Source: Squalus acanthias (taxonomy: Eukaryota). Taken from it: 64,000 nt of DNA. Under the pieces are notes generated by a model, which saw nothing but the letters and a program-made list of their open reading frames with translations, searched no databases and had not been told where the DNA came from. Each line of letters opens with the position of its first letter. Within the stretch, counting starts at the first letter, position 1. Positions 1-64,000 of the stretch are shown here, piece by piece. Made by a program: the position numbers and the translations under genes. The stretch lies in assembly GCA_030390025.1 (NCBI GenBank), contig CM059431.1, forward strand, positions 123,630,001 through 123,694,000. Direction: 5' to 3'.

Positions 1-681
1 AATCTAAAGGAAACCGATTTAGTAAGGGGTTTTGGGCGCGAAAAGGACAAAGGGGCTGAACAGTATAATTGGGGACCTATTCCCCCAAGACTCTCTCTCT
101 CTCTCTCTCTCTGGACTCTCTGACAATGCTCTCAACGCTCGCACAGCTCTCTCTCAGCTCTGTTCCAGCAAGACACCACAAGCCACGAGCAGTAGGAGGA
201 AAGAAGGCCAACAACTTCACAAGCAGACCAACAAGCAAGAAGAAACCAGAGCGACTGCCTCAGTGACCATCGGACACCTCGCGGCAACAAGGGCCTTACG
301 AAACCTTTTACTCAAAAGACTCTAAACCCTAACTCTCAACTGTCAAGGATTTGTTTGGTGAGCATTATCCCTGATCTCCTGAAACCAAAACCTAGCTAGA
401 TAGTGGGATTTTTGGGAGGGATATGTTTTTTTTTGTATATTGTCATTCTACCTCGCCTGTACCGTGTGTTCCCCAACCTGTGTTTAAGTGTTAAGTGTGT
501 TTTAAGTTTGTTACCTTTTTCTTTTAATAAAGTCAAAATTCTTTCATCAGAACCTGTTGTCTACTGCATCTTTGTTCACAACCCCTAAATAAGTCCAAAG
601 TCTAGAACCAGGGGTGTGGGAGCGATTCAAACCGCTCACTGAGTCAGAGGTGAAGGCTGACCCCACACACCACCCCCTACA
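1..681 (+). mobile_element. LTR (5'-truncated by window edge; solo or 3' LTR) of a second family related to the central provirus
   Basis: TATAAT (64-69), CT tract, GGTGAGCAT splice-donor motif (357-365), AATAAA (526-531), AAGTCCA..GTCTAGAACC plus hairpin, terminal ..CCCCTACA (681). Same order of signals as LTR 39004-40626. About 90% identical over ~340-681 to the reverse complement of 63075-63418. No convincing PBS follows. Confidence 0.75.
91..112 (+). repeat. (CT)11 microsatellite inside the LTR, ~20 nt after TATAAT
   Basis: Direct reading. Confidence 0.95.
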
Positions 682-689
682 GGTTGGTG

Positions 690-1279
690 GTCAGGCGAGT
701 AACCTAGTCTCAAGAGGCGGGTCAGGAATTATAATATTTAAATGAGTCTGCGTGCCTCATATTTCAGCAGCCATGTGGATTTAACTGCTGCAGGCTGGGT
801 TTCCCAGGGCTTGGAAATCCAGCAGTTGAAGGGAGGTGAGAACTGCCGGATCAAGCAGGTAAGTGCTTTGTCAGCATTACTTGTGGACCAGGAGGAGCAG
901 GAGTGCTTCCCCCCGGCCGCTCAAGCTTACCTGCAATGGTCCGTCTCCCTCCCGGCAATCCGATCTTCGCCCCCCACACCCACCCCACCCGCCCCCCAAG
1001 ATCCTATACTTGCCCGCAATCTCTGCCCCGCGATCTCTTTCTCCCCACGATCCCCTCCCCTGCTATACCTGGCTTCCGTCTTCACCGCAGGCCTTCCCAT
1101 CTGACAGCCGACCAGCTTCTAAATCTGGCTGGCTGCCAGGCGGGAAAAGGAGAAAAGAAATTCAAATGTGGCCCTGTTGTTAAATTCATCAGGACCTCCG
1201 CTTTCCCCGTACTTCCAGGTTTCCTCGCTGCTAAAGTTGCTCGTGCTCCCTCCCCCACCTTCTTGTAAATATTGGGGCC
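690..1279. mobile_element. Non-autonomous interspersed repeat (Harbinger-type MITE-like), related to 27381-28189
   Basis: Shared blocks aatatttaaatgag..gcctca, ccaggaggag(c/g)ag and terminal aatattggggcc with the copy at ~27.4-28.2 kb. Confidence 0.5.
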
Positions 1280-1345
1280 ATATTCTACAGAGGCTCTGCT
1301 ACACGGCCAATCTACTTTTTGACAAATGTATAGCATACAATCTTA

Positions 1346-1640
1346 CATAGGATTACATTGGATATACGGCACAGAAACAGGCCATTCGGCTCAACCAGTC
1401 CATGCCGGCGTTTATGCTCCACACGAGCCTCCTCCCGTCTTTCCTCATCTAAATCTATCAGCATAACCCTCTAATCCCTTTTCCCTCATATGCTTGTCTA
1501 GCCTCCCCTTAAATGCATCTATACTATTCGCTTCAACCACTCCCTGTGGTAGCGAGTTCCACATTCTCACCACTCTTTGGGTAAAGAAGTTTCTTCTGAA
1601 TTCCATATTGGATTTCTTGGTGACTATCTTATATTGATCT
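1346..1640 (-). mobile_element. CR1 LINE 3' end fragment
   Basis: ggcacagaaacaggccattcggc 3'UTR motif shared with the other CR1 copies here; minus-strand reading resembles the CR1 ORF2 C-terminus (FFTQRVVRMWNSLP). Confidence 0.75.
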
Positions 1641-4600
1641 GTCTTCTTGTGAAAAATATAATTGGATCCTGCTTTGAAGCCAAATTAGAGGTATCAAACA
1701 CAGATAATATGAAGATTGTAGAAACTTCAAAACAGAATTATTGATATGGGAGGTCAAGATGTGAGAGACCTTTCTCAGGAACGTGAGGAAGACACCTTTC
1801 TTTAGCATTGTAGTCACTAAGTTTCAAGAAAATAAACATTAAAAAACAGCTGTATATCAGTTACAGAAATATTAATGATTGATCAAATTTTAGAGGAATT
1901 ATACCAAATATGGGGAGAAGGTATGGTAATGTTTTGTAATGATAGATGAAGTGAATAGTAATGGCTTGTTTAGCTGTTTTAGTTATGTGAAATGCATCTT
2001 ATAGCACATATCTATAGGTACTGTAAATGTACACAAATTCTTGAAAAAAGGATGATAAAAACATAAATACATTTGACAAGATCAAATTGACATTGTTACT
2101 TCGTAATACCTAAAAGAGACAAAAACGTATGTCTGGTGAGGGTGGGCTGGATGGATTTCTGACTTAAGCCATTTTCCCTCATTTCAATGGGTTTTCTGCA
2201 CATCAAAAATGTGTGTAGAGAGTGAGATCTTAATGCTGGTTGATTGCCGAACAAAAGGCTGTGCCAACCAGCAGCTCTTAAAGGGCTGCCACTAACCTTT
2301 AATATTGATTTTACAGGACTGTCCTTGTTTGTAGTTAAAGCTGCAGGACACTGGCTTTTTGGGAAATAGAGTGGGTCAGAGAGCAGAACTGAGTGTAGCT
2401 GGGCAAGGGAGAGAGGAGGCTTTCCCCTCAGACTGCTGTGAGGATAGGGTTGGTCAAGCAGCAGTCGAGGGAGTGAGGAGGATATGGGAAATAGGATGAG
2501 TCCGAGAATAAGAGTGGCATGATGAGTGAAGGAGCACGGGTTTGTAGGTGGCAATTGGTCTAAGGCTTTCCTTTCAGGTCACTGTAGGGGATAGGTTGGG
2601 TCAGGGTACTGGGTGTATAAAGGTGATAAAACTGTAGAATGGGGGCATACAGGTGCATAGAACAGATAGAAGTGGACGTAAGAGGGATAAGGAGAATTGG
2701 GGATCTGGGTGCAATAGGGGGTCCAATTGTTTAGTTAGTAATAGATACATTAGTGGGGTCCATTTACCAATGTGGGGCAAGGGGAAGTCAGGTGAGTGTG
2801 GTGAGGGGTAGTGGTAGGAGGTAGGAGAGAAGATGGAGACAACAGGATAGAGGTGAGGGAGAAGTTAATTCTCCTTATCCAATTCTTTACCAGATATAAA
2901 ATTCAGCATATTCATCTCCTAGATAATATAAAGACCCATGAGAAGAATGATAATATTTTAATCAGTTATTATATAGCTGCATTGAGGATTAAAGTGGATA
3001 GCTGTTAAATTATTATTTTTTCAAATCATGACATTTGTATATTGTGTGATACTTTAATCTACCTTTTAATGGCTTGTGACCTCGTACTATTTAAATTATC
3101 CTCTGGATAGGTTTAAATAAGAGTCTTATGAGCTTTATTTGTCATTAGTGTACAGTACCAGGAAACCATAAATGTTATTATACATTTCACATTTCATGAT
3201 GTGAAGTCAAACGTTTTATCCATTGTAATTGATATTATTTCACACGTTCAGTGCTTAAACATTATGAAAAATGCACAATAACATGTTACTATGAATTATA
3301 TCAAGAATCTATTTTGACTAGATTTTGATTTTGAGTGTTCATAAATTGAGATGATAGAATTGATGGGGTAGAAAGGGATATTTTTGGAACTTGCATTTGG
3401 TGAGAAAACTTAATACTTTGAGGTTGGCTGTGGGTTAGCCACAATGCTGATTTATTCCACATTGTCATGACAATGTGACTCAGTCTCAGCTTCTAATACA
3501 TCTTACTGGTGCACTTACATGACATTTGCTTTCAGCTGATTCTTTGTTCAATTCATGTCTGTCAAAATAGTTACTGATTCTAAGGTGCTTTTGTGCTAAA
3601 AAATTTCTTTGTGCTGTGAGCCCAAGGTGACATGGTTTGAACCCAATTCATTTCTGATCCTTAATGGATGTCCCTTAAAGACCTTCATCTCCTTTCTTAG
3701 GGATCTCTTGAACTTTAGTCTCCCAGAAGAGTAAGGCAATTGCAAAGTTTTGTGTCATGGCAGCAGCAGCTTTCTTCTAACTTCAATTAAAACTATACAC
3801 TTCTGTGTTACAGGATGTCAATAGAATCTTTTATTCGGTACAATACTTTTTACCTGTATTATGATCTGATTTTTATGGATAAAATAGTGAAGAGGAAGGG
3901 CCCTATTTTCTGAGTGTCACTCATTTTTCTACTACTTAGTGTGAATAGATTATGATGAAAATGCTTGGGCCAGCAATCCTGGCATTTATGCTGGGATTGT
4001 GCTGATCATAAGTTACCTTTTCCAGAGTATGCAGAGTCATGGGGGAAGGAGGGGGGCACACAACTTAAATACATACGGCGGGTGCCTGTGTCACTAGGGG
4101 TAAATCTGAGGCACCTGTCTATCCCAGGAGGCCACAAAGAGCATTATTATTGCCTGGGCTTAAGGTAGGAGTGCCATGTACCCACCCCACAGAAGGAAAC
4201 TTTTGTAAAGCAGCTGCATGTATTATTTTGTTAAAAAAAATTACAAGTCCTCTTTGGTAGTTCAGGCCACAATCTTCAGTCTGGACCCCATGGTGATCCC
4301 CACAGGTGTCATGGAAGAGGCTGCTCTCTACTTAAGTTTCTTGGCACACTCGTCTCCGAAGATGCATTAGGCCTCTAAGAGACTGGGGTTATGGGAGCTC
4401 CAGCGTAGGGACTACCTGCCCCCTTTGTTTCAGTGACCTTGTTTGGGATAGGCAGGGGCTTCACTGAAACAAAGGCCAAAGGAATCCTTAAGATAAGGCC
4501 AAAACTTGGCATGTCTAGATTCTGGCCTAGTGTGTGAACTTCTTCTGCACTCCCAATAGAGTTACACTGGGAGTGCGCTGATAGGACTGATGATTTTCAG

Positions 4601-6261
4601 CCTTTTGTTTTTAGCAATGTTAATACCAAGCTACATTTCCCGATATGCATTTAATTCAGTAGCAAACACTCATCAATAATGAACTAAAAACACAAATTAA
4701 GTAAATTATTATCGAGCAGAACCATTCCACATAAGTACCTAAACTGTGCTTTAACATGACCAAAATTCTCAGGAATACATTTTAGGTTTTTATTGTACAA
4801 AGACAGAATTTTGTATGTGTAATAAGTATTCACAGTGATTGATACATTATGAAAATGATGTGACACATCATCAAGCAGTACGAATGTGTATTGACAATTC
4901 TGCGTCGTGCCACATACTTAATTAAACTGCTAGATTTATATCCCATTCCCATGGTCCTCTCAAAGGGCACAATGCAATGTTAGGATTTGTAATATTATTG
5001 CATAAAAATCTAAGTATCTCTTAATATGGCGCACTAGTTCCCTTTAGCATGCGCTCAAGTTCCAGATGATTGACAGGACCAATGTGTACCACATATGGAA
5101 AAATCTTCCAGAAATTAACAGTCCACTGGCAAGTAATTACAAATGCTCAACATGTTCATGTCAAATTTCCCTGTCTCCTATTTTCATGGCGGTGTTATCC
5201 ATTTCAAGTGATCAGGTTAACATCTCTGTCAAAATAGCAAATTGAGTAATTTGATACGAGTGTGTTAAGCATTTGTATGATATCACTGGCTGTAATTTCC
5301 AGACTATCATTTTGGACAGGAGGCATCTTCCTGCTATAAGCTTTTAAATTGTGAATTGAATTGGAATGAAGAGCTGGCATGGTGGAGAAACATAAAGGGC
5401 ATGATTTTCCCTGGGGAGGTGGGATGGCAGCGGGAGTGCTGGTTGGCGGGTTCCGGTCCGGCTCCCGTCTACAGCCACTCTCTGAAAATGATTTTCCATA
5501 GATTGGCCTTGTTAAGCCCGCCCTGCGGGGTTCCCGGCCAATTAATAGGAAGCGTGTCTGATGACATCATTTGATGACACATCATCAGCCGGTTTCCTTA
5601 AGGGGAGCATGGCCAAATTGATTTTGACATTAGTGCTGTCAGTGTTCTGCAGAATTGGGGTGGTGCAAACACTGACAAGCACTGCAGAAAGGTGCACGGC
5701 TGCACCCAGGCTCTCCCATGAATCCCTCCATATGCTTATGGGGGGAGTCACAGCACACAGGGAGGTTCTCTTCCCGTCCAATGGGTGGAAGAGACCTCCC
5801 CAGGAGATCAACGCAGTCTGGTTGCACATTGCGCAGGAGGGCAAAAGCAGGGATGTCGTCAGGAGGACCAGGCTGCAGTGGCACAAGCCCTTCAATGATC
5901 TCAGTAGATCACAAAATGTTACTGCAAAGCCAGACTCAACCTCATCCTGCTGTGCCACTCATCACATCCACATCACTCTGCCTTCCCTACCCTACTCCTG
6001 CACATCCTTACTCACACCAACTTACCTTGCACATCCACCCATCCCTCTCTATCTACATTATAACTTTGCCATCTCACCAGCTACCACTCACACTCACCCT
6101 CATCCTAGTCCAATCCTACCAACTAAAAACACACAAGGATAGGCACTTGGATGTGTTATGCAATGTTCACGTAAATTTTCTGTTAACGTGTTATCAAACA
6201 TTGAAATCTTTATTTTCAACACTTTGCCTTATTGTACAGATCCGTGCTCACCTTTAGAAGC

Positions 6262-6867
6262 TGAGACAATGTATGAACGGACACCACGCAACAATCGCCA
6301 GGCAGGATTGTTACCTCCCAGTTGGGGAACACTTCAGCAGTCAAGGACATTCAGCCTCGGATCTGCAGGTTAGCGTTCTCCAAGGCGGCCTTCGAGACAC
6401 ATGACAACGCAAAATCATCGAGCAGAAACTGATAGCCAAGTTCTGCACCCATGAGGATGGCCTCAATAGGGATATCGGGTTCATGTCACGCTACAGAACG
6501 TGACTCGATATCGTTGCCTGTCTTTCCAGTTTTAAAAAAAAAACACAAAAAAAACAAAAAAAATGTTAAAAGCTCAACTGCAGACAGCAGGATTTGACAC
6601 GTTGGACCCCCTGTGATCCATCTCATTGTCTTGGCTGTGCTCTGGTGTGACTTTGAAGTAATGCTTCCCTGAAAGATTGTATCTCTGCAGTTTCTGTGTT
6701 TATATACTGTGTAATATTGTAGATTCCTTCATTGCACCTTTACCTGACGAAGGGGCGACAGCTCCGAAAGCTTGTAATTTTAAATAAATCTGTTGGACTA
6801 TAACCTGGTGTTGTGCGACTTCTCATTTTTGTCCACCCCAGTCCAACACTGGCATCTCCACATCATG
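6262..6867 (+). mobile_element. 5'-truncated Penelope-like retroelement (GIY-YIG endonuclease C-terminus plus 3' terminal region)
   Basis: 6273-6503 reads MNGHHATI..PVGEHF..H..DLQVSVLQGG..*..EQKLIAKF.THEDGLNRDIGFMSRY. Flanked by a 12-bp TSD ACCTTTAGAAGC (6250-6261 and 6868-6879). Confidence 0.85.
6740..6777 (+). ncRNA. Minimal type I hammerhead ribozyme motif (Penelope-associated)
   Basis: Stem I TTAC/GTAA, core CTGACGA (6744-6750), stem II GGGGC-gaca-GCTCC, GAAA, palindromic AGCT stem III, CUU cleavage triplet. Confidence 0.75.
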
Positions 6868-9800
6868 ACCTTTAGAAGCGTCTTTGTGAGTTGCAGTGAA
6901 TGGTTAGACATAACGGTATCCCCTGCAATGGTGATGAGTGTAAAAGGAATAGTGTTAACCTGGCGCATCATGTGGCAGCCAGGGTGTACAGCGTCAAGTG
7001 AAGTAAATGTGACCATGGTGATGCCATCGCTGACGTCCCAGGCAGCAATGTGGTCGGGTGCGGATGCCCTGTGTCCTGTGCAGCATCAGGTGATTGTGCA
7101 GAAGGTAGGTGTTGTTGTTAGTGATGTTGGTGTGCCTGGTGATGTTGGTGTTGGGGCTGATCGTGGAGGGATTCAGAGGACCAAGGTGAGATTTTTTCAA
7201 GGGCACCAATGCTGCTGGAATAGATGGCAGCTAAAGTTGAGATAGCAGAAGCGATCTGTCAATGGTGAGAGAGCTTGCTCCAAGGAGGTGACAGTGCACT
7301 TAGAGTTCACAACACACACTTACAACCGCAATACAGCTCAAATGTGTCTTCCAAATCCTGAAATCAGCAACTTCTGTCATTTGAAAGTGACCTGATGTGA
7401 GAGGTTAGGTTTAATGCAACAGTTGCAGCTGTGAACTATTCAGCTCGTTGGAAGACCCGACACACTCAGCTGGCGTGTTTGCCGAACGACGTGAAACACG
7501 TTGAAAATGTGTGAAAATAGAGAAAGCCTGGCAAAATAGCAGTTAACAAGGAGTTAACAACCTTAAGTGCCTCTCCCACCGCTTGGTGTCAGGTCTGTTC
7601 TGAAGCTGCAGACCTGACACTTTGGAAACTGGCGTGGAGGTGGGTTCGCAACGGATTCCCAAACCGCCGTCAATGATTTTGAATTTAACCTCTGACCCGC
7701 CTCCGAACCCACTCTCTGAGCATCGGCAAAATTGCGGCCAAAGACTCTGGACACAGAACTGCTTGACACAGAACTGCTTTAAAAAAAAGTATTTAATCCA
7801 AGCAATTGATCATTTCGCATTTAAATGAAGCGTAGAAATTTCTGCGTGGTATTTTTTAAATCAGTTAATGCACGCAACAACAGATTAATGATTTTGTTAA
7901 AATAGTGAACAGAGGTTTTCACCCAACTGTATTCATTAATTTGCTAAAATATCATACAGAGGAATTTCTGCTTGCATATAATCTATTTTAATTATTTTAT
8001 GAGGCCATTTTTCCTCTCAGGGTCCACACTGGGTGTCCAACAAGGGCAATGTACCTGAGGCATAGTGGCTTTAAGGGGAGAGGTACCTACAATTTTCCTG
8101 GGCCAGTCCATTTGCACAGCCTGGGACTGACTTTTGGGCAGTCGATTGATGGAGCTCGTTGATCGGCTGCCCGTTCCGGCAGCGAAGAGCCTCTCGTCAT
8201 TCTGAGGCTCCGGCCTCATTTAAATTTGACAGCCACATTGCAGGGCGCAAAACAGGCGTCCCGACGCAGCTCGCCAGATTGACACCTGAAACTCGGGCCA
8301 GAGGCACGGCAAGGAAGGTAAGTTGCGGGAGAAGTCGCGATTGCGGAGGGTAGAATATCCCCAGGCGGCAGTGACCAAGATTATTCTTGTGAATCACAGA
8401 TGAGCACTTCTGCACCTCCCGGGCCCACAGAAATAATTCAACATTACACCTTTAGCAGGCTTCTTCGGTTCCATTGCCCGTGGAACTGGTCGGAGTGTGT
8501 ACAGTGAAGGACCCGACCAGTTTTGACCTAAAATGACAATCCGGGTCCTATTTACATAATAGGATCCTGATTTACAAATTAAAAGGGGCCTATCGTCTGA
8601 AATAAGCAAGTGTATTAGGCACTTGCTGGAAGGCCCCTTTCAAAATGGAGCCCGCCGCATCACCAGTTTTAACGGGGCGGTAAGGCTATTTTGAGACTGT
8701 TATCCCCCCCCCCCTCAGCCGTTAACACCAGACGAATGCAGTGAAAATCGACTTATTGTTAGATATTAATTTTATTATAAGATACTGAATTATGTGTTGC
8801 ATCTCATCTATGATTATTGAGATTTACGGATTAATTAAAAATTCTGACCAGCGATGATTTTTTCTGTGAAGTAATTTATTGTGAATATTTTATAATGAAG
8901 CCTAATTTGCTATTTGTTTGCCTTTTTTGGTTACCTTTCCGCTGAAGAGTCATTAATATGATCCTGTTCAGATAAAAAAGTAAATTCATTGACTAACGGG
9001 ATTCAGGATAAAAATGACCAAGTGAGGAATCTGAAGAGAACTTTAAATTGAAATTATAATATTTTGAATTTATATAAACCCAGGGCTCAACATTATGTGA
9101 AGAGAGCTTTTATTTTGCTCTGCTGTGTTTTTCTTTCCCTCAATTCAAAAAGTGACGTTCTTGAACCAGCTATGAGAAGATCAAAGTCTGGCAGCACAGC
9201 AAGCTGCCAATATCCTCCTTTCTAATGGTGACAGTGATGTGGGAGATATAAATAGAACTGACAGCCACACGGACTTGGAAGAGAGACAAACACTTGCAGT
9301 CAAAAGAAAGGGAAAACCAGTTAGTTTGAAGAATGTAAGGGACCACGCAGTAAATTATTCAGAAAAAACTAAGAACCAGAAGAAGATTTCCAGAGAATAA
9401 ATGTAGGTCCAAAAAGGCAAGTAAAAGAATTGTAAATCAAGATTAAATTAAATAGTAGGTTGAGAGAGAGCAATTGAATTTATCTTCACTGAATGAAACA
9501 AAGATTTGCCACATTAAGTGGATGACTGAATACCCAGTTTCGTTGTGATCTGGAATATAATGATTCTCCTATAGATTTTAATTCATGCATTTTCTGTAGT
9601 ACACGGGAATTTGTTTCTGTACTCATGGGATGGCACTAATCAGTTTTTCCAAACATGTAACTATTTCATCCAGTCATGTTTTAAACTTGTAGTCAAACAA
9701 ATAGCTATATAGATCAGACTTTGCAGCGCCTCCCCCGTGATTTTAGGTCTAACTGCGGACTTCTAATTTTTTTAAATCAACAGTGGTACAAATGAAAGTA

Positions 9801-10059
9801 CTTCTTACAATAGAAATTGCAATTACCTTTTTTGAAACTAATCGTTATTTATTATATATTTATTTTGTGTGTTTATCAAAGTTAGTACTGGGTATGGCAA
9901 AAATGGAGCATATTTTTAATCCACAAAGTATCATGGTATTGGCATCTTTCTTTCTGTCACAGTACATACCAGTTTAAAAGCCAGGAACATGCAAAAGAAA
10001 ATGACGCAATTTGTTTTAATGCACAATCAAAACAAGAACAACCAGGATATAAAGTTTAT

Positions 10060-10127
10060 AAAAGAAAGAATTTGCATTTATATAGCGCCTTTCATGACCT
10101 CAAGACATCCCAAATCGCTTTACAGCA
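10060..10127 (-). mobile_element. Deu-SINE 3' tail fragment
   Basis: Reverse complement of the ..gctgtaaagcg..gaaaggcgctatataaatgcaa..(ttct)n tail seen at 13150-13210 and 24010-24083. Confidence 0.75.
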
Positions 10128-10849
10128 ATAGAAATTTTGGTTCGGGAGGGGGTGTGCCAGGGTAGAACTGTAGCGCAATCTCAGTGGGGTGGGGGGAGGA
10201 AAGTCATTTGGAGCACCGCATTGATCTGCTGGGTTTCCAACCTTCAAAAATGTGCCATTAATTTAGCTGCAGAGGGAATGAGAACCATTTAGGCTCTCCC
10301 CCATTACATTACGAGCCAGCTTGCCCCCTAATAAACCCAGAGGAGCCTATGCCTGCTGAGAGTAGATGCAAGGCCTACTGTGGACCTTTAGAAAGACTTA
10401 AGAATTTAAAAAAAAACACAAAGGTATTCGAACCCCTGTGATCAATTACCTTTCCAAGAGTGGCCTTGAGCTCCCTGAGAATTAGTTTTGAAAAGTTCTA
10501 GTTGACTTCCTTCTTTATAATACAGGTGACTCAGTTTCAGCATCAAGCACTTCCAGCTCAGGTATAACATGGAATAAGGCTCCATTCATTCTACCCCAAT
10601 ATTGTGTCTCAGCCCCACCACAGAAGAGGTCACTTACTGCAACAGTGTGACATTTTTCCATGTTCTACACCAGCCATCCTATGGTCTCTCTAAGTGAGCA
10701 TACTAATTAGTTCTGAATTGGAGCTTCTTTTGTGGATTGAGCCAAAGCACATTTCATCCTTCTAGCCAGCAGACAAAGGAGATTTCAGCCCTCTGTTCTG
10801 GGCTAGATTTGAACTCAGATTCTAGATATGAGCGGTCACTGCCTTACCA

Positions 10850-11490
10850 ACTCATGGTCTATAGAGCAGCCGTGATACCCGCCCTGCTGTATGCCTCAGA
10901 GACATGGACCATGTACAGCAGGCACCTCAAAGCACTGGAGAGGTACCACCAATGCTGCTTCCGCAAGATCCTGCAAATCCATTGGCAGGATAGGCGCACC
11001 AACGTCAGTGTTCTCGCTCAGGCCAACATCCCCAGCATTGAAGCTTTGACCACGCTCAATCAGCTCCAATGGATGGGTCACATCAAAACAAGCGCTCTAC
11101 TCGGAGCTCCGACACGGCAAGAGAGCCCCAGGTGGGCAGAGGAAATGCTTCAAGGACACCCTCAAAGCCTCCTTGAAAAAGTGCAACATCCCCACTGACA
11201 TTTGGGAATCCCTGGCCCGAGACCGTACAAAGTGGAGGAGAAGCATCCGGGAAGGCGCCAAACACCTCGAGTCTCTTTGCCGGGAGCAAGCGCAAGCACC
11301 CCAAGGAGCGCAAGGAGCGCATGTCAACCCAAGCACCCCACCCACCCGTCCCTTCAACCACCGTCTGCCCCACCTGTGACGGAGACTGTAGGTCCCGCAT
11401 TGGGCTCATCAGTCACCTGAGAACTCATTTTTTTTGAATGTGGAAGCAAGTCATCCTCGGTTCCGAGGGACTGCCTAAGAAGAAGAGAAG
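10850..11490 (+). mobile_element. RTE-clade LINE 3' fragment (frameshifted ORF2 C-terminus)
   Basis: VYRAAVIPALLYASETWT..LRKILQIHWQD..; C-terminal CPTC..C.SRIGLISHLRTH zinc finger; (aag)n tail. Confidence 0.85.
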
Positions 11491-12759
11491 ACCAACTGTA
11501 CAACACAGGCCTCAGCCATCAATCTCTATCAGAAAATCTGGTAGCTAGCTAACACAGAATGGGGCAGAATTTGCGGTGGGTATGATGGCATACTCTCAGA
11601 GTACCGCCTTTGAAATGGACAGCAAGTTTGGGATTTCCGCTTGCGCATGCGCTAAATCCTGAACTTGCGATCTGTCAAGTTCCGACTTGACAGATCATCT
11701 GCTCCAACATTGAAAACCTAATTGATGGTGCAGAGTTGGGTTGATTGCCCAGAAATTACGTATGGAAATTTTACGGTTGCTGCAAACAGGTGCAGCAGCC
11801 TGTTTGCACAGCGTAAGAGGATAACCTTTGGGAAATCCAAATATGTATTTAATTTTAAAAGCTTAAACTACAAGCCAGTCTTTCAAACTTACTGTCAGCC
11901 CTCATCAGAGTATAAAACTCTTCCAAAAATTTTCAACACTGTACAAAATAACATTCCACTGTAGCCTGGCATATATCCTCTATTTTTATTTTTCGATGCA
12001 AATAGAAAATTGCTGCATTTTACTTGAATGTTGCAAGTATTTACATATAAGTAATTTCCCACAATAAAAATTTGGTTGGCTCATGAGTGAGAGACTGGGG
12101 ATGAATGAGAGACCTTCTATTTCCTGATTGGAGCACCGGCCCGTGTGATCCCAGGTACGCTTCCGCATATAGTGCGCCCCTGGGATCTGTGGGCCACTAC
12201 ACTGCCCTCTACGATGTAGCATCTGGCAGGAAGTTCTTGAAGGAGGGCCCCATCAGGTAAGCGCGCGTTCCATTCGGATGCCGGCGGCATAATCCTTAAT
12301 GACTCCAAAATCCGGGCCAATGTGTTTTTTACAGATAGGCACGAAAATATTTTGTTGAGCTAATGAAACAAACACATTTTTGCACTTTGCAGACAATGAT
12401 GAAATGGTACATCAAAAATAACTTTGGTACAATCCCTTTTTCAAAGTACCCAATATTGCTTATGATGTAAGCAAATTATCGAGAAATATTCACCACACAT
12501 GAATAGATTTTTATCTTCTTTTAACCCAAAATAATTTGTAGTCAATTTTTGTGCAGATCATGTTAAGAGATGTCAGTACTGAGAATAAACATTTTTCTCC
12601 TTTGTGCACCTGGCTTTTCCCATATCACTTATAGTACAACTAATTGTATGAAAAAGTTCCCTCAACTCTGCCTAACAAATGTGCCTTAACAACAGTTTCC
12701 GAAGAATACCATATAGTACATTAATATATTTTTCTCTTATTCATAGTAGATATATGTGT

Positions 12760-13210
12760 TAGCCATGGCTCAGTGGGAGCACTCTCACCTTTGAATTAGA
12801 AGTTTGCGGGTTCAAGTCCCACTTCAGATAATTGAGCACAAATTCTAGGCTGACACTTCAGTGCAGTATTGCGGGAGTGCTGCACTGATGGAGGTGTTGT
12901 ATTTTGGATGAGACATTAAACTGAGGTCCCATCTGCCTTCTCAGGTGGACGTAAAAGATCTCATGACACTATTGTGAAGAAGAGCAGTGGAGTATTCCCT
13001 GGTGTCCTGGACAATATTTATCCCTCAACCAACATCACTAAAGCAGATTATCTGGTCACATTGCCAGTTTGTGGGACCTTGCTGTGTGCAAATTGGCTGC
13101 CGCATTTCCTACATTACTACAGTGACTACAATTAAAAAGTACTTAATTGACTGTAAAATGCTTTAGGATATCCTGAGAAAGGTACTATATAAATGCAAGT
13201 CTTTCTTTCC
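12760..13210 (+). mobile_element. tRNA-derived Deu-SINE (SacSINE1/AmnSINE1-like)
   Basis: A box tggctcagtgg, B box ggttcaagtcc, Deu-like core gagac.ttaaactgagg, tail aaatgcaagtctttcttt. Paralog at 23612-24083. Confidence 0.8.
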
Positions 13211-13539
13211 TTTTACTATGTTATCATTATGCCCTTTTTATACCCCAAAACTTAGCAGACCGCCCAATGCGTACGTGTCCCAGACCACATTAACAATGGC
13301 CAGTAGTTGTTTTTCTTTTTCCTCTCCTTAGTCAGTGGGCCTCAAGACAGGTTATGCCATTGTCTGAAGACGTTCCTGTTAACAATGGATCGAAGGTTTG
13401 TTTTACAGAACTCTCAAGGCCCACTTCCTTATCTGTGATTTTTACAGAATTTGTCCAGTAACACGGCCCTCAGTCTCTCAAGGTATGCCGGTCCATTAAA
13501 TTTGGTCAACTTTGAGTTTAGCCAAGTTACCTTACAGCG

Positions 13540-16500
13540 ATGATGTATTCTTACACTTAACAGCTGCAAATGTGCTTTAAAAACTCCCATCTCATAGGTG
13601 TTCACTTTCCAAGCTTAGAAGTTGTTGCGTACTGCATTTGGACGACAGATTGAGCTTTATGCAAGTTGCAAGTGTTTGGAGCAAACTTTGTATCCAGTGT
13701 CACCTCATTGGAACAACCTCTCTCACCATTGACAGATCGCTTCTGTCATCTCAACTTCACCTGCCATCTATTCCGTCTGCATCGGTGCCCTTGAACCTAT
13801 CTCACCTTGATCCTCAGAATCCCATCACAATCAGCCCCAATACCAGCATCACCAGGCACACCAGCAGCACCAACAACAACACCAACCTTCTTCGCAATCA
13901 ATTGGTGTTGCACAAGACACAGGGCATCAGCATCCGACCACATTGCTGCCCGGGAGGCCAGGGATGGCTTCACCATGGCCAGATTTACTTCACTTGATGC
14001 TGTACGCCCTGGCTGCCACATGATGCACCAGATTGGCACCACATCACACCAACACTATAAAGCTTCCCTACAATGCCCTTAGTGTATGTCTTCCATGTGC
14101 CTTTGCCTGCCCTAATGCTCCTACGAAGTGCTACCGCAGTTGCTGAAGCATGGCTGGTGGAAGGCTGCTGATTTTCAGTGAGGCGAGACTGCAGATGGCC
14201 TTGCAGGATGACCTCGAGCAGCTCTGGGCCTAGAAGGCCCAGCTGTAGACTGCACCACCTCAGCATGGGTGGCAGCAGTCTGGGCTGGCTGGCTGACAGG
14301 CAAAAGCAAGGGCACTGATGGAGTGGCAGTGGTAGTACTATGAATGCTGTCATCCTGAGAGAGGACAGTAGGTTCGTGTTCCACAGAACCACAGGCACTC
14401 CCCTGGGACAGTGCCTCAGCAATCCTAGTAATCTGTCGGAGCACAGATTGCTGGACTGCTGTGACACCATGCATGCCCCTTTCCACACTGGTAAACACAG
14501 CCACGATGGCAGCATAGAATCATATAATCATAGAATGGTTACAGCACAGAAGGAGGCCATTCGGCCCATCGAGGCTGTGCCGGCTCTCTGCAAGAACACT
14601 TCAGCAAGTCCCACTCCCCTGCCCTTTCCCTGTAGCCCTGCAATTTTTTTTCCTTCAGGTAGTTATCCAATTCCCTTTTGAAAGCCACGATTGAATCTGC
14701 CTCCACCACCCTTTCAAGCAGTGCATTCCAGATCCTAACCACTCTCTGCGTAAAAAAGGTTTTTCCTCATGTCACCTTTGGTTATTCTGCCAAACACCTT
14801 AAATCTGTGTCCTCTGGTTATCGACCATTCCGCCAATGGAAACAGTTTCTCTCTATCTACTCTGTCTAGACCCCTCATGATTTTGACCACCTCTATCAAA
14901 TCTCCTCTCAGCCTTCTTTGCTCTAAGGAGAACAACCCCAGTTTCTCCAGTCTATCCACGTAACTGAAGTCCCTCATTTCTGGAACCATTCATGTAAATC
15001 TTTTCTACACCCTCTCTAAGGCCTTCACATCCTTCTTAAAATGCAGTGCCCAGAATTGGACACAATACTCCAGTTGAGGCCGGACCATGTTTTATAAAGG
15101 TTCATCATAACTTCCTTGCTTTTGTACTCTATGCCCAGGATCTCGTATGCTTTGTTAACCATTTTCTCAACCTGCCCTGCCACCTTAAACGATTTGTGCA
15201 CATATACCCCTAGGTCTCTCTGTTCATGTACCCACTTTAGAATTGTACCCTTTAGTTTATATTGCCTCTCCTCATTCTTCCTACCAAAATGTATCACTTT
15301 GCACTTTTCTGCATTAAATTTCATCTGCCACGTGTCCGCCCATTCCACCAGCCTCTCTATGTTTTCATGAAGTCTATCACTATCCTCCTCACTGTTCACT
15401 ATACTTCCAAGTATTGTGTCATCTGCAAATTTTGAAATTTTACCTTGTACACCCAAGTCCAAGTCTTTGATATATATCAATAAAAGCAGTGGTCCTAGTA
15501 CTGACCCCTGGGGAACACCACTGTGTACCTTCCTCCAGTCCGAAAAACAACCGTTCACCACTACTCTCTGTTTCCTGTCACTTAGCCAATTTTGTATCCA
15601 TGTTGCCCCTGTCCCTTTTATTCCATGGGCTTCAACTTTGCTGGCAAGCCTATTATGTGGCACTTTATCAAAAGCTGCAATCTGAGCTTGCGTCGCTTCA
15701 AGCTGAGCTTGCAAGAGAGCAGTTTGAGCTTGCGTGGCAGCAAGCTGAGATTGCATGACAGGAGTCTAAGCTTCCAGTGCAGCACTCAGACATTGGATCG
15801 CTTCCGCTTGTGCTGCAATGGAAGGGGAGACATCACCCATCAGACCCTGCATGGGTCCACAAGTGCTCTAATGGAGTTGCCCATCACTTCCATCCTGGAA
15901 ATCATCGGCTCCAAGCTATTTGCAAAGCACTGTGCACGTTTGGAGCCGGACTCCTCCATGCTCCTTGACAGTGACCACAGGCTCTCTCTGGCAGGCCTGC
16001 CAATGCACCAAGCATTTCTGTGTACATGCTCATCACCCTTCTTCAGAAGGCCACCCCATAGAAGTCCTCAACTGAGTCCTCTGCAGCAGAACTTGTGTGC
16101 AACCTCACCCTCCGGTGAGCTGGCACCTGCGTTACCCTTTCCCCCTGCCCATGCTGCAGGCCACTCATGGCTGGTGACTCACCACGTGCAGATCTCGCCT
16201 CTATCCTACCCTCTAAAGTACGGGCAGTGCCCGTTTCTGAGCTGGTGCCTGCGAGTGTCAGATCGAGTGACGGCGTCTCTTCTCCATCTCTCTCTTGTTC
16301 TTCCTGCACTGGCTCGGTAGCTTGGGTATCTGAAAGGAGAACAGCACAAGGGTAGGGTTGTGGTGAGGGGAGGGGGTGAAAGCAAGATGTGCATGCTTAC
16401 AGCATCAGCAGCTTGTAAGTGAGAAGAGATTGTGGGATGAGGGGGAAGTGGGAAGTGAGCAGGAGGATTAGGTATGAGCATATCGTCATCATCAAAGATT

Positions 16501-17080
16501 TCAGACTCGCCGATCGCCACGGCCTCAGTGATGGCCCCTCCAATGATTTCAAGCAGTCTCCTCCAGCTGGGTGAGGTCATGCAGGTGTGTCTGTTCCCTG
16601 ATGGTTAGCTGTTGCTGTCTCCTGTTCAGGGAAGTGTGTCAGTAAGTGTGGTACAATGTGTTTGGGTGATGTGCCTGTCATGATTGAATAGCTGACATTG
16701 TGTGCAAGGTGTGAGGCTTGCAGCAGTGGTAAGTGTGTGAGAACCTAGATGCCCTTTCTCTGCCCTACTGAGCCATAGCTACCTTACAGTTGCCCTGACA
16801 AGAATGACAATGAGGTGCTTATTTCAGAAAGCACCTCCCCTTTAAGAAGTGCAGACAGCGTTTCAAACTGCAGCCTAGCTTTAAATATAGATCACTTCCC
16901 ATGAACTTCGGCCTCCTGCTGAGTGCTCAGCCAGTCAGCAGCTCGCTCAGCGCACCAATCATGTTAATTAGCAGGCAGCACGAATGTCACGTACTGCCTG
17001 CGTTACTTTCACCAGGCGTAGGCAGATCGCGCATCACGACCCCCCCTGCCCATTTTCGGGCTTCATCAAATTTTTAGCCC
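13540..17080. mobile_element. Decayed Harbinger element (internally deleted; remnants of the Myb/SANT-partner gene on the minus strand) split by a CR1 insertion
   Basis: 14050-14510 is homologous to 55780-56190; 15680-16600 minus resembles the acidic/coiled-coil exons of other copies; right end aaatttttagccc. Left boundary uncertain. Confidence 0.55.
14513..15674 (-). mobile_element. CR1 LINE fragment: RT domain to 3' tail
   Basis: AFDKVPH..SGVPQGSVLGP..KFADDT..WQMKFNAEKCKV..LRGDLIEV; (ATTCTATG)n-type tail at 14513-14535. Confidence 0.92.
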
Positions 17081-18499
17081 TAGATGCTTGCACTCACTCA
17101 CAAAACAATGACTGGGGCATGAAAATTTGATGTGCTAATGACAAAGAAAATGGGATGTCATTAAACTGGAATGTCTACACGTGAAAGATAAACAGACAGA
17201 TGAAAATTATTTGAATGGGACCCAGGTTGAATGGAAAATATATGAATCAGATTATACAAGTATCAGAACAATATGCACAGAAAGGTTTTATAGATCACTG
17301 GCATTGGAAAACTGGATTGAAGATTAATCAGATGGGTTTATGTGGCACAGTGAGGCTTGACAGACATGAAATGCCTAAAGATCAATTTGGTATCATGAAA
17401 CGACTAATATAGGGATATACATCTTTAATTCAGCATGTTCAACATGATTTGACATTGAGTGCTTGGCAAGACATGGAAAAGCTTTCAATGTTGTCATCCA
17501 TATATGTAACCAGAATATCACAAAACTACTGAGGAGTAAACAGGGTTTTGCAAATATCAGGAGGTAGTAAAGCCTCCAGCTATGGGTGAGTAAAACAAGC
17601 ATATGTCTGGAGTAGACACAAGAGATCAGTATCTGAGTTATCAGTATCAACATAAGTCTGACAAGTCCTATCACATGATGCTTCATGCATGAAGAAGCAC
17701 TGGCCAATACCTATTTATGCAACAAACAGACACAAGATGCAAACATAACATCAAAGGCAATTAAGCAAATAGTGGAAGACAGACTGTTGGAGGAAAGTGA
17801 TACCACCTGAGAAAGGTTATGGCACCGCAGATGACTGAGCAGAGAATAACAGAAACGCATGACCAGATGCGTTTCTAAGAAAGACGCTTTGCTTAGCAAT
17901 ATTTCAACGTGGTTTCAGTCAATGTTGAGGTTGATTTTCCCCTGCATTGTGTTCCATGTGTGCCTATTTCTGGGGCGCAATGCAGAGGTAAGAGGGGTTG
18001 AAACCCTGTTATGCTCGGTCTCTGCCCCATTTGCACTTCCTCCTCTTTTCTGGTCACGATCAGGAAGGGACTGCTGCATTGCTCCAGAAATAGGCACTGT
18101 TCTTTAAATTGTATTTCAACGTGGCAGAAGTGACATTAGTGTAGCCTGCAAGCCAGGTTTTTTTTCTCCGCTGGTCACAGGTCACGTGCAGGCTTTCCCC
18201 ACTTATACAGAGCATTCATTTCCTTCATGCTACATTTTAAATGCTGAAATATTTAAAGAGGCATGCCGCCATTGGAATAGAGAATGAGGACTCAATTTGT
18301 CCATCAAGGTGAGAAAACTTGTAAAGTTTGGTGTTGCAAGGTGAGCTGAAACTTCCAAGAACACCTGGCGAGTTAGGAGTCTCATTTGGCAGTCCCTTAT
18401 ACATGTGCTACTTTGAGGGAAAAGGAAGAAGGAGCACGTTTGGATGCCAGGAAACCCAGGCTTCATCGTAGGAGGAGGGCACCTATCTCGGCATTACCT

Positions 18500-19950
18500 T
18501 GTCAACTAAATATACCAGATTCATAGGAACGTTATCAAACTCACAGAACAGCAATGCCTTTGGGGATTTTGATTCACAAGGGAAGCAGTTTTAGAGCTGT
18601 GTAATATGTTGCAGGAGGACCTGCAGGCACACTGCAGAGTTTGCACAGTGACAACTGCCCCAAACTTTTTTGTCTCATGCTCATTCCAGGGGCCAGTAAG
18701 GACAACAACAGCATAAATCAGTTTGCCATGCATTGATGCACAAAACAGATGACTAATGCCTTGTTTACCAGAGGAAACAACTATATCACTTTCCCCACAG
18801 ATCCCAGGGAGTGACAGGCAAGGTTTCCATTGAATCACATATTTGCAAAAGTTCAGGGAGTCAATAATGACATGCATATAGCCCTTCATGCTCCACGAAC
18901 ACAGCAGTCCACCATACATGAACTGCAAGGACCATCTGCACTGGATATTACACGTCAATGCCTGAACCCAGGCAGCAGTCATGATTCACTCATTTTACAC
19001 CAGCCTACCTGATACCAGCAAGTTAAGGGCTGGAAACTGGACAATGAAGAACACTCACTGCTACCTTGGCTTATGGCCCCTGTGCGGAATAACTGCCCAT
19101 GAACCAAGCACAGATACAATGGCCCTGAAATTCGCCCCTCCGGCTTGCCGCGGGGGTAAGGATCGCGCGCGCACTTACCTACCGCGCCTGCCGTTGACCT
19201 CTCGGCCCACGGGAACTTCAGCTTCTGGGCCTGCTCCAAGTGCCAGCGTGCAGTGCTTGTGTGTCCCAGGGGCGTAGTTAGTGCGATGCGTCCCCTGGGA
19301 ACACGTGGGCCATGGAGAGCCAATGGCAGCAGACCATCTTTCATTCATAGACTTGACAGGAAGAGCTGTCAAATCTGTGAATTAAAATCGGCCCCAAAAG
19401 AACAGCTAAACTTCAAATAAATTTTTTTAAAAACCATCACATTTATAAAATAACTATAAGTTAAATAAATTAACTACTTTAAACAAACATTAAAATTTTT
19501 GAAAAAATTAAAATACTTTTTAACAGTGCTAAAAATAAACTTACCTTTCTTTAAAGTATCTAAAAAAGATAAACCTGTTGAAAAAATTTTTAAATTATAA
19601 TTAATTAAGCACTTACCTTGTTGAAAACGGGTCCTGCGCCTCCTTTTTAGAAGCGCAGGTTCTTCAATACTTACCCTCGCGTAGAAACCTGAAAAAAAAG
19701 CCTAAGTTTGCTGCGTGCGCGCAGCCTCTACCGCGCACGCAGTTCACCTCTGAACCGCTCCCTTCACGAGACCGGAAGTTCTGGTTTCCCGCGCACGCGC
19801 AGTGCATGCAGGAAACCGGCACTTCAGGACGCCTTACGGGTGAGTGCACAGCGCGTACTCACCCGGCAAGGGCTGAATTTTTGGCCCAATGAGTCGCATT
19901 AGAACCCTAGTCATGTGGGTTCTGGGCTCCTCCACACTTGCTGCAATGTA
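18500..19950 (+). pseudogene. Highly decayed Harbinger (HARBI1-like) transposase, interrupted by a MITE
   Basis: Remnants VQGVN..HIALHAP, PGSSHDSLIL, WLMAP; flanks of the MITE rejoin as AGA TAC AAT GAG TCG CAT = RYNESH, the motif in the better-preserved copies. Confidence 0.65.
19121..19887. mobile_element. Harbinger-type MITE, copy 1 (~770 bp)
   Basis: Imperfect TIRs ggccctgaaattc / gaatttttggccc; 3-bp TSD AAT; close paralog at 32348-33108. Confidence 0.85.
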
Positions 19951-20389
19951 CTGGAGACAAGTCCCCTAATGGCTCCAACAAAATTCTTTTAAAAGCTGAG
20001 ACCTATTGATCAGGGTGCCTGCCCTCCCCAGATGTGGATAGAGATGATGATCCAAATCTTCAGGGTGGATGTCTATGTGCTGATGCTCACTAGAGCATAA
20101 CTGAATGATAGAATGCCAGGTGAAGTGCTCGGTAAATCTTGGTGTGAGGGCGCCACAACATCTTCTGCCATACCAACATCACTCCTCACACCAACGTACC
20201 TTGCCTTAGCACCCATCCCTCTCTGGCTATACACTTCCTCACATTCCCATCTGACCATCTACCACTGACATTCACCCTCATTTTAATGCAATGTCACGCC
20301 TCTCCCTCACCCGCAACAGATGTTGTCCATCCATCTGTTCCACTCATTCCATGACTCCCACTTAAAGGTCTCTTGTTTTCCTCTTTGCA

Positions 20390-21650
20390 GGAGAAAAGAG
20401 CACAGAACACCAGGGAGAGGCAGAGCACCGGAGTCATCGCCACACTCACAGCTGCAGAGGAGGATGCACTTGAGATAAGCGGAGTGTTGGCATGCCTGGC
20501 GGTGGGAGATGGAGAGATGGGGACCTCCCAGCTACCTGGTGACAGAATTAAATCTCACACAGCCACATGGCATACAACAGTCACTCATGTTGACTTGATG
20601 TCAGCAGCCAGTGAAATATGATCATGTGTATAATGTTAACTTAAAACATTCTTACCATGGCAGTTCTAATTCATGTCTTTAATCTCCCACAGACCCATCA
20701 TTTCTTTCTATCAAGTGTTCCACAGGAGGTGGTGTCAGAGGAAGTCGCTAACTCTGAGGGTGCACCATCACAGAACGCATGCCCACCATGCACCAGTGTA
20801 GATACACACACGTCGTTGGGAGCAGCAAGATAGATAGTTGTGTTGTCACCTGGTGTCTTAGACATCGCTTGTGAGCAGGAGCAGATGGTGGGGATAGGGA
20901 CAGCAGTGGCAAGTCCTCGTTGGAGGGCGCAGGATGCTCCAAGCTCTGCTCAGTTGGACGCAGATGCTGAATCGTGGGGGCAGTCGACAAAGAGGATGAT
21001 TCTGGAGCAGCAGCAAAAGATGTGTGAGGATCTGGCAGGATTTCCAGCTGCACTGTGCACGCTTGCAGAGAGAACGGAGGAGTCCATCTCAAGCATGAGT
21101 GGCATGATGTTGCAGGCTTTAGCTGTGCTGTGTCCATCCATGGAAAGAGTGGCCACCTGCATAGAGCATCAAATGCAGCAGTCAAACAAGTGCACGCTTG
21201 CCCACACCAAAGGCTTGCACACAGAATGCCACCTTCTCTAGGATAGATCAAAACCTAGCCTTGACTGTTCAGGGCCCCACTGATCTGCAGCAATGTGCTC
21301 TCTAGCTCATTGCTACCAGGGAAGTGTAGGTGGGCCATTAGAGAGAAGGTGGAGAATGGGGATATAGAAGTGGGGAGTCCACCCAAAGTGCTTCCACTTC
21401 TCACCTGCTAACCCCTTCCCCCGCAGGCAGTGGCCCACATGCTGCCTCGTGTCCTGATGGCCGAGTCTGCCCTTGCACAGGTTCAGGTGGAGCAGGCTTT
21501 GGTGGGGCCCTCACGGGCTCCAAAACCCAGAGGACATCGCCAAGAGCATCTCAGCAGTCAGAGCAGGAATGTGAGCAGCCTCTACCTCTGCTGAAGCCAC
21601 AGAGGTTGCACAACATAGGAGTTGTAGGAAAAGGAAGATGAAAGATTAGT
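20390..21650 (+). pseudogene. Harbinger Myb/SANT-partner gene remnant (exons 2-3)
   Basis: ttgcag|EKRAQNTRERQSTG..LTAAEEDALEI; later exon with ..ILEQQQKMCEDL..; convergent with the transposase at 21960-23161. Confidence 0.6.
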
Positions 21651-21959
21651 AGTTGCACAAGCATATGCACATGGGTGTGTTAGACATGCTACAATGATAA
21701 GTTAATGTATAAGTATTGAACCACATATAAATTTATTTCTTTGCACCACTTTCCAGTTTTGCCCATTTGTACCTGCAGCCTGCCAACTGGCCTTCTCAGT
21801 TTTGATGAATGGTAAGACAAGACTTAAATCTGAGCAATGGGTGTCTGTGAAAGGGATGCTTTGTTGCTTGCAGGACTGCTTTGTGCTGGGGGGTAAGTGG
21901 GGGGCAAGTGGGTCCAGCATGTGGCTGCCAGATGGGTACAGTGGTGCAACCTAACTAAG

Positions 21960-23161
21960 TCTTGCCATGATGAGTCCATCCCGGACAGCAATGTGTGCCG
22001 CTGCTGGTGCCATGGCCACATGATGTTCTTCCTCCTCCTCCTCCTCATCTTCCTTCTCTGAAGAGGTAATGTGCTCTGTGCCTTGCTCCTCCTGCAGCTC
22101 CAATCCTCGCTGCTGTGTTGTGCAGAGCGCAACAAACCCACGCTCATTCTGGGACCTTGGCTAGTGCATATTGAAGGGAACCTCCAGATGTGTCGAGGCA
22201 CCTGAAGCGCATCTTCAGCATCCCGATTGCTTACTCCATCACACATCTCGTCGTCATATGGCTTTGATTGTTTGATTGTAGCGTTCTTGGGCCTCATTGC
22301 TTGGGCTCCTCACGGGTGTCATCAGCCACGTTTTAAGTGGATAGCTCTTTGTCTCCAAGCAGCCAGCTGATAAGTCTGTTTGGAGGTCAGGGAGGGTGAA
22401 CTGGCGCATGACAAATGCATCATGGCAGCTCCTTGGGAATCTTACACACACCTGCATAATTCTCTTTTTTGTGGTTGCAGATGAGCTGCACATTGATGGA
22501 GTGGAAGCCCTTACAGCTCATCAACACGCCTGAGAGATCTGGAGGTGCCTTGATTGTGTGCAGTCGATGACACCCTGCACCTGTGTGAAGCCAGCCAGAG
22601 TCGAAAACCCGAGCGCACGCTCACTCTGACTGGCTTCATTGGTGGCAAGGTGCACATAATTGCCTGCCCTGGCCAACATGGCATCGGTCACCTGTGTGAT
22701 GCATTTGTGGGCGGCTGACTGCACTATCCTGCAAATGTCTCCTGCAGCTCCTGGAAGGAGCCTGAGGCAAATATGTTGAGGGCAGTGGTCACTTTGACAG
22801 CCATTGGTAAAGCGTGGCCACCAGGTCCAGTTGGCAGCAGGTCATGTTCCAGCAGGATGCACATGTCTGCCACGACCTGACGCGATAGCCTGAGCCTCCT
22901 GAGGCACTGCTGGTCAGACATGTCAAGGAAACTGATCCTCAACCTATATACTCTGTGTTGCCGGTATCACATCCTGTGAACTGCACCTCTGTGCTCATTC
23001 CCTCTCTCCTGTGGAGCGGCAGGTCTGTGAGGAGAAGGCTGCTGTTGCTCCTGCTGGTGTTGTTGCTGCTGCGGGTCCTCCTGCTGCTGGTGCTGTTGAT
23101 GCTGGTGCTCATCTTGGTCCTCATCTGCGGTCAAAGGTGAAACAGCATAAGTGGCGCCCAT
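21960..23161 (-). pseudogene. Harbinger transposase (HARBI1-like DDE) pseudogene
   Basis: Frameshifted pieces: CLRRLRLSR..VKVTTALNIFASGSFQ, VQGVIDCT, FPRSCHDAFV, YPLKTWLMTP..RYN. Confidence 0.85.
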
Positions 23162-23611
23162 GCTGATATGATATATGACAGATGTAACGTGGAGATCAGA
23201 TGTATTATCCTCCAATGTAGTGAGAGTGACCTCCAATGTAGTGAAAGCCACCTCCAAAGTTGTAGAAATCACCTGCAAAGTACCTGAAAGCAAATTCTCA
23301 GAACAAGTGCTGTGAGCAAAAGCCTTTCACTTAGGCAAGGAAGCAGATGTGAGGTCTCAGTACTGTTACGATTTTTTTGCCTGTCATTTCTTCAGCCCCC
23401 TCAATTGCCACTGTGCTCTCATCTTGCTTTCATTGGCGAGGTCCAGGAAACCCGTGCACCCACAGTGAAAGTTGAACACTCCTGTTAAAAAAGCTGTTAA
23501 CTATATCTTAATAGCTTTCAACTGGTAACCCGCCTCTCCAGAGGGGGTTTCTCGCAAGCAGCCGAACGCGCTCGAGTGAAATGCGGAAGTCAGCGGATTG
23601 GAGCTGGCTTC

Positions 23612-24083
23612 TCAGCTGTGGCTCAATGGTTAGCACACTCGCCTCTAAGTCAGAAGGTTGTGGGTTCAAGTCCCACTCCAGGGACTTGAGCACATAAAGC
23701 TAGGCTGACACTCCAGTGCAGTGCTGAGGGAGTGCTGCACTGTTGGAGGTGCTGTCTTTCGGATGAGACGTTAAACTGAGGCCTCGTCTGCTCTCTCAGG
23801 TAGACATAAAGGATCCCATGGCATATTTCGAAGAAGATCAGGGGAGTTAAAACCGGTGTCCTGGCCAATACTTATCCCTCAACCAACATATAACAAAAAC
23901 AGATTATCTGGTCATTATCACATTGCTGTTTGTGGGAGCTTGCTGTGCGCAAATTGGCTGCCGTGTTTCCCACATTACAACAGTGACTCCACTTCAAAAG
24001 TAGTTCATTGGCTGTAAAGTGCTTTGAGATGTCCGGTGGTCGTGAAAAGTGCTATATAAATGCAAGTCTTTCTTTCTTTCTTT
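23612..24083 (+). mobile_element. tRNA-derived Deu-SINE, well-preserved copy
   Basis: tggctcaatgg A box, ggttcaagtcc B box, Deu-like core, (tctt)n tail; paralog of 12760-13210. Confidence 0.85.
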
Positions 24084-25054
24084 CCCGATGTGCTGTCAAT
24101 TTAAGCGCATTTAACCACCTACCCGCTTCCAAACTCACTGATGCTTTGCTGTTAAAATTCCGGTCCATATCTCCAACACTGTCTGTTTGTGAGTCTTCTC
24201 CATTTACACTGTTTTTTGTTTGCTTCTCCCTCTTTATTAACACCAATACAAATACTATTATTTTTCCATGCATCACTGCTTTTAAGGCTTCCCATAGTGG
24301 CACACCTGAGTCTTCCTGCAGGAAATCTGCTGCTAATTATGTTTTCCATCATTTTTATGATCATGACCTTGAATTAACAAGTCATTGAAACACTCACAAC
24401 ATCTTCACACTGATTGATACTGGGTCATGATCTGATATCTTCAGTGACTCAATGTTGGAGTGTTCTGTAGCTTAAGTGCCCAAGATGTAATCTATCAGTG
24501 AATATTTGTGGCACATTGAAAGACAGGAGTAATCTCTGCCCTTTGAGTACAGGAAGGAACAAATATCTGATAACCCAATATTACTGCAATAATCTCCAAA
24601 AAGGTCGCCTGTTGATTGTGAACTATATAGGGATCAGTTAATTGATGAAATCTAATAAAGCAAAATATAACTGTGAGGCCCAATTCTCGGCTTTGCTACT
24701 GAGCGGGAATGGGGGGTAGCCAGATGAAAATTATGGCACAGCACTTACAGGGCCATTTGCACCAAAGTCTGGCCCACTGGCATTATGGTGAGGTCCTTGC
24801 TATGGGCAACTCGGGAACTTGTTGAAAACAGGTAGGCACCTCGTTAGCTCAAGGAAACTGGGGTCCTATAACATCAATAGGGCCCTGATACAATTTTCAG
24901 GTAGCGATGGGATAAGTGTTTCCGCCCATTGGTATTTGTTTAGAACGCCCTACCTAGCATTACTAAAAGGCACGTCTGCTGAATGCTCTGGAAAAGTTAA
25001 GCTAAAGGTTTTGAAATTATTTTGATAGGGTTCATGCTCTTCCTGGCCCAGAGA

Positions 25055-25533
25055 ATTTTTTTTTTAATTCATTCATGGGAGGTGGGCATTGCTGGCAAGG
25101 CCAGCATTTATTGCCCATCCCTAATTGCCTTTGAGAAGGTGGTGGTGAGCCGCCTTCTTGAACTGCCACAGTCCATGTGGCTTATTATTGTGTTTCGTAG
25201 CGGTTTGTTACAACTGAGTGACTTGCTAGGCCATTTCAGAGGGCAGTTAAGAGTCAACCACATTGCTGCGGGTCTGGAGTCACACATAGGCCAGACCAGG
25301 TAAGGATGGCAGATTTCCTTCCCTAAAGGACATTGGTGAACCAGATGGGTTTTTACGACAATCCGATAGTTTCATGGTTCCCATTTACTGATATTAGCTT
25401 TTTATTCCAGATTTATTTAATTAACTGAATTTAAATTCCCCAGCTGCCGTGGTGGGATTTGAACTCACGTCTTTGGATCATTAGTCCAGGCCTCTGGATT
25501 ACTAGCCCAGTAATATTACCACTATGCTACCGT
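25055..25533 (-). mobile_element. tRNA-derived SINE (second family)
   Basis: Minus strand begins GGTAGCATAGTGG (A box) ..GAGTTCAAATCCC (B box) and ends in (atga)n / A-rich tail. Confidence 0.6.
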
Positions 25534-26362
25534 TCCCTTAAGTTAACCCCCTCAATGCCTGATCCTTCGCTGCCCACTCCAGGGAGCACCTCCCCCTCCC
25601 CTGTTTTAATTTACCGGGACCTACTAGGCTCTGCGAAGGAGTCACCGAATTTTTGGGCCCCTTCAATCGATGAGCCGCTTGAAATGTGCAAACAGTTTGC
25701 CAATCAAAGGGTAATGAGGCATAGCCATGAAAAGTGGTGGTTTCAAGCGGTTGTCAGGGGCTCCATCCACTGCTGGCCCAATGTCCACTGAAAACAAAAA
25801 ATCGGCCCTGTGATATTTTAAACTACACGCATTGTTCAAATTGTGCATCTGAAGGCTGACATTGAAACATAGAAAAGAAGTGCAGGAAATGTGACTGAAG
25901 CTGACTTTGGACGAAAAAGACAACTCTCCCATTGATTTAGCTTACTAAAAATCTAAAAATGTATTTGAATACAGCAGGATTAACAAGTTAAGGAATATTC
26001 ATTTGATCTTCTTTCTGAATGAACCCTGCCTAAGAGGTTTGATTCCCTTATTATTCTCTCACAGCAGTCCACAGAGGAAGAGGTAATAGATAATGTCAAA
26101 TTTCTCAAACGCTTACAGTTCTACCACAGATTAAAAATTGAAAGACAACAGCAAATATCTCAGTAGCTTAAACTTTCCCATCGATCAGAAGGACCTTTCT
26201 GGTTTTTTTTACAAGAATCTCTTCAGGTTGTTATTTCTTCCACAATGTTGTTTTGATTAGAATAAATTCAAGATCTCTGAGATCAGTGCTATGTCTGCAA
26301 CTACCAGCAGTGCATAAATGTGCACTTATCTTCAAGCCTCATCCAGAAAAAAAAGGCCATAC

Positions 26363-26464
26363 CTGTGGTGCGGTTCTGTGCTCCACTTGCCTGCGGGTAT
26401 CCAGTACCATTGGTGCTAAATTCAGCAGAGAATATGGATATTTGAGTTCCTGCAACAATGGCTG
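26363..26464 (-). other. Candidate host exon (102 nt), gene unidentified
   Basis: Minus strand: ctctgacttctctctgtccag acceptor and CAG|gtatg donor; open frame AIVAGTQISIFSAEFSTNGTGYPQASGAQNRTT. No homology recognised. Confidence 0.25.
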
Positions 26465-26667
26465 CTGGACAGAGAGAAGTCAGAGTTCTCCAAATTGGAG
26501 CTAAAGGGGCAGAAATTCATCCTGGGTGGCAGTGCAAAGTCGGCGGAATCGCATGGGCCGCCTCTTACATGCTCCGCCCGATATTCAGTTCCATTAAAGT
26601 CAATGGAACGGAATAGCGGGCAGGATGTATAAGGGATGGACCATATGGTACCACCTGACTTGCGCTA

Positions 26668-27040
26668 CAACAACAACAACTTGTACTTATATAGCACCTT
26701 TTAACGTAGTAAAACGTCCCAAGGCACTTCACAGGAGTATTAAACGACAAAAAATTTGACACCGAGCCACATAAGGAGAAATTAGGGCAGGTGACCAAAA
26801 GCTTGGCCAAAGAGATAGGTTTTAAGGAGCATCATTAAGGAGCAAAGAGAGGTAGCGAGGCGGAGAGGTTTAGGCAGGGATTTCCAGAGCTTAGGGCCCA
26901 GGCAACAGAAGGCACGGCCACCAATGGTTGAGCGATTATAATCAGGGATGCTCAAGAGGCCAGAAATAGAGGAGGTCAGATATCTCGGGGGGTTGTGGGG
27001 CTGAAGGAGATTACAGACATAGGGAGGGGCGAGGCCATGG
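26668..27040 (-). mobile_element. L2 LINE 3' end, inserted in a short TIR element (26505-27063)
   Basis: GLAPPY..GGRAFCCLGPKLWKSLP..LKTYLF (L2 ORF2 C-terminus), (TTG)n tail; host element ends ggggcagaaattc / gaattactgcccc. Confidence 0.8.
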
Positions 27041-27380
27041 CACCCAATAGGAATTACTGCCCCAAAATCTGTAGGAATTTTATGCCAGAGCACACTTATT
27101 AAAGTTCAACTTGTACAATCACTTCCATCAGTACTGCTCTCCACCGCTCTGCTATTAAAGACTCCAGTCATTGCTTCTCCTCACTTTAAACTGGAGTGAA
27201 GCAACTGCAGTACAATTTACAAGATGAGCAGCATTACAAACACAGAAGGCAGAGGGCTGAAAGGAAGCCCAGGTTGCATTGGACACTGTGACAGTCTGTG
27301 GCATCTGGAACAACTGATCTATCTATCTATCATCTCAGGAGCAAATACTTCAATATGACTGCACTGCCCTGCATGCAATG

Positions 27381-28189
27381 GGGGGATTTTAACCCCCAAA
27401 AATGGGTGAGTTTGGGTCAGGAGGGAAGTAAAAATGTAAAAAATCTCAAACCCAAACCCATTCCCACCTCAAACCAGCCCACTTCCGGTTTTAACAGAGG
27501 CGGGATGGGGGCAGGTCACCAACCCACTCCCAGGAGGCGGTCACTCATTTAAATATTTAAATGAGGCTGCATGCCTCAGATTTTTTGCCTGTTCCAGTTT
27601 CAATGCTCGCAGGCCAGGTTTCCCAGGCCTCGGGAAACCCGGCAGCTAAAGGAAGGCGAGGACTGCTGCATTGAACAGACAAGTGCCTTTCCAGCATGGC
27701 TTGTGGGCCAGGAGGAGGAGAAGGAGTACTTCCTTCCGCCCCCCCAAGAAAACCTGTTAACGTTTTCAGCGATCGGACCTCCCCGCCGTGATACAATGCC
27801 CTCCCGATGTCCATCCCAGCCCACGATCTCCTCCCGCCTCCCTCCGATGTCCTCCACGGGCCCCTTTTATGATCTTCTTCCCTCCTCCACCAATCTCCCA
27901 AACCCCAGCGATGTTCTCCCCATCTCCCCCCAATCTTCGGCCCCTTCCATGATGTCCACCCCGATCCCTGATCTCTCTCTCTCCCTCCTCTCTGCTTCCC
28001 GGCTATGGCCTGGTGCCTAAGGCGTACCAGCCCAACAGCCAGCCAGCCTCTCAATCTGGCTGTCTGCGGCTGGGAAATGGAGTCCAAAAATGCTAATTGG
28101 GTCCGGCCGTTAAATTCCCGACCGATCGCTAAACTACACCACCCCGCCCCCCACCGCTCCATCCCCACCTCCAAGTTAATATTGGGGCC
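27381..28189. mobile_element. Harbinger-type non-autonomous element, related to 690-1279
   Basis: Ends gggggattttaac / gttaatattggggcc; shared internal blocks. Confidence 0.5.
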
Positions 28190-29835
28190 AATGTCGCCAG
28201 CTATGACTGAATTATGCCATCTTGTGACACATGCGCTGAAGAATCAATCCACATTAAGCACAGTTCGGTCTGTGCTCTTAAGATGACCACAGCTTGAATT
28301 TTTATACATTGTGGACATTCTACGCTGGAAATGAAGGACTTGACAGAAATGAGCTATTCCTCAGCACAGCACTGCATCCACAGCATTACTGAGGTTTGCT
28401 AATGCGCATATCTCGGCGGTTTGAGTGGGGAGGGGAGGGGAATCTGGGCAAGAGGTCTACACACCCTCCTGGAAGCCGGAGGAGCACTCTTGCTCCTACT
28501 GGTGTCACAATGTAAAGAAATAAACTCAGATGAGGGGCCTTTCCTCCTATTGACCCTCCTTGCTAGTTTCAGCCTGTCGGAAAAGCTGCAGCCGCTTTCC
28601 TGCTCAGGTCAGCATTACCTGGTAGTTGGGTCCCGATGCATATTTAGAGAAGCATCTTTGCGGCTTTGGACAGTTGTCCTTGGCGCCTGCAATTTAAAAT
28701 GGCTGTCGATGGGATCGGAGTGGGAGGCCAGAGGGTAATTCACCCGCACCATTTGAACTGCCCCACCCACCCCCGGCCTGGTATCCACCGGGAAGGGGGG
28801 AGGTAAAATCCTCCCCACCCATTTGTCAGTTTATATGTTCCAGGAAAGCAGCATGTAGTACTAATGTGTGCAAAATAGGGCCTTATTGAACAATGCATTA
28901 AGTATGAAGTCTCACATCTTTATTGTGCACTTCTTGCAATCAGTCAACCTGAAGGTCTACTTTTACATGCTTCCCTTGCACATCTTCTCTCTAAGATGCT
29001 TATTGTGTTCCTCCAGTGATCCAGACATCAGACTCATTGATAATTTATTGCCATGTTGTGCAGCCTGAGGACTGCTTGGTAAAGGAAAGGTTGCTACCTT
29101 TATAGGCTAAAATCCCCGACAGTCCTGCACCAGTCCCAAGGCCGGTCAGGAATGTAGTCAAGGGCTCACAGATGTCCAAGTCAGACATTTCCCCACAATT
29201 CTGTAACTGCACGGGGGTCTTAACAGCAGGAGTACTCATCATTTTATCTTTTGCTGGGACACGACTTAGAAAACAATAGGATGCTAGCAGGGATAATGAT
29301 GGGACCTACATCAGCAGAGACCTTTACGGCTACACAAGCTTATATTTACTCCCTGAGGTGCTCTACTCTGTTCCCCATTTACATCCAAAGCAGCTATATG
29401 TGCAAGCCATAAGCTTAGACCTGCTGCAGATATGCCTTCAATGACTATGCAGCTTGTAACATATCAACAAGCCCCATGGTTCTGGCCAGTTGGACTAAAT
29501 TGTTTAACATTTGTGTCATGCCCACTTCCAAAGCACCTTGGTGTTTGCTTAAACTGTGCCCAATGGAGCCAAGTCATTTTTTAGTGCCTATAAAATACTT
29601 GGGGATCCTTCAGTCCAAGAGATCCATCCTTAGGCAACACAAAAATAGCAGCAGGTGACATGTACCTCCACAGAGATTACCCTTCGTGCATTCCCTAACT
29701 TTGTGCATTACTGTCATTTGTTCGCTGATTGTAAAAGTGTTGTGCTCTTGTTGCCAAGGCGATAGGAAGTGTTCAGTGAAAGTGATAGTGGGAGTTACTG
29801 CTGCTATTCTTACTCCTGACCTCCTGTGTCAACCA

Positions 29836-30615
29836 TAAGAACATAAGAAATAGGAGCAGGAGTAGGCCATTCGGCCCCTCGAGCCTGCTCCGCTATTCAA
29901 TAAGATCATGGCTGATCTTCTACCTCAACTCCACTTTCCTGCACTATCCCCATATCCCTTGATTCCCTTAATATCCAAAAATCTATCAATCTCTGTCTTG
30001 AATATACTCAACGACAGCCTCCACAGTCCTCTGGGGTAGAAAATTCCAAAGATTCACCACCTTCAGTGAAGAAATTTCTCCTCATCTCAGTCCTAAATGG
30101 CCAACCTCTTATTCTGAGACTGTGACCCCTGGTTCTAGACTTCCCAGCCAGGGGAAACATCCTCCCTGCATCTACCCTGTCAAGCCCTGTAAGAATTTTG
30201 TATGTTTCAATGAGATCACCTCTCATTCTTCTAAACTCCAGGGAATATAGGCCTAGTCTACTCAGTCTCTCCTCATAGGACAATCCCCCCATCCCAGGAA
30301 TCAGTCTGGTGAATCTTTGTTGCACTCCCTCTATGGCAAGTATATCCTTCCTTAGGTAAGGAGACCAAAACTGTACACAATACTCCAGGTGTGGTCTCAC
30401 CAGGGCCCTATATAATTGCAGTAAGACTTCTTTACTCTTACACTCAAATCCTCTTGTAATAAAGGCCAACATACCACTTGCTTTCCTAATTGCTTGCTGT
30501 ACCTGTATGTAAACTTTCAGTGATTTGTGTACAAGGACACCCAGGTCCCTCTGAACACCAACATTTCCCAATCTCTCACCATTTAAAAAATACTCTGCTT
30601 TTCTATTTTTCTACC
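29836..30615 (-). mobile_element. CR1 LINE 3' fragment
   Basis: QRDLGVLV..LYRALVRPHLEYCVQFWSP..RGDLIETYKIL..TRGH; cataagaa repeats at the tail. Confidence 0.92.
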
Positions 30616-31246
30616 CTCTCAATGTCCAGCTAGTTTGCAATCACCTAAATAGAATCATGCCCAGCATTACCCAATTACCTGGCAGCTCCCACAATGTGTT
30701 TATTTTGCATCAGTCACCCAAGTCATTTTTTTTTAAGGAGGAAGGTAGAGTGAATGATTGACTCCTGGGAGACCATGCCGAATGACACCCTTACGCCAGC
30801 CATGGCTGGAAGGAGAATGCAGGTTCTGCAAGGCCTGTGCAGCCACCACTTTTATTAGTAAGCACAGCACTTGCATCTTGAAGCAGTGCTTCGGATGTTT
30901 GGATAGATCAAAGGGCACATTACCGTCCAGCTTTAAGCTACATCATCTCATGCCTCGTGCACCAGCTGCTTCTGGCGATGGACGTCAGTCCATAAGCTCT
31001 GTGCATTTTTTCCATGAGTCCTTGCACAAGGGTTTGTCAATTATACTGACTTTGAATTACCATTCCAGCCCCACTTGCAATTTTAACTAGATTGAAGGCT
31101 TGGATCTGGTAAAGCCTGGGTCCCTGGACAAGCATGGCGCTCAATTCATGAGCAACCCTAGTCAGAGGTGTGAGCTACTGAGTCCTTCAATTCCAATTAA
31201 ATAAATGTCACAACAATGCAACAAGAGATCAATTAGTGATTTTAAA

Positions 31247-31800
31247 GGGGGCTAAATTCGGTTGATTTGCGCCTCCCGTTAGCACCCTAAGAGGGCGCTA
31301 ACGGGCCACAAGTCAACTAGCGCCTGGGCGCGATGCCTCTAACGCCTCCTGCGAAATTCAGCGGCGGTGCCCTGCTCGCGCCCCGGCTGTAATATTTGGT
31401 GGCGCCCCCCGTCTTACCGCTGGACGTTATATCCGCCGGGATCAGGGGGCCTACCTGCGGCCGGGGCGGCGCTAGTTAAAGGGGAGGTGACGGGTGGCCA
31501 TTTTTGTTGCTGGCCGCCTGCCAACACCTGCCCCCGTTGCTGTCCCTGGCCCCCGTGAAGCCCCCCCGCGGGGTGCCGGCTGTACTCCGTGAGCCCGGCA
31601 CTCCTCTTGAGTGCCAGGCTCGTTTGCCGGCACTCCCGATCCCTGGTGGCCCAGCTGGGCACCGGGACGCGCTGCGCCAGGCCCCTCCCCTTTAATAAGA
31701 GGGACGCAGGGCGCTTCCAGTAGTGCCCTTCCTCCCTCTCGGGGCGCTACCTGGGAAAATCGGCCGCAGGGGCGCTAACTTTTTCGGGGCGCTAAAATTA
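31247..31800. mobile_element. GC-rich Harbinger-derived non-autonomous element
   Basis: 5' end ggggctaaattcggttgatttgcgcctcc is homologous to the right terminus (reverse complement) of element 36727-53152; paralog at 34593-35220. Confidence 0.7.
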
Positions 31801-32347
31801 GGGGCCGCTACCCAACTTTTATCCCAAAGTGTTTTGACCTGCTGTTCTCCATTGATCCTATCTCGTTTTCAGTTTAACTACATTCCTCCAACTTAAGAGC
31901 TGTCACCAATGACATTCTCTCCTTAAGTTCATTTAGCATTTGCTTAACGCTGCTCTCGCTAATATTATATCTTGGACACTTTCTTCTAGTTTTGAAATTA
32001 TTTTTTCAATGTTCTGCTCAACTTTTCCACTGAGGTATTGCACTTCATGATGGGAGTGATGAGGCTGCATCCTTTCAGGTGTTTTTTTTTAAAATAAGGT
32101 GTATTATTTAAGGTTTCTTTTTAATAACAAATACAGGAAATCTGAAACAAAAGGGATAAAAAAAAGTATGAAAAATTGCCTGAGGTTCAGTCAGCAGGCA
32201 TTCACCAGTTCAACCTTTGGAAAATGTTAGTATTGGGGTCCTTTATAACAAGCCAGTGACATCTTATCCATGTGCATGATTCAGAAAAAGTAACTTAATT
32301 TCATAAGGCAAAAAATAAGTTCTGGTTTAAGGATTACAAAATCATTG

Positions 32348-33108
32348 TGGCCTAGAAATTCACGTGGCCGGCTTGCCGCGGGGGTAAGGATCGCGCGTGC
32401 TCTTACCCACCGCACCTGCCATTGTGTTTTGGGCCCACAGGAACTTCGGGTCCTGGGCCTCTCCCAAGAGCCGGTGCGCAGTGCTTGCGTGTTCCAGGGG
32501 CGCAGTTAGTGCGATGCGACCCCTGGGATCACGTGGGCCATGGAGAGCCAATGGCAGCAGACCATCTTTCATTCATAGATTTGACAGGAGACCTGTCAAA
32601 TCTGTGAATTGAAATCGGCCCCAAAAGAACAGCTAAACTTAAAATAAATTTAAAAAAACCATCACATTTATAAAATAACTATAGTTAAATAAATTAACCA
32701 CTTTAAACAAAAAATTTAATTTTTGAAAAAATTAAAATACTTTTTAAAAGTTATAAAAATAAACTTACCTTTCTTTAAAGTATCTAAAAAAGATAAAGCT
32801 GTTGAAAAAATTTAAAATTATACTTAATTAACCACTTACCTTGTTCAAAAGGGGTCTTACGCCTCCTTTTTATTAGTGTAGAATCTTCAATACTTACCCT
32901 CGCGTAGAAACCTGAAAAAAAATCTAAGTTTGCTGCGTGCGCGCAGCCTCTACTGCGCACGTGGTTCACCTAGGAACCGCCCCCTTCACCATACCGGAAG
33001 TTCCGGTTTCCCGCGCATGCGCAGTGCATGCAGGAAACCGGCACTTCGGAAAGCAATACGGGTGAGTACGCACTGAGTACTCACCGGGAAGGGCCGAATT
33101 TTGGGCCA
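32348..33108. mobile_element. Harbinger-type MITE, copy 2
   Basis: TIRs tggcctagaaattc / gaattttgggcca; colinear with 19121-19887. Confidence 0.85.
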
Positions 33109-34592
33109 CTATCTCTCTTAATTTACATCTGTTTTGAGTCCCAATGATGTCTTTTTTTAATCTTCCTATGTCAATAGCTTAACTACTCTTTCACCCTCAT
33201 TAATAATGCCTTCCATGAAGGGAATGGAAAGCCTTGTGAACCAATAAGGTAGCATACTTGCACGTAAAAGTCAGAAGAATATAGACAAATGTTTTCAGCT
33301 CTGATGGTTTATCTCAATCCTTTCCAACAATGGGAGATTTTGGCTGGGATAATATAAATAAGTTATGGCTGTAAGTAACTCTCAAGCATTTCATGGCCAA
33401 TAAATGGGAGAAATTGGTCCATAACTGATTTACAGCAGGTTGGACAAAAGCTGGCTTTGCATGTTCTCCAATTAACTCTAGTCTGATACTGCTGGGGAAG
33501 CCTACTATTTGTCCCTATGGTGAACCTTTTGAGGTCAAGAATTCACTGTTAAGGAAGAACTTAGCTATCTCTCTGGGTTAAACAGGAACAATACTACTTC
33601 CCTCGCCTATATGGACAATGCATGTGTAAAGTTGGCAGCACATTCCCGTCCTTTTCTCCATATCTAGATTTCTCCTCAAATGTATTGTCAAAATGTATGT
33701 AATATAGTACTACAATCATGGTGGCTCCCGTCTATTGGATTGTATGTTTTTGCAGGAAATAAAAAACATTGTTTGTCACACAAATTAATTGATATCAGTG
33801 AGAAGAGGTTCAATAGTTCTTGGCCAAATCATTAGACTAACCATGAGCTACATCAAAAGTGGGTATAATCAAAAGAGGGATTGACCATATTGCCCACACA
33901 AATTGATTGTCAAGGAGCACTATTAACAGCAATCATAATACAGACCATTTTGCTCTTCTGTAAATTAATTTGAGTTAGCACTATGGAAAAACTTTCATTT
34001 GATTCATGCAGCACTTAATCTATTAGATTCATGAACTGATGAATGTTCCATTCCCAAGCAGTACCTAACAATAACCCTCATAATGAAGATTTGTTTAAAA
34101 ATCACCAAAAGAACTTAAGAAAACTACCACTTCTTTTTTGGGGGGACTTTTAGCTGATGCCCTATTGCTGGACTAAACATTAACTTCCTTTGATAATCTA
34201 ATGGAGCAAATGGAAGTCTAATCCCCAGTAGCGAAATGGAAGGGAATGCATTCCTTTCATTTCTGGCAGGCAGCTTCTCACTTCAAAGAGCACCCTGGTT
34301 TCGGAGTATGTGGCAAGATAAGATAAGTCCATCTCCACCACCTGTCCCTGTGAGGCTGGCACCAGGAAGAAGCAGATAACCACAGAAATACCAAGAGAGA
34401 AACATGAGGGAAATAAATCAGACAGGAGAATGCCAAACATGCCAATTTTGTTGAGGGAGGGCACAGTGGCAAATTAAACACAGGAACAGGTGATATAAAA
34501 ATGCTACAGAAAAACAGTTTTTCATCAGACTGCCTGTACTTTGTATTTTGAGGTCAAAATCCTGCAAAATTTGAGAATCCCTACCAGACCAA

Positions 34593-35220
34593 GGGGGGTA
34601 AATTCGATTGATTTGCGCCTCCCATTAGCGCCCTAAGAGGGTGCTAACGGGGCGCAAAGCAACAAGCGCCTGGGTGCGGTGCCGCTAACGCCTCCCGCGA
34701 AATTCAGCGAGAGGTTAGCGGCGGCGGTAACCATTAGCGCCCTGCAACGCTGCGCCTCCGGTAATGACATCATCGCCGTGCACAGCACCCCGCTTGCGCC
34801 CAGGCCGCGATCTTTGGTAGCGCCCCCTGATTTACTGACGGACGCTATGTCTGACAGGGTCAGGGGGGCCTACCTGTGGCCGGGGTGGCGCAAATTAAAG
34901 GGGAGATGCCGGGCGGCCATTTTTGTTGCTGGCCGACTGCCAGCACCTGCCCCCGTTGCTGTCCCCGGCCTCCTGTGCAGCCCCCCCGCGGGGGAGTCGG
35001 CTGCGCTCTGTGAGCCCAGCACTTCCCTTGAGTGCCGGGCTCTTTTGCCGGCACTCCGATCCCTGGTGGCCTAGCTGGGCCCCGGGTCACGCTGCGCTAG
35101 GCCCCTGCAGTACCGCTGCACGTAACGCCGCGATAGTCACTCGCAATGCCCCAAGAGGGAGGCGGGGCGCTTCCAATGAATTTTGGGCGCGGGGGCGCTA
35201 ACTTTTTCAGGGCGCTAAAA
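34593..35220. mobile_element. GC-rich Harbinger-derived non-autonomous element
   Basis: Colinear with 31247-31800; multiple tagcgcc/ggcgcta subterminal motifs. Confidence 0.7.
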
Positions 35221-36029
35221 GTAGTGCAGGAAATGGTACAGAAATGCCAGCCACACACCAAGGAGAAATCAGTGAACATCAGGACTTTACTCAAGGTTAT
35301 AGGAAATGGCCCAGATTGCAGGAAGAACTGATGGAGACAAAAAAGGCAGTAACTCTGAAATTTCTGGAATCTTTTTCAGTCCCGGGCCTCATTTAAATGC
35401 TGCAGCACTGTCTCCTGCCTGAAACCGACAGGAGTGATATCAGGGCTGGCGGGCGGGGGTAGAAATTGAAGCTCGGGACCAAAGGGAACGGTCCCAGTCA
35501 TGAAGTTTGTACGGGGGAGGAAGGTTCTCTGGGGTGCCGAAGCTGGGCAGGAGAGATAAGGCCTGGGCTGGGGAGAGGGGCGGTGGGGTCCAAGGAATCC
35601 CTGCAGGGCACAGGGTGCACTCCTGCTCCTCCTGGCCCACATGGATTCCTCAGAAAAGTAACATTTTTATCCTTGCCTTGGCCACTTCACAGTCTCCTGC
35701 TAGGTCTTGCTGTCAGGTCTGGTGATGTAGGAGCCTCCCTAGATTTTTCATTAAAAGGGATTTGCGGTGCTGATGATGTCATCATGCCGCGACCTTTCCT
35801 TGTAAAGTAGGCCACCACCTGCCTGAGGCAGACAGACCTCCCATTCCTGATCTGAGGTCAGCTGAGATGTTGGGGAGGCAGGAACACATCGGGAAGGAGG
35901 CGCAACTGCCCCCTCATCTTAACCCCATGCACAGCAATCCCGCCTGGTGGACAGGGTTTAAATAGACCTCAATATTCTAATGTATCCTAAATCAATGATT
36001 TGTATATCTTTGCTTTTGTATGGTAAACA

Positions 36030-36680
36030 TAGTTGTAAAACCTAGGATCCCATATGCTTTTTTGCAGCTTTATCAAATGTCTTTCCACTTTTTAAAATTT
36101 GCCTATCGGAACTTCTAATTTAATATGCTCTTATCCTTTTAAAGTTTACCATTTAATGTCCTCTCCTTGTTTATTCTCCCAAAATATATCACCTTGCATT
36201 TTTCTACATTATTTCTCATCTGACATTTATTTGCCCAATCGAATAACCTGTCCATGAACCCCAGAAGTTGTTTACAGTCCTGTTCACACCCTATTTTTTT
36301 GTTGCCTGCAAATTTTGTGCCTCCATTCACATTCAAAGCATTTATAATTAAAAGAGCAATGGTCCCGACACTGACCATTGGAGTACACCACTGTTTTCAT
36401 GTTTCTGTATAGAATCATAGAAATTTACGGCACAGAAGCAGGCCATTTGGCTCATCATGTCTGTGCCAGCTGAGAAAGAGCTATCCAGCCTAATCCCACT
36501 TTCCAGCTCTTGGTACATAGCCTTGCAGGTTACAGTACTTCAAGTGCATATCCAAGTATTTTAAATGTGATGAGGGTTTTTGTCTCTACCACCCGTTCAG
36601 GCAGTGAGTTCCAGACCCCCACTACCCTCTGGGTGAAAAAAGTTCTCCTATACTCCCTCTCTAATCCTTCCACCAATTAC
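36030..36680 (-). mobile_element. Two CR1 fragments (old RT piece ~36030-36400; 3' end ~36409-36680)
   Basis: KFAG..WANKCQM..EKCKVIYFG remnant; tagaatcatagaa tail and ggcacagaa..aggccatt motif. Confidence 0.7.
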
Positions 36681-37088
36681 TGTATGTAGATATAGCATTT
36701 ACCTACTGCTCACCAATAAAATCCTTGGGAGAGAAATTCGGTATTGCCCCGTTTGGGGGGCAATTATCGGCCGGGCGCAAAGTTTAGCGCCTGGAGTTAA
36801 TTATCGCCTCCGGCTGCAAACTTGGCCTCTATCGCCCCTGGAGGTGATTTGAGCGCTAAATCACGGCGCTACACACCTCTCTTAAGGCGCTAACGCCGAG
36901 GAGCGAGGCACTACCTCAGAGCGCTGCCGAAGCTCAGGTGATGTCAGTTAGCTATGGAACACTGACAGACTGGCGCCGGCCAGATCTTAAAGGGGAGGGT
37001 CGATCTTGCTCTCCAGCCACACCCTGCTCATTGCAGCCTTGAATCTTAGCCTGGACAGACCTGTACATCAATTCTGCTGCAAAGAACA

Positions 37089-38580
37089 ATGGAGAGACCC
37101 AGGGAAAGAGCTCAGCACTTCAGCGACTTGGCCTTGGTGGCTCTGGTTGATGCAGTGGAGCGCTGAAGGGCAGTACTCTACCCACAGAGTGGCAGGAGGC
37201 CATTGCCACACGAATATAGAAGAGTGTGGAGAGAGGTGGCTCAGCACATCTCCTCCAGGAGCATGGTGCCCAGGACCCACACCCAATGCCGGAAGAAGTT
37301 CAACGACCTCACTTGGGTGGTCAGGGTGAGTGGCTGCGTTTCAATACCTCTGCATCCCTCCATCTCAACTTCACTCTGTGCCCAGAAGGTTTAAAAACCC
37401 CAAATGCCCAACACTCATCCAAGACCTATGGCCATCTCATAAAACACACTTGCACATTCCACACCTTGCATACATTAAGGGCTATTCAACTATGGGAGGC
37501 ACATCAGGCAAGCACATGGCTGCATACATTAACGGTTATTCAACTATGGGAGGCACATCAGGCAAGCACATGGCTGCACATTTACTCAGACGCCGTCCTT
37601 TTTCTTGCAGGCCAAGCTATCTTATAACAGGCACCAGCAGCAACGCACGGGTGGAGGACCTGCTCAGCTGCAGACCCTCAGCAATTTGGAGGCGCGCATG
37701 CACAGAATCGTTGCCAGCCAGGTGATAGGTGCCGTGGCCTCTGGAGAGGTCGAGCCCCTTAGGGACAGCAATGGTATGTTCATCAGCTTTCTCTCCTCTC
37801 TCATTCCACTTGCCCCTTACAACACCAGCCTTTTACACTTTCAATCCAACTTACTAACTCTCTCCAGTCCTTGCTCCCTTCCTGCCCCCCTGTCCTGACG
37901 CTAAAGCCACTCTTGTACCTTCCTGCTTTCAGATAGTGAACCACCAGCTGACCAGCCTGTCCCTCAGCCAACCAGTGGGAGCAACACCCCAGGCGAGGAG
38001 GAAGAGGAAGCCAGAGCCTCAGCACCTGCGTCTCCCGAGGGAGCCCATGCCCAAACTGGGACCATGCCTTCCCTGGAGGGGAGCAGGGGGGAAGGGTCTG
38101 ATGAGGACGAAGCTCCGGGACCCAGCGAGCTACAGCAACGTCATGGGGGTAGGGAAGCTCGGGGGCCTTCTCCCCGGAGGGCGAGTAGGCAAGCGAGTCC
38201 TGCTGCGCTGGACGCAGAGGAGGAGCACGTCATCGCAGAAATGAATAGCCAGGCCTTGAGCATGCACACTGAGCTTATGGGTGCAATGGCAAGGGTGCCC
38301 AAAAGCATTGATGGACTGGCAAGGAGTGTGCAACACAGCCAGCCCAGACTGCTGCCACCCATGCAGAGTTGGTGCAGTCTGCAGCCGGTCCCTCCAGACC
38401 TAGAGCTGGTTGAGGGTGTCCTTCAAGGGCATCTGTAGTCTCAGCATCTGACATTCAGCAGCCTTCCACCAGCCTTGCTGCAGCCACTTCAGCTCCATTA
38501 CGGAGGAGCAGTTGGGTAGGAAGGGGGGAAGTGCGCAGGGGATGGAGATCACCCTCGAAGGGCAAACAGTAGGAGGTCTA
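37089..38580 (+). pseudogene. Harbinger Myb/SANT-like DNA-binding protein gene (3 exons, inactivated)
   Basis: MERPRERAQHFSD..LVDAVER*..WREVAQ..RTHTQCRKKFNDL|gtgagt; exon 2 cag|AKLSYNRHQQQRTGGGP; acidic exon 3; in-frame stop. Confidence 0.8.
37467..37574 (+). repeat. 54-bp tandem duplication in intron 1 of the Myb/SANT gene
   Basis: tgcatacattaa.gg.tattcaactatgggaggcacatcaggcaagcacatggc x2. Confidence 0.9.
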
Positions 38581-38789
38581 AATAAATGGTGGGAATGTTT
38601 GTAGTAAAGGTCGAGGTTCATCCGATTACATTTTTTTACTGTTTTGGCGTTTTTCTCCAGCTTGTGAGAACCAGTACTGTTAATTCATGATTTGATGTTT
38701 TTGTTTCTAATTGTTTGTTCTGAATAAATGACACACACAGAGTTTGTTAAATAAAAAAGTTGTTGTATTCAAAATTTACATTTTTTGCC

Positions 38790-39003
38790 TTTGGAATCAT
38801 TCCAGATTTGGCCGGCAATAGGGGGTGCGGGTTGCTTTCCATGATGTTGTTCTCCATGCCAGAAGCCATCTTCTGAGTAGGGGCCTAGAAGCGGCTTGTT
38901 ATCAGCCGTTGACGGACGGCCCTTGCAGTGGCAACATTGTGTGCCTCCCTCCTACCTTGGTGCTGCTGCTGATCATCCTCCTCATCCTCCTTCTCCTCTT
39001 CCT
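38790..39003 (-). pseudogene. Displaced C-terminal acidic tail of the Harbinger transposase
   Basis: Continues ..PPEEEEE from 51656 as EEEKEDEEDDQQQHQGRR, matching the paralog 55065-55628 (PPQEVGEEEEEDDDEENDEEQERGRR). Confidence 0.7.
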
Positions 39004-39571
39004 TGTAGAATTCGCAATATATCGCGATTTTATTAATAAGGAGAAAACACATAGTTTCGTTCAAACAGCTTTTATTTCAGCAGAATGCTGGCAGGTTTAA
39101 AGTGGACACAAGCAGCCTGTAAAAATGGCCGCCGCACCTCGTGACAGAACATTCTAGACTTTTCAACAGGCAGACAAGATGGCGTTCCAATAAACATTTG
39201 TGCAAGATCGATTAAGAGTCAGCACAGTGAAGATAATACACGAGACATTATGGGTTTGCAGTATACACATAGATACTGAAATCGGTCTCCCAGGTGCAAA
39301 GGAAAGCCATTGTACCGAGTAATCAAGGGCCCATCCAAAAGACATTAATATGTAAAATCCCAACGACTCTACGATGAGAGAGCCGTTAGCAGGTAGTTAT
39401 ACAGGACACTTGGAAGCCCCAAAACCCCTCCAGGGAGATTACCGACCGATTTAACAATGGGAGAAATATTAACAGGTACTCAGACATTTACGAGTAGCCC
39501 CGAAACCCATTAAGAACGGAGATCACCCATACAAGACATTTGAGCGCCAGACCTTAAACAAAAGAATGGAC

Positions 39572-39660
39572 ATTATAGTTGGGCGGGAAACGGAAGATTT
39601 TGCACTATAATTGCAGGCTCCAAACCGTCCATCTTTCTCTTGCTGCTCTTATCATCGTGG
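39572..39660 (+). promoter_or_regulatory. Putative LTR core promoter: GC box, ETS-like CGGAAG, TATAAT, pyrimidine-rich start region
   Basis: gggcggg 39581-39587, cggaag 39591-39596, TATAAT 39606-39611; same TATAAT plus pyrimidine tract layout in LTR 1-681. YY1-like AAAATGGCCGCC / CAAGATGGCG upstream (39122, 39175). Confidence 0.6.
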
Positions 39661-40156
39661 CTGCTCCTGTGTACTCGTAGTTGGGCTTCTGCTTGCCTGT
39701 TGCCTCTTCTGAAAAGACTGTTGAACTTTCTGATCCGTTCGGATCTACCTCGTGTCGCGTAACGAAGACCTATATTGGTAACCGGTATCGGAACCAAAAA
39801 GGCCCGAGAAGAGATGAGATGAGATGAGATGAGAAGAGAGGAAGACCATATCCATCGCCACGGTCAGTAAATCCCGACTGCGCCTGTAGGTCGATTAGCC
39901 AAGTTTTCCTCGCCAGGAAGACTTCTTCGAACTTATAACGAAACATATCGTATCGATGATATCGACAACTGTGCTCGAAAAGTACCTGTTAAACCAACCA
40001 ACACAGGTCTTCATCACAGCAGACGTTCCAGCCTGCTAGCCGGAGCAGCAGAAGCAAGTAAACAAGTGGGACCAGGAGATCTCCTGACCGACACGTGGGT
40101 GCTGCGGTGAAAAACATCCGATCAGCTATTCGGAATTTCTCCGAGTTATCACGAGT

Positions 40157-40165
40157 GGTGAGCAT
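40157..40165 (+). promoter_or_regulatory. Putative major splice donor within LTR R region
   Basis: G|GTGAGCAT conserved in all four LTR copies in the window (358, 40158, 51187, 63398 minus). Confidence 0.6.
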
Positions 40166-40370
40166 GAGTCTCGAAATCCTACGAATCTAGTTTAGGATAG
40201 ATATTGATAGGGGAGGGTTTAAGGATTAAGGATATTTGTAATGTGTGCCCCTATTTACTTTGTGCCGTTCATTCCTCGTTTCCCTAAGATCGACTATATA
40301 ACTGTTTGTAAGATTGTACTGTCATTAATCTGTGCTTATGACATGTATTTCATAATCTTAAGTATCATGC

Positions 40371-40376
40371 AATAAA
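40371..40376 (+). terminator. Polyadenylation signal AATAAA (functional copy expected at 51400-51405)
   Basis: Positionally conserved in the second LTR family (526-531). Confidence 0.7.
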
Positions 40377-40444
40377 GATTTTCCATTTCGTACCATTCAA
40401 ACCGAGTCTACATGAGTTTCATCTCCATTACTGCTCTCGCATCT

Positions 40445-40626
40445 AAGTCCAGTGTCTAGAACCGTAAGGGAGAGTGATTCGAACCACTCACAGGTGTGTC
40501 TAGTGTTCCCAGACTGGCTGGAGACCAGAACAGGCAACAAGGCCTAGACCCGCACTGACATACAGGCTGCACAGAGCCGCGTGAATCTCACAGGCTGCGA
40601 GACACGCAGGGTCAGAATCCCTTACA
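40445..40626 (+). other. Structured U5 RNA element
   Basis: GTAAGGGA (40464-40471) pairs with terminal TCCCTTAC (40618-40625), enclosing stems GAGTG/CACTC, GTCTAG/CTAGAC, TGTTC/GAACA, CTGAC/GTCAG, GCGTG/CACGC. Confidence 0.6.
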
Positions 40627-40630
40627 GAAA

Positions 40631-42442
40631 ATGGCGACCGCGGCAGGACACTGGCAGCGAGAGGGTAGTGTGTTAGATTTTGGAATGACTGTACGAAATG
40701 TTATGCAGGAAAAGATAGCGGATTATGTGTTTGGAAAGGTTAATCTAACTAAGAAATGGATAAGTGAATTGTTAGCGGATAAGAGCCCACTAGAGGCAGC
40801 TGAAAGGTGGACAGATAGTAAAGAACATAGAAAGACACTTGAGAAAGCAGTCTGGCTTTTGTGTTACAAAAGGCAGGTTCAGATTTCAAACCAGACCATT
40901 ACAGCGCTAGTAGCTCGAATCAGTCATTTAGAGGGAGAAATGGATGAGAAGGTTTCTGGAGGGGAGGTGCTCATTAAGAATTTAAATGAGTTACACCAAG
41001 AAAGCCAGGAAGTCTCCAGTCACCTTAAAACAAGGATAGATTATCTCGAGTGCCAGGTCACTGAGGCAAAATTGAATGAGAGCAGGTTAAAGGAAAGATG
41101 TAACCGCCAAGCTGCCCAGATAAGAACTCAAGAAGAGAGCTTAACGGGGGTTAGGGCGGCATATAAGTTGGCCCTTGAGGATAAGTTTCAGGGAGCCGAT
41201 CATAGCGCCTGCCAAAGGGAGATAGAGCACCTCAAAAAGGCCGTGAACAATGCGAACGGCATGGTGTGCCTTATCAATCCGTCGGCACACCAGCCGCTAG
41301 TAAGTGAGAGATTTAAAAAATCCCCACCAAGTAAAGCAGAAGAAGTAGTAGCCACTGCGCCCTCCGCGCCACCCAGCTATTTGGAAACCTGGGTTAGGGA
41401 GGAAGCAATGGAAGAAACAAAAGAGCCCATTGAAAAAGAAGTAGGAAAGGGATCGTTGTATCCAGTAACGGGTATTAAAAGGGGCCCAAGCAGAAACGGT
41501 GGGGAAGAACCGGGGGATCTCCTCGGACAGCTGGTGTTGCCTCACAGTTCACATCAGCTGAGAGCTATGATAAATCACGTACGGAAGCTGACCGAGGCAG
41601 ACGACCCTTCCGTACATTTCCGAGAAGTTGAGCAAGCCGCAGCCATTAACGGCTGCGATGATGGGGAGACAGCAAAAATGCTGCTGTTCTCATTAGACAG
41701 CTCGGTCCTTCAGTGTCTCTCAGGCGAGAGCAAGAGGGGAACCAAGAGTTATGAGGAATTAAAGAATGAGGTCCTGGAAGTGTTGGGGGCGAACGACGAA
41801 GGTCCGTTTGCTAGAGTGGGACAGACAGTGCAGATGGAGGGAGAACCCCCGAAGGTTTTTGCCGACAGGCTGTGGCCAGTATATGAGCGCAGCTGCCTAG
41901 GTGCACCCGAGCGCGAAGATGTGGAAGGCACCGCTTTAACTCATTGGCTTAGGTGCATAATAGCCAACAGTTTACCAGCCGTCAGAGAGCAGGCAAAAGC
42001 ATGGTTTGATCCCAATGACCCCAACATTACGGAAGAGTCGGTCTTGAATCGACTCACGTTAGGTTATCGCAATATAAGGGGTATGGCAACACGTCCCCTT
42101 AAGGGAAGAGTACATGAGGTACGACCCGCAGCCCCGTATCAAAGAGAGTGGCATCAGGAGGGTAATCGCGCCCCACAGGCAAGTAATGCTTGTTACGGGT
42201 GTGGGAAGACAGGGCACTGGCGCAAGCATTGCAGGAACCCTTGGAAGGATTCCAAGGATAAAAATCCCGCGGTCCGAGCCCAGGCGCCTGTCCCGGCTAA
42301 GGAAGCTAGTGCACCCACCCCTCCTGACGACCTAGAAGCAGTGTTAGGAGCCATGCGCAAGCTGGTCTTGAATGCGCGTGGACAGGTGACGGTCGCAACC
42401 GGCCCCGTAGGTGCCGCAGGACCGTCTAATAGTACCCCATGA
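40631..42442 (+). CDS. gag: Gag polyprotein (603 aa): N-terminal coiled coil, PSAPPSY late motif, capsid-like region, one CCHC knuckle
   Basis: Intact ORF; CYGCGKTGHWRKHC (42191-42232); heptad-rich residues ~90-205; Kozak AAAATGG. Confidence 0.93.
   Translation: MATAAGHWQREGSVLDFGMTVRNVMQEKIADYVFGKVNLTKKWISELLADKSPLEAAERWTDSKEHRKTLEKAVWLLCYKRQVQISNQTITALVARISHLEGEMDEKVSGGEVLIKNLNELHQESQEVSSHLKTRIDYLECQVTEAKLNESRLKERCNRQAAQIRTQEESLTGVRAAYKLALEDKFQGADHSACQREIEHLKKAVNNANGMVCLINPSAHQPLVSERFKKSPPSKAEEVVATAPSAPPSYLETWVREEAMEETKEPIEKEVGKGSLYPVTGIKRGPSRNGGEEPGDLLGQLVLPHSSHQLRAMINHVRKLTEADDPSVHFREVEQAAAINGCDDGETAKMLLFSLDSSVLQCLSGESKRGTKSYEELKNEVLEVLGANDEGPFARVGQTVQMEGEPPKVFADRLWPVYERSCLGAPEREDVEGTALTHWLRCIIANSLPAVREQAKAWFDPNDPNITEESVLNRLTLGYRNIRGMATRPLKGRVHEVRPAAPYQREWHQEGNRAPQASNACYGCGKTGHWRKHCRNPWKDSKDKNPAVRAQAPVPAKEASAPTPPDDLEAVLGAMRKLVLNARGQVTVATGPVGAAGPSNSTP
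40632..40649 (+). promoter_or_regulatory. Primer binding site, tRNA-Arg (UCG/CCG type)
   Basis: TGGCGACCGCGGCAGGAC is the exact complement of the vertebrate tRNA-Arg 3' end GTCCTGCCGCGGTCG-CCA as I recall it; 5 nt (GAAAA) downstream of the LTR end. Confidence 0.9.
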
Positions 42443-45400
42443 CTAGAACCGGCGCAGCCCGTCTACCTGTGTCCGCTTAGCTATGATGCGTGGAGGCGAC
42501 CTGTGGTGGAGATGGAGGTAGAGAAACAGAAGGGTAGTTATTTGTTGGACACGGGAGCTTCTTGCACCATAATCCATACAGATAACCCTTTTGACTCGCC
42601 GCTATCTACCAAGGTCCCATTCACGTTAGCAGGGTTCACAGGAAAAGAACAGGCTGGCACGTTTTCCCTTCCGCTATCCATTCGTTTAGGAACACTTCGC
42701 CTTAAGTGGAAGTGTATACTGATGGCATGGCAAAAGGGGGGTGGAAGAGGTATTCTCGGGTCCGATCTCCTAGCGGGACACGGGATCCTCGTGGACCTCA
42801 GAAATCACTGTCTCTGGGGGGCTAAAGGTGAAAAAGGCGAGGTATTAGTGATTCCGGGGGAGGAAGAAACAGGGGTCCTGTGTACCGTACAGCCATCCGG
42901 AGGCTACGACCTCAGGCTCATGGTCGCAGATGTCCCAACGGACATGCAAACGTACGTGTCAGATAATATGCACGCGTTTGCAACCCACAAGCACGATTGT
43001 GGGAGAGTGGTCGGGTTTGAGGTCAGCGTAGATGGGGACCCCATGACCCGACCCCAAAAGCAGTATAACTTCCCCAAAGAAGCAGAACCCGATATGGAGA
43101 CAGCAATGTCCTCCTTGGTGCAGCAGGGCGTGTTGAGGCCGATAGCCACACACGTGAACTCCCCATTATGGCCGGTTAGGAAGCCGGATAATTCGTGGAG
43201 AGCCACGGTGGACTACAGAGTCCTTAACAGTAACATTCCCGCCTGCGCGCCCACAGTAGCAGCAGTTGCCGACCTAATAGGGAGCATCCCAGCGTCCGCG
43301 ACCACGTTCACGGTGCTGGATATCTCGAACGGTTTTTGGTCCATCCCGCTGCGGCGAGAGGACCAGTACAAGTTTGCCTTTACTTTCAAAGGACAACAGT
43401 ACACGTGGAACTGTCTGCCACAGGGTTTCCACAATAGCCCCAGTATTTTTCATCAGTGTATGGCAGGAAGTTTAAAGGAGTTTAGTCAGCCCAATCAGAT
43501 AGTACAGTATGTGGATGATTTGCTCCTATTTACGGACTCAAGGGAGGAGCACGGACCACTACTGGACGAGTTATTGGAGCTGTTAGCGAGAAAGGGTTTT
43601 AAAATAAACCCTAAGAAAGCACGTATCGGTCAACGGGAAGTAAAATTCCTGGGACTGACCATACGCGCTGGGGAAAGAGCCATAGACAAAGCAAGGAGGG
43701 AGTCGGTGCAAGAATTACCGATTCCCAACAACGTAAGGGGTGTGAGGTCCTTCTTGGGACTGACCGGTTACTGCAGGGATTTTATCGAAGATTATGCGGC
43801 CACAGCGGCGCCGCTCCTCCGACTCCTCCATAAGGGGGTGGAGTGGTTTTGGGACGAGGGCTGCCAAGCAGCCTTCGAGAAGTTAAAAGGGGATCTGCAG
43901 ACCGCGCCAGCCTTAGGGGCCATAGATGGGGGGAAGGAGTTTTTCCTGGAGGTAGCTGCCAGCGGAGACAGCTTAAGCGCCGTGCTGCTCCAAGAGCATC
44001 ACGGCAAGCTGAGGCCGGTTGTCTATTCATCCAGGGTGTTAACGGATGTGGAGAGAAGTTTCTCCAATTGCGAAAGGCACCTTTTAGCCACGCATTGGGC
44101 TGTGAAAAGATCAGCGATCTTCACAGGGCTCTCTCCCATCACTCTCCTCACACATCACACACCAACTAAGATGCTTCTGGATGGGAGGATTAAAGACGGG
44201 ACCGTAAGCAGCGCACGCATTGCGCGTTGGACCCTTCTTCTCTCCCAGTTGGATCTTAGAGTAAAAGGTCTTTGCGAGCCCAGGCTTGCGGCCAATTTGG
44301 TATACCCCGGTATAGCCCACCGGTGTTCGGTGGAAGGGGTGTGGGACGTCAACATAGGTTTACGGGCCGGGATACATCCCACTGGGCGCGAGATTTATGT
44401 TGATGGGTCTAGCACAGTATCCGCTGGCGAGCGACTCACAGGGTGTGGAGTTTATGACCCTGCGGCAGACCTTGCCCTGGCGATCAAGCTCCCTAGCACC
44501 ATGAGCGCGCAGCAAGCTGAGCTGTCTGCCGTGGTGTACGTTGTGACCCACCCAGACATTTTCCCAACCCCATACACGATTTGCTCGGACAGTATGTTCA
44601 CCTGCAACTCGTGTACGGAATACCTGGCCATTTGGTCCCGCCGCTGATACACCTCCGCGGACGGGCGACCTTTAACGGTGAAGCCCTTGCTGGAAAAGAT
44701 CTTAGCAGCAGCAGTAGGGGAGGAAGGAGAGATTTTCATCCATAAGGTGAAGGCTCACTCCTCCACAGAGCCCCGTGGGGAAGGCAACCGGCAGGCGGAT
44801 GCGCTTGCCAGGGAAGGTGCCCGCGACGGCACTTTCTGGAACCCCTATAGGACCGGACCCATAGCAGCGGTCCGAGGCGGGGACGGGAATTCCGGGAACC
44901 CCAGGGTAGCATTGCCCCTAGACCTTAAGACCGTCCAAACCCAGGATCCCGCCCTAAAAGCAGTCCTAAAAACGATTGCTGAGGGGAGGCAGGTAGAAGG
45001 TCCGTACAGTACGGCAACCCTTTCAGTTAAGGAAGGCATGCTGTTCCGCGAGGAGCAGTGGGTTGTGCCGCAGCAGCACAGGAGGGAATTCCTCCAGTTG
45101 GCTCACGAGGGACCAGGGGCAGGGCACCCCGGGCCCGAGGTTACCTGGCAACGGGTAGAGCAAGCGGGATGGTGGCCAGGGCTCAGGGAACAAGTCCGCG
45201 AGTTCTGCGCAAACTGTCTTGTGTGCGCTGCAAACAACCCAGACCCCCAGAAAAGGAAGGTGCCCATGGGACACGTAAGAAGGGTAGAGGGACCATGGCA
45301 ATCGATACAGATCGACTATATAGGACCCCTGCCCACCACCCAGGGAGGTTATAAGTACTGCCTCGTCCTGGTGGATGTGTTTTCCAAGTGGGTGGAAGCC

Positions 45401-46966
45401 TTCCCTTGTCGAACAGCTACGGCACTGGGAACAGCAAAAATCTTGGTCCGGGAAGTGTTCTCGCGGTGGGGACTTCCCCGTTTTGTGGAGTCAGACCAAG
45501 GGAGTCATTTCACCGGCCAGGTGATGCAGACCACCCTCATGCTTTTGGGCATTGAAGGGAAGTGGCACGTAGCACACAATCCCCAGTCATCCGGGATTGT
45601 TGAACGTATGAACCGGACCCTGAAGGAGAAATTGAGGAAAGAGACTTGGAACTCGCCCCAAAAATGGGCGGAAGTTCTGCCTTTAGTCCTCATGGGGGTC
45701 CGGGCCAGTCAGTCAAAAAGTACGGGGTACTCCCCGCACGAGGTAATGACCGGGAGGCTCATGCGAACCCCCACCCATGTGCTAGCCCCGGTGCTCACTG
45801 AGGGTCAGCTCCAGGAGATAAGCAGGGACAAGTTCGCCCAGACTCTCTTGGAGCGCCTGAAGCAAGTTTATGAGCAGGCGGCTGGGAACATGGGAAGGCA
45901 GCATCAGGGCAATCGCTTGTTGCTGGAACCCCGCAAAACGCGGGAATGGGAAGTGGGAGACCAGGTCATGGTCAGAAACTACGCCAGAGTAGGGAGTCTG
46001 GAACCACTGTATATGGGACCCTACAACATTGTAGACAAGGCAAGTCCCATGGTTTACGCCGTAAAAGTACCTCGGCGCACTAAGTGGTTCCACATAAACC
46101 AATGCAAACTGTACCAGCCAGGTGCGCAAGGGAAAACTACAGGGGTAAATCCCGCCAACGGGAAAGCACAGCCCCAGGTAGGACCACAAGGCACACAGGC
46201 AGGCATAGCAGCTTGCATCAGGGGAAGGGACATCCCGGACGATCATGCAGCGTTTTTCTGGAATTGGGGGTTAGATGAGGAAGAATTCAGGGTACCCGGG
46301 TCAGATGAGGATAGTGCAGATGAGAATAGTGATGATGACGGGTGGTTCCTGAGGAACGGTCTGGAGGGAATGGGGGCTGTAGGTAGAGATCCACACAGGG
46401 TGGACACACGAGCTGCAGGTCCCGAAGACAGGAGGGAGGAGCTAGAGGAGGCAGGGCCAGCCGCTATGGGAGCACAGAGAGTACCGGTGTGGCTCCCAGA
46501 GATGTGGCCGCCCGCTTTGAACGACCAGTCCTCGGGGGAGGCAGAGATCACGAGTGAAGGGCCGCCTGCTGGGCCAAGCAGGGCGGAGCCACGAACTGCC
46601 AGCCCCGAGGTTAGGGAGGCGGAGTCAGCGGAGGCGGAGCCAGCGACTGTGATGGAACCCCAGGTCATCCCGATGGAAGTCTCGGAACCCGGTCCGTCCG
46701 TCACGGAACCCCCGCCCATAGCAACTCCCCGTAGGTCAAGTAGAGAACCCCAGCCCAGGAGGATGTGGTCATGTCCCCAGACTGCCCCAAGGCGAAAATT
46801 TAAGGTTAAGATAACCCAGTTACAGACCGGCCACATCGCAGCAGTAACAGGCTGCGGCAGATCAGAGGGAAGGGTCAGCGCAGCAACAGGCTGCGGCAGA
46901 TCAGAGGGAAGGGTCAGTGCCCTCCCACCGTCGGGAAGAGCTCGCAGCAGCCTTCTCAGAATTTAA
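42443..46966 (+). CDS. pol: Pol (PR-RT-tether-RNase H-IN), in frame with gag; one premature TGA at 44645-44647
   Basis: LLDTGA (42548), LPQG, YVDD (43508), degenerate RNase H (EVAAS..ERHLLA..LTHH), active-type RNase H (YVDGS..QAEL..SDS..KVKAH..GNRQAD), IN HHCC + QIDY/SDQG/VERMN + GPY. Both ORF halves are in the same frame. Confidence 0.95.
46841..46918 (+). repeat. 39-bp in-frame tandem duplication at the end of pol
   Basis: gcag(t/c)aacaggctgcggcagatcagagggaagggtcag(c/t) x2 = AVTGCGRSEGRVS / AATGCGRSEGRVS. Confidence 0.95.
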
Positions 46967-47252
46967 AGGGGCCGCCCTGAGAACGGGCAGCACTGTATAG
47001 TAAGAAGTTCTAAGTTTTAAGTTTATAGTTCAAGGTTAAGTATATAGTTTTAATAAGGTTAAGTTTGTAGTGTTTTTAACAGAAAACGATAAAATGATGG
47101 GAGTTTTAATGATAGGTTTAGTTAAAGTTTATTCAGCGAACGTTGAAGTTTACGTGAGGCGAGGTCAGGGGACCCGCTCACCCTTCACAAAAGCCAGAGA
47201 CTCTTGCGAGGCTGGCTACCTCATTCTATCTGATCACAGGAACCAAGGAAGG

Positions 47253-49592
47253 ATGGAACGAATTCTAGTATTGCTCGGGGTAATCGGATGTGGATTGGCC
47301 TATCGAGGCCGCACCAAGGATGTCGTGGTGTTTGGATGTTCCGGGGACACGGCCCCCATCGCGGTGGATGGGACCGGAAGACGGGAGGCAGAGGAGACCA
47401 GCACCTATTTCCACAAGGGAAGGTGGCCAGGATGGCTGGGAACGAACTCAACGGAGTATTCTAGCACATCGGGGTTTGCCTACAAAGAGACTTCTTTACT
47501 GTGCCCCAAAGTAAGGATCATCGCATCCAGGATCAGCGTCACCGTCGGCAAACGGATTTGTTTGACTTGTAGTGGGAAGGTCCCATTGAGCCGATGGTGG
47601 TGGCTGCGAAAGCTGAGCAACACTATGAGGAACTCGTCGGTCGAGTGGGAACGACTGGGTAATAATACCCATCGGACAATTACGGGGACAGACGGACAAG
47701 TGAAAGTCTGTTGGGACAAATGGTGGGAACCGGATGAGGGAATTTATGTATGTATGTGGGGGTCAAAGTACGTTTGCCCCAAAGGCATCTCCATATTTTT
47801 CATTAATCAATGGCAGGATAACGGACAGGGGATGAGGTGGGATGCGAGCACCAGGGGGTGCGGAGCCCCATTCTCCCCGATCCCAGTAAATGCCACTGAG
47901 CTCATTACGCGCCCATGCAAAGCCCCGCCCACGATTCCGATGGTTCTAGCTGAGGAAGAAGGGTGCCCTAAAACTAGTAAGGGACCCGGGAATGGTTTGG
48001 TACTGGTCCCCACAGACCAGATACTATTTCAGGGGGTACATTACGCGGTGGCCTCGGTGATTTTAAATCTCACTCAGGTGCGGTTACCAGAGTGGTGCCC
48101 CAAAAAGACGGAACAGTTGTATCAGGTCCTGTTGACCAAGATGTTCAGACAATTTTACGAATTCGATTTCGCGGAAATTGATAAAACAAGTTTGTACACC
48201 GCACCACAAGAAGTTTTGAATCAAGCAGGGAGGCAAAGAAGGGGTTTGGTGAACGATGCGTTCACTGCTTTTAACACAGGTACATCTGTGGTCAACGCTC
48301 TAGACAGTGTGGAGCTGCAGACCCAGATTAATGGTTTAAAGACACAATTAAAAGACATTCTAACAGATGAGAATAAAGTGGTAGGGTCGGGTCTACACGA
48401 GGACCAAGCCATGACTCTCCATTTAAAGGAAATTATAGCAGAGTTGGAGAAACATGCAAAGACGGTAAATGCCCTGATTAGGGAAGATCGGAATGCATCC
48501 GATCAAGCTGCGCAGAACAAGGTGTGCGTGCTTTACGGGGCGTGGTTACTGGGCGAGGGCCGCAGTAATTTGGAGGATTTGGTTCCGTCCTGGATAAGTA
48601 ACAAACACCTGCGGGCGCTCCACCCTTTTCAGAACGCATTAAGTCCGTGCCAACTCAGGCTAGCTTCAGAAGCGTACCCAGTCCCCGTGGACTGCGGACG
48701 ATCAAACCATACCATTATGGGAATAGTATTACGCATGCCGGTTTTGGGCGACACAGCAAAGCCCGCCCCGGTGTATCGGGTAGAGAACATTGGTGTCATT
48801 CAGGGGGGAGCCCACATTCGTTATGCTGCGGTTCCACCTTACGTCATCCGCTGGGAGCAAACGATGACAGGTACAGATCTCTCTGGTTGTCGTGGCAGGG
48901 GAGCACACATAATACTGTGCCCCCAGCACTTGAATGCCTTTTTAACACCACAGTGCGGGTTCAGAACGACTGGCGCCAAGTCCATGAATTGCACCATGGA
49001 GGCAATGGCACAAGATCATGTGCCTCCGCAGGTAGCATACATCGGGGGTGGAACATATTGTGTTACCACTGCAGCGCAACACTACCAGCATGGAAACCGT
49101 AGCCGGTGTCCGGTGAGTGACAGCAGTTTCTGTTTTAAACCCAGGGCGGAAGTTCAAGTAGCACAACAGCGAATTATCCCAATCCCTGAACCATCCACTG
49201 TTCACCTCACAGTAAAAGAGAATTTCACCGACTTGCAGCGATTCGTCGCGCATTTTGGATACCTCATTCCCCCTCTCCCTGAACACCTCACCAAACTTTT
49301 AAAAGCCGTCGCGGTGTCACAGAAACATTTTTACACATTAGAGCAGAAAACTGTTGAAATAGGAACAGACATTTTGGATGTAGTAGTTCCACCGTGGTGG
49401 AATCTGTTCACTAATATTGAAGTGCCTTCATGGATCAGAATAGCCTCCCACATTTTAGTCGTATGCCAAGTTTTCATTGTAGTGTACCTATTGGTCGTAC
49501 ATTGTAAAAGAGACAAACGCCTCACCAAGCATGAAAACACGGGAGAGTGGCGAGAACGTTACGTGCGCGTGCACGATGAAAGCACCGTGTGA
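47253..49592 (+). CDS. env: Envelope glycoprotein (779 aa): signal peptide, Ig-like domain, F-like class I fusion protein, TM, tail
   Basis: MERILVLLGVIGCGLA signal right after a candidate acceptor (cacag| 47239); LTC..WWW..DEGIYVC; furin RQRR (48231-48242); fusion peptide plus heptad repeat; Cys-rich region; TM 49440-49505. Confidence 0.9.
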   Translation: MERILVLLGVIGCGLAYRGRTKDVVVFGCSGDTAPIAVDGTGRREAEETSTYFHKGRWPGWLGTNSTEYSSTSGFAYKETSLLCPKVRIIASRISVTVGKRICLTCSGKVPLSRWWWLRKLSNTMRNSSVEWERLGNNTHRTITGTDGQVKVCWDKWWEPDEGIYVCMWGSKYVCPKGISIFFINQWQDNGQGMRWDASTRGCGAPFSPIPVNATELITRPCKAPPTIPMVLAEEEGCPKTSKGPGNGLVLVPTDQILFQGVHYAVASVILNLTQVRLPEWCPKKTEQLYQVLLTKMFRQFYEFDFAEIDKTSLYTAPQEVLNQAGRQRRGLVNDAFTAFNTGTSVVNALDSVELQTQINGLKTQLKDILTDENKVVGSGLHEDQAMTLHLKEIIAELEKHAKTVNALIREDRNASDQAAQNKVCVLYGAWLLGEGRSNLEDLVPSWISNKHLRALHPFQNALSPCQLRLASEAYPVPVDCGRSNHTIMGIVLRMPVLGDTAKPAPVYRVENIGVIQGGAHIRYAAVPPYVIRWEQTMTGTDLSGCRGRGAHIILCPQHLNAFLTPQCGFRTTGAKSMNCTMEAMAQDHVPPQVAYIGGGTYCVTTAAQHYQHGNRSRCPVSDSSFCFKPRAEVQVAQQRIIPIPEPSTVHLTVKENFTDLQRFVAHFGYLIPPLPEHLTKLLKAVAVSQKHFYTLEQKTVEIGTDILDVVVPPWWNLFTNIEVPSWIRIASHILVVCQVFIVVYLLVVHCKRDKRLTKHENTGEWRERYVRVHDESTV

Positions 49593-50023
49593 TCGGAAAA
49601 TGGCGTCACTCCCGCGCGCCACGTGCGCTGCGGAAGCTTGTACTCAATGATGATTTTTCAGAGATTGTAAATACGTTGGAAACTCGACATGTTTTAAGAG
49701 TTGGGGTTTGATTATTTTGGTGATGGTGTTGATTGTTTGGTTTTGGGTTTTGTTTTTCCTTTCCCTGAATAAAAGATGAATATACAGGTGATACGAGAGG
49801 CATCGGCCTGGTTACGCCGGGAAGGAAAACAAGTGGTGTAAGTTTAAGGGCAAATAATGCCTACGGTGATATAAAATGTAATTTTCTTGGGAAATAAGGA
49901 CGACACAGAGACCCTAGCTAGGTTAAATTTATGGGATTAATTTGCTGGATTCGGAGAGAAATCGAGATAATATTGCTCACCACTATGATTTTTGATACGA
50001 TAAGCGGAGTTATTCGCATCAAC

Positions 50024-50032
50024 AGGAGGGAC
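50024..50032 (+). promoter_or_regulatory. Polypurine tract (short)
   Basis: AGGAGGGAC immediately 5' of the 3' LTR TG. Confidence 0.7.
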
Positions 50033-51655
50033 TGTAGAATTCGCAATATATCGCGATTTTATTAATAAGGAGAAAACACAGAGTTTCGTTCAAACAGCTT
50101 TTATTTCAGCAGAATGCTGGCAGGTTTAAAGTGGACACAAGCAGCCTGTAAAAATGGCCGCCGCACCTCGTGACAGAACATTCTAGACTTTTCAACAGGC
50201 AGACAAGATGGCGTTCCAATAAACATTTGTGCAAGATCGATTAAGAGTCAGCACAGTGAAGATAATACACGAGACATTATGGGTTTGCAGTATACACATA
50301 GATACTGAAATCGGTCTCCCAGGTACAAAGGAAAGCCATTGTACCGAGTAATCAAGGGCCCATCCAAAAGACATTAATATGTAAAATCCCAACGACTCTA
50401 CGATGAGAGAGCCGTTAGCAGGTAGTTATACAGGACACTTGGAAGCCCCAAAACCCCTCCAGGGAGATTACCGACCGATTTAACAATGGGAGAAATATTA
50501 ACAGGTACTCAGACATTTACGAGTAGCCCCGAAACCCATTAAGAACGGAGATCACCCATACAAGACATTTGAGCGCCAGACCTTAAACAAAAGAATGGAC
50601 ATTATAGTTGGGCGGGAAACGGAAGATTTTGCACTATAATTACAGGCTCCAAACCGTCCATCTTTCTCTTGCTGCTCTTATCATCGTGGCTGCTCCTGTG
50701 TACTCGTAGTTGGGCTTCTGCTTGCCTGTTGCCTCTTCTGAAAAGACTGTTGAACTTTCTGATCCGTTCGGATCTACCTCGTGTCGCGTAACGAAGACCT
50801 ATATTGGTAACCGGTATCGGAACCAAAAAGGCCCGAGAAGAGATGAGATGAGATGAGATGAGAAGAAAGGAAGACCATATCCATCGCCACGGTCAGTAAA
50901 TCCCGACCGCGCCTGTAGGTCGATTAGCCAAGTTTTCCTCGCCAGGAAGACTTCTTCGAACTTATAACGAAACATATCGTATCGATGATATCGACAACTG
51001 TGCTCGAAAAGTACCTGTTAAACCAACCAACACAGGTCTTCATCACAGCAGACGTTCCAGCCTGCTAGCCGGAGCAGCAGAAGCAAGTAAACAAGTGGGA
51101 CCAGGAGATCTCCTGACCGACACGTGGGTGCTGCGGTGAAAAACATCCGATCAGCTATTCGGAATTTCTCCGAGTTATCACGAGTGGTGAGCATGAGTCT
51201 CGAAATCCTACGAATCTAGTTTAGGATAGATATTGATAGGGGAGGGTTTAAGGATTAAGGATATTTGTAATGTGTGCCCCTATTTACTTTGTGCCGTTCG
51301 TTCCTCGTTTCCCTAAGATCGACTATATAACTGTTTGTAAGATTGTACTGTCATTAATCTGTGCTTATGACATGTATTTCATAATCTTAAGTATCATGCA
51401 ATAAAGATTTTCCATTTCGTACCATTCAAACCGAGTCTACATGAGTTTCATCTCCATTACTGCTCTCGCATCTAAGTCCAGTGTCTAGAACCGTAAGGGA
51501 GAGTGATTCGAACCACTCACAGGTGTGTCTAGTGTTCCCAGACTGGCTGGAGACCAGAACAGGCAACAAGGCCTAGACCCGCACTGACATACAGGCTGCA
51601 CAGAGCCGCGTGAATCTCACAGGCTGCGAGACACGCAGGGTCAGAATCCCTTACA
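50033..51655 (+). repeat. 3' LTR (1623 bp)
   Basis: Direct repeat of 39004-40626. Confidence 0.97.
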
Positions 51656-52657
51656 TCCTCCTCCTCCTCCTCAGGTGGTGCACCAATCCCTGGTGGCATT
51701 GGCTGGGTCCTCAGGATTGCCAGGTTGTGAAGCAAGTGAGTACTGCAGGGCTCCTCCTGAATGGTCCAGACAGTGGAACCATTGCTTGAGCACGCCGATC
51801 GTCTACTCAATGATGTTCCTGGTGGCGCTATGGCTCTCATTATACCGCAGCTCGGCAGGGGTGTTGGGGTTACGGAGCGGTGTCATCAGCCAGGTGCAGA
51901 GTGGATAACCCATTTCCCCGAGGAGCCATCCAATTGGGTGATGCGGTGCCTGGAAAAGGTCTGGCACACCAGTCTGGCACAGGATGAAAGCATTGTGGCT
52001 GCTGCCAGGAGAGCGGGCATTGACGGCGAGTATGAGCTGTCTGTGGTCACAGACCAACTGCACATTTAAGGAGTGGAACCCCTTGCGGTTTCGGAAAACC
52101 TCTGCATTTTCATGCGGTGCCCACAATGCCACATGTGTGCAGTCAACGGCGCCCTGCACCATGGGGAAGCCCACTATCCTAGCAAAGCCACATGCGCGTT
52201 CATGCTGTTTGGCCCGGGTCATGGAGAAAGAGATGTACTGGTATCTCCTTTTATACAGGGCATTTGTCACCTCCCGGATACAGCAATGGACAGCGAACTG
52301 GGAGATATTGGCGATGTCCCCAGTCGATGCTTGAAAGGAGCCACTGGCATAAAAGTTCAGAGCCACTGTCACCTTCGCTGCCACCGACAGAGACGTCCTG
52401 GTCCTCAGTTGAGGCTGCAGATCTGGTTGCAGCAGATGGCAGAGCTCAGTGACCACCTCCTTGCTGAAGCACAGCCTGCGCAAACACTGCTTCTCAGACA
52501 AATGAATGTAGGTGAATTGCTCCCGGAATACCCTGGGAGGGAAAGGTCTCCTGTGCAGAGGCCTGTTGGCCCTCCTCCCTCTGGCCATGTTTGCCACTCT
52601 CTCTCTGCGTCTCTGATGCCTCCGATTCTGCAGGTGCAAGATGACGCCCTGAATCAA
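51656..52657 (-). pseudogene. Harbinger transposase (HARBI1-like DDE_Tnp_4), disrupted
   Basis: CLRRLCFSK..KVTVALNFYASGSFQ..VQGAVDCTHV..NRKGFHSLNVQLVCD..PGSSHNAF..WLMTP..RYNESH; stop, deletion and proviral insertion near the 3' end. Confidence 0.92.
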
Positions 52658-53414
52658 TGCAGCCCCCAGAGTCTCTTCTAAATCGATGCAAGGAAGGTCA
52701 AATCAAAAAGAACCTGCAAAGTGCTGTTCAGTACCCAGAACTCCTTCACACAGTGTTGAATCTCTCCAGAAGTCTCTCTCTCTCTCAGAATGCGTGGTGC
52801 AAAAATGTCGTCAACAAAAAAGACAGGAAGAAGTCGGCTTTAAATAGTGCTCCCCCAGTCCCTTCCCGACTGCAAAACGTTCCCCTCTACCTGTCGTGGC
52901 TAGCGGCAGGCGGAAAGGCAGGGGGCACCATTCAATATCCGGTCCGGAGCGCTACCGGGGCGTTGCACGCTCGACTGACGTCATGATCTGCGGGCGCAGG
53001 AGATCGTGGTGGTAGTTTCTAGTGCCGCCGCAAAATGTCTGGTCAATTTTGCGAGTGGCGGAAACATCGCCGTGCCCGGGCGCTAGTTGCTTTGTGCCAC
53101 GTTAGCGCCTAGGGCGTTAACTGGAGGCGCTAATCAAGCGAAATTTTCCCCCTGTATGTTTCACTTGACCAAAAGCTAGTTTAAATTTCTGGCTCTGTTA
53201 CAGATGGCAAGTTGAAAATGTGTAACTATACATAGGGAATCAGTTTGGATTGTGTTACAAAGTATTGGATTTCAAGTGCAATGTGCAGTAATGCTAACTC
53301 TAATGAATGAATCGTGAAACACGCGATTTTGAATTAAAATTGAACACAACTCATGATTCAACAGTGAAATATTGCATTTTTTTCTTGGGGAATGATGCTG
53401 GGCGTGAGATCAAA

Positions 53415-53641
53415 AGCACGGAAGTACTCTGATTGGTCAGTGAGCGGCAGCGCCGCTCAGCATTGGTCACGGAGATTGGAATGTTCCCAGGATTGCAACT
53501 GGAACTGAAAGAGGGAATGGAACCTTTGGGAGTGGGTGTTCCATTCCTGCACCACGTGCACCCAGCGCTCTCTTCACGCGCGCACCCCGACTTGTGGCTC
53601 GCGATGCTGAGGACTTGGCCGGAGGCAGAGTGGAGGTGAGC
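53415..53641 (+). promoter_or_regulatory. Candidate host CpG-rich promoter and first exon
   Basis: CGGAAGT (53419), three ATTGG inverted CCAAT boxes (53432, 53462, 53475), CpG-rich unique sequence, GAG|GTGAGC donor at 53636. Confidence 0.45.
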
Positions 53642-53947
53642 GGATCACGCACTGTGCTCTCTCTCGGCCCCCACCCCTCCCCACCCATCCCACCCCTGAG
53701 CTGCCAGACGGAGCGCGAGCGCTAGATTTCACTGCTCCACAAGCTCTTCCATTTTTGTTTTGAGCCACACTATTGGACAGCAGAGCAAAGGTTTCTCTGG
53801 TGATGGTCAATCAATGATGTCACATACAGCTGTCCCATTTAGGAATATGGTGCAATACACATGCCTTTTGCACTCTGATAGCAGGGCACATTAAACAGCT
53901 GATACAGATGAAGCCAAAAATACATTTTGCATTTTCAAAAGAAACAA

Positions 53948-56530
53948 GGGGGTAAAAAATCGGTACCTTAGCACCTCCTATTAGTGTCAGCAGATGCCGC
54001 TAACGGGGTGCTGGAACAGTATCGCTGGGGCGAGGCGAATGCAACACCGCACGCCAAATCCCACCACCCCCCCTGCAGTGCCACCGCTATCAGTTATCGC
54101 CAGGAGCGTCAATGCCAGGTGGATCGTGACGTCAGTGAGTGTGCAATGCTCACTAAGCACCCAAACTGCGAAATTGATTGTCGCCACCTACCTTAGCGCC
54201 TGGAGTAAACAGCGACAGGGAGAGCTGGCATGAAGCACCAGGAAGCCGGCTCCAGGAACGTTATTTAAAGGGGTCATCAGTAATGAGTCGCAGCTGTAGG
54301 TTAGTAGAGTTTCAGTGCTTTCTTGTCAGTTTCAAGAAAGTCCAACAGTCTCATTCTATAATTTCAAGGTTATTTAGTATCAGGAGTGTTGTGGCAACTA
54401 AAAAGTAATTACATTTATTCTTTAAAAAAAAATCAAACTGCTGCAGTTGGTTACATTAATGGTGGCTGTACTAGCAGTCAACCTTGCCCTTCAGGATCGA
54501 TGGCGGAGGGAGCGGAGGCAGCAAGAAAGACTGGAACATGTGGCCAGAGGGAGGAGGAAAGCAATCAGGGCTCTCAGCAGCAAGCCTTACCCTCTGAGGG
54601 TATTCTGAGAGAACTTCTACCTCCAATTAAGCGAGGAGCAGTGTATTAGAAGGCTCCGCTTCGCCAAGGAGGTGGTCACAGAACTCTGCCACCTCCAACA
54701 AGCAGACCTCCAGCCTCAGATTAGGGTGACCACAGCTCTCTCAGTGGCAGTCAAGGTTACCTTTGCCCTCAATTTCTTCGCCAGCAGATCCGTCCAGTCT
54801 GCAACAAGAGATATCGCTAACATCTCACAGTTCGCCATCCATCGCTGCATCCGGGAGGTCACAGAGACTCCCTACAGAAGGAGAAGGGACTACATTTCCT
54901 TCCCCATCACCAGAGAGAAACAGGACGAGCGTGCATGTGGCTTTGCCAGGATAGCAGGACTCCCCATGGTGCAGGGCGCCATTGACTGCACCCACATAGC
55001 TTAGCGGGCACCGCATAACAATCCTAAGATCTTCCGTAACCGCAAAGGCTACCACTCACTTAATGTGCAGTTGGTGTGCAACCCCAGACAGCTAATCCTC
55101 AATTTCAATGCCCGCTATCCTGGCAGCAGCCACGATGCCTTCATCCTGCGCCAGACCGGTGTGCAAGCACTCTTCCAGCCACCATGTCAAGCTCATGGCT
55201 GGCTACTCGGAGACAAGGGCTATCCGCTCTCCACCTGGCTCATGACTCCCCTTCACAACCCCAACACTCCTACCCTGCAGTCATATAATGAGAGCCATGC
55301 TGCCACCAGGAACATCATCGTGCAGACCATCAGCCTGCAGAAGCAACAGTTCCACTGCCTTGACCGCTCGGTAGGAGCCCTCCAGTACTCGGCTGAGTGG
55401 GTGTCCCATTTCGTGGTGGTCTGCTGCATGCTCCACAACTTGGCCATCATGAGGGACCAGCCCTCGCCACCAGGGATTGTGGGACCACCTCAGGAAGTGG
55501 GAGAGGAGGAGGAGGAGGACGACGATGAGGAGAACGATGAGGAACAGGAGCGAGGGAGGAGGCAGCCACTCAATCGGACTTCCAGAAGAGTGGTCTGTGC
55601 CCACCTCATCAGACTGTGGTTCGAATGAATTAAACCCCAGATTCCCATCATTCCATCCCTGTTGCAGGCCATTTCACAGCGCAAAACTCAAATGCGACAC
55701 ACCACAAAAGAATCCAAACTGCATTAATAAATTTATCAAAAGTCAGTGAACACATATTTACAACAAAAATATGAACTATTCACCCTTGTGCAATCCCTTA
55801 GTGCCTCTCATTACTGTGCCTTTGCCTACTCTAGTGCTCCTACGAAGTGTTGGCCCAGTGGCTGCAGCACGGCTGGTGGAAGGCTGTTGAGTGTCTGTGC
55901 GGGAGACGTCAGATGGCCTTGCAGGATGCCCTCGACCAGCTCTGGGCCTGGAAGGCCTGGCTGTAGACTTCACCACCTCAGCATGGGCGGCAGCAGTCTG
56001 GGCTGGCTGGATGACAGGCAGTGACAAGGGCAATGGCGGAGTAGCAGTGGTGGGAGCAGGAATGCTGTCATCCTGAGAGAAGACAGTAGGTTCCTGCTCC
56101 ACTGACCCACTGCCACTCCCCTGGGGCAGCACCTCAGCATCCCTAGCAAACTGTTGGAGCAAAGATTGCTGACCTGCTGCGACACCGTGAAAGCCCCGGT
56201 CGACGGTGGTAGAGTCTGAGATTGGATGCCACCAAGCAAAGACTCCAGTACAGCACTAAGACATGGCGTCGCTTCTGCCTGTGCTGCAATGGAAGCTGCC
56301 AGATCGCCCATCACATGCGGCATCAGGTCTGGGTCACCATGGTCTAACTGGGAGTCTACAATCCTTTGCAGACTGGAAATGATGGGCTCCATGGTGTGTG
56401 CAGAGCCTATTTGGCGGCGGTCTCCTCCACACTCCTTACCATTGCCGAGAGGCTCTCAGGCACCCTTGCCATTGCATCTATCATCTCCGTGTGCATGTCC
56501 ATCACCATTCTTCTAAACGCCTTCCCAAAT
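53948..56530. mobile_element. Harbinger element (transposase on +, partner-gene remnant on -), right part truncated
   Basis: Left end gggggtaaaaaatcgg; convergent gene remnants; 55780-56190 homologous to 14050-14510. Confidence 0.7.
54459..55628 (+). pseudogene. Harbinger transposase pseudogene (paralog of 51656-52657)
   Basis: VKVTFALNFFAS..VQGAIDCTHIA*..YPGSSHDAFIL..LLGDKGYP..CCMLHNL; stops and frameshift. Confidence 0.92.
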
Positions 56531-56619
56531 ATCACCCACTGTCAGACCCCACATCAATATCATTAACACTGTCACACACCTCGCTGAGTCTTTGTAAAAC
56601 CGAGCATTACAAAGTCTTA

Positions 56620-57448
56620 GGGCTGGATTTTCTCAATGGAGACGAGTTGGAGTCGGGACTGCTGCTTGTCGGGTCAATGTTCCACCTCCATCATCTTCTG
56701 ACCAACCAGAGGGATTTTCCCCTGATTGACCTTGTTATGCCCACCAATTAGGGAGAAAGTCACTGACAGAGCGCGTCAACGTCTGACGTGCTATCTGTCA
56801 AGACTTCTTGAAAGAAGAAATGTCAGCGTTTGACAGCTCTGTGAAGCTGTCAAACACTGACATTCTTTGTAGTTTGATGAGACCTTGTGTTCAGGACTCA
56901 TCAAACCTTTCATCTTTGTCGATTTCAGATGGCTGTTGGGCCGGAGGATCCAACAGCCAGTTTGTGAAATCGACAAGGAAGATGTCGGGTTTCCCGATCC
57001 CGGGTGGATGGAGGCTGTAGGAATAAAACAAGGTGAAGTGAACATTTTTTTACACTTATCACTCGCCTTACATATTTACCACTCCACACTTGCACCCATC
57101 ACTCACCTCTACATCTTATTTCCAGGTGCCTCTGACCCCTGCAGACCTCCTTCACGTCTCCTCCAACCCGCCGGGGTTCTCCGAGGTCGGGAAGCCTTCA
57201 CCTGAGAAGGCAAAATGGCACTAATCCTTTTTTCTGCCTGTTAACTACCTGTTAACAGGCAGTTCAGAGGATTTATTGCCTTTCCCGCCTCCAGGAGACG
57301 GGACCTGAAGCAGCACATCTTCCCGTCTCCTGGCAAAAGGGCACGGAGGCGGGATGGGGGTGGGTTTGACATCTGCCCCCACTTTCTGCTACTTTACCGG
57401 CAGTCCCGCCTCCATGCCCGCCTCCTCGGGGCTGAGAAAATCCAGCCC
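56620..57448. mobile_element. Harbinger-type MITE with perfect 16-bp TIRs
   Basis: GGGCTGGATTTTCTCA (56620-56635) / TGAGAAAATCCAGCCC (57433-57448); flanks TTA / TCA. Confidence 0.85.
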
Positions 57449-58294
57449 TCAATTTTTGTTTACAATACAATAATTTGGTGCTTACCTGACACTGAAAAAT
57501 CATCAGCCCAAAACTCAAGAGGAACCTAAAACCCAAGCATAGCGACAAGTAGGATTTTTAAAAGCTTTTTGTACCCAGTAGTATAGTTTTTGTAAAGAGC
57601 TGTGACCTGTTAGAGATAAATAAAGCCACTAATGAGGTTTATAAACCAACTGTCAATCTATATTGGTTTATGTTTGAAAACAATAGCAACTGATGATTTC
57701 TATACCAAATCTCATGTTTTATAAGAGTTTGTCTCCTGATTTATGAGGCGGCGGGGTTGGCATTACAGAATAAAAGATGTGAGATTTCACCCATGACTTT
57801 CCACACAACCAGTTTCAATCACAGCTGTGTTATTGTGCCTGTTATGTCTGAATAAACACTCAAATTGGTGGTAATAACCAACTTTTGTTATCTTTAGCAC
57901 CTCTGGAACATTCCTGTCAGTACAAGAGAAGTGTCCTTGCTACAATGTGCTTACTCCCATCATGGGGGCCATCTAGTGTTCAGTTAACAATATGCAAGTA
58001 GCATCCATATCCACAACAGTGGGGACACACTAAGCAGAAGCCTCGCACTCTGATTATTCAGAAAGAAGGAAAATCTAAACTTTCCTTGATCTGCTATGCA
58101 AAGACACTTTATGTTCTGATTCCTCTAAGAAGCAATTTCAGCTCAAAGTCAAAAAGAGAATTGAGTACAGCTGAAGAACATCCAAAAAACTAGTTTCAGC
58201 TAAGCCATTTTTTACATTGGCTAATACAGCTGTGAAGGTTTGGTGTATTTTGATGTTGGATGAATTTCTGTAACCACAGTGGCAAACTACTTAC

Positions 58295-58331
58295 CCTCAG
58301 GCCTGCATGGTCATTCTGCTGCTTCCCGACA
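58295..58331 (-). other. Candidate 37-nt host micro-exon
   Basis: Minus strand: ctttctttgctttag| ... AGG|gtaagt; no homology recognised. Confidence 0.2.
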
Positions 58332-58759
58332 CTAAAGCAAAGAAAGTAACTGGAGTCGAGGTTTTCGACCAACTAGAGATAATTTGAAGGCAGAAAGCAA
58401 AAGAATGGAGAGAATGTCCTCGAAATGAGTTACGCCATTGTTGCACATTTTAAAAAAGTATTGCACCTGGTTACATCCTTTGCAGATCCATTGCAGTAGC
58501 CATTGGTGTAAAACAGGGGTAAGTAGCTGAAATGCATGGAATTTCATGTGCAGCCTTTAAAAATACTGTTCAACCTGCACACTTGCAGTACTAGACTGAG
58601 GGACAACCAGGTTAGAAAAGAATAGTGCTTGTCTCTCTCACTGTACTATCGCATAACTTCAATGCATGTCTTATCAATATTGTTGTCGCACATTTCAGGA
58701 AGTATGACAACTATAACAACATAAGCACCAAAAAGGTAGATGGGCATGGCACCAAGACA

Positions 58760-59900
58760 GAGAAGAATGCAGAACTTCACTTAATCACATCTACAAGCTC
58801 TCCTGGAGAAGATTACATGCAGGAGGCACAGACTTGGACGCGGGTGCCAGCAGGCCAGTTAAGAATATCACTTGTGCCATCTGGCGAGAGGTGGGATTGG
58901 CACTTACTGCCAACTCCCTCACCTGCAAGACTCCAGAGCAGTGCTGCAAAAATGTCGACATCTTTAGCAGGGCGAACAAGGGAGCACACTGGACACCTTT
59001 GCCTTTTCTGCCTTTCTTCCTTGTCTACCCTGAGCACCAGCACACACTTCACCCTCTTAAAAGAACACTTGCACAATTACCCCTCCACAATGCAGTCAGG
59101 TTGGGAGGCAGCGGTGTTCCAATTCAGCATCTTGTACTATGGCTACCCAGCTGCCCTAACACCAATTACTTACATGCATAAATCTAAAGCCCCTTACTCC
59201 ACATGAACAGCCTCATACCCTCCAATCTCTTACTTCAGTTCCCCCATGCCATTCCTCAGCTGCTAGCCTTAGTCTCATCCACTCTATCTTCTTGCAGACC
59301 AAATTGGTGCACAATGCCCACCAAAGGCAGGGCACCTAAATGGGTTTTCTCAAACGTACATACTTCACCCTTTATGAGGAGATTCCATGGAGCTCACGGG
59401 AAGGCACTCAGCTCTTGCCATAGGAGGTGAAGTTAGCGGCATCCTAATGGTGCCAGGTTACTGATTGAGCATCCACATGATCACCCTGGCACCCCTGTGA
59501 AGCACCACACAGCCAGAGACTTTCAACTCCTTGTTTGACTCCTTAATCCCAAGGGAATAATGCTCAACCATTCTTATCTTCTATCCTCCTTTACTGCAGA
59601 TCCACTATAGCAATGGGGGGGGGGGGGGGGGGGGTGAGGGCAGAGGAGGAGGAAGATGAAGATAGTGAAGAGAATGATGAGGACCAAGTCACCCAGGAGT
59701 CAAAGCTGCATGACACTGCCAGCTCTCAGGACAGCAATACATGCCAGGCTTCTGGCTGCCCCCCTCACAGCACAATGTCAGTGGGACTTGGAGGTGACAC
59801 CAAGCTGCCCAGGAGCCAACTGACAAGAGACAAGAGCGACCTCAGTCTTATGACCCTTCTGTACAGCATGAGGAGCCAAACACATCCTGCTGTCAGAAGC
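58760..59900 (+). pseudogene. Old Harbinger Myb/SANT gene relic
   Basis: AIWREVGLALTANS..KTPEQCCK.. followed by acidic exon-like EEEEDEDSEEND. Confidence 0.5.
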
Positions 59901-62900
59901 AAATACAAGTATTTGTAGTTAATTTAAAAAAAAATACTTTACAAGTTGTTTCCCAGCTGTAGAAATCTGTGCTTAAACTCTCCAGAATCTTCAGCCTCCT
60001 CACTTTTACCTTGATCATGTGTTCCTGGCAGCTGCGGTGCCCCATATATCTCAGTCTGATTCACTCAGTGTGCAATAGCAATGCAAACTCAGGAAAATTG
60101 CAGTATAGAGAGGGAGCAGGAGAGTGGGATTAGATTAGGTGGCTCATGTGTAGAAAGTACTGGCACAGACTTGATGAACTGAATGGAATGTATTATTGTA
60201 AATGTGTTGCCCTTGGGATATTGTTGTCGATGCACTTCCTAGTGGCCAGTTGTCCAGTTGTAGAGCAGCACCAACATATCTCCAACCTGTTTTCTCATCC
60301 ACGATAAAACAAATCTCCACAGTGAACAATATTTATGCCATTTCTCAGGGGTTTCTATGACTCTTTTGCCAAAGTTTAAAATTTAAGCTTAGCATTTTTA
60401 GGCTCCTCAAAGACTTAAATGTTGGCCTGGATTTTGCAATCAGTGGCGAAGGAATGGCGCTCGCTGTTGACCTTGAAAAAAGCTTCCCACAAAGTTTTAG
60501 TGGGCTCTAGAGACTTCCTGTATTCTGCCGTCAGTTTGAATTTGGCACCTTCTACAGGGGATCTGTGATGTCCAGGAACAGAACAGGCAGCAGGCAGGCT
60601 GATCAACCAATCAGATTGAAGAATTCTTACAGACGGCAAAGCTGGAAGTAAAAAGCAGGGAATATAAATCACAATTAAATCATTGTACAGAAAGCAAAAT
60701 AAAGATTGGGACATACACATGGGATTAAGGGAGAAACTAAGATATCAAAACACAATCTTTAAAAAATTAAATATTTTTTTTTAACTCTGCAATTTTTAAA
60801 TTTTCTTCTGAGGGAATGAGACTCCACACTTGTCAAATTAGTTGTTCAGGGCCAGAAGGTTGTTCAGCAGTAATTATGACTTAATACACCATTAAAAACA
60901 AAGTGATTAAATAGGCTTGACTTTTCCATCGGTCTTTACTGTCAGAATAGTGGGTAATTAATTTACCTTCACACCAAATCAGTGATTTCTGTGTTAATTC
61001 CATCTGTGAAGACTGCAACAGTGTACCCTGTGGAGGAGCAGGATATTTCTGACAGCAACATCTGGATTTGCGCGTTTAACTGTGCATGTGTGGACGAAGG
61101 GAATTGCTTTCAGTTTTACCCAGTAATAACAGCGAGCACTGACAGCCTTGCCATTATTACTACCACAAATAGCGGGCTGATGACATTACAAATGGACTTG
61201 AAAACAAATTCTCCAAGTAGAATCTTCAAAATTACTGATATAAATCATTGTAAACTATAATAAATTACCTTAGACAAATTGAATAATCAACGAAGTGAAC
61301 AAATTGAGCAGGGCTCTTAAGTATAGTCCACCTAGAAATCCTGGTCATATGCAAACCAATTTCAGAGTGATTATTTTATATAAGCTTGGAAAATAATTTT
61401 GTTGACATTACATCCGACACCTTAATTTGAAGTTCTTCGCTCTGCTATTTTAACAAAGTTGTTAATCTGTTTATAGGAAACTCTAGACATAAAGCAGCAG
61501 AGCCTCATCCAATTTCCTGAGGTGTAGATGCTCAGAAAGGAGAATGTTTAGCCGAGCCCCTTCCATTAATACAGGTTACTTTAAAATAAATGGGTTAACA
61601 CTTGTGCTAAAATAGCAATAAAGAATTTCAGGCAAAAGCATTAAGACTTCAATTTTAACCTCCTCGCCCAGCGAGAATGCTGCATGGGAAGGGGTTAAGA
61701 TTAGGCCGAGTCCACTTACTGAGGCCGCTTTGTTCCTGCCCAGCGCCATTTCATCTTCGCCGACTTTCAAGTCGGCCGAGGCTCCCACTACAGGCAGGCG
61801 GGGGAGTCTACTTTAAATTCAAAAGTCACGGCCCAATTTTAACGTTGTGTCAGGGGGAGTCCACTGTGTGGAACCCGGCAGCTGAACCACGGCGGGAGGC
61901 GCGGACTGGCCAGAAGAGACCTAGATAAGTTTATGCAAAATTACATTTGGCAGAATTCCTTGTGCACCAGGAGGAGCAGGAGTGCTCCCTCCAGGCCTCG
62001 CAAGGGATATTCGGGCCTCCTCAGTCCCGGCCTTGCCTCTCCCTCTGGCATGATGGCATTGGCTGCAGAAGCCCTTGCCTGGAATTAAGGAAGAGAAAAT
62101 TGGCATGGGGTATTGCCCCTGATCTCTATATAGTGTTGTCTAGATAAACACTAAATCCTGCATAATACACCAAATGTATTGGAAGTATATTAAAACATCC
62201 AAATCTGTAACCTATATTAGTGGAAGGATATCAGATGAACTTTCTCCCTTTCCTGACATGTACACATTAGAAAATTAGATCAGGCTGATCTATTTTATGT
62301 TTTGAGATTCATATAGGATGACTAAATTCACTAACTCCAGATTCCCCTACATAACCCAGCCCAAATGATACCAATGATTAAGGAAAACAGATCAGTCAAC
62401 AGCAGGACCACAGTACCAGGCTAAGTGGAGTGCAAATTAACTCTTGTTTGCCAGAGACATCAAAGAATGAGGTGGACATAGCAATGCATTACTAATACTA
62501 CTTCGTTTAACTATAATTGCAAGGATATGGTCAATGCTATTACAAGGTTAATTGAATATTCAATGTAAATCAACAGAATCTGAATCATTGTAAGCACAAC
62601 AGCAGCTTAATTATAACCATCACAATATCTCAGCATGAGCTGAGTTTTGCTTAGTAACAATATAACAGCATAATATGGTCGGTGTCCAAAAGTACTGTAC
62701 AGCCTTATGAGTCGAAGTTCAAAGTTCAAATATATTAAGTATATCATCGGTAAACCTCCAGTATTAAGACTGTCTCTTGGTGACATAAGCATTAAATCAT
62801 AGAACGTCTCCTTAAGTAATAGACTGTAGAGTCTGCCAGTGCAGCTCTCCAGTGATGCTCTGGGGTCACTTATAGGACATCTCTGTAGCAAGTCTCATCA

Positions 62901-63074
62901 TCATCTTTAGTCATCTTCTTTCTTCCTAATTTAGCTAACCCAGCATGTATTGTAATTTCCTTGGTGGACTGTTATACTGAACTGTGCCTAGTGCTTAAAT
63001 ATGGGCTATTAACTCTTTGAGCTCTTAAAAGGTCTTGCTGCTTCCAAGAACCTTTTTGTAAACCTTCCATGTAC

Positions 63075-64000
63075 TGTAGGGGGTGGTGTGGTAGGGGTCA
63101 GCCTCACCTCTGACTTAGTGAGCAGTTCGAATCGCTCCCACGCCCCTGGTTCTAGACCTTGGACTTATTTGGGGGTTGTGAACAAAGATGCAGTAGACAA
63201 CAGGTTTGGATGAAAGAGTTTTGACTTTTATTAAAAGAAAAAGGTAACAAACTTAAAACACACATAACACTTAAACAGGTTGGGGAACACATGGTACAGG
63301 CGAGGGAGAATGACAATATACCAAAAAAAACTTATCCCTCCCAAAAATCCCACTATCTAGCTAAGTTTTGATTTCAGGAGATCAGGGATAATGCTCACCA
63401 AACAGGGGTTTTGACAGTTCGAAATCCACCCAGGTAAGTTGATTGCGATTTTGGGGTACTCTCTTTTTGCCCTTTGGGGCCTGCCGTCCCCACATGGTAC
63501 GGGTCTGTGGAATCTGTGAGGGCTCCTCAGTCGGGTGGAGTCCACAGATGCGGTAGGGCGCGGTTGTGGAATTATCAGGTAAGTACCCGATTTCTTTGCT
63601 TTTAGCTGTAGGTTTAGAGTCTTTGCATGCAAGTCTTACCCAGGGGTAAGCCAGGAGTAGCTGTAGGGTTGGCGATTCTTTGTGTTTCCCCTGGTTGGCT
63701 GATTTAGGTCGTGGTTGCCTGGTGGTTTATCGTTGCGCGGGGCCTTGGTCCCCGCGGTACCTTTGAATGGCGGTCTACCTCGTGGAGCCAATGGTGGCTC
63801 TGGCAGTTGATTTGTTGCATTGGAGGCCTGTCGGGGCTGGACCGTGTGCTGAGCGATGCCGACTCGCTCCCAGTGGTCTCAGCTCTAGCCCTTGCCTGGC
63901 CTTGTCTGTCGCTGCCTCTGATCTCACCCCGGGTCTGCCTCGTGGCCTTGCTGCTTCTCTCCTCCTCCTGCTCGTGTCGTGTAGCCCTCTGTAGCTGTGA
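63075..64000 (-). mobile_element. LTR of the second family on the minus strand (extends beyond window)
   Basis: Reverse complement ends ..CCCCCTACA at 63075; carries GGTGAGCAT, AATAAA and the U5 hairpin; ~90% identical to 340-681. Confidence 0.75.

Follow-up and report, generated by a model that had tools for sequence, protein, structure and literature searches.

A young endogenous retrovirus of Squalus acanthias with a predicted F-type envelope

Does an envelope protein that resembles a paramyxovirus fusion protein, encoded beside a polymerase with two RNase H domains, make its owner a lokiretrovirus? This question is raised by a 12,652-bp provirus in the window, the stretch of 64,000 nucleotides of the Squalus acanthias genome that we analysed. 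The first-pass annotation had assigned the provirus to the lokiretrovirus lineage, taking these two features to define that group. We instead favour, with a probability of roughly 0.8, the reading that it is a young provirus of a very large elasmobranch ERV family that falls in an unnamed deep clade of Retroviridae, bears an F-type Env and has spread under selection.

Structure and coding capacity of the provirus

The two LTRs were confirmed to be of equal length (Table 1); they begin and end in TG...CA and differ by 6 substitutions, 5 of them transitions, with no indels. Within the 5′ LTR, a hexamer resembling a poly(A) signal lies at 40371, downstream of a TATA-like box at 40295, and the two suggest a probable layout of about 1.3 kb of U3, a short R and about 0.23 kb of U5. 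The TCCT target site duplication sits in CT-rich simple sequence and is thus weak evidence on its own; 4-bp duplications also flank all five of the other family insertions for which both flanks were read, and together these bear out the duplication originally proposed. The primer binding site proved as perfect as had been claimed. A 22-mer spanning the T arm and acceptor of the matching tRNA-Arg occurs 460 times in the host genome at ≤1 mismatch, with most of the listed occurrences in arrays of ~1.6-kb period, all on one contig, and ARAGORN called tRNA-Arg(tcg) at each of the three loci checked. The observed/expected CpG ratio is 0.72–0.87 in the provirus vs 0.42–0.46 in its flanks.

Table 1. 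Features of the provirus and its flanks, in positions of the window
Feature	Position	Strand	Remarks
Left target site duplication	39000..39003	+	TCCT
5′ LTR	39004..40626	+	1623 bp, TG...CA; paired with 3′ LTR
gag	40631..42442	+	603 codons plus TGA; N-terminal coiled-coil region
Primer binding site	40632..40649	+	18/18 complement of host tRNA-Arg(TCG) 3′ end (+CCA); overlaps gag ATG
gag CCHC zinc knuckle	42191-42232	+	one; sequence motif
gag stop	42440-42442	+	TGA; CTAG directly after
pol	42443..46966	+	in frame with gag; read-through arrangement
PR	42491-42775	+	pol domain
RT	43175-43663	+	pol domain
Degenerate RNase H-like tether	43850-44248	+	pol domain
RNase H (second)	44390-44821	+	pol domain
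Nonsense codon	44645..44647	+	TGA; inside second RNase H domain; sole frame interruption of this copy
IN zinc domain	45065-45241	+	pol domain
IN core	45293-45583	+	pol domain
IN C-terminal, SH3-like	about 45947-46108	+	pol domain
env	47253..49592	+	779 codons from likely ATG; stop-to-stop ORF begins 47040
Modelled part of env	47913..49589	+	residues 221-779; matches paramyxo/pneumovirus F
Furin-like site in env	48231-48242	+	RQRR; sequence motif
Polypurine tract core	50024..50031	+	AGGAGGGA; adjoins 3′ LTR; read from sequence
3′ LTR	50033..51655	+	1623 bp
Right target site duplication	51656..51659	+	TCCT

As first described, gag and env are open and pol has a single nonsense codon. The gag and pol genes share one frame with a single TGA between them, an arrangement that holds in all five copies compared. 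No Pfam family matched Gag, and Pol continues beyond integrase in an acidic, proline-rich tail of ~280 aa. The dual RNase H of the original description is also present, as a degenerate tether followed by a second RNase H; where the motifs DAS and TDH mark an active Ty3-type RNase H, the tether reads AAS and THH. Because the nonsense codon falls in the second RNase H, the present copy could yield Gag and Env but neither RNase H nor integrase in complete form, and would have to rely on its siblings.

No RNA records were found among the listed sequence sets holding the family. Of the raw-read RNA run X21, which is filed under another organism code, 0 reads aligned to the provirus, a result with no weight either way. 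Two runs, X7 and X9, which are RNA by guess only, cover all 30 bins of the provirus, with contig depths of 1457–7767 over the LTR, 205–622 over env and 18–206 over gag-pol. Depth in the DNA run X1 showed a roughly six-fold spread (99,143–622,778) without the order LTR > env > gag-pol. The pattern in X7 and X9 fits transcripts, in runs whose type is guessed and from contigs that are blind to starts, ends and strand. The joints listed (15 of 57 rows) all came from X1, with none from X7 or X9.

Predicted fold of the envelope protein

From its sequence, Env is predicted to comprise a signal peptide, a surface part, a fusion subunit and a membrane anchor at about 49431-49502. The surface part bears the Ig-like signature C...W...DxGxYxC; Pfam found no family in the N-terminal 220 residues, so that the putative Ig-like head rests on this signature. 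We found 48 relatives of Env at E ≤ 1e-3, from sharks, skates and frogs, and an AF2 model built on a 33-row alignment reached a pLDDT of 71.2, while a model from the single sequence (pLDDT 34.1) was unusable. Foldseek gave 245 matches to the alignment-based model at E ≤ 1e-3, and the top matches listed from the PDB were all paramyxovirus or pneumovirus F proteins (best E 1.3e-11). VIA-align likewise listed F proteins in 50 of 50 entries, at Z scores of 8.6–11.6 over 235–343 aligned residues, the highest score spanning 324 residues. In BFVD, the model matched F0, baculovirus F and arli/lispivirus glycoproteins. Models of walleye epsilonretrovirus Envs match as well, and an F-type Env is therefore not specific to lokiretroviruses. 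A search of the ESM Atlas with Env gave a best score of 0.84 to an unnamed chordate cluster, a lead only.

The first-pass annotation had likened Env to the fusion proteins of Mononegavirales, and this likeness holds for the fold but not at the level of sequence. The Pfam family PF00523 (fusion glycoprotein F0) matched neither Env nor any of 20 relatives at E ≤ 0.1 (0/21 in total). The best match of Env to PDB sequences had an E-value of 1.9, and the family profile gave nothing significant among them (coronavirus spike 0.1, foamy gp130 0.28, henipavirus F 0.42). Env and the Env of SnRV aligned by hhalign along 283 collinear columns, those of the furin site among them, with a probability of 84.6% and E 6.7e-6; pairwise BLASTP between the two found nothing significant. 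Taken at the middling confidence of one model, Env is predicted to have an F-type class I fusion fold, with a domain I-II-III core, a long HRA helix, an F2-like segment before the furin site, HRB and an anchor. What it would share with the F proteins of paramyxoviruses and pneumoviruses, and of baculoviruses and errantiviruses, is the fold of the fusion subunit and the F2-like segment before the cleavage site. It differs from them in an identity of just 6–17% in alignments, in an extra N-terminal head of ~220 residues and in the location of its gene in a retrovirus.

Position among known retroviruses

We placed the provirus in an RT+tether tree of 72 rows, 13 of which were a Ty3/Gypsy outgroup, obtained by a quick search with SH-aLRT as the only support measure. 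Reference labels, the Loki label of P0011 among them, were checked against the strings printed in the supplement of PMC7947760. Three Loki rows (SH-aLRT 99) were sister to the remaining 56 retrovirus rows (100). The provirus, paired with P0173 (100), fell inside those 56 rows in a 10-row clade (89) that joins a basal polytomy, with ERVs of frogs, Xenopus and coelacanth as companions. An RT within the retrovirus clade accompanies the layout LTR-PBS-gag-pro-pol-env-PPT-LTR and the domain order PR-RT-tether-RH-IN, as in Retroviridae other than Loki. By its RT, the provirus thus probably belongs to Retroviridae proper, in an unnamed deep clade with frog, Xenopus and coelacanth ERVs, and this clade appears to branch off only after the lokiretroviruses had split away, and to be separate from the foamy, SnRV, epsilon, gamma and delta groups. 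An RT grouping inside Ty3/Gypsy or the orthoretroviruses had been named at the outset as evidence against a lokiretrovirus; the RT lies inside the non-Loki retroviruses but in no named genus, a result that goes against that assignment in spirit. The tree references lack ERV-L, beta, alpha and lentivirus rows and fish/shark foamy-like ERVs (CmiFLERV and the 2023 cartilaginous-fish EFVs), so the lineage may already be named. Lokiretroviruses are characterised by an integrase nearest to CGIN1/NYNRIN; the integrase tree built here had no resolution at its base, and several relatives carry the source name 'NYNRIN-like'.

SnRV, recognised as our locus L011 by an RT string identical to the one that the supplement of PMC7947760 gives for SnRV, resembles the provirus in several respects. 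Their Gags are alike in size (603 codons in the provirus, a 625-aa stop-to-stop frame in SnRV), and each combines a coiled coil at its N terminus with a single CCHC. In both, a lone stop separates gag from pol within a common frame; the Envs are related by profile; and U5 ends in ..TTACA with the PBS a few bases downstream. However, their RTs share just 37% identity, and the RT+tether tree does not make them sisters: SnRV joins the epsilon/gamma/delta groups there (support 92), in a position that its long branch makes unsure. SnRV also has a longer Env (1134 aa vs 779 aa), an additional 3′ ORF and a different PBS sequence (0 matches at ≤3 mismatches). The SnRV primer is probably also a tRNA-Arg. 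A 15-mer complementary to the SnRV PBS occurs 108 times in the host genome (control 2), with a tRNA gene at none of three loci.

Published ERVs of cartilaginous fish include the catshark ERV-Spuma (PMC10699275) and CmiERV lineage I, whose cluster also contains SnRV (Han 2015, PMC4422223). The LTRs of two complete CmiERVs, dated to 54.5 and 75 Myr, diverge by 0.024–0.033 (PMC4422223), in contrast to 0–0.004 in the provirus family. Compared by description only, these published ERVs come from the class of hosts to which that of the provirus belongs and fall in roughly the same part of the tree (SnRV/foamy-like). Wang, Chen & Cui reportedly described a cartilaginous-fish endogenous foamy virus in 2023.

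It is very improbable that the provirus is a lokiretrovirus, which would extend to cartilaginous fish the lineage that is sister to every sampled retrovirus. It does share with that group the order LTR-gag-pol-env-LTR, the pairing of a tether with an RNase H, and an Env of the paramyxo/pneumovirus F kind that has a furin-type site, a coiled coil and an anchor (Wang & Han 2020, PMC7947760). Its integrase is also somewhat nearer to Loki (42% identity) than to MuLV (37%), SnRV (36%) or SFV (30%). Neither of the two features thought to define lokiretroviruses discriminates, however: all retroviruses possess a dual RNase H (PMC7947760), and F-type Envs extend by model match to walleye viruses, by profile to SnRV and, in the part of PMC11468914 consulted, to foamy viruses. 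The combination is insufficient to call an element a lokiretrovirus. A branch with support 100 separates the RT from Loki, and forcing the provirus clade together with Loki was rejected (delta lnL 38.4, AU p 0.00016, with AU groups chosen only once the tree had been seen). None of the Loki rows that PMC7947760 prints in its supplement shares the RT motifs of the provirus, the PF00523 match is lacking and a Pfam search of the provirus proteins found no smc-like gene. The host class is also one for which the portion of the PMC7947760 table consulted has Loki in 0 of 3 Orectolobiformes (Chondrichthyes) genomes and leaves Callorhinchus and Leucoraja unmarked.

Nearer to hand, yet still rather unlikely, is a place at the base of the foamy-like viruses (Spumaretrovirinae broadly defined), among the 'endogenous foamy viruses' reportedly described from cartilaginous fish. 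PFV integrase is the best match of the provirus integrase among solved structures (E 2.2e-34), foamy PR-RT is the second-best match of its RT, and a profile comparison of Env with the Env of SFV gave a weak match (E 0.003, probability 10.6%). Foamy viruses make a 4-bp target site duplication, as does the provirus. Foamy Env gp130 (PDB 8RM0/8RM1) has an F-like core and a large fusion subunit, according to the consulted part of PMC11468914. Against this, union with six exogenous foamy rows was weakly rejected (AU p 0.023), and foamy Env was absent among the top structural matches listed by Foldseek and VIA-align. Foamy Gag is not known to have a Cys-His knuckle, and foamy Pol comes from its own mRNA and is not known to be made as a Gag-Pol fusion, whereas the provirus has a CCHC knuckle in Gag and a read-through layout in which a lone stop parts gag from pol within their shared frame. 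It also has a primer binding site for tRNA-Arg and lacks accessory ORFs. Its RT motifs differ from those that the supplement of PMC7947760 prints for fish foamy-like ERVs.

Spread of the family

A census of the family in the host assembly by DNA queries gave about 3,900 first-look candidates (3852 with the LTR query, 3970 with the env query), and 39 of the 40 env matches scored were full length at 98%. The PBS 14-mer occurred 3495 times against 2 for a control, and all ten sites sampled were an LTR end plus PBS. This search of the assembly, which the first-pass annotation had suggested, also bore out its suggestion that intact siblings may exist: gag, pol and env are open in all four full-length siblings examined, with 0, 1, 1 and 0 LTR substitutions. 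Divergence between the LTRs of a copy is 0–0.4%, and the few substitutions across the LTR pair in the window agree with the recent insertion it had proposed. The insertion is recent, and the family is very large and recently active; it looks like an ongoing or very recent large-scale germ-line invasion.

Very high copy number, frequent solo LTRs (5 of 6 unpaired LTR matches) and the existence of internally deleted copies would also suit a family that is now an intracellular LTR retrotransposon, its env open merely through the youth of the copies and infection unnecessary for its spread. We regard this as quite unlikely. Among five copies selected through LTR similarity, whose pairs have branches in common, dN/dS in env was 0.07–0.22 in 10 of 10 pairs, as low as in pol (0.06–0.17), with gag at 0.09–0.57. 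Synonymous divergence between copies (dS 0.7–4.9%) is about ten times the LTR divergence within them. Together these values indicate that the differences between copies arose while env was under selection.

On our preferred reading, that of a young provirus from a retroviral family spreading under selection, transcription would begin near the TATA box in U3, Gag-Pol would arise by read-through of UGA-CUAG and Env would be made from a spliced mRNA. Env would then be cut at RQRR, its Ig-like head would bind the cell, and membrane fusion may proceed as with paramyxovirus F. The family would thereby have spread as a replicating virus with selection on gag, pol and env, rather than by a copy-and-paste process tolerant of decay. 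Much more tentatively, the family may represent an elasmobranch retrovirus that is still infectious, whether exogenous or reinfecting the germ line, and that is perhaps the earliest-branching of Retroviridae proper; in that event the ancestral retroviral Env may have been F-type, with the gamma-type Env a later replacement. As part of the same tentative proposal, an Env with an Ig-like head and an F-type core would be common in kind to Loki, SnRV, foamy viruses and walleye epsilonretroviruses.

Thousands of candidates, some LTR pairs with 0 substitutions and purifying selection on env are signs of germ-line invasion, in contrast to the complete ERVs of this host group described in PMC4422223, which are dated to tens of millions of years. 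With F-kind Envs in the provirus, Loki, foamy viruses, SnRV and, by model match, walleye viruses, the first retroviral envelope would become testable on intact genes, not fossils. If its placement holds, the provirus would show that a lineage close to the root of the retrovirus tree is alive, or was until very recently, in the most ancient jawed vertebrates.

Architecture and surroundings of the provirus

The two LTRs, delimited by a direct-repeat scan and global alignment, both start with TG and end with CA; 6 substitutions, 5 being transitions, and 0 indels separate them, giving a K2P distance of 0.0037. TCCT is found at both ends of the provirus. Because this tetranucleotide sits within CT-rich simple sequence, we checked the flanks of other family insertions (2 full-length copies and 3 solo LTRs), and all five, with both flanks read, showed 4-bp duplications of unrelated sequence. 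The primer binding site (PBS) begins 5 bases past the LTR, with 18 of 18 bases complementary to the 3′ end of a host tRNA plus CCA, and a purine tract, AGGAGGGA, terminates 2 bases ahead of the 3′ LTR. The equal-length LTRs, 4-bp target site duplication and perfect PBS described in the first-pass annotation were all confirmed, as were open gag and env frames and a lone nonsense codon in pol.

Features of the provirus and of its surroundings in the window
Feature	Coordinates	Strand	Description
Repeat pair	14185-14484 / 55903-56202		older dispersed repeat, 84-86% identity
Retroelement remnant	15025-15765	-	open frame with RVT_1 (E 1.3e-20), unrelated to the provirus
Repeat pair	19120-19880 / 32348-33102		older dispersed repeat, 84-86% identity
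5′ LTR	39004-40626		1623 bp
gag	40559-42442		stop-to-stop, standard code; first ATG 40631
PBS	40632-40649		18 bases
pol	42443-46966		frame shared with gag
Nonsense codon	44645-44647		TGA
pol tail	46115-46966		~280 residues past integrase, acidic, proline-rich
env	47040-49592		frame other than gag/pol; likely start 47253
Ig-like part of Env	~47520-47800		C...W...DEGIYVC signature
3′ LTR	50033-51655		1623 bp
Transposase fragment	51803-52702	-	PIF/Harbinger-type, DDE_Tnp_4 (E 5e-21)
Transposase fragment	55005-55628	+	PIF/Harbinger-type, DDE_Tnp_4 (E 4e-30)

The tRNA 22-mer that corresponds to the PBS, covering T arm plus acceptor stem, has 460 genomic occurrences at ≤1 mismatch, most of the listed places being tandem arrays, and ARAGORN called tRNA-Arg(tcg) at all three examined loci that carry it. 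At ~38.99-42.22 Mb of contig C26 (loci L064-L068), long tandem arrays with a period of ~1.6 kb contain this primer tRNA-Arg(TCG) beside tRNA-Ser(GCT). The complement of a snakehead retrovirus (SnRV)-type PBS 15-mer has 108 dispersed genome occurrences against 2 for a control, with a tRNA gene at 0 of 3 loci (L089-L091); these sites may mark another ERV family with that primer. Both transposase fragments lie directly downstream of the provirus.

Gag, with a coiled-coil N-terminal half and a single CCHC knuckle, matched no Pfam family. Its TGA stop is followed by CTAG, which we take to be a known read-through context, and the arrangement of gag end and pol start is identical in five of five copies. 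By Pfam, pol comprises a retroviral protease, RVT_1 (E 1.7e-36), RT_RNaseH_2 (E 2.4e-21), a zinc domain of H2C2 type and the core of an integrase. RT_RNaseH_2 is the Ty3-type RNase H-like domain retained in retroviruses as a tether. Active Ty3-type enzymes carry DAS and TDH motifs, and since the tether reads AAS and THH at these positions, it is degenerate. A second, canonical RNase H (PF00075) keeps its acidic residues and is cut in two by the TGA, the only interruption in pol. The long pol frame is retained in four of four siblings (other full-length copies in the host genome). Towards the end of its tail, a short motif is duplicated.

Placement among retroviruses

The solved structure closest to the RT is that of MLV/XMRV RT (E 5.7e-65), followed by foamy PR-RT (2.4e-58), Ty3 (5.5e-42) and HIV (~1e-15), and for the integrase it is that of PFV (E 2.2e-34) and then Ty3 (2e-29). 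The provirus had been labelled a lokiretrovirus. Wang and Han (2020; PMC7947760) define lokiretroviruses by four traits: their RTs form the sister clade of every other retrovirus, RNase H is accompanied by a tether, the integrase is close to CGIN1, and Env resembles PF00523, the Pfam fusion glycoprotein F0. The host-table rows consulted give 0/3 for Orectolobiformes (class Chondrichthyes) and leave Callorhinchus and Leucoraja unmarked.

Tree references were named by comparison with the labelled RT rows that the supplement of that paper prints. The eel protein P0011 carries strings exclusive to the lokiretrovirus rows, and the IMG/VR locus L011 is SnRV, since its RT string is the same as the one printed for that virus. 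Short motif patterns run against viral contigs picked out genomes of the foamy, gamma, delta and epsilon groups, and several of these were matched to printed SFV, BFV, EFV, MuLV, KoRV, FLV, REV and WDSV rows. Following removal of 12 near-duplicate or fragmentary rows, a 72-row tree of RT plus tether was built with an IQ-TREE LG+C20 quick search, using 13 Ty3/Gypsy rows as the outgroup. The lokiretroviruses (3 rows, support 99) were sister to the remaining 56 rows (support 100), and it is among these 56 that the provirus falls, paired with P0173 (support 100), a relative 90% identical to it. It belongs to a 10-row clade (support 89) that includes frog, Xenopus and coelacanth proteins annotated in their sources as 'NYNRIN-like' or 'Gypsy integrase-like'. 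This clade forms a basal polytomy with a pair of P0181 (turtle-named) and P0182, and with a group of foamy, SnRV, epsilon, gamma and delta sequences.

AU tests, run after removal of 4 long-branch rows and on groups chosen once the first tree was known, rejected holding the 10-row clade with the lokiretroviruses (delta lnL 38.4, p 0.00016) and weakly disfavoured holding it with six foamy rows (delta lnL 12.8, p 0.023). The integrase tree gave no resolution at its base; by identity, the integrase of the provirus is 42% identical to that of lokiretroviruses, 37% to MuLV, 36% to SnRV and 30% to SFV. Its RT motifs are unlike those of the fish foamy-like ERV rows (AciFLERV, AliFLERV and ZFERV-2) and CoEFV in the PMC7947760 supplement. 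Together, the RT plus tether tree, the AU tests and the RT motif differences argue that the provirus is probably a retrovirus proper and not a lokiretrovirus, and the earlier assignment was wrong. Its branch is deep and, as far as the references compared here show, unnamed. Many pol relatives carry the source name 'NYNRIN-like', and one annotated frog protein (P0008) continues from pol into an apparent signal peptide and Ig-like env start.

Fold and occurrence of the envelope

Env is 779 residues long from its likely start and is ordered as a signal peptide, a cysteine-rich head, RQRR at residues 327-330, a hydrophobic stretch with long helices, and a membrane anchor. The signature in its surface part is typical of Ig-like domains. 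Neither this part nor the whole protein matched a Pfam family, and PDB sequences gave no match to Env. Similar ...Y.CMW motifs occur in SnRV Env, and a shark relative bears the UniRef name 'Ig-like domain-containing protein'. Exhaustive searching with HMMER brought up 48 relatives at E≤1e-3, the named ones belonging to Rhinoraja, Pristiophorus, Mustelus, Chiloscyllium, Pelodytes and Xenopus, a host range that parallels that of the pol clade. PF00523 matched none of the 20 relatives scanned, and one of the 20 gave a below-threshold match to Baculo_F (E 0.0011). Against SnRV Env, the family profile aligned along 283 collinear columns, the furin site among them (probability 84.6%, E 6.7e-6); its alignment to Env of SFV was no more than faint (probability 10.6%).

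An AlphaFold2 model of residues 221-779, from a 33-row alignment, had a mean pLDDT of 71.2, with beta domains at 85-97. Foldseek against the PDB gave 245 matches at E≤1e-3, the best being hPIV3 F (E 1.3e-11), and the matches listed from the top 50 were solely paramyxovirus or pneumovirus F proteins. In VIA-align, 50 of the 50 listed entries were F proteins (Z 8.6-11.6; 235-343 residues aligned). The nearest predicted viral structures were arli-, lispi- and chu-like glycoproteins, baculovirus F and paramyxovirus F0. Thus the resemblance to F proteins proposed in the first-pass annotation held for the predicted fold but failed the PF00523 sequence test, and Env is predicted to be F-type by fold, not by the Pfam test that defines lokiretroviruses. 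The model also matched the predicted Env structures of two walleye viruses in BFVD, epidermal hyperplasia virus 1 (WEHV-1, E 1.3e-8) and dermal sarcoma virus (WDSV, E 7e-5), suggesting that epsilonretrovirus Env may also be F-type. For foamy Env, a core of the same kind is described by Fernandez et al. (2024; PMC11468914). F-type Env is evidently distributed across several deep retroviral lineages.

At least half of the sampled env 31-mers were present in 20 public sequencing runs (X1-X20) from 10 studies and six organism codes, two of the runs bearing no code; near-identical env sequence therefore occurs in several labelled organisms. None of the listed runs that contain these words is recorded as RNA, and no reads mapped from the single raw-read RNA run, a result without bearing on expression. 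Contig depths in two runs presumed to be RNA fit transcripts, and are not proof of them.

Family size, selection and age

The LTR query returned 3852 first-look candidates in the genome, of which 40 were scored, yielding 41 listed matches at 94-100% identity, and the env query returned 3970, with 39 of the 40 scored being full length at 98%. A 14-mer from the PBS has 3495 occurrences and its control has 2, and all 10 sampled sites consist of an LTR end and PBS with no tRNA gene. Of six unpaired LTR matches, 5 are solo LTRs and 1 derives from an internally deleted copy. Locus L093 on C7, which precedes the window by ~0.89 Mb, is a further copy, 96-97% identical over pol-env.

The four siblings, found via LTR pairs, are 98.2-98.7% identical to the provirus interior, and the anticipated intact copies were borne out in 4 of 4: gag is open, pol runs without a break (1494-1507 codons) and env is open as well (826-854 codons). 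Because the siblings are fully open and their LTR pairs differ by only 0, 1, 1 and 0 substitutions, the provirus is the oldest and sole broken copy of the five compared. Using t = d/2u, its age would be ~8 Myr at the shark rate of 2.2e-10 assumed by Han (2015; PMC4422223) and ~0.8 Myr at the mammalian 2.2e-9 that this paper also quotes, though the host's own rate may differ; the siblings are younger. The CpG observed/expected ratio stands at 0.87 for the LTR, 0.72 for the interior and 0.42-0.46 for the flanks.

Among copies, which were selected by LTR similarity and whose pairs share branches, dS ranges over 0.7-4.9%. The dN/dS ratio lies at 0.07-0.22 in env (10 of 10 pairs), 0.06-0.17 in pol and 0.09-0.57 in gag. 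At synonymous sites, copies diverge from one another ~10x as much as the two LTRs of a copy do, so the differences must have arisen in replication under selection on gag, pol and env. This pattern points to an infecting virus of which several lineages entered the germ line, rather than to decaying copies.

The broad kind is already in print, as SnRV/foamy-like ERVs of cartilaginous fish and as F-type retroviral Env. Han (2015; PMC4422223) clusters a Callorhinchus ERV lineage with SnRV and dates two complete shark ERVs, one SnRV-clustering and one of another lineage, at 54.5 and 75 Myr. 'Spuma' ERVs are reported from a catshark (PMC10699275), cartilaginous-fish endogenous foamy viruses are the subject of a 2023 J Virol paper, and 13 cartilaginous fishes were screened for identical-LTR ERVs (Wang and Han, 2023; PMC10435555). 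Among the papers listed in literature searches, titles and abstract beginnings gave no description of an F-type Env for the SnRV-like or provirus lineage; subscription papers and supplements may contain one. The provirus is thus a very young representative of a huge retrovirus family that was active recently; its lineage is deep and unplaced, and its envelope F-type.

Follow-up and report, generated by a model that had tools for sequence, protein, structure and literature searches.

A covarying U5–leader stem and a T-arm-complementary linker at the primer binding site of a Squalus acanthias retrovirus lineage: a candidate reverse-transcription initiation junction

The window analysed here is a 64,000-nucleotide stretch of the Squalus acanthias genome, and it contains a provirus whose two long terminal repeats (LTRs) show 6 differences in 1623 nt (Table 1). 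An 18-nt primer binding site (PBS) for a host tRNA adjoins the 5′ LTR, the reference gene for this tRNA-Arg(UCG) being locus L061. The gag stop codon TGA is followed by CTAG (42440-42446), presumably a read-through-like context, and an in-frame stop (44645-44647) interrupts pol in this copy. An ATG in the gag frame (40631-40633 in the window) overlaps the first bases of the PBS in families A and B, and 11 further ATGs lie within the 1 kb upstream of it. The words TATAAT (39606) and AATAAA (40371) point to an R region of approximately 750 nt, which would hold 11 upstream ATGs. The window also carries two family-B LTRs, neither of which has a PBS behind it, and, beside the provirus, an inverted repeat of 774 nt (51738-52511 and 54617-55390) whose arms are 75% complementary and 2.1 kb apart.

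Table 1. Positions of the provirus, its genes and the U5 and leader elements in the window
Feature	Positions	Strand	Remarks
Provirus	39004-51655	+	gag-pol-env between LTRs
5′ LTR, family A	39004-40626	+	1623 nt, TG...CA, 4-bp target duplication TCCT
Outer U5–leader helix, 5′ arm	40426-40440	+	pairs with 40657-40670
Inner U5–leader helix, 5′ arm	40449-40457	+	holds variable 'nn'; pairs with 40646-40654
Linker GAACC	40459-40463	+	complementary to tRNA-Arg 52-56; mostly single-stranded, opposite PBS; candidate T-loop contact
Terminal U5 stem, 5′ arm	40464-40471	+	pairs with 40618-40625
Hairpin	40472-40489	+	18-nt near-palindrome; TCGAACC at 40479-40485; lineages A, B, C1 only
Terminal stem 3′ arm and LTR end (att)	40618-40626	+	
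PBS	40632-40649	+	18/18 complementary to host tRNA-Arg(UCG) with CCA
Leader, also first gag codons	40650-40670	+	3′ arms of inner and outer helices
gag	40631-42442	+	stop context TGA-CTAG, pol continues in frame
pol	42443-46966	+	protease, RT, tether, RNase H, integrase
env frame	47040-49592	+	predicted fold resembles paramyxovirus/pneumovirus F
3′ LTR	50033-51655	+	U5 motifs identical in kind (51474 on); no PBS or leader behind
U5 end, family-B LTR without PBS	591-681	+	motif 591-609; hairpin 620-637, loop changed
U5 end, second family-B LTR without PBS	63075-63166	-	motif 63166-63148; hairpin 63137-63120

Structural comparison of the predicted Env model (mean pLDDT 56.5) with Foldseek retrieved the F protein of hPIV3 as the best match (E 2.8e-12). 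Pfam and sequence searches gave no match between Env and the F family, and the only named relatives of Env came from a skate and a sawshark. An Env that resembles the F protein of Mononegavirales by its predicted fold, the gag-pol-env arrangement between LTRs, and a tether followed by RNase H, the last being common to all retroviruses, are likenesses to the lokiretroviruses as these are described in the available text of PMC7947760. The two differ in the RT motif, which is LPQG in the window and PFGYANSP in the lokiretroviral RTs listed there; in the text available from the supplement of that study, PFGYANSP occurs at least 31 times and PQGFHNSP not at all. The RT sequence evidence leans against a placement inside the lokiretroviral clade, and in a tree of 108 RT sequences, none of them lokiretroviral, the window RT grouped with LPQG-type RTs of amphibians and the coelacanth. 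The combination of an F-type Env with an LPQG RT of the ordinary retroviral kind (42443-49592) may represent an env/pol mosaic or an undescribed lineage. The one available table row of PMC7947760 on cartilaginous-fish genomes holds no lokiretrovirus, and the available text of that paper mentions neither a PBS nor a tRNA. A motif search of the supplement, limited by line breaks, returned no Arg PBS and one Lys-type PBS among the matches listed. Viral contigs yielded one weak related match (L117, 39 residues, E 5e-4), and a search of metagenomes for the LTR-end/PBS pattern gave no match.

The U5 region of these LTRs had first attracted attention through a 19-nt motif common to otherwise dissimilar LTRs, and the motif is indeed present at 40445, 51474, 591 and, on the minus strand, 63166. 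The window holds four exact matches and one with three mismatches, against 0.16 expected, and the genome of 3.7 billion bases holds 9,651 exact matches, against 1 for the reversed control. When the A and B LTRs were compared, the sole block above noise was the one that contains the motif (50 columns, 76%, E 1.8e-4). The word TAGAACC is further found at 19900 and at the gag–pol junction (42444), and GAAC(C/T) occurs 115 times on the plus strand of the window, so that GAAC(C/T) means little apart from its position. The first bases of the motif, AAGTC (40445-40449), are unpaired in the viral fold and complementary to tRNA bases 30-34; they are kept in family A and most of family B and not in C or D. 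Searches of the whole window with Rfam at the gathering score and with ARAGORN returned no match, and the folding score of the entire domain gave a weak signal (z -2.13 for the window copy; for the two B LTRs, taken together with their flanks, -0.11 and 0.09).

For the comparisons below, all of which draw on lineages from a single genome, 62 PBS-bearing copies, gathered as sets of 43 and 19, were divided on the basis of their sequences among lineages A, B1-B3, C1, C2, D, E, F, G and H. The gag genes of the main lineages A-D are homologous, with approximately 45-65% DNA identity between them; E and F appear by eye to be remoter gag relatives, and G and H are unplaced. Rows for L091 and L093 (internal PBS-like repeats) and L109 (one of 20 stretches in its set, with no PBS in a usable position) were omitted, L081 was excluded from the gag tree, in which L089 and L092 sit on long branches, and the genome-wide family counts leave out family F.

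By covariation, the strongest feature of the locus is a stem between U5 and the leader (40426-40670), which the original prediction had overlooked and which extends beyond the stretch that it described. This stem is composed of an inner and an outer helix, the 3′ partner of the inner one being PBS bases 15-18 together with leader positions +1 to +5. The two variable bases of the 19-nt motif change with the first leader bases (in A, GT faces AC; in B1, AG faces CT; in B3, AA faces TT), and lineages C, D, G and H form an equivalent inner helix from other sequences, with an outer helix behind it. Across the lineages, the inner-helix pair at leader +1 is T-A, T-G, C-G, G-C or A-T and that at leader +2 is G-C, A-T, T-A or C-G, and within family A one pair reads A-U, G-U and G-C in the window copy, L083 and L111, respectively. 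The outer helix is rewritten with compensation in L111, L116 and families B, C and D. Some A and B2 subfamilies tolerate U-U at leader +1.

Scored over nine representatives, 43 of 45 cells were paired (permutation mean 29.1; 2 of 362,880 permutations as high) and, over five deep lineages, 24 of 25 cells (1 of 120 permutations), figures that are optimistic because representatives and registers were picked after inspection of the data and relatedness was ignored. Each row's own arm and own leader formed the best duplex in all eight rows compared, and seven of them beat shuffled leaders (0-20 of 1000 shuffles), the remaining row, L067, being one for which the arm had been wrongly picked (113 of 1000). 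When the 9-nt segment that best pairs with the PBS end was sought blindly, it came to lie 0-3 nt before GA(A/T)YY in 43 of the 62 PBS-bearing copies; the 19 failures included all of E (3), F (1) and G (1) as well as four family-A copies. The predicted probability of the inner stem fell below 0.8 in 5 of 15 copies. Covariation makes a U5–leader stem that encloses the PBS clear in A-D, G and H, and not in E and F. It resides chiefly in this stem; the hairpin on which the original prediction was centred contributes one family-level two-sided change. Together, the comparisons support a conserved and selected RNA structure that is linked to the PBS and resembles those of avian sarcoma-leukosis virus (ASLV) and HIV, and it is better backed than could be seen when it was first proposed.

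If the ATG that overlaps the PBS in A and B were used, both the PBS and the leader helix would be coding. The gag ATG of C and D lies closely 3′ of the PBS without overlap, and in a B2 subfamily (L036, L112, L114) the PBS-overlapping ATG is out of the gag frame, which suggests that a later Met is the true gag start. The out-of-frame ATG of the B2 subfamily further argues that the U5–leader helix is not a coding artefact.

The elements of the junction follow one another in this order: the U5–leader stem, the linker GAAC(C/U), the terminal stem with its variable insert, a short A-rich spacer and the PBS. U5 words complementary to the T arm of the primer were found in two places, GAACC in the linker (tRNA 52-56) and TCGAACC in the hairpin (52-58). 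The linker is retained as GAAC(C/U) in all well-sampled lineages and, counted by eye, was kept in 91 (C2) and 96 (D) of the first 100 LTRs listed per family. Its variants, GAACU in C and D and GAAUC in a single G copy, could still form wobble pairs with G52/G53; at these two tRNA bases the linker is wobble-compatible in A-D and G and mismatched in H and F, the GAUCC of family H amounting to one mismatch. Save at G52/G53, the linker cannot covary with the primer, since GAAC is the complement of a stretch that does not vary between tRNAs. The linker was predicted to be unpaired with a probability of 0.53-0.94 in 15 of 15 copies. In three-strand folding with the PBS pairing forced, linker–tRNA pairing was at most 0.14 in 13 of the 15 copies and 0.76 and 1.00 in two C copies, in a model in which the freed tRNA refolds on itself and which comprises neither modified bases nor proteins. 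The candidate contact is just 5 bp long, and the A before GAAC is usually kept despite its mismatch with G57. Since the energies give no support for a stable contact, any pairing between linker and tRNA would be transient or protein-helped.

We consider a reverse-transcription initiation junction of the ASLV/HIV type, belonging to a young and abundant retrovirus lineage, to be the probable explanation of this arrangement. In the genomic RNA, U5 would pair both with the leader just behind the PBS, through the two helices, and with the LTR end, through the terminal stem, such that the PBS would sit in an internal loop facing the linker. tRNA-Arg(UCG) would then anneal to the PBS, displacing the three to four stem pairs over the PBS end, and turn at the stem, where its freed T-arm bases 52-56 could pair with the linker across the loop in a nested geometry. 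Such a contact may position or activate the primer, as has been proposed for avian retroviruses and for the primer activation signal (PAS) of HIV-1. The parts of this model that the comparisons demonstrate are the U5–leader stem, the constant linker and the identity of the PBS. Of the original prediction, a conserved structure linked to the PBS is upheld, but its core lies in the linker between two stems and not in the hairpin loop.

Alternatively, the stems may be real and serve packaging or translation control, with GAAC(C/U) as a contact for a protein such as Gag, RT or a host helicase, a possibility that we rate as rather unlikely. Because gag starts in or just behind the PBS and almost no leader is left, U5 may carry a packaging signal, and the ATG that overlaps the PBS in A and B or follows it closely in C and D, the 11 ATGs of the preceding 1 kb and the low predicted linker–tRNA pairing are all in line with such a function, as is the binding of RNA helicase A to the PBS junction of HIV-1 described in the available text of PMC11181671. 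However, a packaging or translation element would leave unexplained why the sole constant single-stranded word is a T-loop complement within reach of the tRNA, and why the linker variants are of the wobble type. Far less probable still is a conserved splice acceptor at the AG ahead of AAC, with the donor-like GGTGAGCAT (40157) of families A and B as its partner; this reading ranks lowest in our estimation. In A-D, an AG does follow a pyrimidine-rich stretch just ahead of the linker, and the donor-like word occurs in both LTR families (E 3.9, not significant alone). Yet none of the seven joints listed from three contig sets that span the element was of the GT..AG type, a check that is weak in that these contigs possibly represent DNA or have dropped rare forms, no RNA data set was listed as containing the element and the only true RNA run (X15) gave 0 reads, and a B2 subfamily (L036, L105, L112, L114) has no AG at this position. 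As a separate observation, the A and B LTRs share GATCTCCTGA in addition to the donor-like word, with the order of the two swapped.

The terminal stem that completes the preferred junction model forms as originally written, with 40464-40471 pairing to 40618-40625, and stops 6 nt before the PBS. For the window copy, 1 of 500 shuffles gave an equally strong stem. Among the representatives, the stem beat shuffles at the 5% level in 5 of 14 and was convincing in A, and that of family B is mostly a run of G against a run of C.

The hairpin inserted behind the 5′ arm of the terminal stem had been the centre of the original prediction. All three hairpins (those of the provirus, of 620-637 and of the 63075 LTR) have the sequences given there, and TCGAACC in the provirus is the exact complement of tRNA-Arg(UCG) bases 52-58, adjoining the 18 bases paired to the PBS. 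The loop at 620-637 does not share this match, as it reads TCAAACC. Among 73 distinct LTR copies of A, B and C1, 70 have the loop, with TCAAACC in 4 and TTGAACC in 5 of the 70; both changes fall at a CpG and are suggestive of decay in dead copies. Compensation in the hairpin stem was confirmed for one family-level two-sided change (C-G in 48 and T-A in 16 of the 70) and for one change in a single C1 copy, and is otherwise thin. The G-U pair of the 63075 LTR, which had been thought to favour the sense strand, occurs in 7 of 70 copies and at a CpG, and is for this reason weak evidence for that strand. In the window copy, the hairpin had a predicted probability of 0.41 and was absent from the minimum-energy fold. 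It was missing in the six C2 and six D copies examined, and these two lineages were amplified without it (387 and 358 LTR matches, respectively); in the gag tree, a single loss suffices (C2 plus D, support 0.94). The hairpin is an accessory confined to lineages A, B and C1.

What the loop does is a question in which its sequence cannot by itself separate T-loop complementarity, a self-complementary dimer site and an antisense B box. The function first proposed, in which the loop is a primer-activation site that captures tRNA bases 52-58, here as a second and transient T-loop site, is plausible, though we would stop short of calling it probable. The 7-nt exact complement is contiguous with the PBS match, two of the three plus-strand TCGAACC words of the window are LTR copies, and it is TCGAACC, and not the palindrome, that B and C1 share with the two amplified variants of family A. 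Loop capture has to contend with the lack of the loop in the sampled C2 and D copies, with a topology that requires a pseudoknot or an opened terminal stem, and with the T-loop being bound to the D-loop in folded tRNA. Moreover, with the PBS fully paired, the loop would sit on the far side of the terminal stem, at a distance that tRNA base 58 could hardly span, a geometric argument that also speaks for the alternative of a dimer-initiation site (DIS).

For the DIS alternative, which we regard as possible but doubtful, the UUCGAA loop is self-complementary and, as in the HIV-1 DIS, an extended duplex of the 18-mer is possible; since the T-loop is itself nearly palindromic, the T-loop match could be a by-product. 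The near-palindromic hairpin also means that a role in dimerisation would compete with T-loop pairing. The predicted self-duplex (-20 to -25 kcal/mol, compared with -5 to -9 for the hairpin), the perfect 18-nt palindrome of the L019 hairpin, a predicted loop exposure of 0.69-1.00 and the DIS anatomy given in the available text of PMC7599994 are consistent with dimerisation. An extended self-duplex was predicted for five of five hairpins, as is expected for any such hairpin. In contrast, a GGTCGAACC variant, found in 7,521 family-A LTRs (approximately 60% of the 12,561 matched by a wider family-A pattern whose flanks differ slightly), drops the 6-nt palindrome, with 4 nt left, and retains TCGAACC, a pattern more in line with the loop-capture reading or with a B box. 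An exposed 6-nt palindromic loop is accordingly kept in B, C1 and part of A only and not throughout the family; the hexamer is A/U-rich, with weak predicted kissing (-4.1), and the hairpin is absent from the sampled C2 and D copies.

Three further readings of the hairpin were weighed. It may be a contact for another protein or have no role, which we hold to be slightly less probable than dimerisation. An unlikely combination would make it a switch for two partners, in which the exposed UCGAA loop forms a kissing complex with its counterpart on a second genome or, alternatively, captures the T-loop of tRNA-Arg and passes the tRNA to the linker and PBS, thereby coupling dimerisation to primer loading within one 18-nt element; in family B, further words complementary to the anticodon and D arms would enlarge it to a primer trap with several boxes, all ahead of the PBS. 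Finally, a DNA-level element, with one or more antisense B boxes acting through TFIIIC as an insulator or Pol III promoter, seems quite improbable. The B box consensus is GTTCRANNC, and the antisense strand of the hairpin fits it in both family-A variants and in B. The first motif misfits the consensus, no A box was found by eye, the hairpin is lost in C2 and D, and a B box would leave the covarying long-range stem unexplained, given that this stem includes the leader and can therefore form only in transcripts of the 5′ LTR. Among the papers listed by a literature search, none offered a precedent for a B box in the U5 of an endogenous retrovirus.

Family B contains additional words of its own. 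In L058, L052, L078, L067 and L076, AGTCAGA complements the anticodon arm of the primer (27-33, up to 27-35), and B3 has an additional D-arm word (13-18), in tRNA order. The U5 insert of family B could be a functionless relic of a captured antisense tRNA or of a tRNA-SINE piece, a view to which we assign very little weight. In five B copies, its words complementary to tRNA 27-35 and 13-18 lie collinearly behind the loop and were equalled in 5, 35, 110, 4 and 4 of 1000 shuffles, and alignment with SINE heads or the tRNA gave a marginal signal, 3 of 15 comparisons falling below 3%; on the other hand, the remaining 12 alignments did not, no such words rose above chance in six A, C and D copies, and the loop has been retained over deep gag divergence. 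In L078, an antisense tRNA-derived repeat stands just upstream of the U5 structure.

Aiyar in 1992 and Morris in 1999 and 2002 reportedly described in ASLV a U5–leader stem, a U5-IR stem and a U5-TΨC contact with tRNA-Trp, and the stem names and geometry of ASLV serve as background here. According to the available descriptions, the junction resembles that of ASLV in that the PBS is framed by U5–leader and terminal U5 stems and a U5 word complements the T-loop region of the primer. It differs in its primer, tRNA-Arg(UCG) instead of tRNA-Trp, in a stem that covers the last three to four PBS bases, in terminal-stem inserts of approximately 20 to 150 nt, in the repetition of this word within a hairpin in some lineages and in a gag start in or near the PBS; the junction described here is, moreover, derived from sequence comparison. 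The U5-TΨC contact of avian sarcoma virus is covered in a review (PMC3185550). As in the PAS of HIV-1 (available text of PMC1865047, PMC11181671 and PMC3185550), a T-arm-complementary U5 word lies upstream of the PBS beside an extended PBS stem; the PAS is 8 nt long and masked in a stem, whereas the present word has 5 nt and is predicted to be mostly unpaired just 3′ of the stem. The pseudopalindromic hairpin with a 6-nt self-complementary loop and an extended duplex is a likeness to the DIS of HIV-1, MoMuLV and ASLV (L3), as far as described in the available text of PMC7599994, from which it departs in its A/U-rich hexamer, reduced to 4 nt in most family-A LTRs, its location in U5 upstream of the PBS and its absence from two lineages.

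The junction would, in this light, broaden a known mechanism and is not a new type of element. Of the reviews PMC11181671 and PMC3185550, one states that a PAS has been found in all retroviral genomes, and the available parts of PMC3185550 and PMC3185528 present the PAS model as disputed, SHAPE having missed the contact in HIV-1; the parts consulted of PMC3592414, PMC4974528 and bioRxiv 2021.11.23.469661 held nothing decisive for the comparison. Among the papers listed by a literature search, none gave an account of a U5 structure in this lineage. How general a contact between U5 and the T arm is in priming is a matter of dispute, most of the evidence having been obtained with mutants of HIV-1 and avian viruses. 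Here, one genome offers many lineages that share a primer and have had their flanking helix rewritten, while the T-loop-complementary word stays. This amounts to natural comparative support from a distant fish lineage whose envelope is of the F type, and the RNA is short enough to allow virus-free testing.

Several observations were made on the PBS and the primer themselves. Six family-B copies (L033, L041, L043, L045, L052 and L060) have altered PBS bases 15-18, under the U5–leader stem, and several of them share an identical change. A C2 subfamily (L091, L093, L110) carries a second, degenerate LTR end and PBS-like copy within U5, approximately 57 nt upstream of the genuine PBS. Genome-wide, 426 matches to the 3′ end of the primer were counted, with an intron-like insert in some of the tRNA genes, and on G000:C26 (38.99-42.2 Mb; L062-L066) tRNA-Arg(UCG) and tRNA-Ser(GCU) form long tandem arrays with a period of approximately 1.62 kb. 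The primer tRNA of a very abundant endogenous retrovirus family is, therefore, itself highly amplified.

Follow-up and report, generated by a model that had tools for sequence, protein, structure and literature searches.

A shark provirus Env that joins an F-type fusion core to an N-terminal, probably Ig-like module

Introduction

F-type fusion proteins are known from negative-strand RNA viruses, baculoviruses, insect errantiviruses, foamy viruses and lokiretroviruses. The open part of their story is how each lineage has solved receptor attachment, for which paramyxoviruses use a separate protein. The locus described here raises this question for a retrovirus. In the window, by which we mean the whole 64-kb stretch of DNA analysed, a sequence-only reading had noticed an env ORF and proposed that it encodes a chimera, with a captured Ig-like domain fused in front of a paramyxo-/pneumovirus F-like fusogen. 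Here we ask what the two parts of this Env are, where the front part may come from, and how such a protein would attach to a cell.

Results

The env ORF belongs to a provirus with paired LTRs

The provirus is flanked by TCCT at both sides and has the following features:

39004..40626, + strand: 5′ LTR, 1623 bp, TG..CA ends (local alignment to 50033–51655; first 300 bp also by repeat search)
40157..40158, + strand: putative splice donor within the LTR, exon end / GTGAGC (one contig, run X1)
40631..42442, + strand: gag ORF, 603 aa, one C-x2-C-x4-H-x4-C knuckle (ORF list)
42503..46966, + strand: pol, with protease, RT, Ty3-type RNase H-like tether, RNase H, integrase and an unassigned acidic tail of ∼280 aa (Pfam)
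47239..47240, + strand: putative splice acceptor, pyrimidine-rich tract, CAG / G (same contig; 14 nt upstream of the env ATG)
47253..49592, + strand: env ORF (ORF list and translation; genome copies)
50033..51655, + strand: 3′ LTR (local alignment to the 5′ LTR)

The LTRs align without gaps, with 1617 matches and 6 mismatches. The gag and pol genes share one frame with a single stop between them. Gag gives weak matches to Pfam zf-CCHC (aa 520–535, E 0.28) and to nucleocapsid structures in the PDB (E 0.13). Pol matches RVT_1 (1.6e-36), RT_RNaseH_2 (2.2e-21), RT_RNaseH (8.3e-19), RNase_H (8.7e-9), Integrase_H2C2 (1.1e-17) and rve (4.1e-15). An in-frame stop at 44645–44647 is present in the window's copy of pol and missing from all 29 other copies examined. 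Neither the ORF list nor Pfam revealed a second glycoprotein ORF in the provirus.

One contig of run X1, which we guess to be derived from RNA, joins 40157/40158 to 47239/47240 with GT..AG ends (depth 12.9; 21 letters on the shorter side). As this junction, seen in one contig, lies 14 nt upstream of the ATG, it supports the env start codon. No RNA on record was found among the listed holders of the env stretch, and X15, the single genuine RNA-seq run, gave 0 reads, an outcome that carries no weight as a test.

The nearest relatives of Pol are found in frog and coelacanth (50–51% identity), and the Pol of Ty3/gypsy elements and of gamma-like ERVs are about equally distant (∼30–33% identity). 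An RT tree of 31 rows placed the window near the frog and coelacanth sequences, outside both the gamma-like ERV clade and the Ty3/gypsy clade (100/100 each). Read against this tree, in which no row is labelled as a lokiretrovirus or as an epsilon, spuma, beta or lenti reference, the element is most likely a deep-branching retrovirus of lokiretrovirus-like type. A foamy-like assignment was rejected on account of the Gag Cys-His knuckle, the common gag/pol frame across a stop and the plain signal peptide of Env. An epsilon-like assignment, raised by structural matches in BFVD, is less likely given the Pol relatives and the RT tree.

Env has the layout of a cleaved type I glycoprotein

The env ORF is uninterrupted and encodes 779 aa followed by a stop. 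We divide the protein as follows:

47253..47309, + strand: signal peptide, aa 1–19 (hydropathy; predicted helix aa 2–14)
47310..47984, + strand: N-terminal add-on, aa 20–244, with no counterpart in paramyxo-/pneumovirus F (VIA alignments)
47505..47792, + strand: probable Ig-like beta-sandwich, aa 85–180 (motifs, weak Pfam and PDB profile matches, models, Atlas neighbours)
47793..47984, + strand: Cys-containing linker, aa 181–244 (C203, C222, C238), poorly modelled (pLDDT <50 over aa 167–232)
47985..48230, + strand: F2-like segment, aa 245–326, two long strands and then an HRC-like helix, aa 284–306 (pLDDT 80–94; alignment; VIA ranges)
48231..48242, + strand: furin-type site RQRR, aa 327–330 (motif)
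48243..48575, + strand: fusion peptide, then a long helix resembling HRA, aa 331–441 (predicted helices aa 319–376 and 381–441)
48669..49202, + strand: beta-rich F domains I and II, aa 473–650, with conserved cysteines (pLDDT mostly 80–97)
49284..49409, + strand: HRB-like helices, aa 678–719 (helices aa 678–686, 700–710 and 715–719)
49440..49496, + strand: transmembrane segment, aa 730–748, then a 31-aa tail to 49589 (hydropathy; helix aa 726–762)

The landmarks named by the sequence-only reading, that is the ORF, the Ig triad, the mid-protein RQRR, the TM segment and the absence of CX6CC, were all found in their places, and its long heptad region corresponds to a predicted continuous helix (aa 319–441). 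The sequence GLVNDAF starts at aa 331, directly after RQRR, and the only other R-X-K/R-R is located in the cytoplasmic tail. Equivalent R-x-K/R-R sites are present in the Env relatives P0012, P0013 and P0019, and P0039 has none. The TM segment is the single strong hydrophobic stretch of this kind (Kyte-Doolittle 2.55). By regular expression, CX6CC was absent from the window's Env and from P0012, P0013, P0019 and P0039. Four N-x-S/T sites lie in the N-terminal region (N65, N127, N137 and N213).

Ig domains are marked by a B-strand Cys, a C-strand Trp and an F-strand D/ExGxYxC, with ∼55–75 residues between the two cysteines. In Env this triad is formed by RICLTC (aa 101–106), WWWLRK (aa 115–120) and DEGIYVC (aa 161–167), with C106 (nt 47568) and C167 (nt 47751) spaced by 61 residues. 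The pattern C-x(7-16)-W-x(30-65)-[DE]xGxYxC arose in 92 of 100,000 composition-preserving shuffles of Env, and among the 89 stop-to-stop ORFs of at least 100 aa in the window it occurs in one, which is env itself.

The C-terminal part of Env resembles paramyxo- and pneumovirus F

Env was modelled with AlphaFold2 from an alignment of 41 sequences, and the model has a pLDDT of 80–97 across most of aa 240–310 and 440–650. Foldseek searches with this model returned 234 matches at E ≤0.001. The best was hPIV3 F (E 1.1e-10), followed by the F proteins of Langya, RSV, NDV and Nipah virus, and foamy-virus Env was matched at E 1.8e-6. The best structural matches are post-fusion F structures. In VIA-align, all 50 rows listed are F proteins or foamy-virus Env, with Z scores of 8.4–11.5 over 270–342 aligned residues. 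Model residues 243–245 lie opposite F residues ∼23–38. As the mature N-terminus of F thus aligns at Env residue ∼245, we define aa 20–244 as an add-on. The best matches in BFVD were mononegaviral and jingchuviral glycoproteins, baculovirus F and epsilonretrovirus Env.

Pfam Fusion_gly (PF00523) did not match the window's Env at E up to 1, where DUF6360 and Ig_3 were the only families found, and it was not among the 25 families listed for the 49 Env family members, one of which matched Baculo_F (E 0.0011). A single-sequence phmmer search of the PDB with Env gave two chance-level matches only. The relation to Mononegavirales F is one of structure and not of Pfam sequence match. Several positions of the core are conserved within the family: C282 of the F2-like segment is kept in four of four distant full-length homologues, C/CG/YC columns recur in aa 473–650 (where a foamy-virus Env profile matches weakly, E 0.0078), and so does the IPPL..L motif region near the HRB-like helices. 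On the basis of the model, a paramyxo-/pneumovirus F fold without a gamma-type TM is strongly supported for the C-terminal ∼535 residues. This is what the sequence-only reading had expected of AlphaFold and Foldseek for this part, and Pfam returned no retroviral TM family.

Several sub-threshold lines point to an Ig-like fold of the N-terminal module

Pfam Ig_3 matched the window's Env over aa 85–167 with E 0.36 and 11.8 bits, below its cut-off of 30 bits. It was the only Pfam family to match more than one Env family member (3 of 49, best E 0.0085), and the scores of P0010 (17.0 bits) and P0006 (11.1 bits) also lie below the cut-off. A V-set match in P0039 (E 0.045) reached 14.4 bits, below the cut-off of 26, and no Pfam Ig family was matched in P0013, P0019, P0012 or P0002 at E up to 10. 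The clean N-terminal profile matched only CRTAM IgV in the PDB (two matches, E 0.56 and 1.1), and the Cys/Trp/DEGxYxC columns are again what anchors the alignment. C2H2 zinc-finger matches given by our first N-terminal profile were due to contamination by the gene-model chimera P0004 and were discarded.

In the ESM Atlas, the best ten family-bearing neighbours of aa 80–195 all belong to Ig families (scores 0.88–0.90), where one third of shuffled proteins likewise receive ten concordant families. The N-terminus of the bamboo shark protein P0013 fell into the same Ig clusters. Two structure models, at a pLDDT of 41–69, both show 6–7 strands within aa 89–185; the full-length model places six strands between aa 89 and 168 (pLDDT ∼50–69), and the model of the N-terminal part alone has a mean pLDDT of 41. 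Foldseek with the latter retrieved V-domain-sized chains (best E 0.015, probability 0.99) and no match at E ≤0.001. In the wide VIA search almost all of the 50 rows listed were Ig-like sandwiches, with a top Z of 6.1, and Z below 8 is, according to the tool, a range common for unrelated sandwiches.

From these motifs and models, aa ∼85–180 probably form an Ig-superfamily beta-sandwich closed by a C106–C167 disulfide. A true Ig fold is as yet weakly supported, by lines that are all sub-threshold and yet agree. Thus, the Ig-like domain of the sequence-only reading is borne out in its triad and in its placement before the F-like part, and less so in the fold, for which sequence matches stay below threshold and the models, at pLDDT 41–69, match Ig-like sandwiches at a best E of 0.015.

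The module is found in Env relatives and not in host proteins

An exhaustive phmmer search with Env gave 48 matches, none of which is a host donor of the Ig-like module. All matches to aa 1–230 are Env fragments or gene-model chimeras containing one. Sequence homologues of aa 20–244 were found in elasmobranch-derived proteins only (P0002, P0004, P0006, P0010, P0015, P0017, P0026 and P0036), and the module is 50–75% identical across skate, sawshark and other elasmobranch-derived sequences. Word-indexed protein searches likewise returned elasmobranch relatives only (3 and 10 proteins) and no teleost or lamprey Env. Distant Env homologues, including those of bamboo shark and frog, bear Ig-like N-termini of their own, and the automatic UniRef name of P0013 is "Ig-like domain-containing protein". 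As the distant homologues already have such N-termini, the module looks old in the Env family. P0012 is an exception, its N-terminus showing no clear Ig pattern.

We compared the trimmed Ig region with four relatives by hhalign, using 40 shuffles for each. The observed score was reached by one shuffle for P0013, nine for P0019, one for P0039 and none for P0012. By this measure, the similarity between sub-lineage N-termini does not reach significance, which leaves a common origin of the module unproven. An hhalign comparison of the N-terminal alignment with P0013 aligned only the C-terminal HRB/TM part contributed by P0002. The proposal that the domain had been captured is thus not upheld, with no host donor among the 48 matches and Ig-like N-termini already present in distant homologues; for an immune-decoy role we found no evidence.

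The env copies are near-identical and under purifying selection

The provirus belongs to a family whose env is present in at least 58 near-identical copies. All 58 genome matches scored, which are the best at the protein level, are 98–100% identical over aa 1–779, and 57 of them are stop-free; first-look candidates numbered 12,865 for env and 2,215 for a 301-nt piece of pol. Among 27 of the copies, pN/pS was 0.070 overall, 0.045 in the F-like part and 0.60 in the Ig region, with a pS of 0.039. The 27 copies were taken from the 58 best protein-level matches and are biased toward few amino-acid changes, but this bias alone cannot yield a pS 14 times pN. As judged from these ratios, strong purifying selection among the copies shows that the env protein was needed during the spread of the family. 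The F-like part has 20 nonsynonymous and 75 synonymous variable codons and the Ig region has 5 and 4 (Fisher p 0.035, 27 copies), so that the Ig-region contrast rests on 9 variable codons. Such a contrast would be expected if a receptor-binding part evolved faster than the conserved fusion core that carries it.

Discussion

A possible single-chain attachment-plus-fusion protein

The reading that we favour, and consider rather probable, is that this is the Env of a recently active, deep-branching and most likely lokiretrovirus-like ERV, a type I glycoprotein in which an Ig-like add-on of ∼225 aa precedes a complete class I fusion machine of the F type, with domains I–III between HRA and HRB. 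Env would be translated from a spliced subgenomic mRNA, as suggested by the junction in one contig. Once the signal peptide is removed, furin would cut after R330, judging from the motif, and the Ig-plus-F2 piece would remain joined to its F1-like partner by the conserved cysteines C282 and C425, a pair that we take to be the F2–F1 link from the positions of that disulfide in F. The exposed, glycosylated Ig-like module would then bind a cell-surface receptor, a step that we purely infer, and binding would free the metastable F-like core to form a six-helix bundle and fuse the membranes. Since there is no gene for a second glycoprotein in the provirus, attachment either resides in the Env chain or is dispensable. 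With an extra module placed before the F part, a single-chain attachment-plus-fusion protein, as the sequence-only reading had suggested, is therefore a reasonable inference.

Two other readings of the add-on have to be weighed. It could be a generic beta-rich cap, not homologous to Ig domains, that mainly shields or clamps the prefusion trimer like a glycan cap, with attachment left to the F-like body itself or to non-specific contacts. Pneumovirus F can mediate entry in culture without its attachment protein, and the four N-x-S/T sites, the low-confidence models, the sub-threshold Ig matches and the lack of demonstrable homology between sub-lineage N-termini would all suit a cap. Five independent weak lines point to Ig and none elsewhere, however, the Cys/Trp/DxGxYxC triad is met in only about one of 1000 shuffles, and P0013 carries its Ig-like name in UniRef; we regard a cap as unlikely. 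The second reading keeps the Ig domain and makes it a recent capture from a host IgSF gene, with a role as immune decoy or modulator in place of receptor binding. Capture of host IgSF genes is known from viruses, and the module does carry Ig hallmarks. This reading is very unlikely in view of the exhaustive search, in which no host protein appeared and everything matching aa 1–230 was Env-derived, and of the 50–75% identity of the module across elasmobranch-derived sequences. The Ig-like N-termini of distant shark and frog Envs also speak against it, as does the integration of the module into a cleaved, membrane-anchored fusion protein.

The remaining alternatives concern Env as a whole. If the family spread solely by intracellular retrotransposition, env would be a passenger that the element does not need, or else a host gene after domestication. 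The first-look candidates (12,865 for env, 2,215 for the pol piece) are indeed numbers more typical of retrotransposons, but a passenger would decay, and here 57 of 58 ORFs are open and pN/pS is 0.07 over 27 copies at a pS of 0.039. A domesticated gene is at odds with copies that are scattered over many contigs with their own LTRs, so that env is no single host locus. We therefore hold this alternative to be highly improbable. To a conventional gamma-type or other orthoretroviral SU/TM we give practically no credence: apart from the generic class I layout nothing favours it, CX6CC is absent, Pfam returned no retroviral TM family, and each of the 50 VIA rows listed is an F protein or foamy-virus Env.

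A retroviral F-type Env with a compact N-terminal Ig-like head would be a new and simple architecture, and the head is an obvious, separable candidate for the receptor-binding domain. If its ancestor was an IgSF domain of host cell adhesion, entry could mimic a host Ig–Ig adhesion contact. For an element that carries env, the family is unusual in being so young and so numerous, and purifying selection on its env is strong. With it, F-type retroviral Envs reach the cartilaginous fishes, a range that bears on whether such Envs are ancestral in retroviruses or were acquired from RNA viruses. More tentatively, and with clearly less confidence than in the favoured reading, we suggest that a deep-branching retrovirus lineage, so far unreported, may occur in skates, in sharks and in some amphibians and may have escaped the 2020 screen, which covered 6 chondrichthyan genomes. 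Its members would have been infectious in the host germ line at some time in the past one to two million years or so, leaving hundreds to thousands of copies, and its Env would represent a third attachment solution, an Ig-superfamily receptor-binding head placed before F2. The screen in question, for lokiretroviruses, gave no positives in those 6 genomes according to its Fig. S1 (PMC7947760).

Comparison with known systems

That a retroviral Env can be F-like is not new, as described in the available text on lokiretroviruses (Wang and Han, 2020; PMC7947760) and, for the F fold of foamy-virus Env, in that of Fernandez et al. (2024; PMC11468914); the Ig-like front module appears to be new. The suggestion that this Env had not been described thus appears to hold for the module and does not hold for the F-like part. 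In the openly accessible literature, including the available text of PMC7947760, PMC9040795, PMC13709493, PMC11468914, PMC12583693, PMC11089739, 10.1101/2023.10.26.564294, 10.1101/2024.03.25.586437 and 10.1101/2021.11.05.467493, we found neither a description of such Envs with a module that is Ig-like or binds a receptor nor a report of this lineage in cartilaginous fishes.

Lokiretroviruses share with the present element the order LTR-gag-pol-env, cold-blooded vertebrate hosts and a dual RNase H, and their Env likewise has a signal peptide, an RXKR-type site, a fusion peptide, a coiled coil, a TM and a resemblance to Mononegavirales F, as far as described in PMC7947760. Their hosts include anurans and Latimeria chalumnae (Table S1 and tree labels of PMC7947760), in accordance with the frog and coelacanth Pol relatives found here. 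In contrast, their Env model lists sp, fp, cc and tm only, and the word "immunoglobulin" occurs 0 times in the main text of that paper; lokiretrovirus Env also matched PF00523 at 2.2e-7 there, whereas the window's Env has no such match at E up to 1.

The predicted structures of epsilonretrovirus Envs (walleye epidermal hyperplasia virus 1 and walleye dermal sarcoma virus, in BFVD) match ours at Foldseek E values of 8.0e-11 and 4.1e-7. Epsilonretroviruses have gag and pol in a common frame across one stop, as seen here. Their Envs are larger, however (1159–1317 aa), and none is among the 48 phmmer matches; the RT of the present element falls outside the gamma-like ERV clade, in a tree with no labelled epsilon reference. 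Paramyxo-/pneumovirus F proteins have the same domain I-II-III fold, the same F2/F1 order, a furin site abutting the fusion peptide and the HRA and HRB regions, at 8–16% identity in the structural alignments. They begin at Env residue ∼245, without the 225-aa add-on, and the F of negative-strand viruses is accompanied by a separate attachment protein, whereas this Env lies between pol and the 3′ LTR with none. Coronavirus spikes are similar in architecture, with N-terminal receptor-binding domains upstream of an F-related core (available text of PMC11468914), but differ in lacking domain II (same source). They also differ in size, in their several S1 domains and in their cleavage layout. Their BFVD matches to our model are weak (E 1e-4 to 1e-3).

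Foamy-virus Env is, like the present one, retroviral and combines an F-fold core with a receptor-binding part in one chain (available text of PMC11468914); it matches ours with a Foldseek E of 1.8e-6, a VIA Z of 9.7 and a profile E of 0.0078. It differs in its leader peptide, which has a membrane span of its own where we see an ordinary 19-aa signal, and in its receptor-binding domain (217–543), an insertion that follows the HRC helix and precedes the furin site (same source). Here, the HRC-like helix (aa 284–306) is followed by RQRR at aa 327–330 with no room for an insert, and the module precedes the F2-like strands.

Structure of the provirus and anatomy of Env

Env is the 779-aa product of the last gene of a provirus that is bounded by two long direct repeats.

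Features of the provirus and its right-hand flank (positions in the window)
39004-40626, + strand: 5′ LTR, direct repeat of 1623 bp, ends TG..CA
40631-42442, + strand: gag ORF, between the LTRs (ORF list)
47253-49592, + strand: env ORF, 779 aa, last provirus gene
50033-51655, + strand: 3′ LTR, direct repeat of 1623 bp, ends TG..CA
51806-52657, − strand: transposase-like ORF, 284 aa, just outside the 3′ LTR (DDE_Tnp_4, E 4.3e-21)

Alignment of the LTR pair shows six differing positions, and TCCT flanks the provirus on both sides. For an LTR divergence of 0.0037, the rate of PMC7947760, as back-calculated from its Table S1, gives ∼0.8 My and a rate of 1e-9 per site per year ∼1.8 My, both orders of magnitude only. 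The pol ORF lies in the gag frame, separated from gag by one stop, and contains the Pfam domains protease, RVT_1 (1.6e-36), RT_RNaseH_2 (2.2e-21), RNase_H (8.7e-9), Integrase_H2C2 and rve. This copy of the provirus is defective. Its pol is interrupted within the RNase H domain by an in-frame stop (44645-44647) that is absent from all 29 other genomic copies examined, and its env is missing four residues after aa 442 (48578/48579) that are present in 26 of 26 other aligned copies. Distant homologues also have residues at this site, which is located just past a long HRA-like helix.

A PBS-like stretch initiated by TGG begins 5 nt past the 5′ LTR (40627-40650 region). This stretch and the first ATG of the gag ORF overlap, and gag may really start further downstream. 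Residues ∼60-200 of Gag (40631-41300, the N-terminal third) have a coiled-coil look, with weak matches only to coiled-coil families in Pfam. For the zebrafish lokiretrovirus-like element Bik-1, a preprint describes a Gag N-terminal coiled coil resembling the foamy-virus one (10.1101/2024.03.25.586437). The integrase ORF extends for another ∼280 aa (46100-46966) as an acidic, Pro/Ser/Glu-rich tail, in which a short stretch is duplicated in tandem close to the end; no Pfam match was found for the tail at E up to 0.01. The ORF outside the 3′ LTR is, judged by its sequence, either a PIF/Harbinger-type transposase or a HARBI1-like gene fragment.

Env begins with a signal peptide of 19 aa, followed by a triad typical of Ig domains: C106 (nt 47568), WWWLRK (aa 115-120) and DEGIYVC, which ends at C167 (nt 47751). 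This triad was seen in 92 of 100,000 shuffles of Env and in one of the 89 long ORFs of the window, namely env. RQRR (aa 327-330) precedes GLVNDAF, hydropathy shows a single strong TM stretch at aa 730-748, and a motif search of the full protein found no CX6CC. The anatomy listed by the sequence-only reading, from signal peptide to TM, is correct, each feature lying at the coordinates given for it.

Sequence relatives of Env

From its sequence alone, Env is nearly an orphan. The best-matching protein, from the skate Rhinoraja longicauda, is uncharacterised and 76% identical over half of the query. When 1.84 billion representatives were searched exhaustively with phmmer, 48 relatives came up; most are shark and skate fragments or gene-model chimeras, and Xenopus tropicalis proteins are also among them. 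Full-length relatives are 19-27% identical and comprise P0012 (Mustelus asterias), P0013 (Chiloscyllium punctatum), P0019 (the frog Pelodytes ibericus) and P0039. Env did not match Pfam Fusion_gly at E up to 1, and a PDB search with the single sequence gave no match of note.

In the public shark and skate gene models P0003, P0004, P0011, P0015, P0017 and P0036, pieces of Env are joined to host genes or to gag/pol pieces, the host partners including a Niban 1-like and a C2H2 zinc-finger protein. These models are likely annotation chimeras, and one of them was found to have contaminated a profile search.

An F-type fusion core

The relationship of Env to F, the paramyxo-/pneumovirus fusion glycoprotein, was seen at the level of structure. 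An AlphaFold2 model built from 41 sequences has a mean pLDDT of 62.9, rising to 80-97 across the greater part of aa 240-310 and 440-650, and adopts a post-fusion-like shape with a helix at aa 319-441. The best Foldseek match in the PDB is hPIV3 F (1.1e-10), followed by the F proteins of Langya, RSV, NDV and Nipah, and foamy-virus Env matches at 1.8e-6. With VIA-align, all 50 matches listed are F proteins or foamy-virus Env (Z 8.4-11.5), and the alignments start with residues 243-245 of the model opposite F residues ∼23-38, the mature N-terminus of F. A profile of the Env family also matches the sequence of foamy-virus Env in the domain I/II region (E 0.0078). Two cysteines, C282 in the F2-like part and C425 at the end of HRA, are conserved in all four distant full-length homologues and occupy what we take to be the place of the F2-F1 disulfide of F, to which a C282-C425 bond would be equivalent.

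Given these structure and profile matches to F and foamy-virus Env, the C-terminal ∼535 residues constitute an F-type class I fusogen. This bears out the earlier F-like reading of this part, and a conventional retroviral SU/TM was not what it matched. Among the predicted viral structures of BFVD, the model best matches glycoproteins from arli-, lispi- and chu-like viruses and from a fish filovirus-like virus, baculovirus F, and the Envs of two epsilonretroviruses, walleye epidermal hyperplasia virus 1 (WEHV-1, 8.0e-11) and walleye dermal sarcoma virus (WDSV, 4.1e-7). ORFs of an abalone herpesvirus and of ranid herpesvirus 2 were also found to match the model in BFVD.

A probable Ig-like module ahead of the fusion core

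Residues 20-244 of Env have no counterpart in F by structural alignment. Among the 49 Env family members, Ig_3 is the only Pfam family with multiple matches (3/49), at E 0.36 for the window Env, 0.58 for P0006 and 0.0085 for P0010, and V-set was matched by P0039 at 0.045, all under the gathering score. Searching the PDB with a clean profile of five N-terminal sequences gave two matches only, both of them the CRTAM IgV domain (E 0.56 and 1.1), in an alignment anchored on G-x-x-L-x-C, Trp and DEGxYxC. In the ESM Atlas, Ig families account for ten of the ten best family-bearing neighbours of aa 80-195 (scores 0.88-0.90), a behaviour shared by a third of shuffled proteins. In the whole-Env model, six strands fall within aa 89-168, at pLDDT ∼50-69; a model of the N-terminal part only, built from nine sequences, was worse (mean pLDDT 41). 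With the N-terminal model, Foldseek retrieved chains of V-domain size that belong to antibody complexes or IgSF receptors (best E 0.015, probability 0.99), none of them at E 0.001 or better. A wide VIA comparison against 48,161 chains gave 16 at Z of at least 5 and none at Z of at least 8, in a list including ZP-N, Ig domains of obscurin and titin, TREM-1, CD8 and antibody V domains.

Each of these lines is weak, and together they make an Ig-like fold at aa ∼85-180 quite likely. The Ig domain proposed from sequence is therefore predicted here as well, at low confidence, and Env probably carries an Ig-like head, for which we infer a role in receptor binding.

That the domain had been captured, as was also proposed, found no support: the searches gave no host IgSF protein, every match to aa 1-230 being an Env or an Env-containing chimera. 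The module is 41-73% identical among elasmobranch elements. The N-termini of the distant homologues differ and yet look Ig-like: P0013, with the UniRef name "Ig-like domain-containing protein", contains G-x-V-x-I-x-C, W-x-W and S-G-x-I-x-C; in the ESM Atlas its aa 55-172 lead to the same clusters as the Ig-like region of Env. P0019 has a similar pattern, and P0012 no clear one. Trimmed profile comparisons between the N-termini of the window Env and these homologues were not significant. As the N-termini look Ig-like without being significantly alike, and no host match was found, the module may be old and fast-diverging or may have been replaced repeatedly.

Copies, selection and transcripts of env

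A first look at the 3.7-Gb host assembly picked out 12,865 candidates for Env. The 58 copies scored are all full-length and 98-100% identical, and 57 of them are open. A set of 27 copies (the window, seven loci of a first genome search and 19 of the 20 loci of a second, one being dropped for want of a recognisable start) has nucleotide identities of 98.1-99.8%. Pooled pairwise pN/pS in this set is 0.070 overall, 0.045 in the F-like part, 0.19 in aa 20-238 and 0.60 in the Ig region; picking copies by protein score biases pN downwards, but not enough for a pS 14 times pN. In the Ig region 5 variable codons are nonsynonymous and 4 synonymous; for the F-like part the split is 20 to 75 (Fisher p 0.035), and for aa 20-238 it is 10 to 14 (p 0.063). 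Synonymous diversity climbs about tenfold along env: pS is 0.008 for the Ig region and 0.015 for aa 20-238, reaches 0.045-0.052 across the F-like part and stands at 0.076 over the TM and tail. This gradient could stem from recombination between sub-lineages, from a recent 5′ sweep or from an overlapping RNA element.

One contig from X1, a presumed RNA run, spans 40157 to 47240 over a GT..AG intron. The donor GTGAGC (40157/40158) lies ∼470 nt inward from the right-hand LTR end and is present in each LTR. The acceptor, a pyrimidine tract with CAG, is 14 nt upstream of the env ATG, whose context includes A at −3 and G at +4. Summed word depth, a poor measure of expression, is several times higher over env than over gag-pol in X1 and a second run, X2, and flat save for two spikes in a third, X9. 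In another X1 contig, 42474 is linked directly to 46095, omitting 3620 nt of pol; the ends, GC..CA, are non-canonical, and the contig probably represents a deleted family member rather than a splice.

Lineage and comparison with known F-type Envs

Lokiretroviruses have been described as vertebrate elements with an F-type Env and dual RNase H (PMC7947760, PMC9040795). The nearest Pol relatives among proteins of at least 1251 aa are "NYNRIN-like" models of a frog (Pyxicephalus adspersus, 51%) and of the coelacanth (Latimeria chalumnae, 50%); Pol is ∼30-33% identical to gamma-like ERVs and equally far from Ty3/gypsy elements of ticks, molluscs and plants. In a 31-row RT tree the RT of the window belongs neither to the gamma-like ERV clade (100/100) nor to the Ty3/gypsy clade (100/100) and lies beside the frog and coelacanth rows. 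Matches of Pol in the PDB (MLV RT 5.3e-65, foamy 2.2e-58, Ty3 5.1e-42, HIV-2 RT 4.2e-16) agree with this tree. We consider it reasonably likely that the element is deep-branching and lokiretrovirus-like, on a tree whose rows include no labelled lokiretrovirus references. According to Fig. S1 of PMC7947760, none of six chondrichthyan genomes was positive in the 2020 lokiretrovirus screen; we found Env homologues in two species of that screen, Chiloscyllium punctatum and Scyliorhinus torazame. The "Paramyxoviridae" endogenous elements in Table 3 of PMC11089739, few in number, come from amphibians, ray-finned fishes and a single cartilaginous fish; some of these elements could be F-type retroviral env rather than paramyxovirus insertions.

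The feature of Env described here is real, and its F-like part is of a known kind, since papers of 2020 and 2024 had reported F-type retroviral Envs in lokiretroviruses and foamy viruses, respectively. The suggestion that such an Env had not been described appears to hold for the Ig-like head. The literature searched, which covered few subscription journals, gave no description of an Ig-like module at the extreme N-terminus of Env, no report of such elements in cartilaginous fishes and no paper stating an F fold for epsilonretrovirus Env; one preprint reports that modelling of epsilonretrovirus SU failed. In foamy-virus Env the RBD is inserted elsewhere in the chain, whereas in the Env of the window the Ig-like module is found at the extreme N-terminus.
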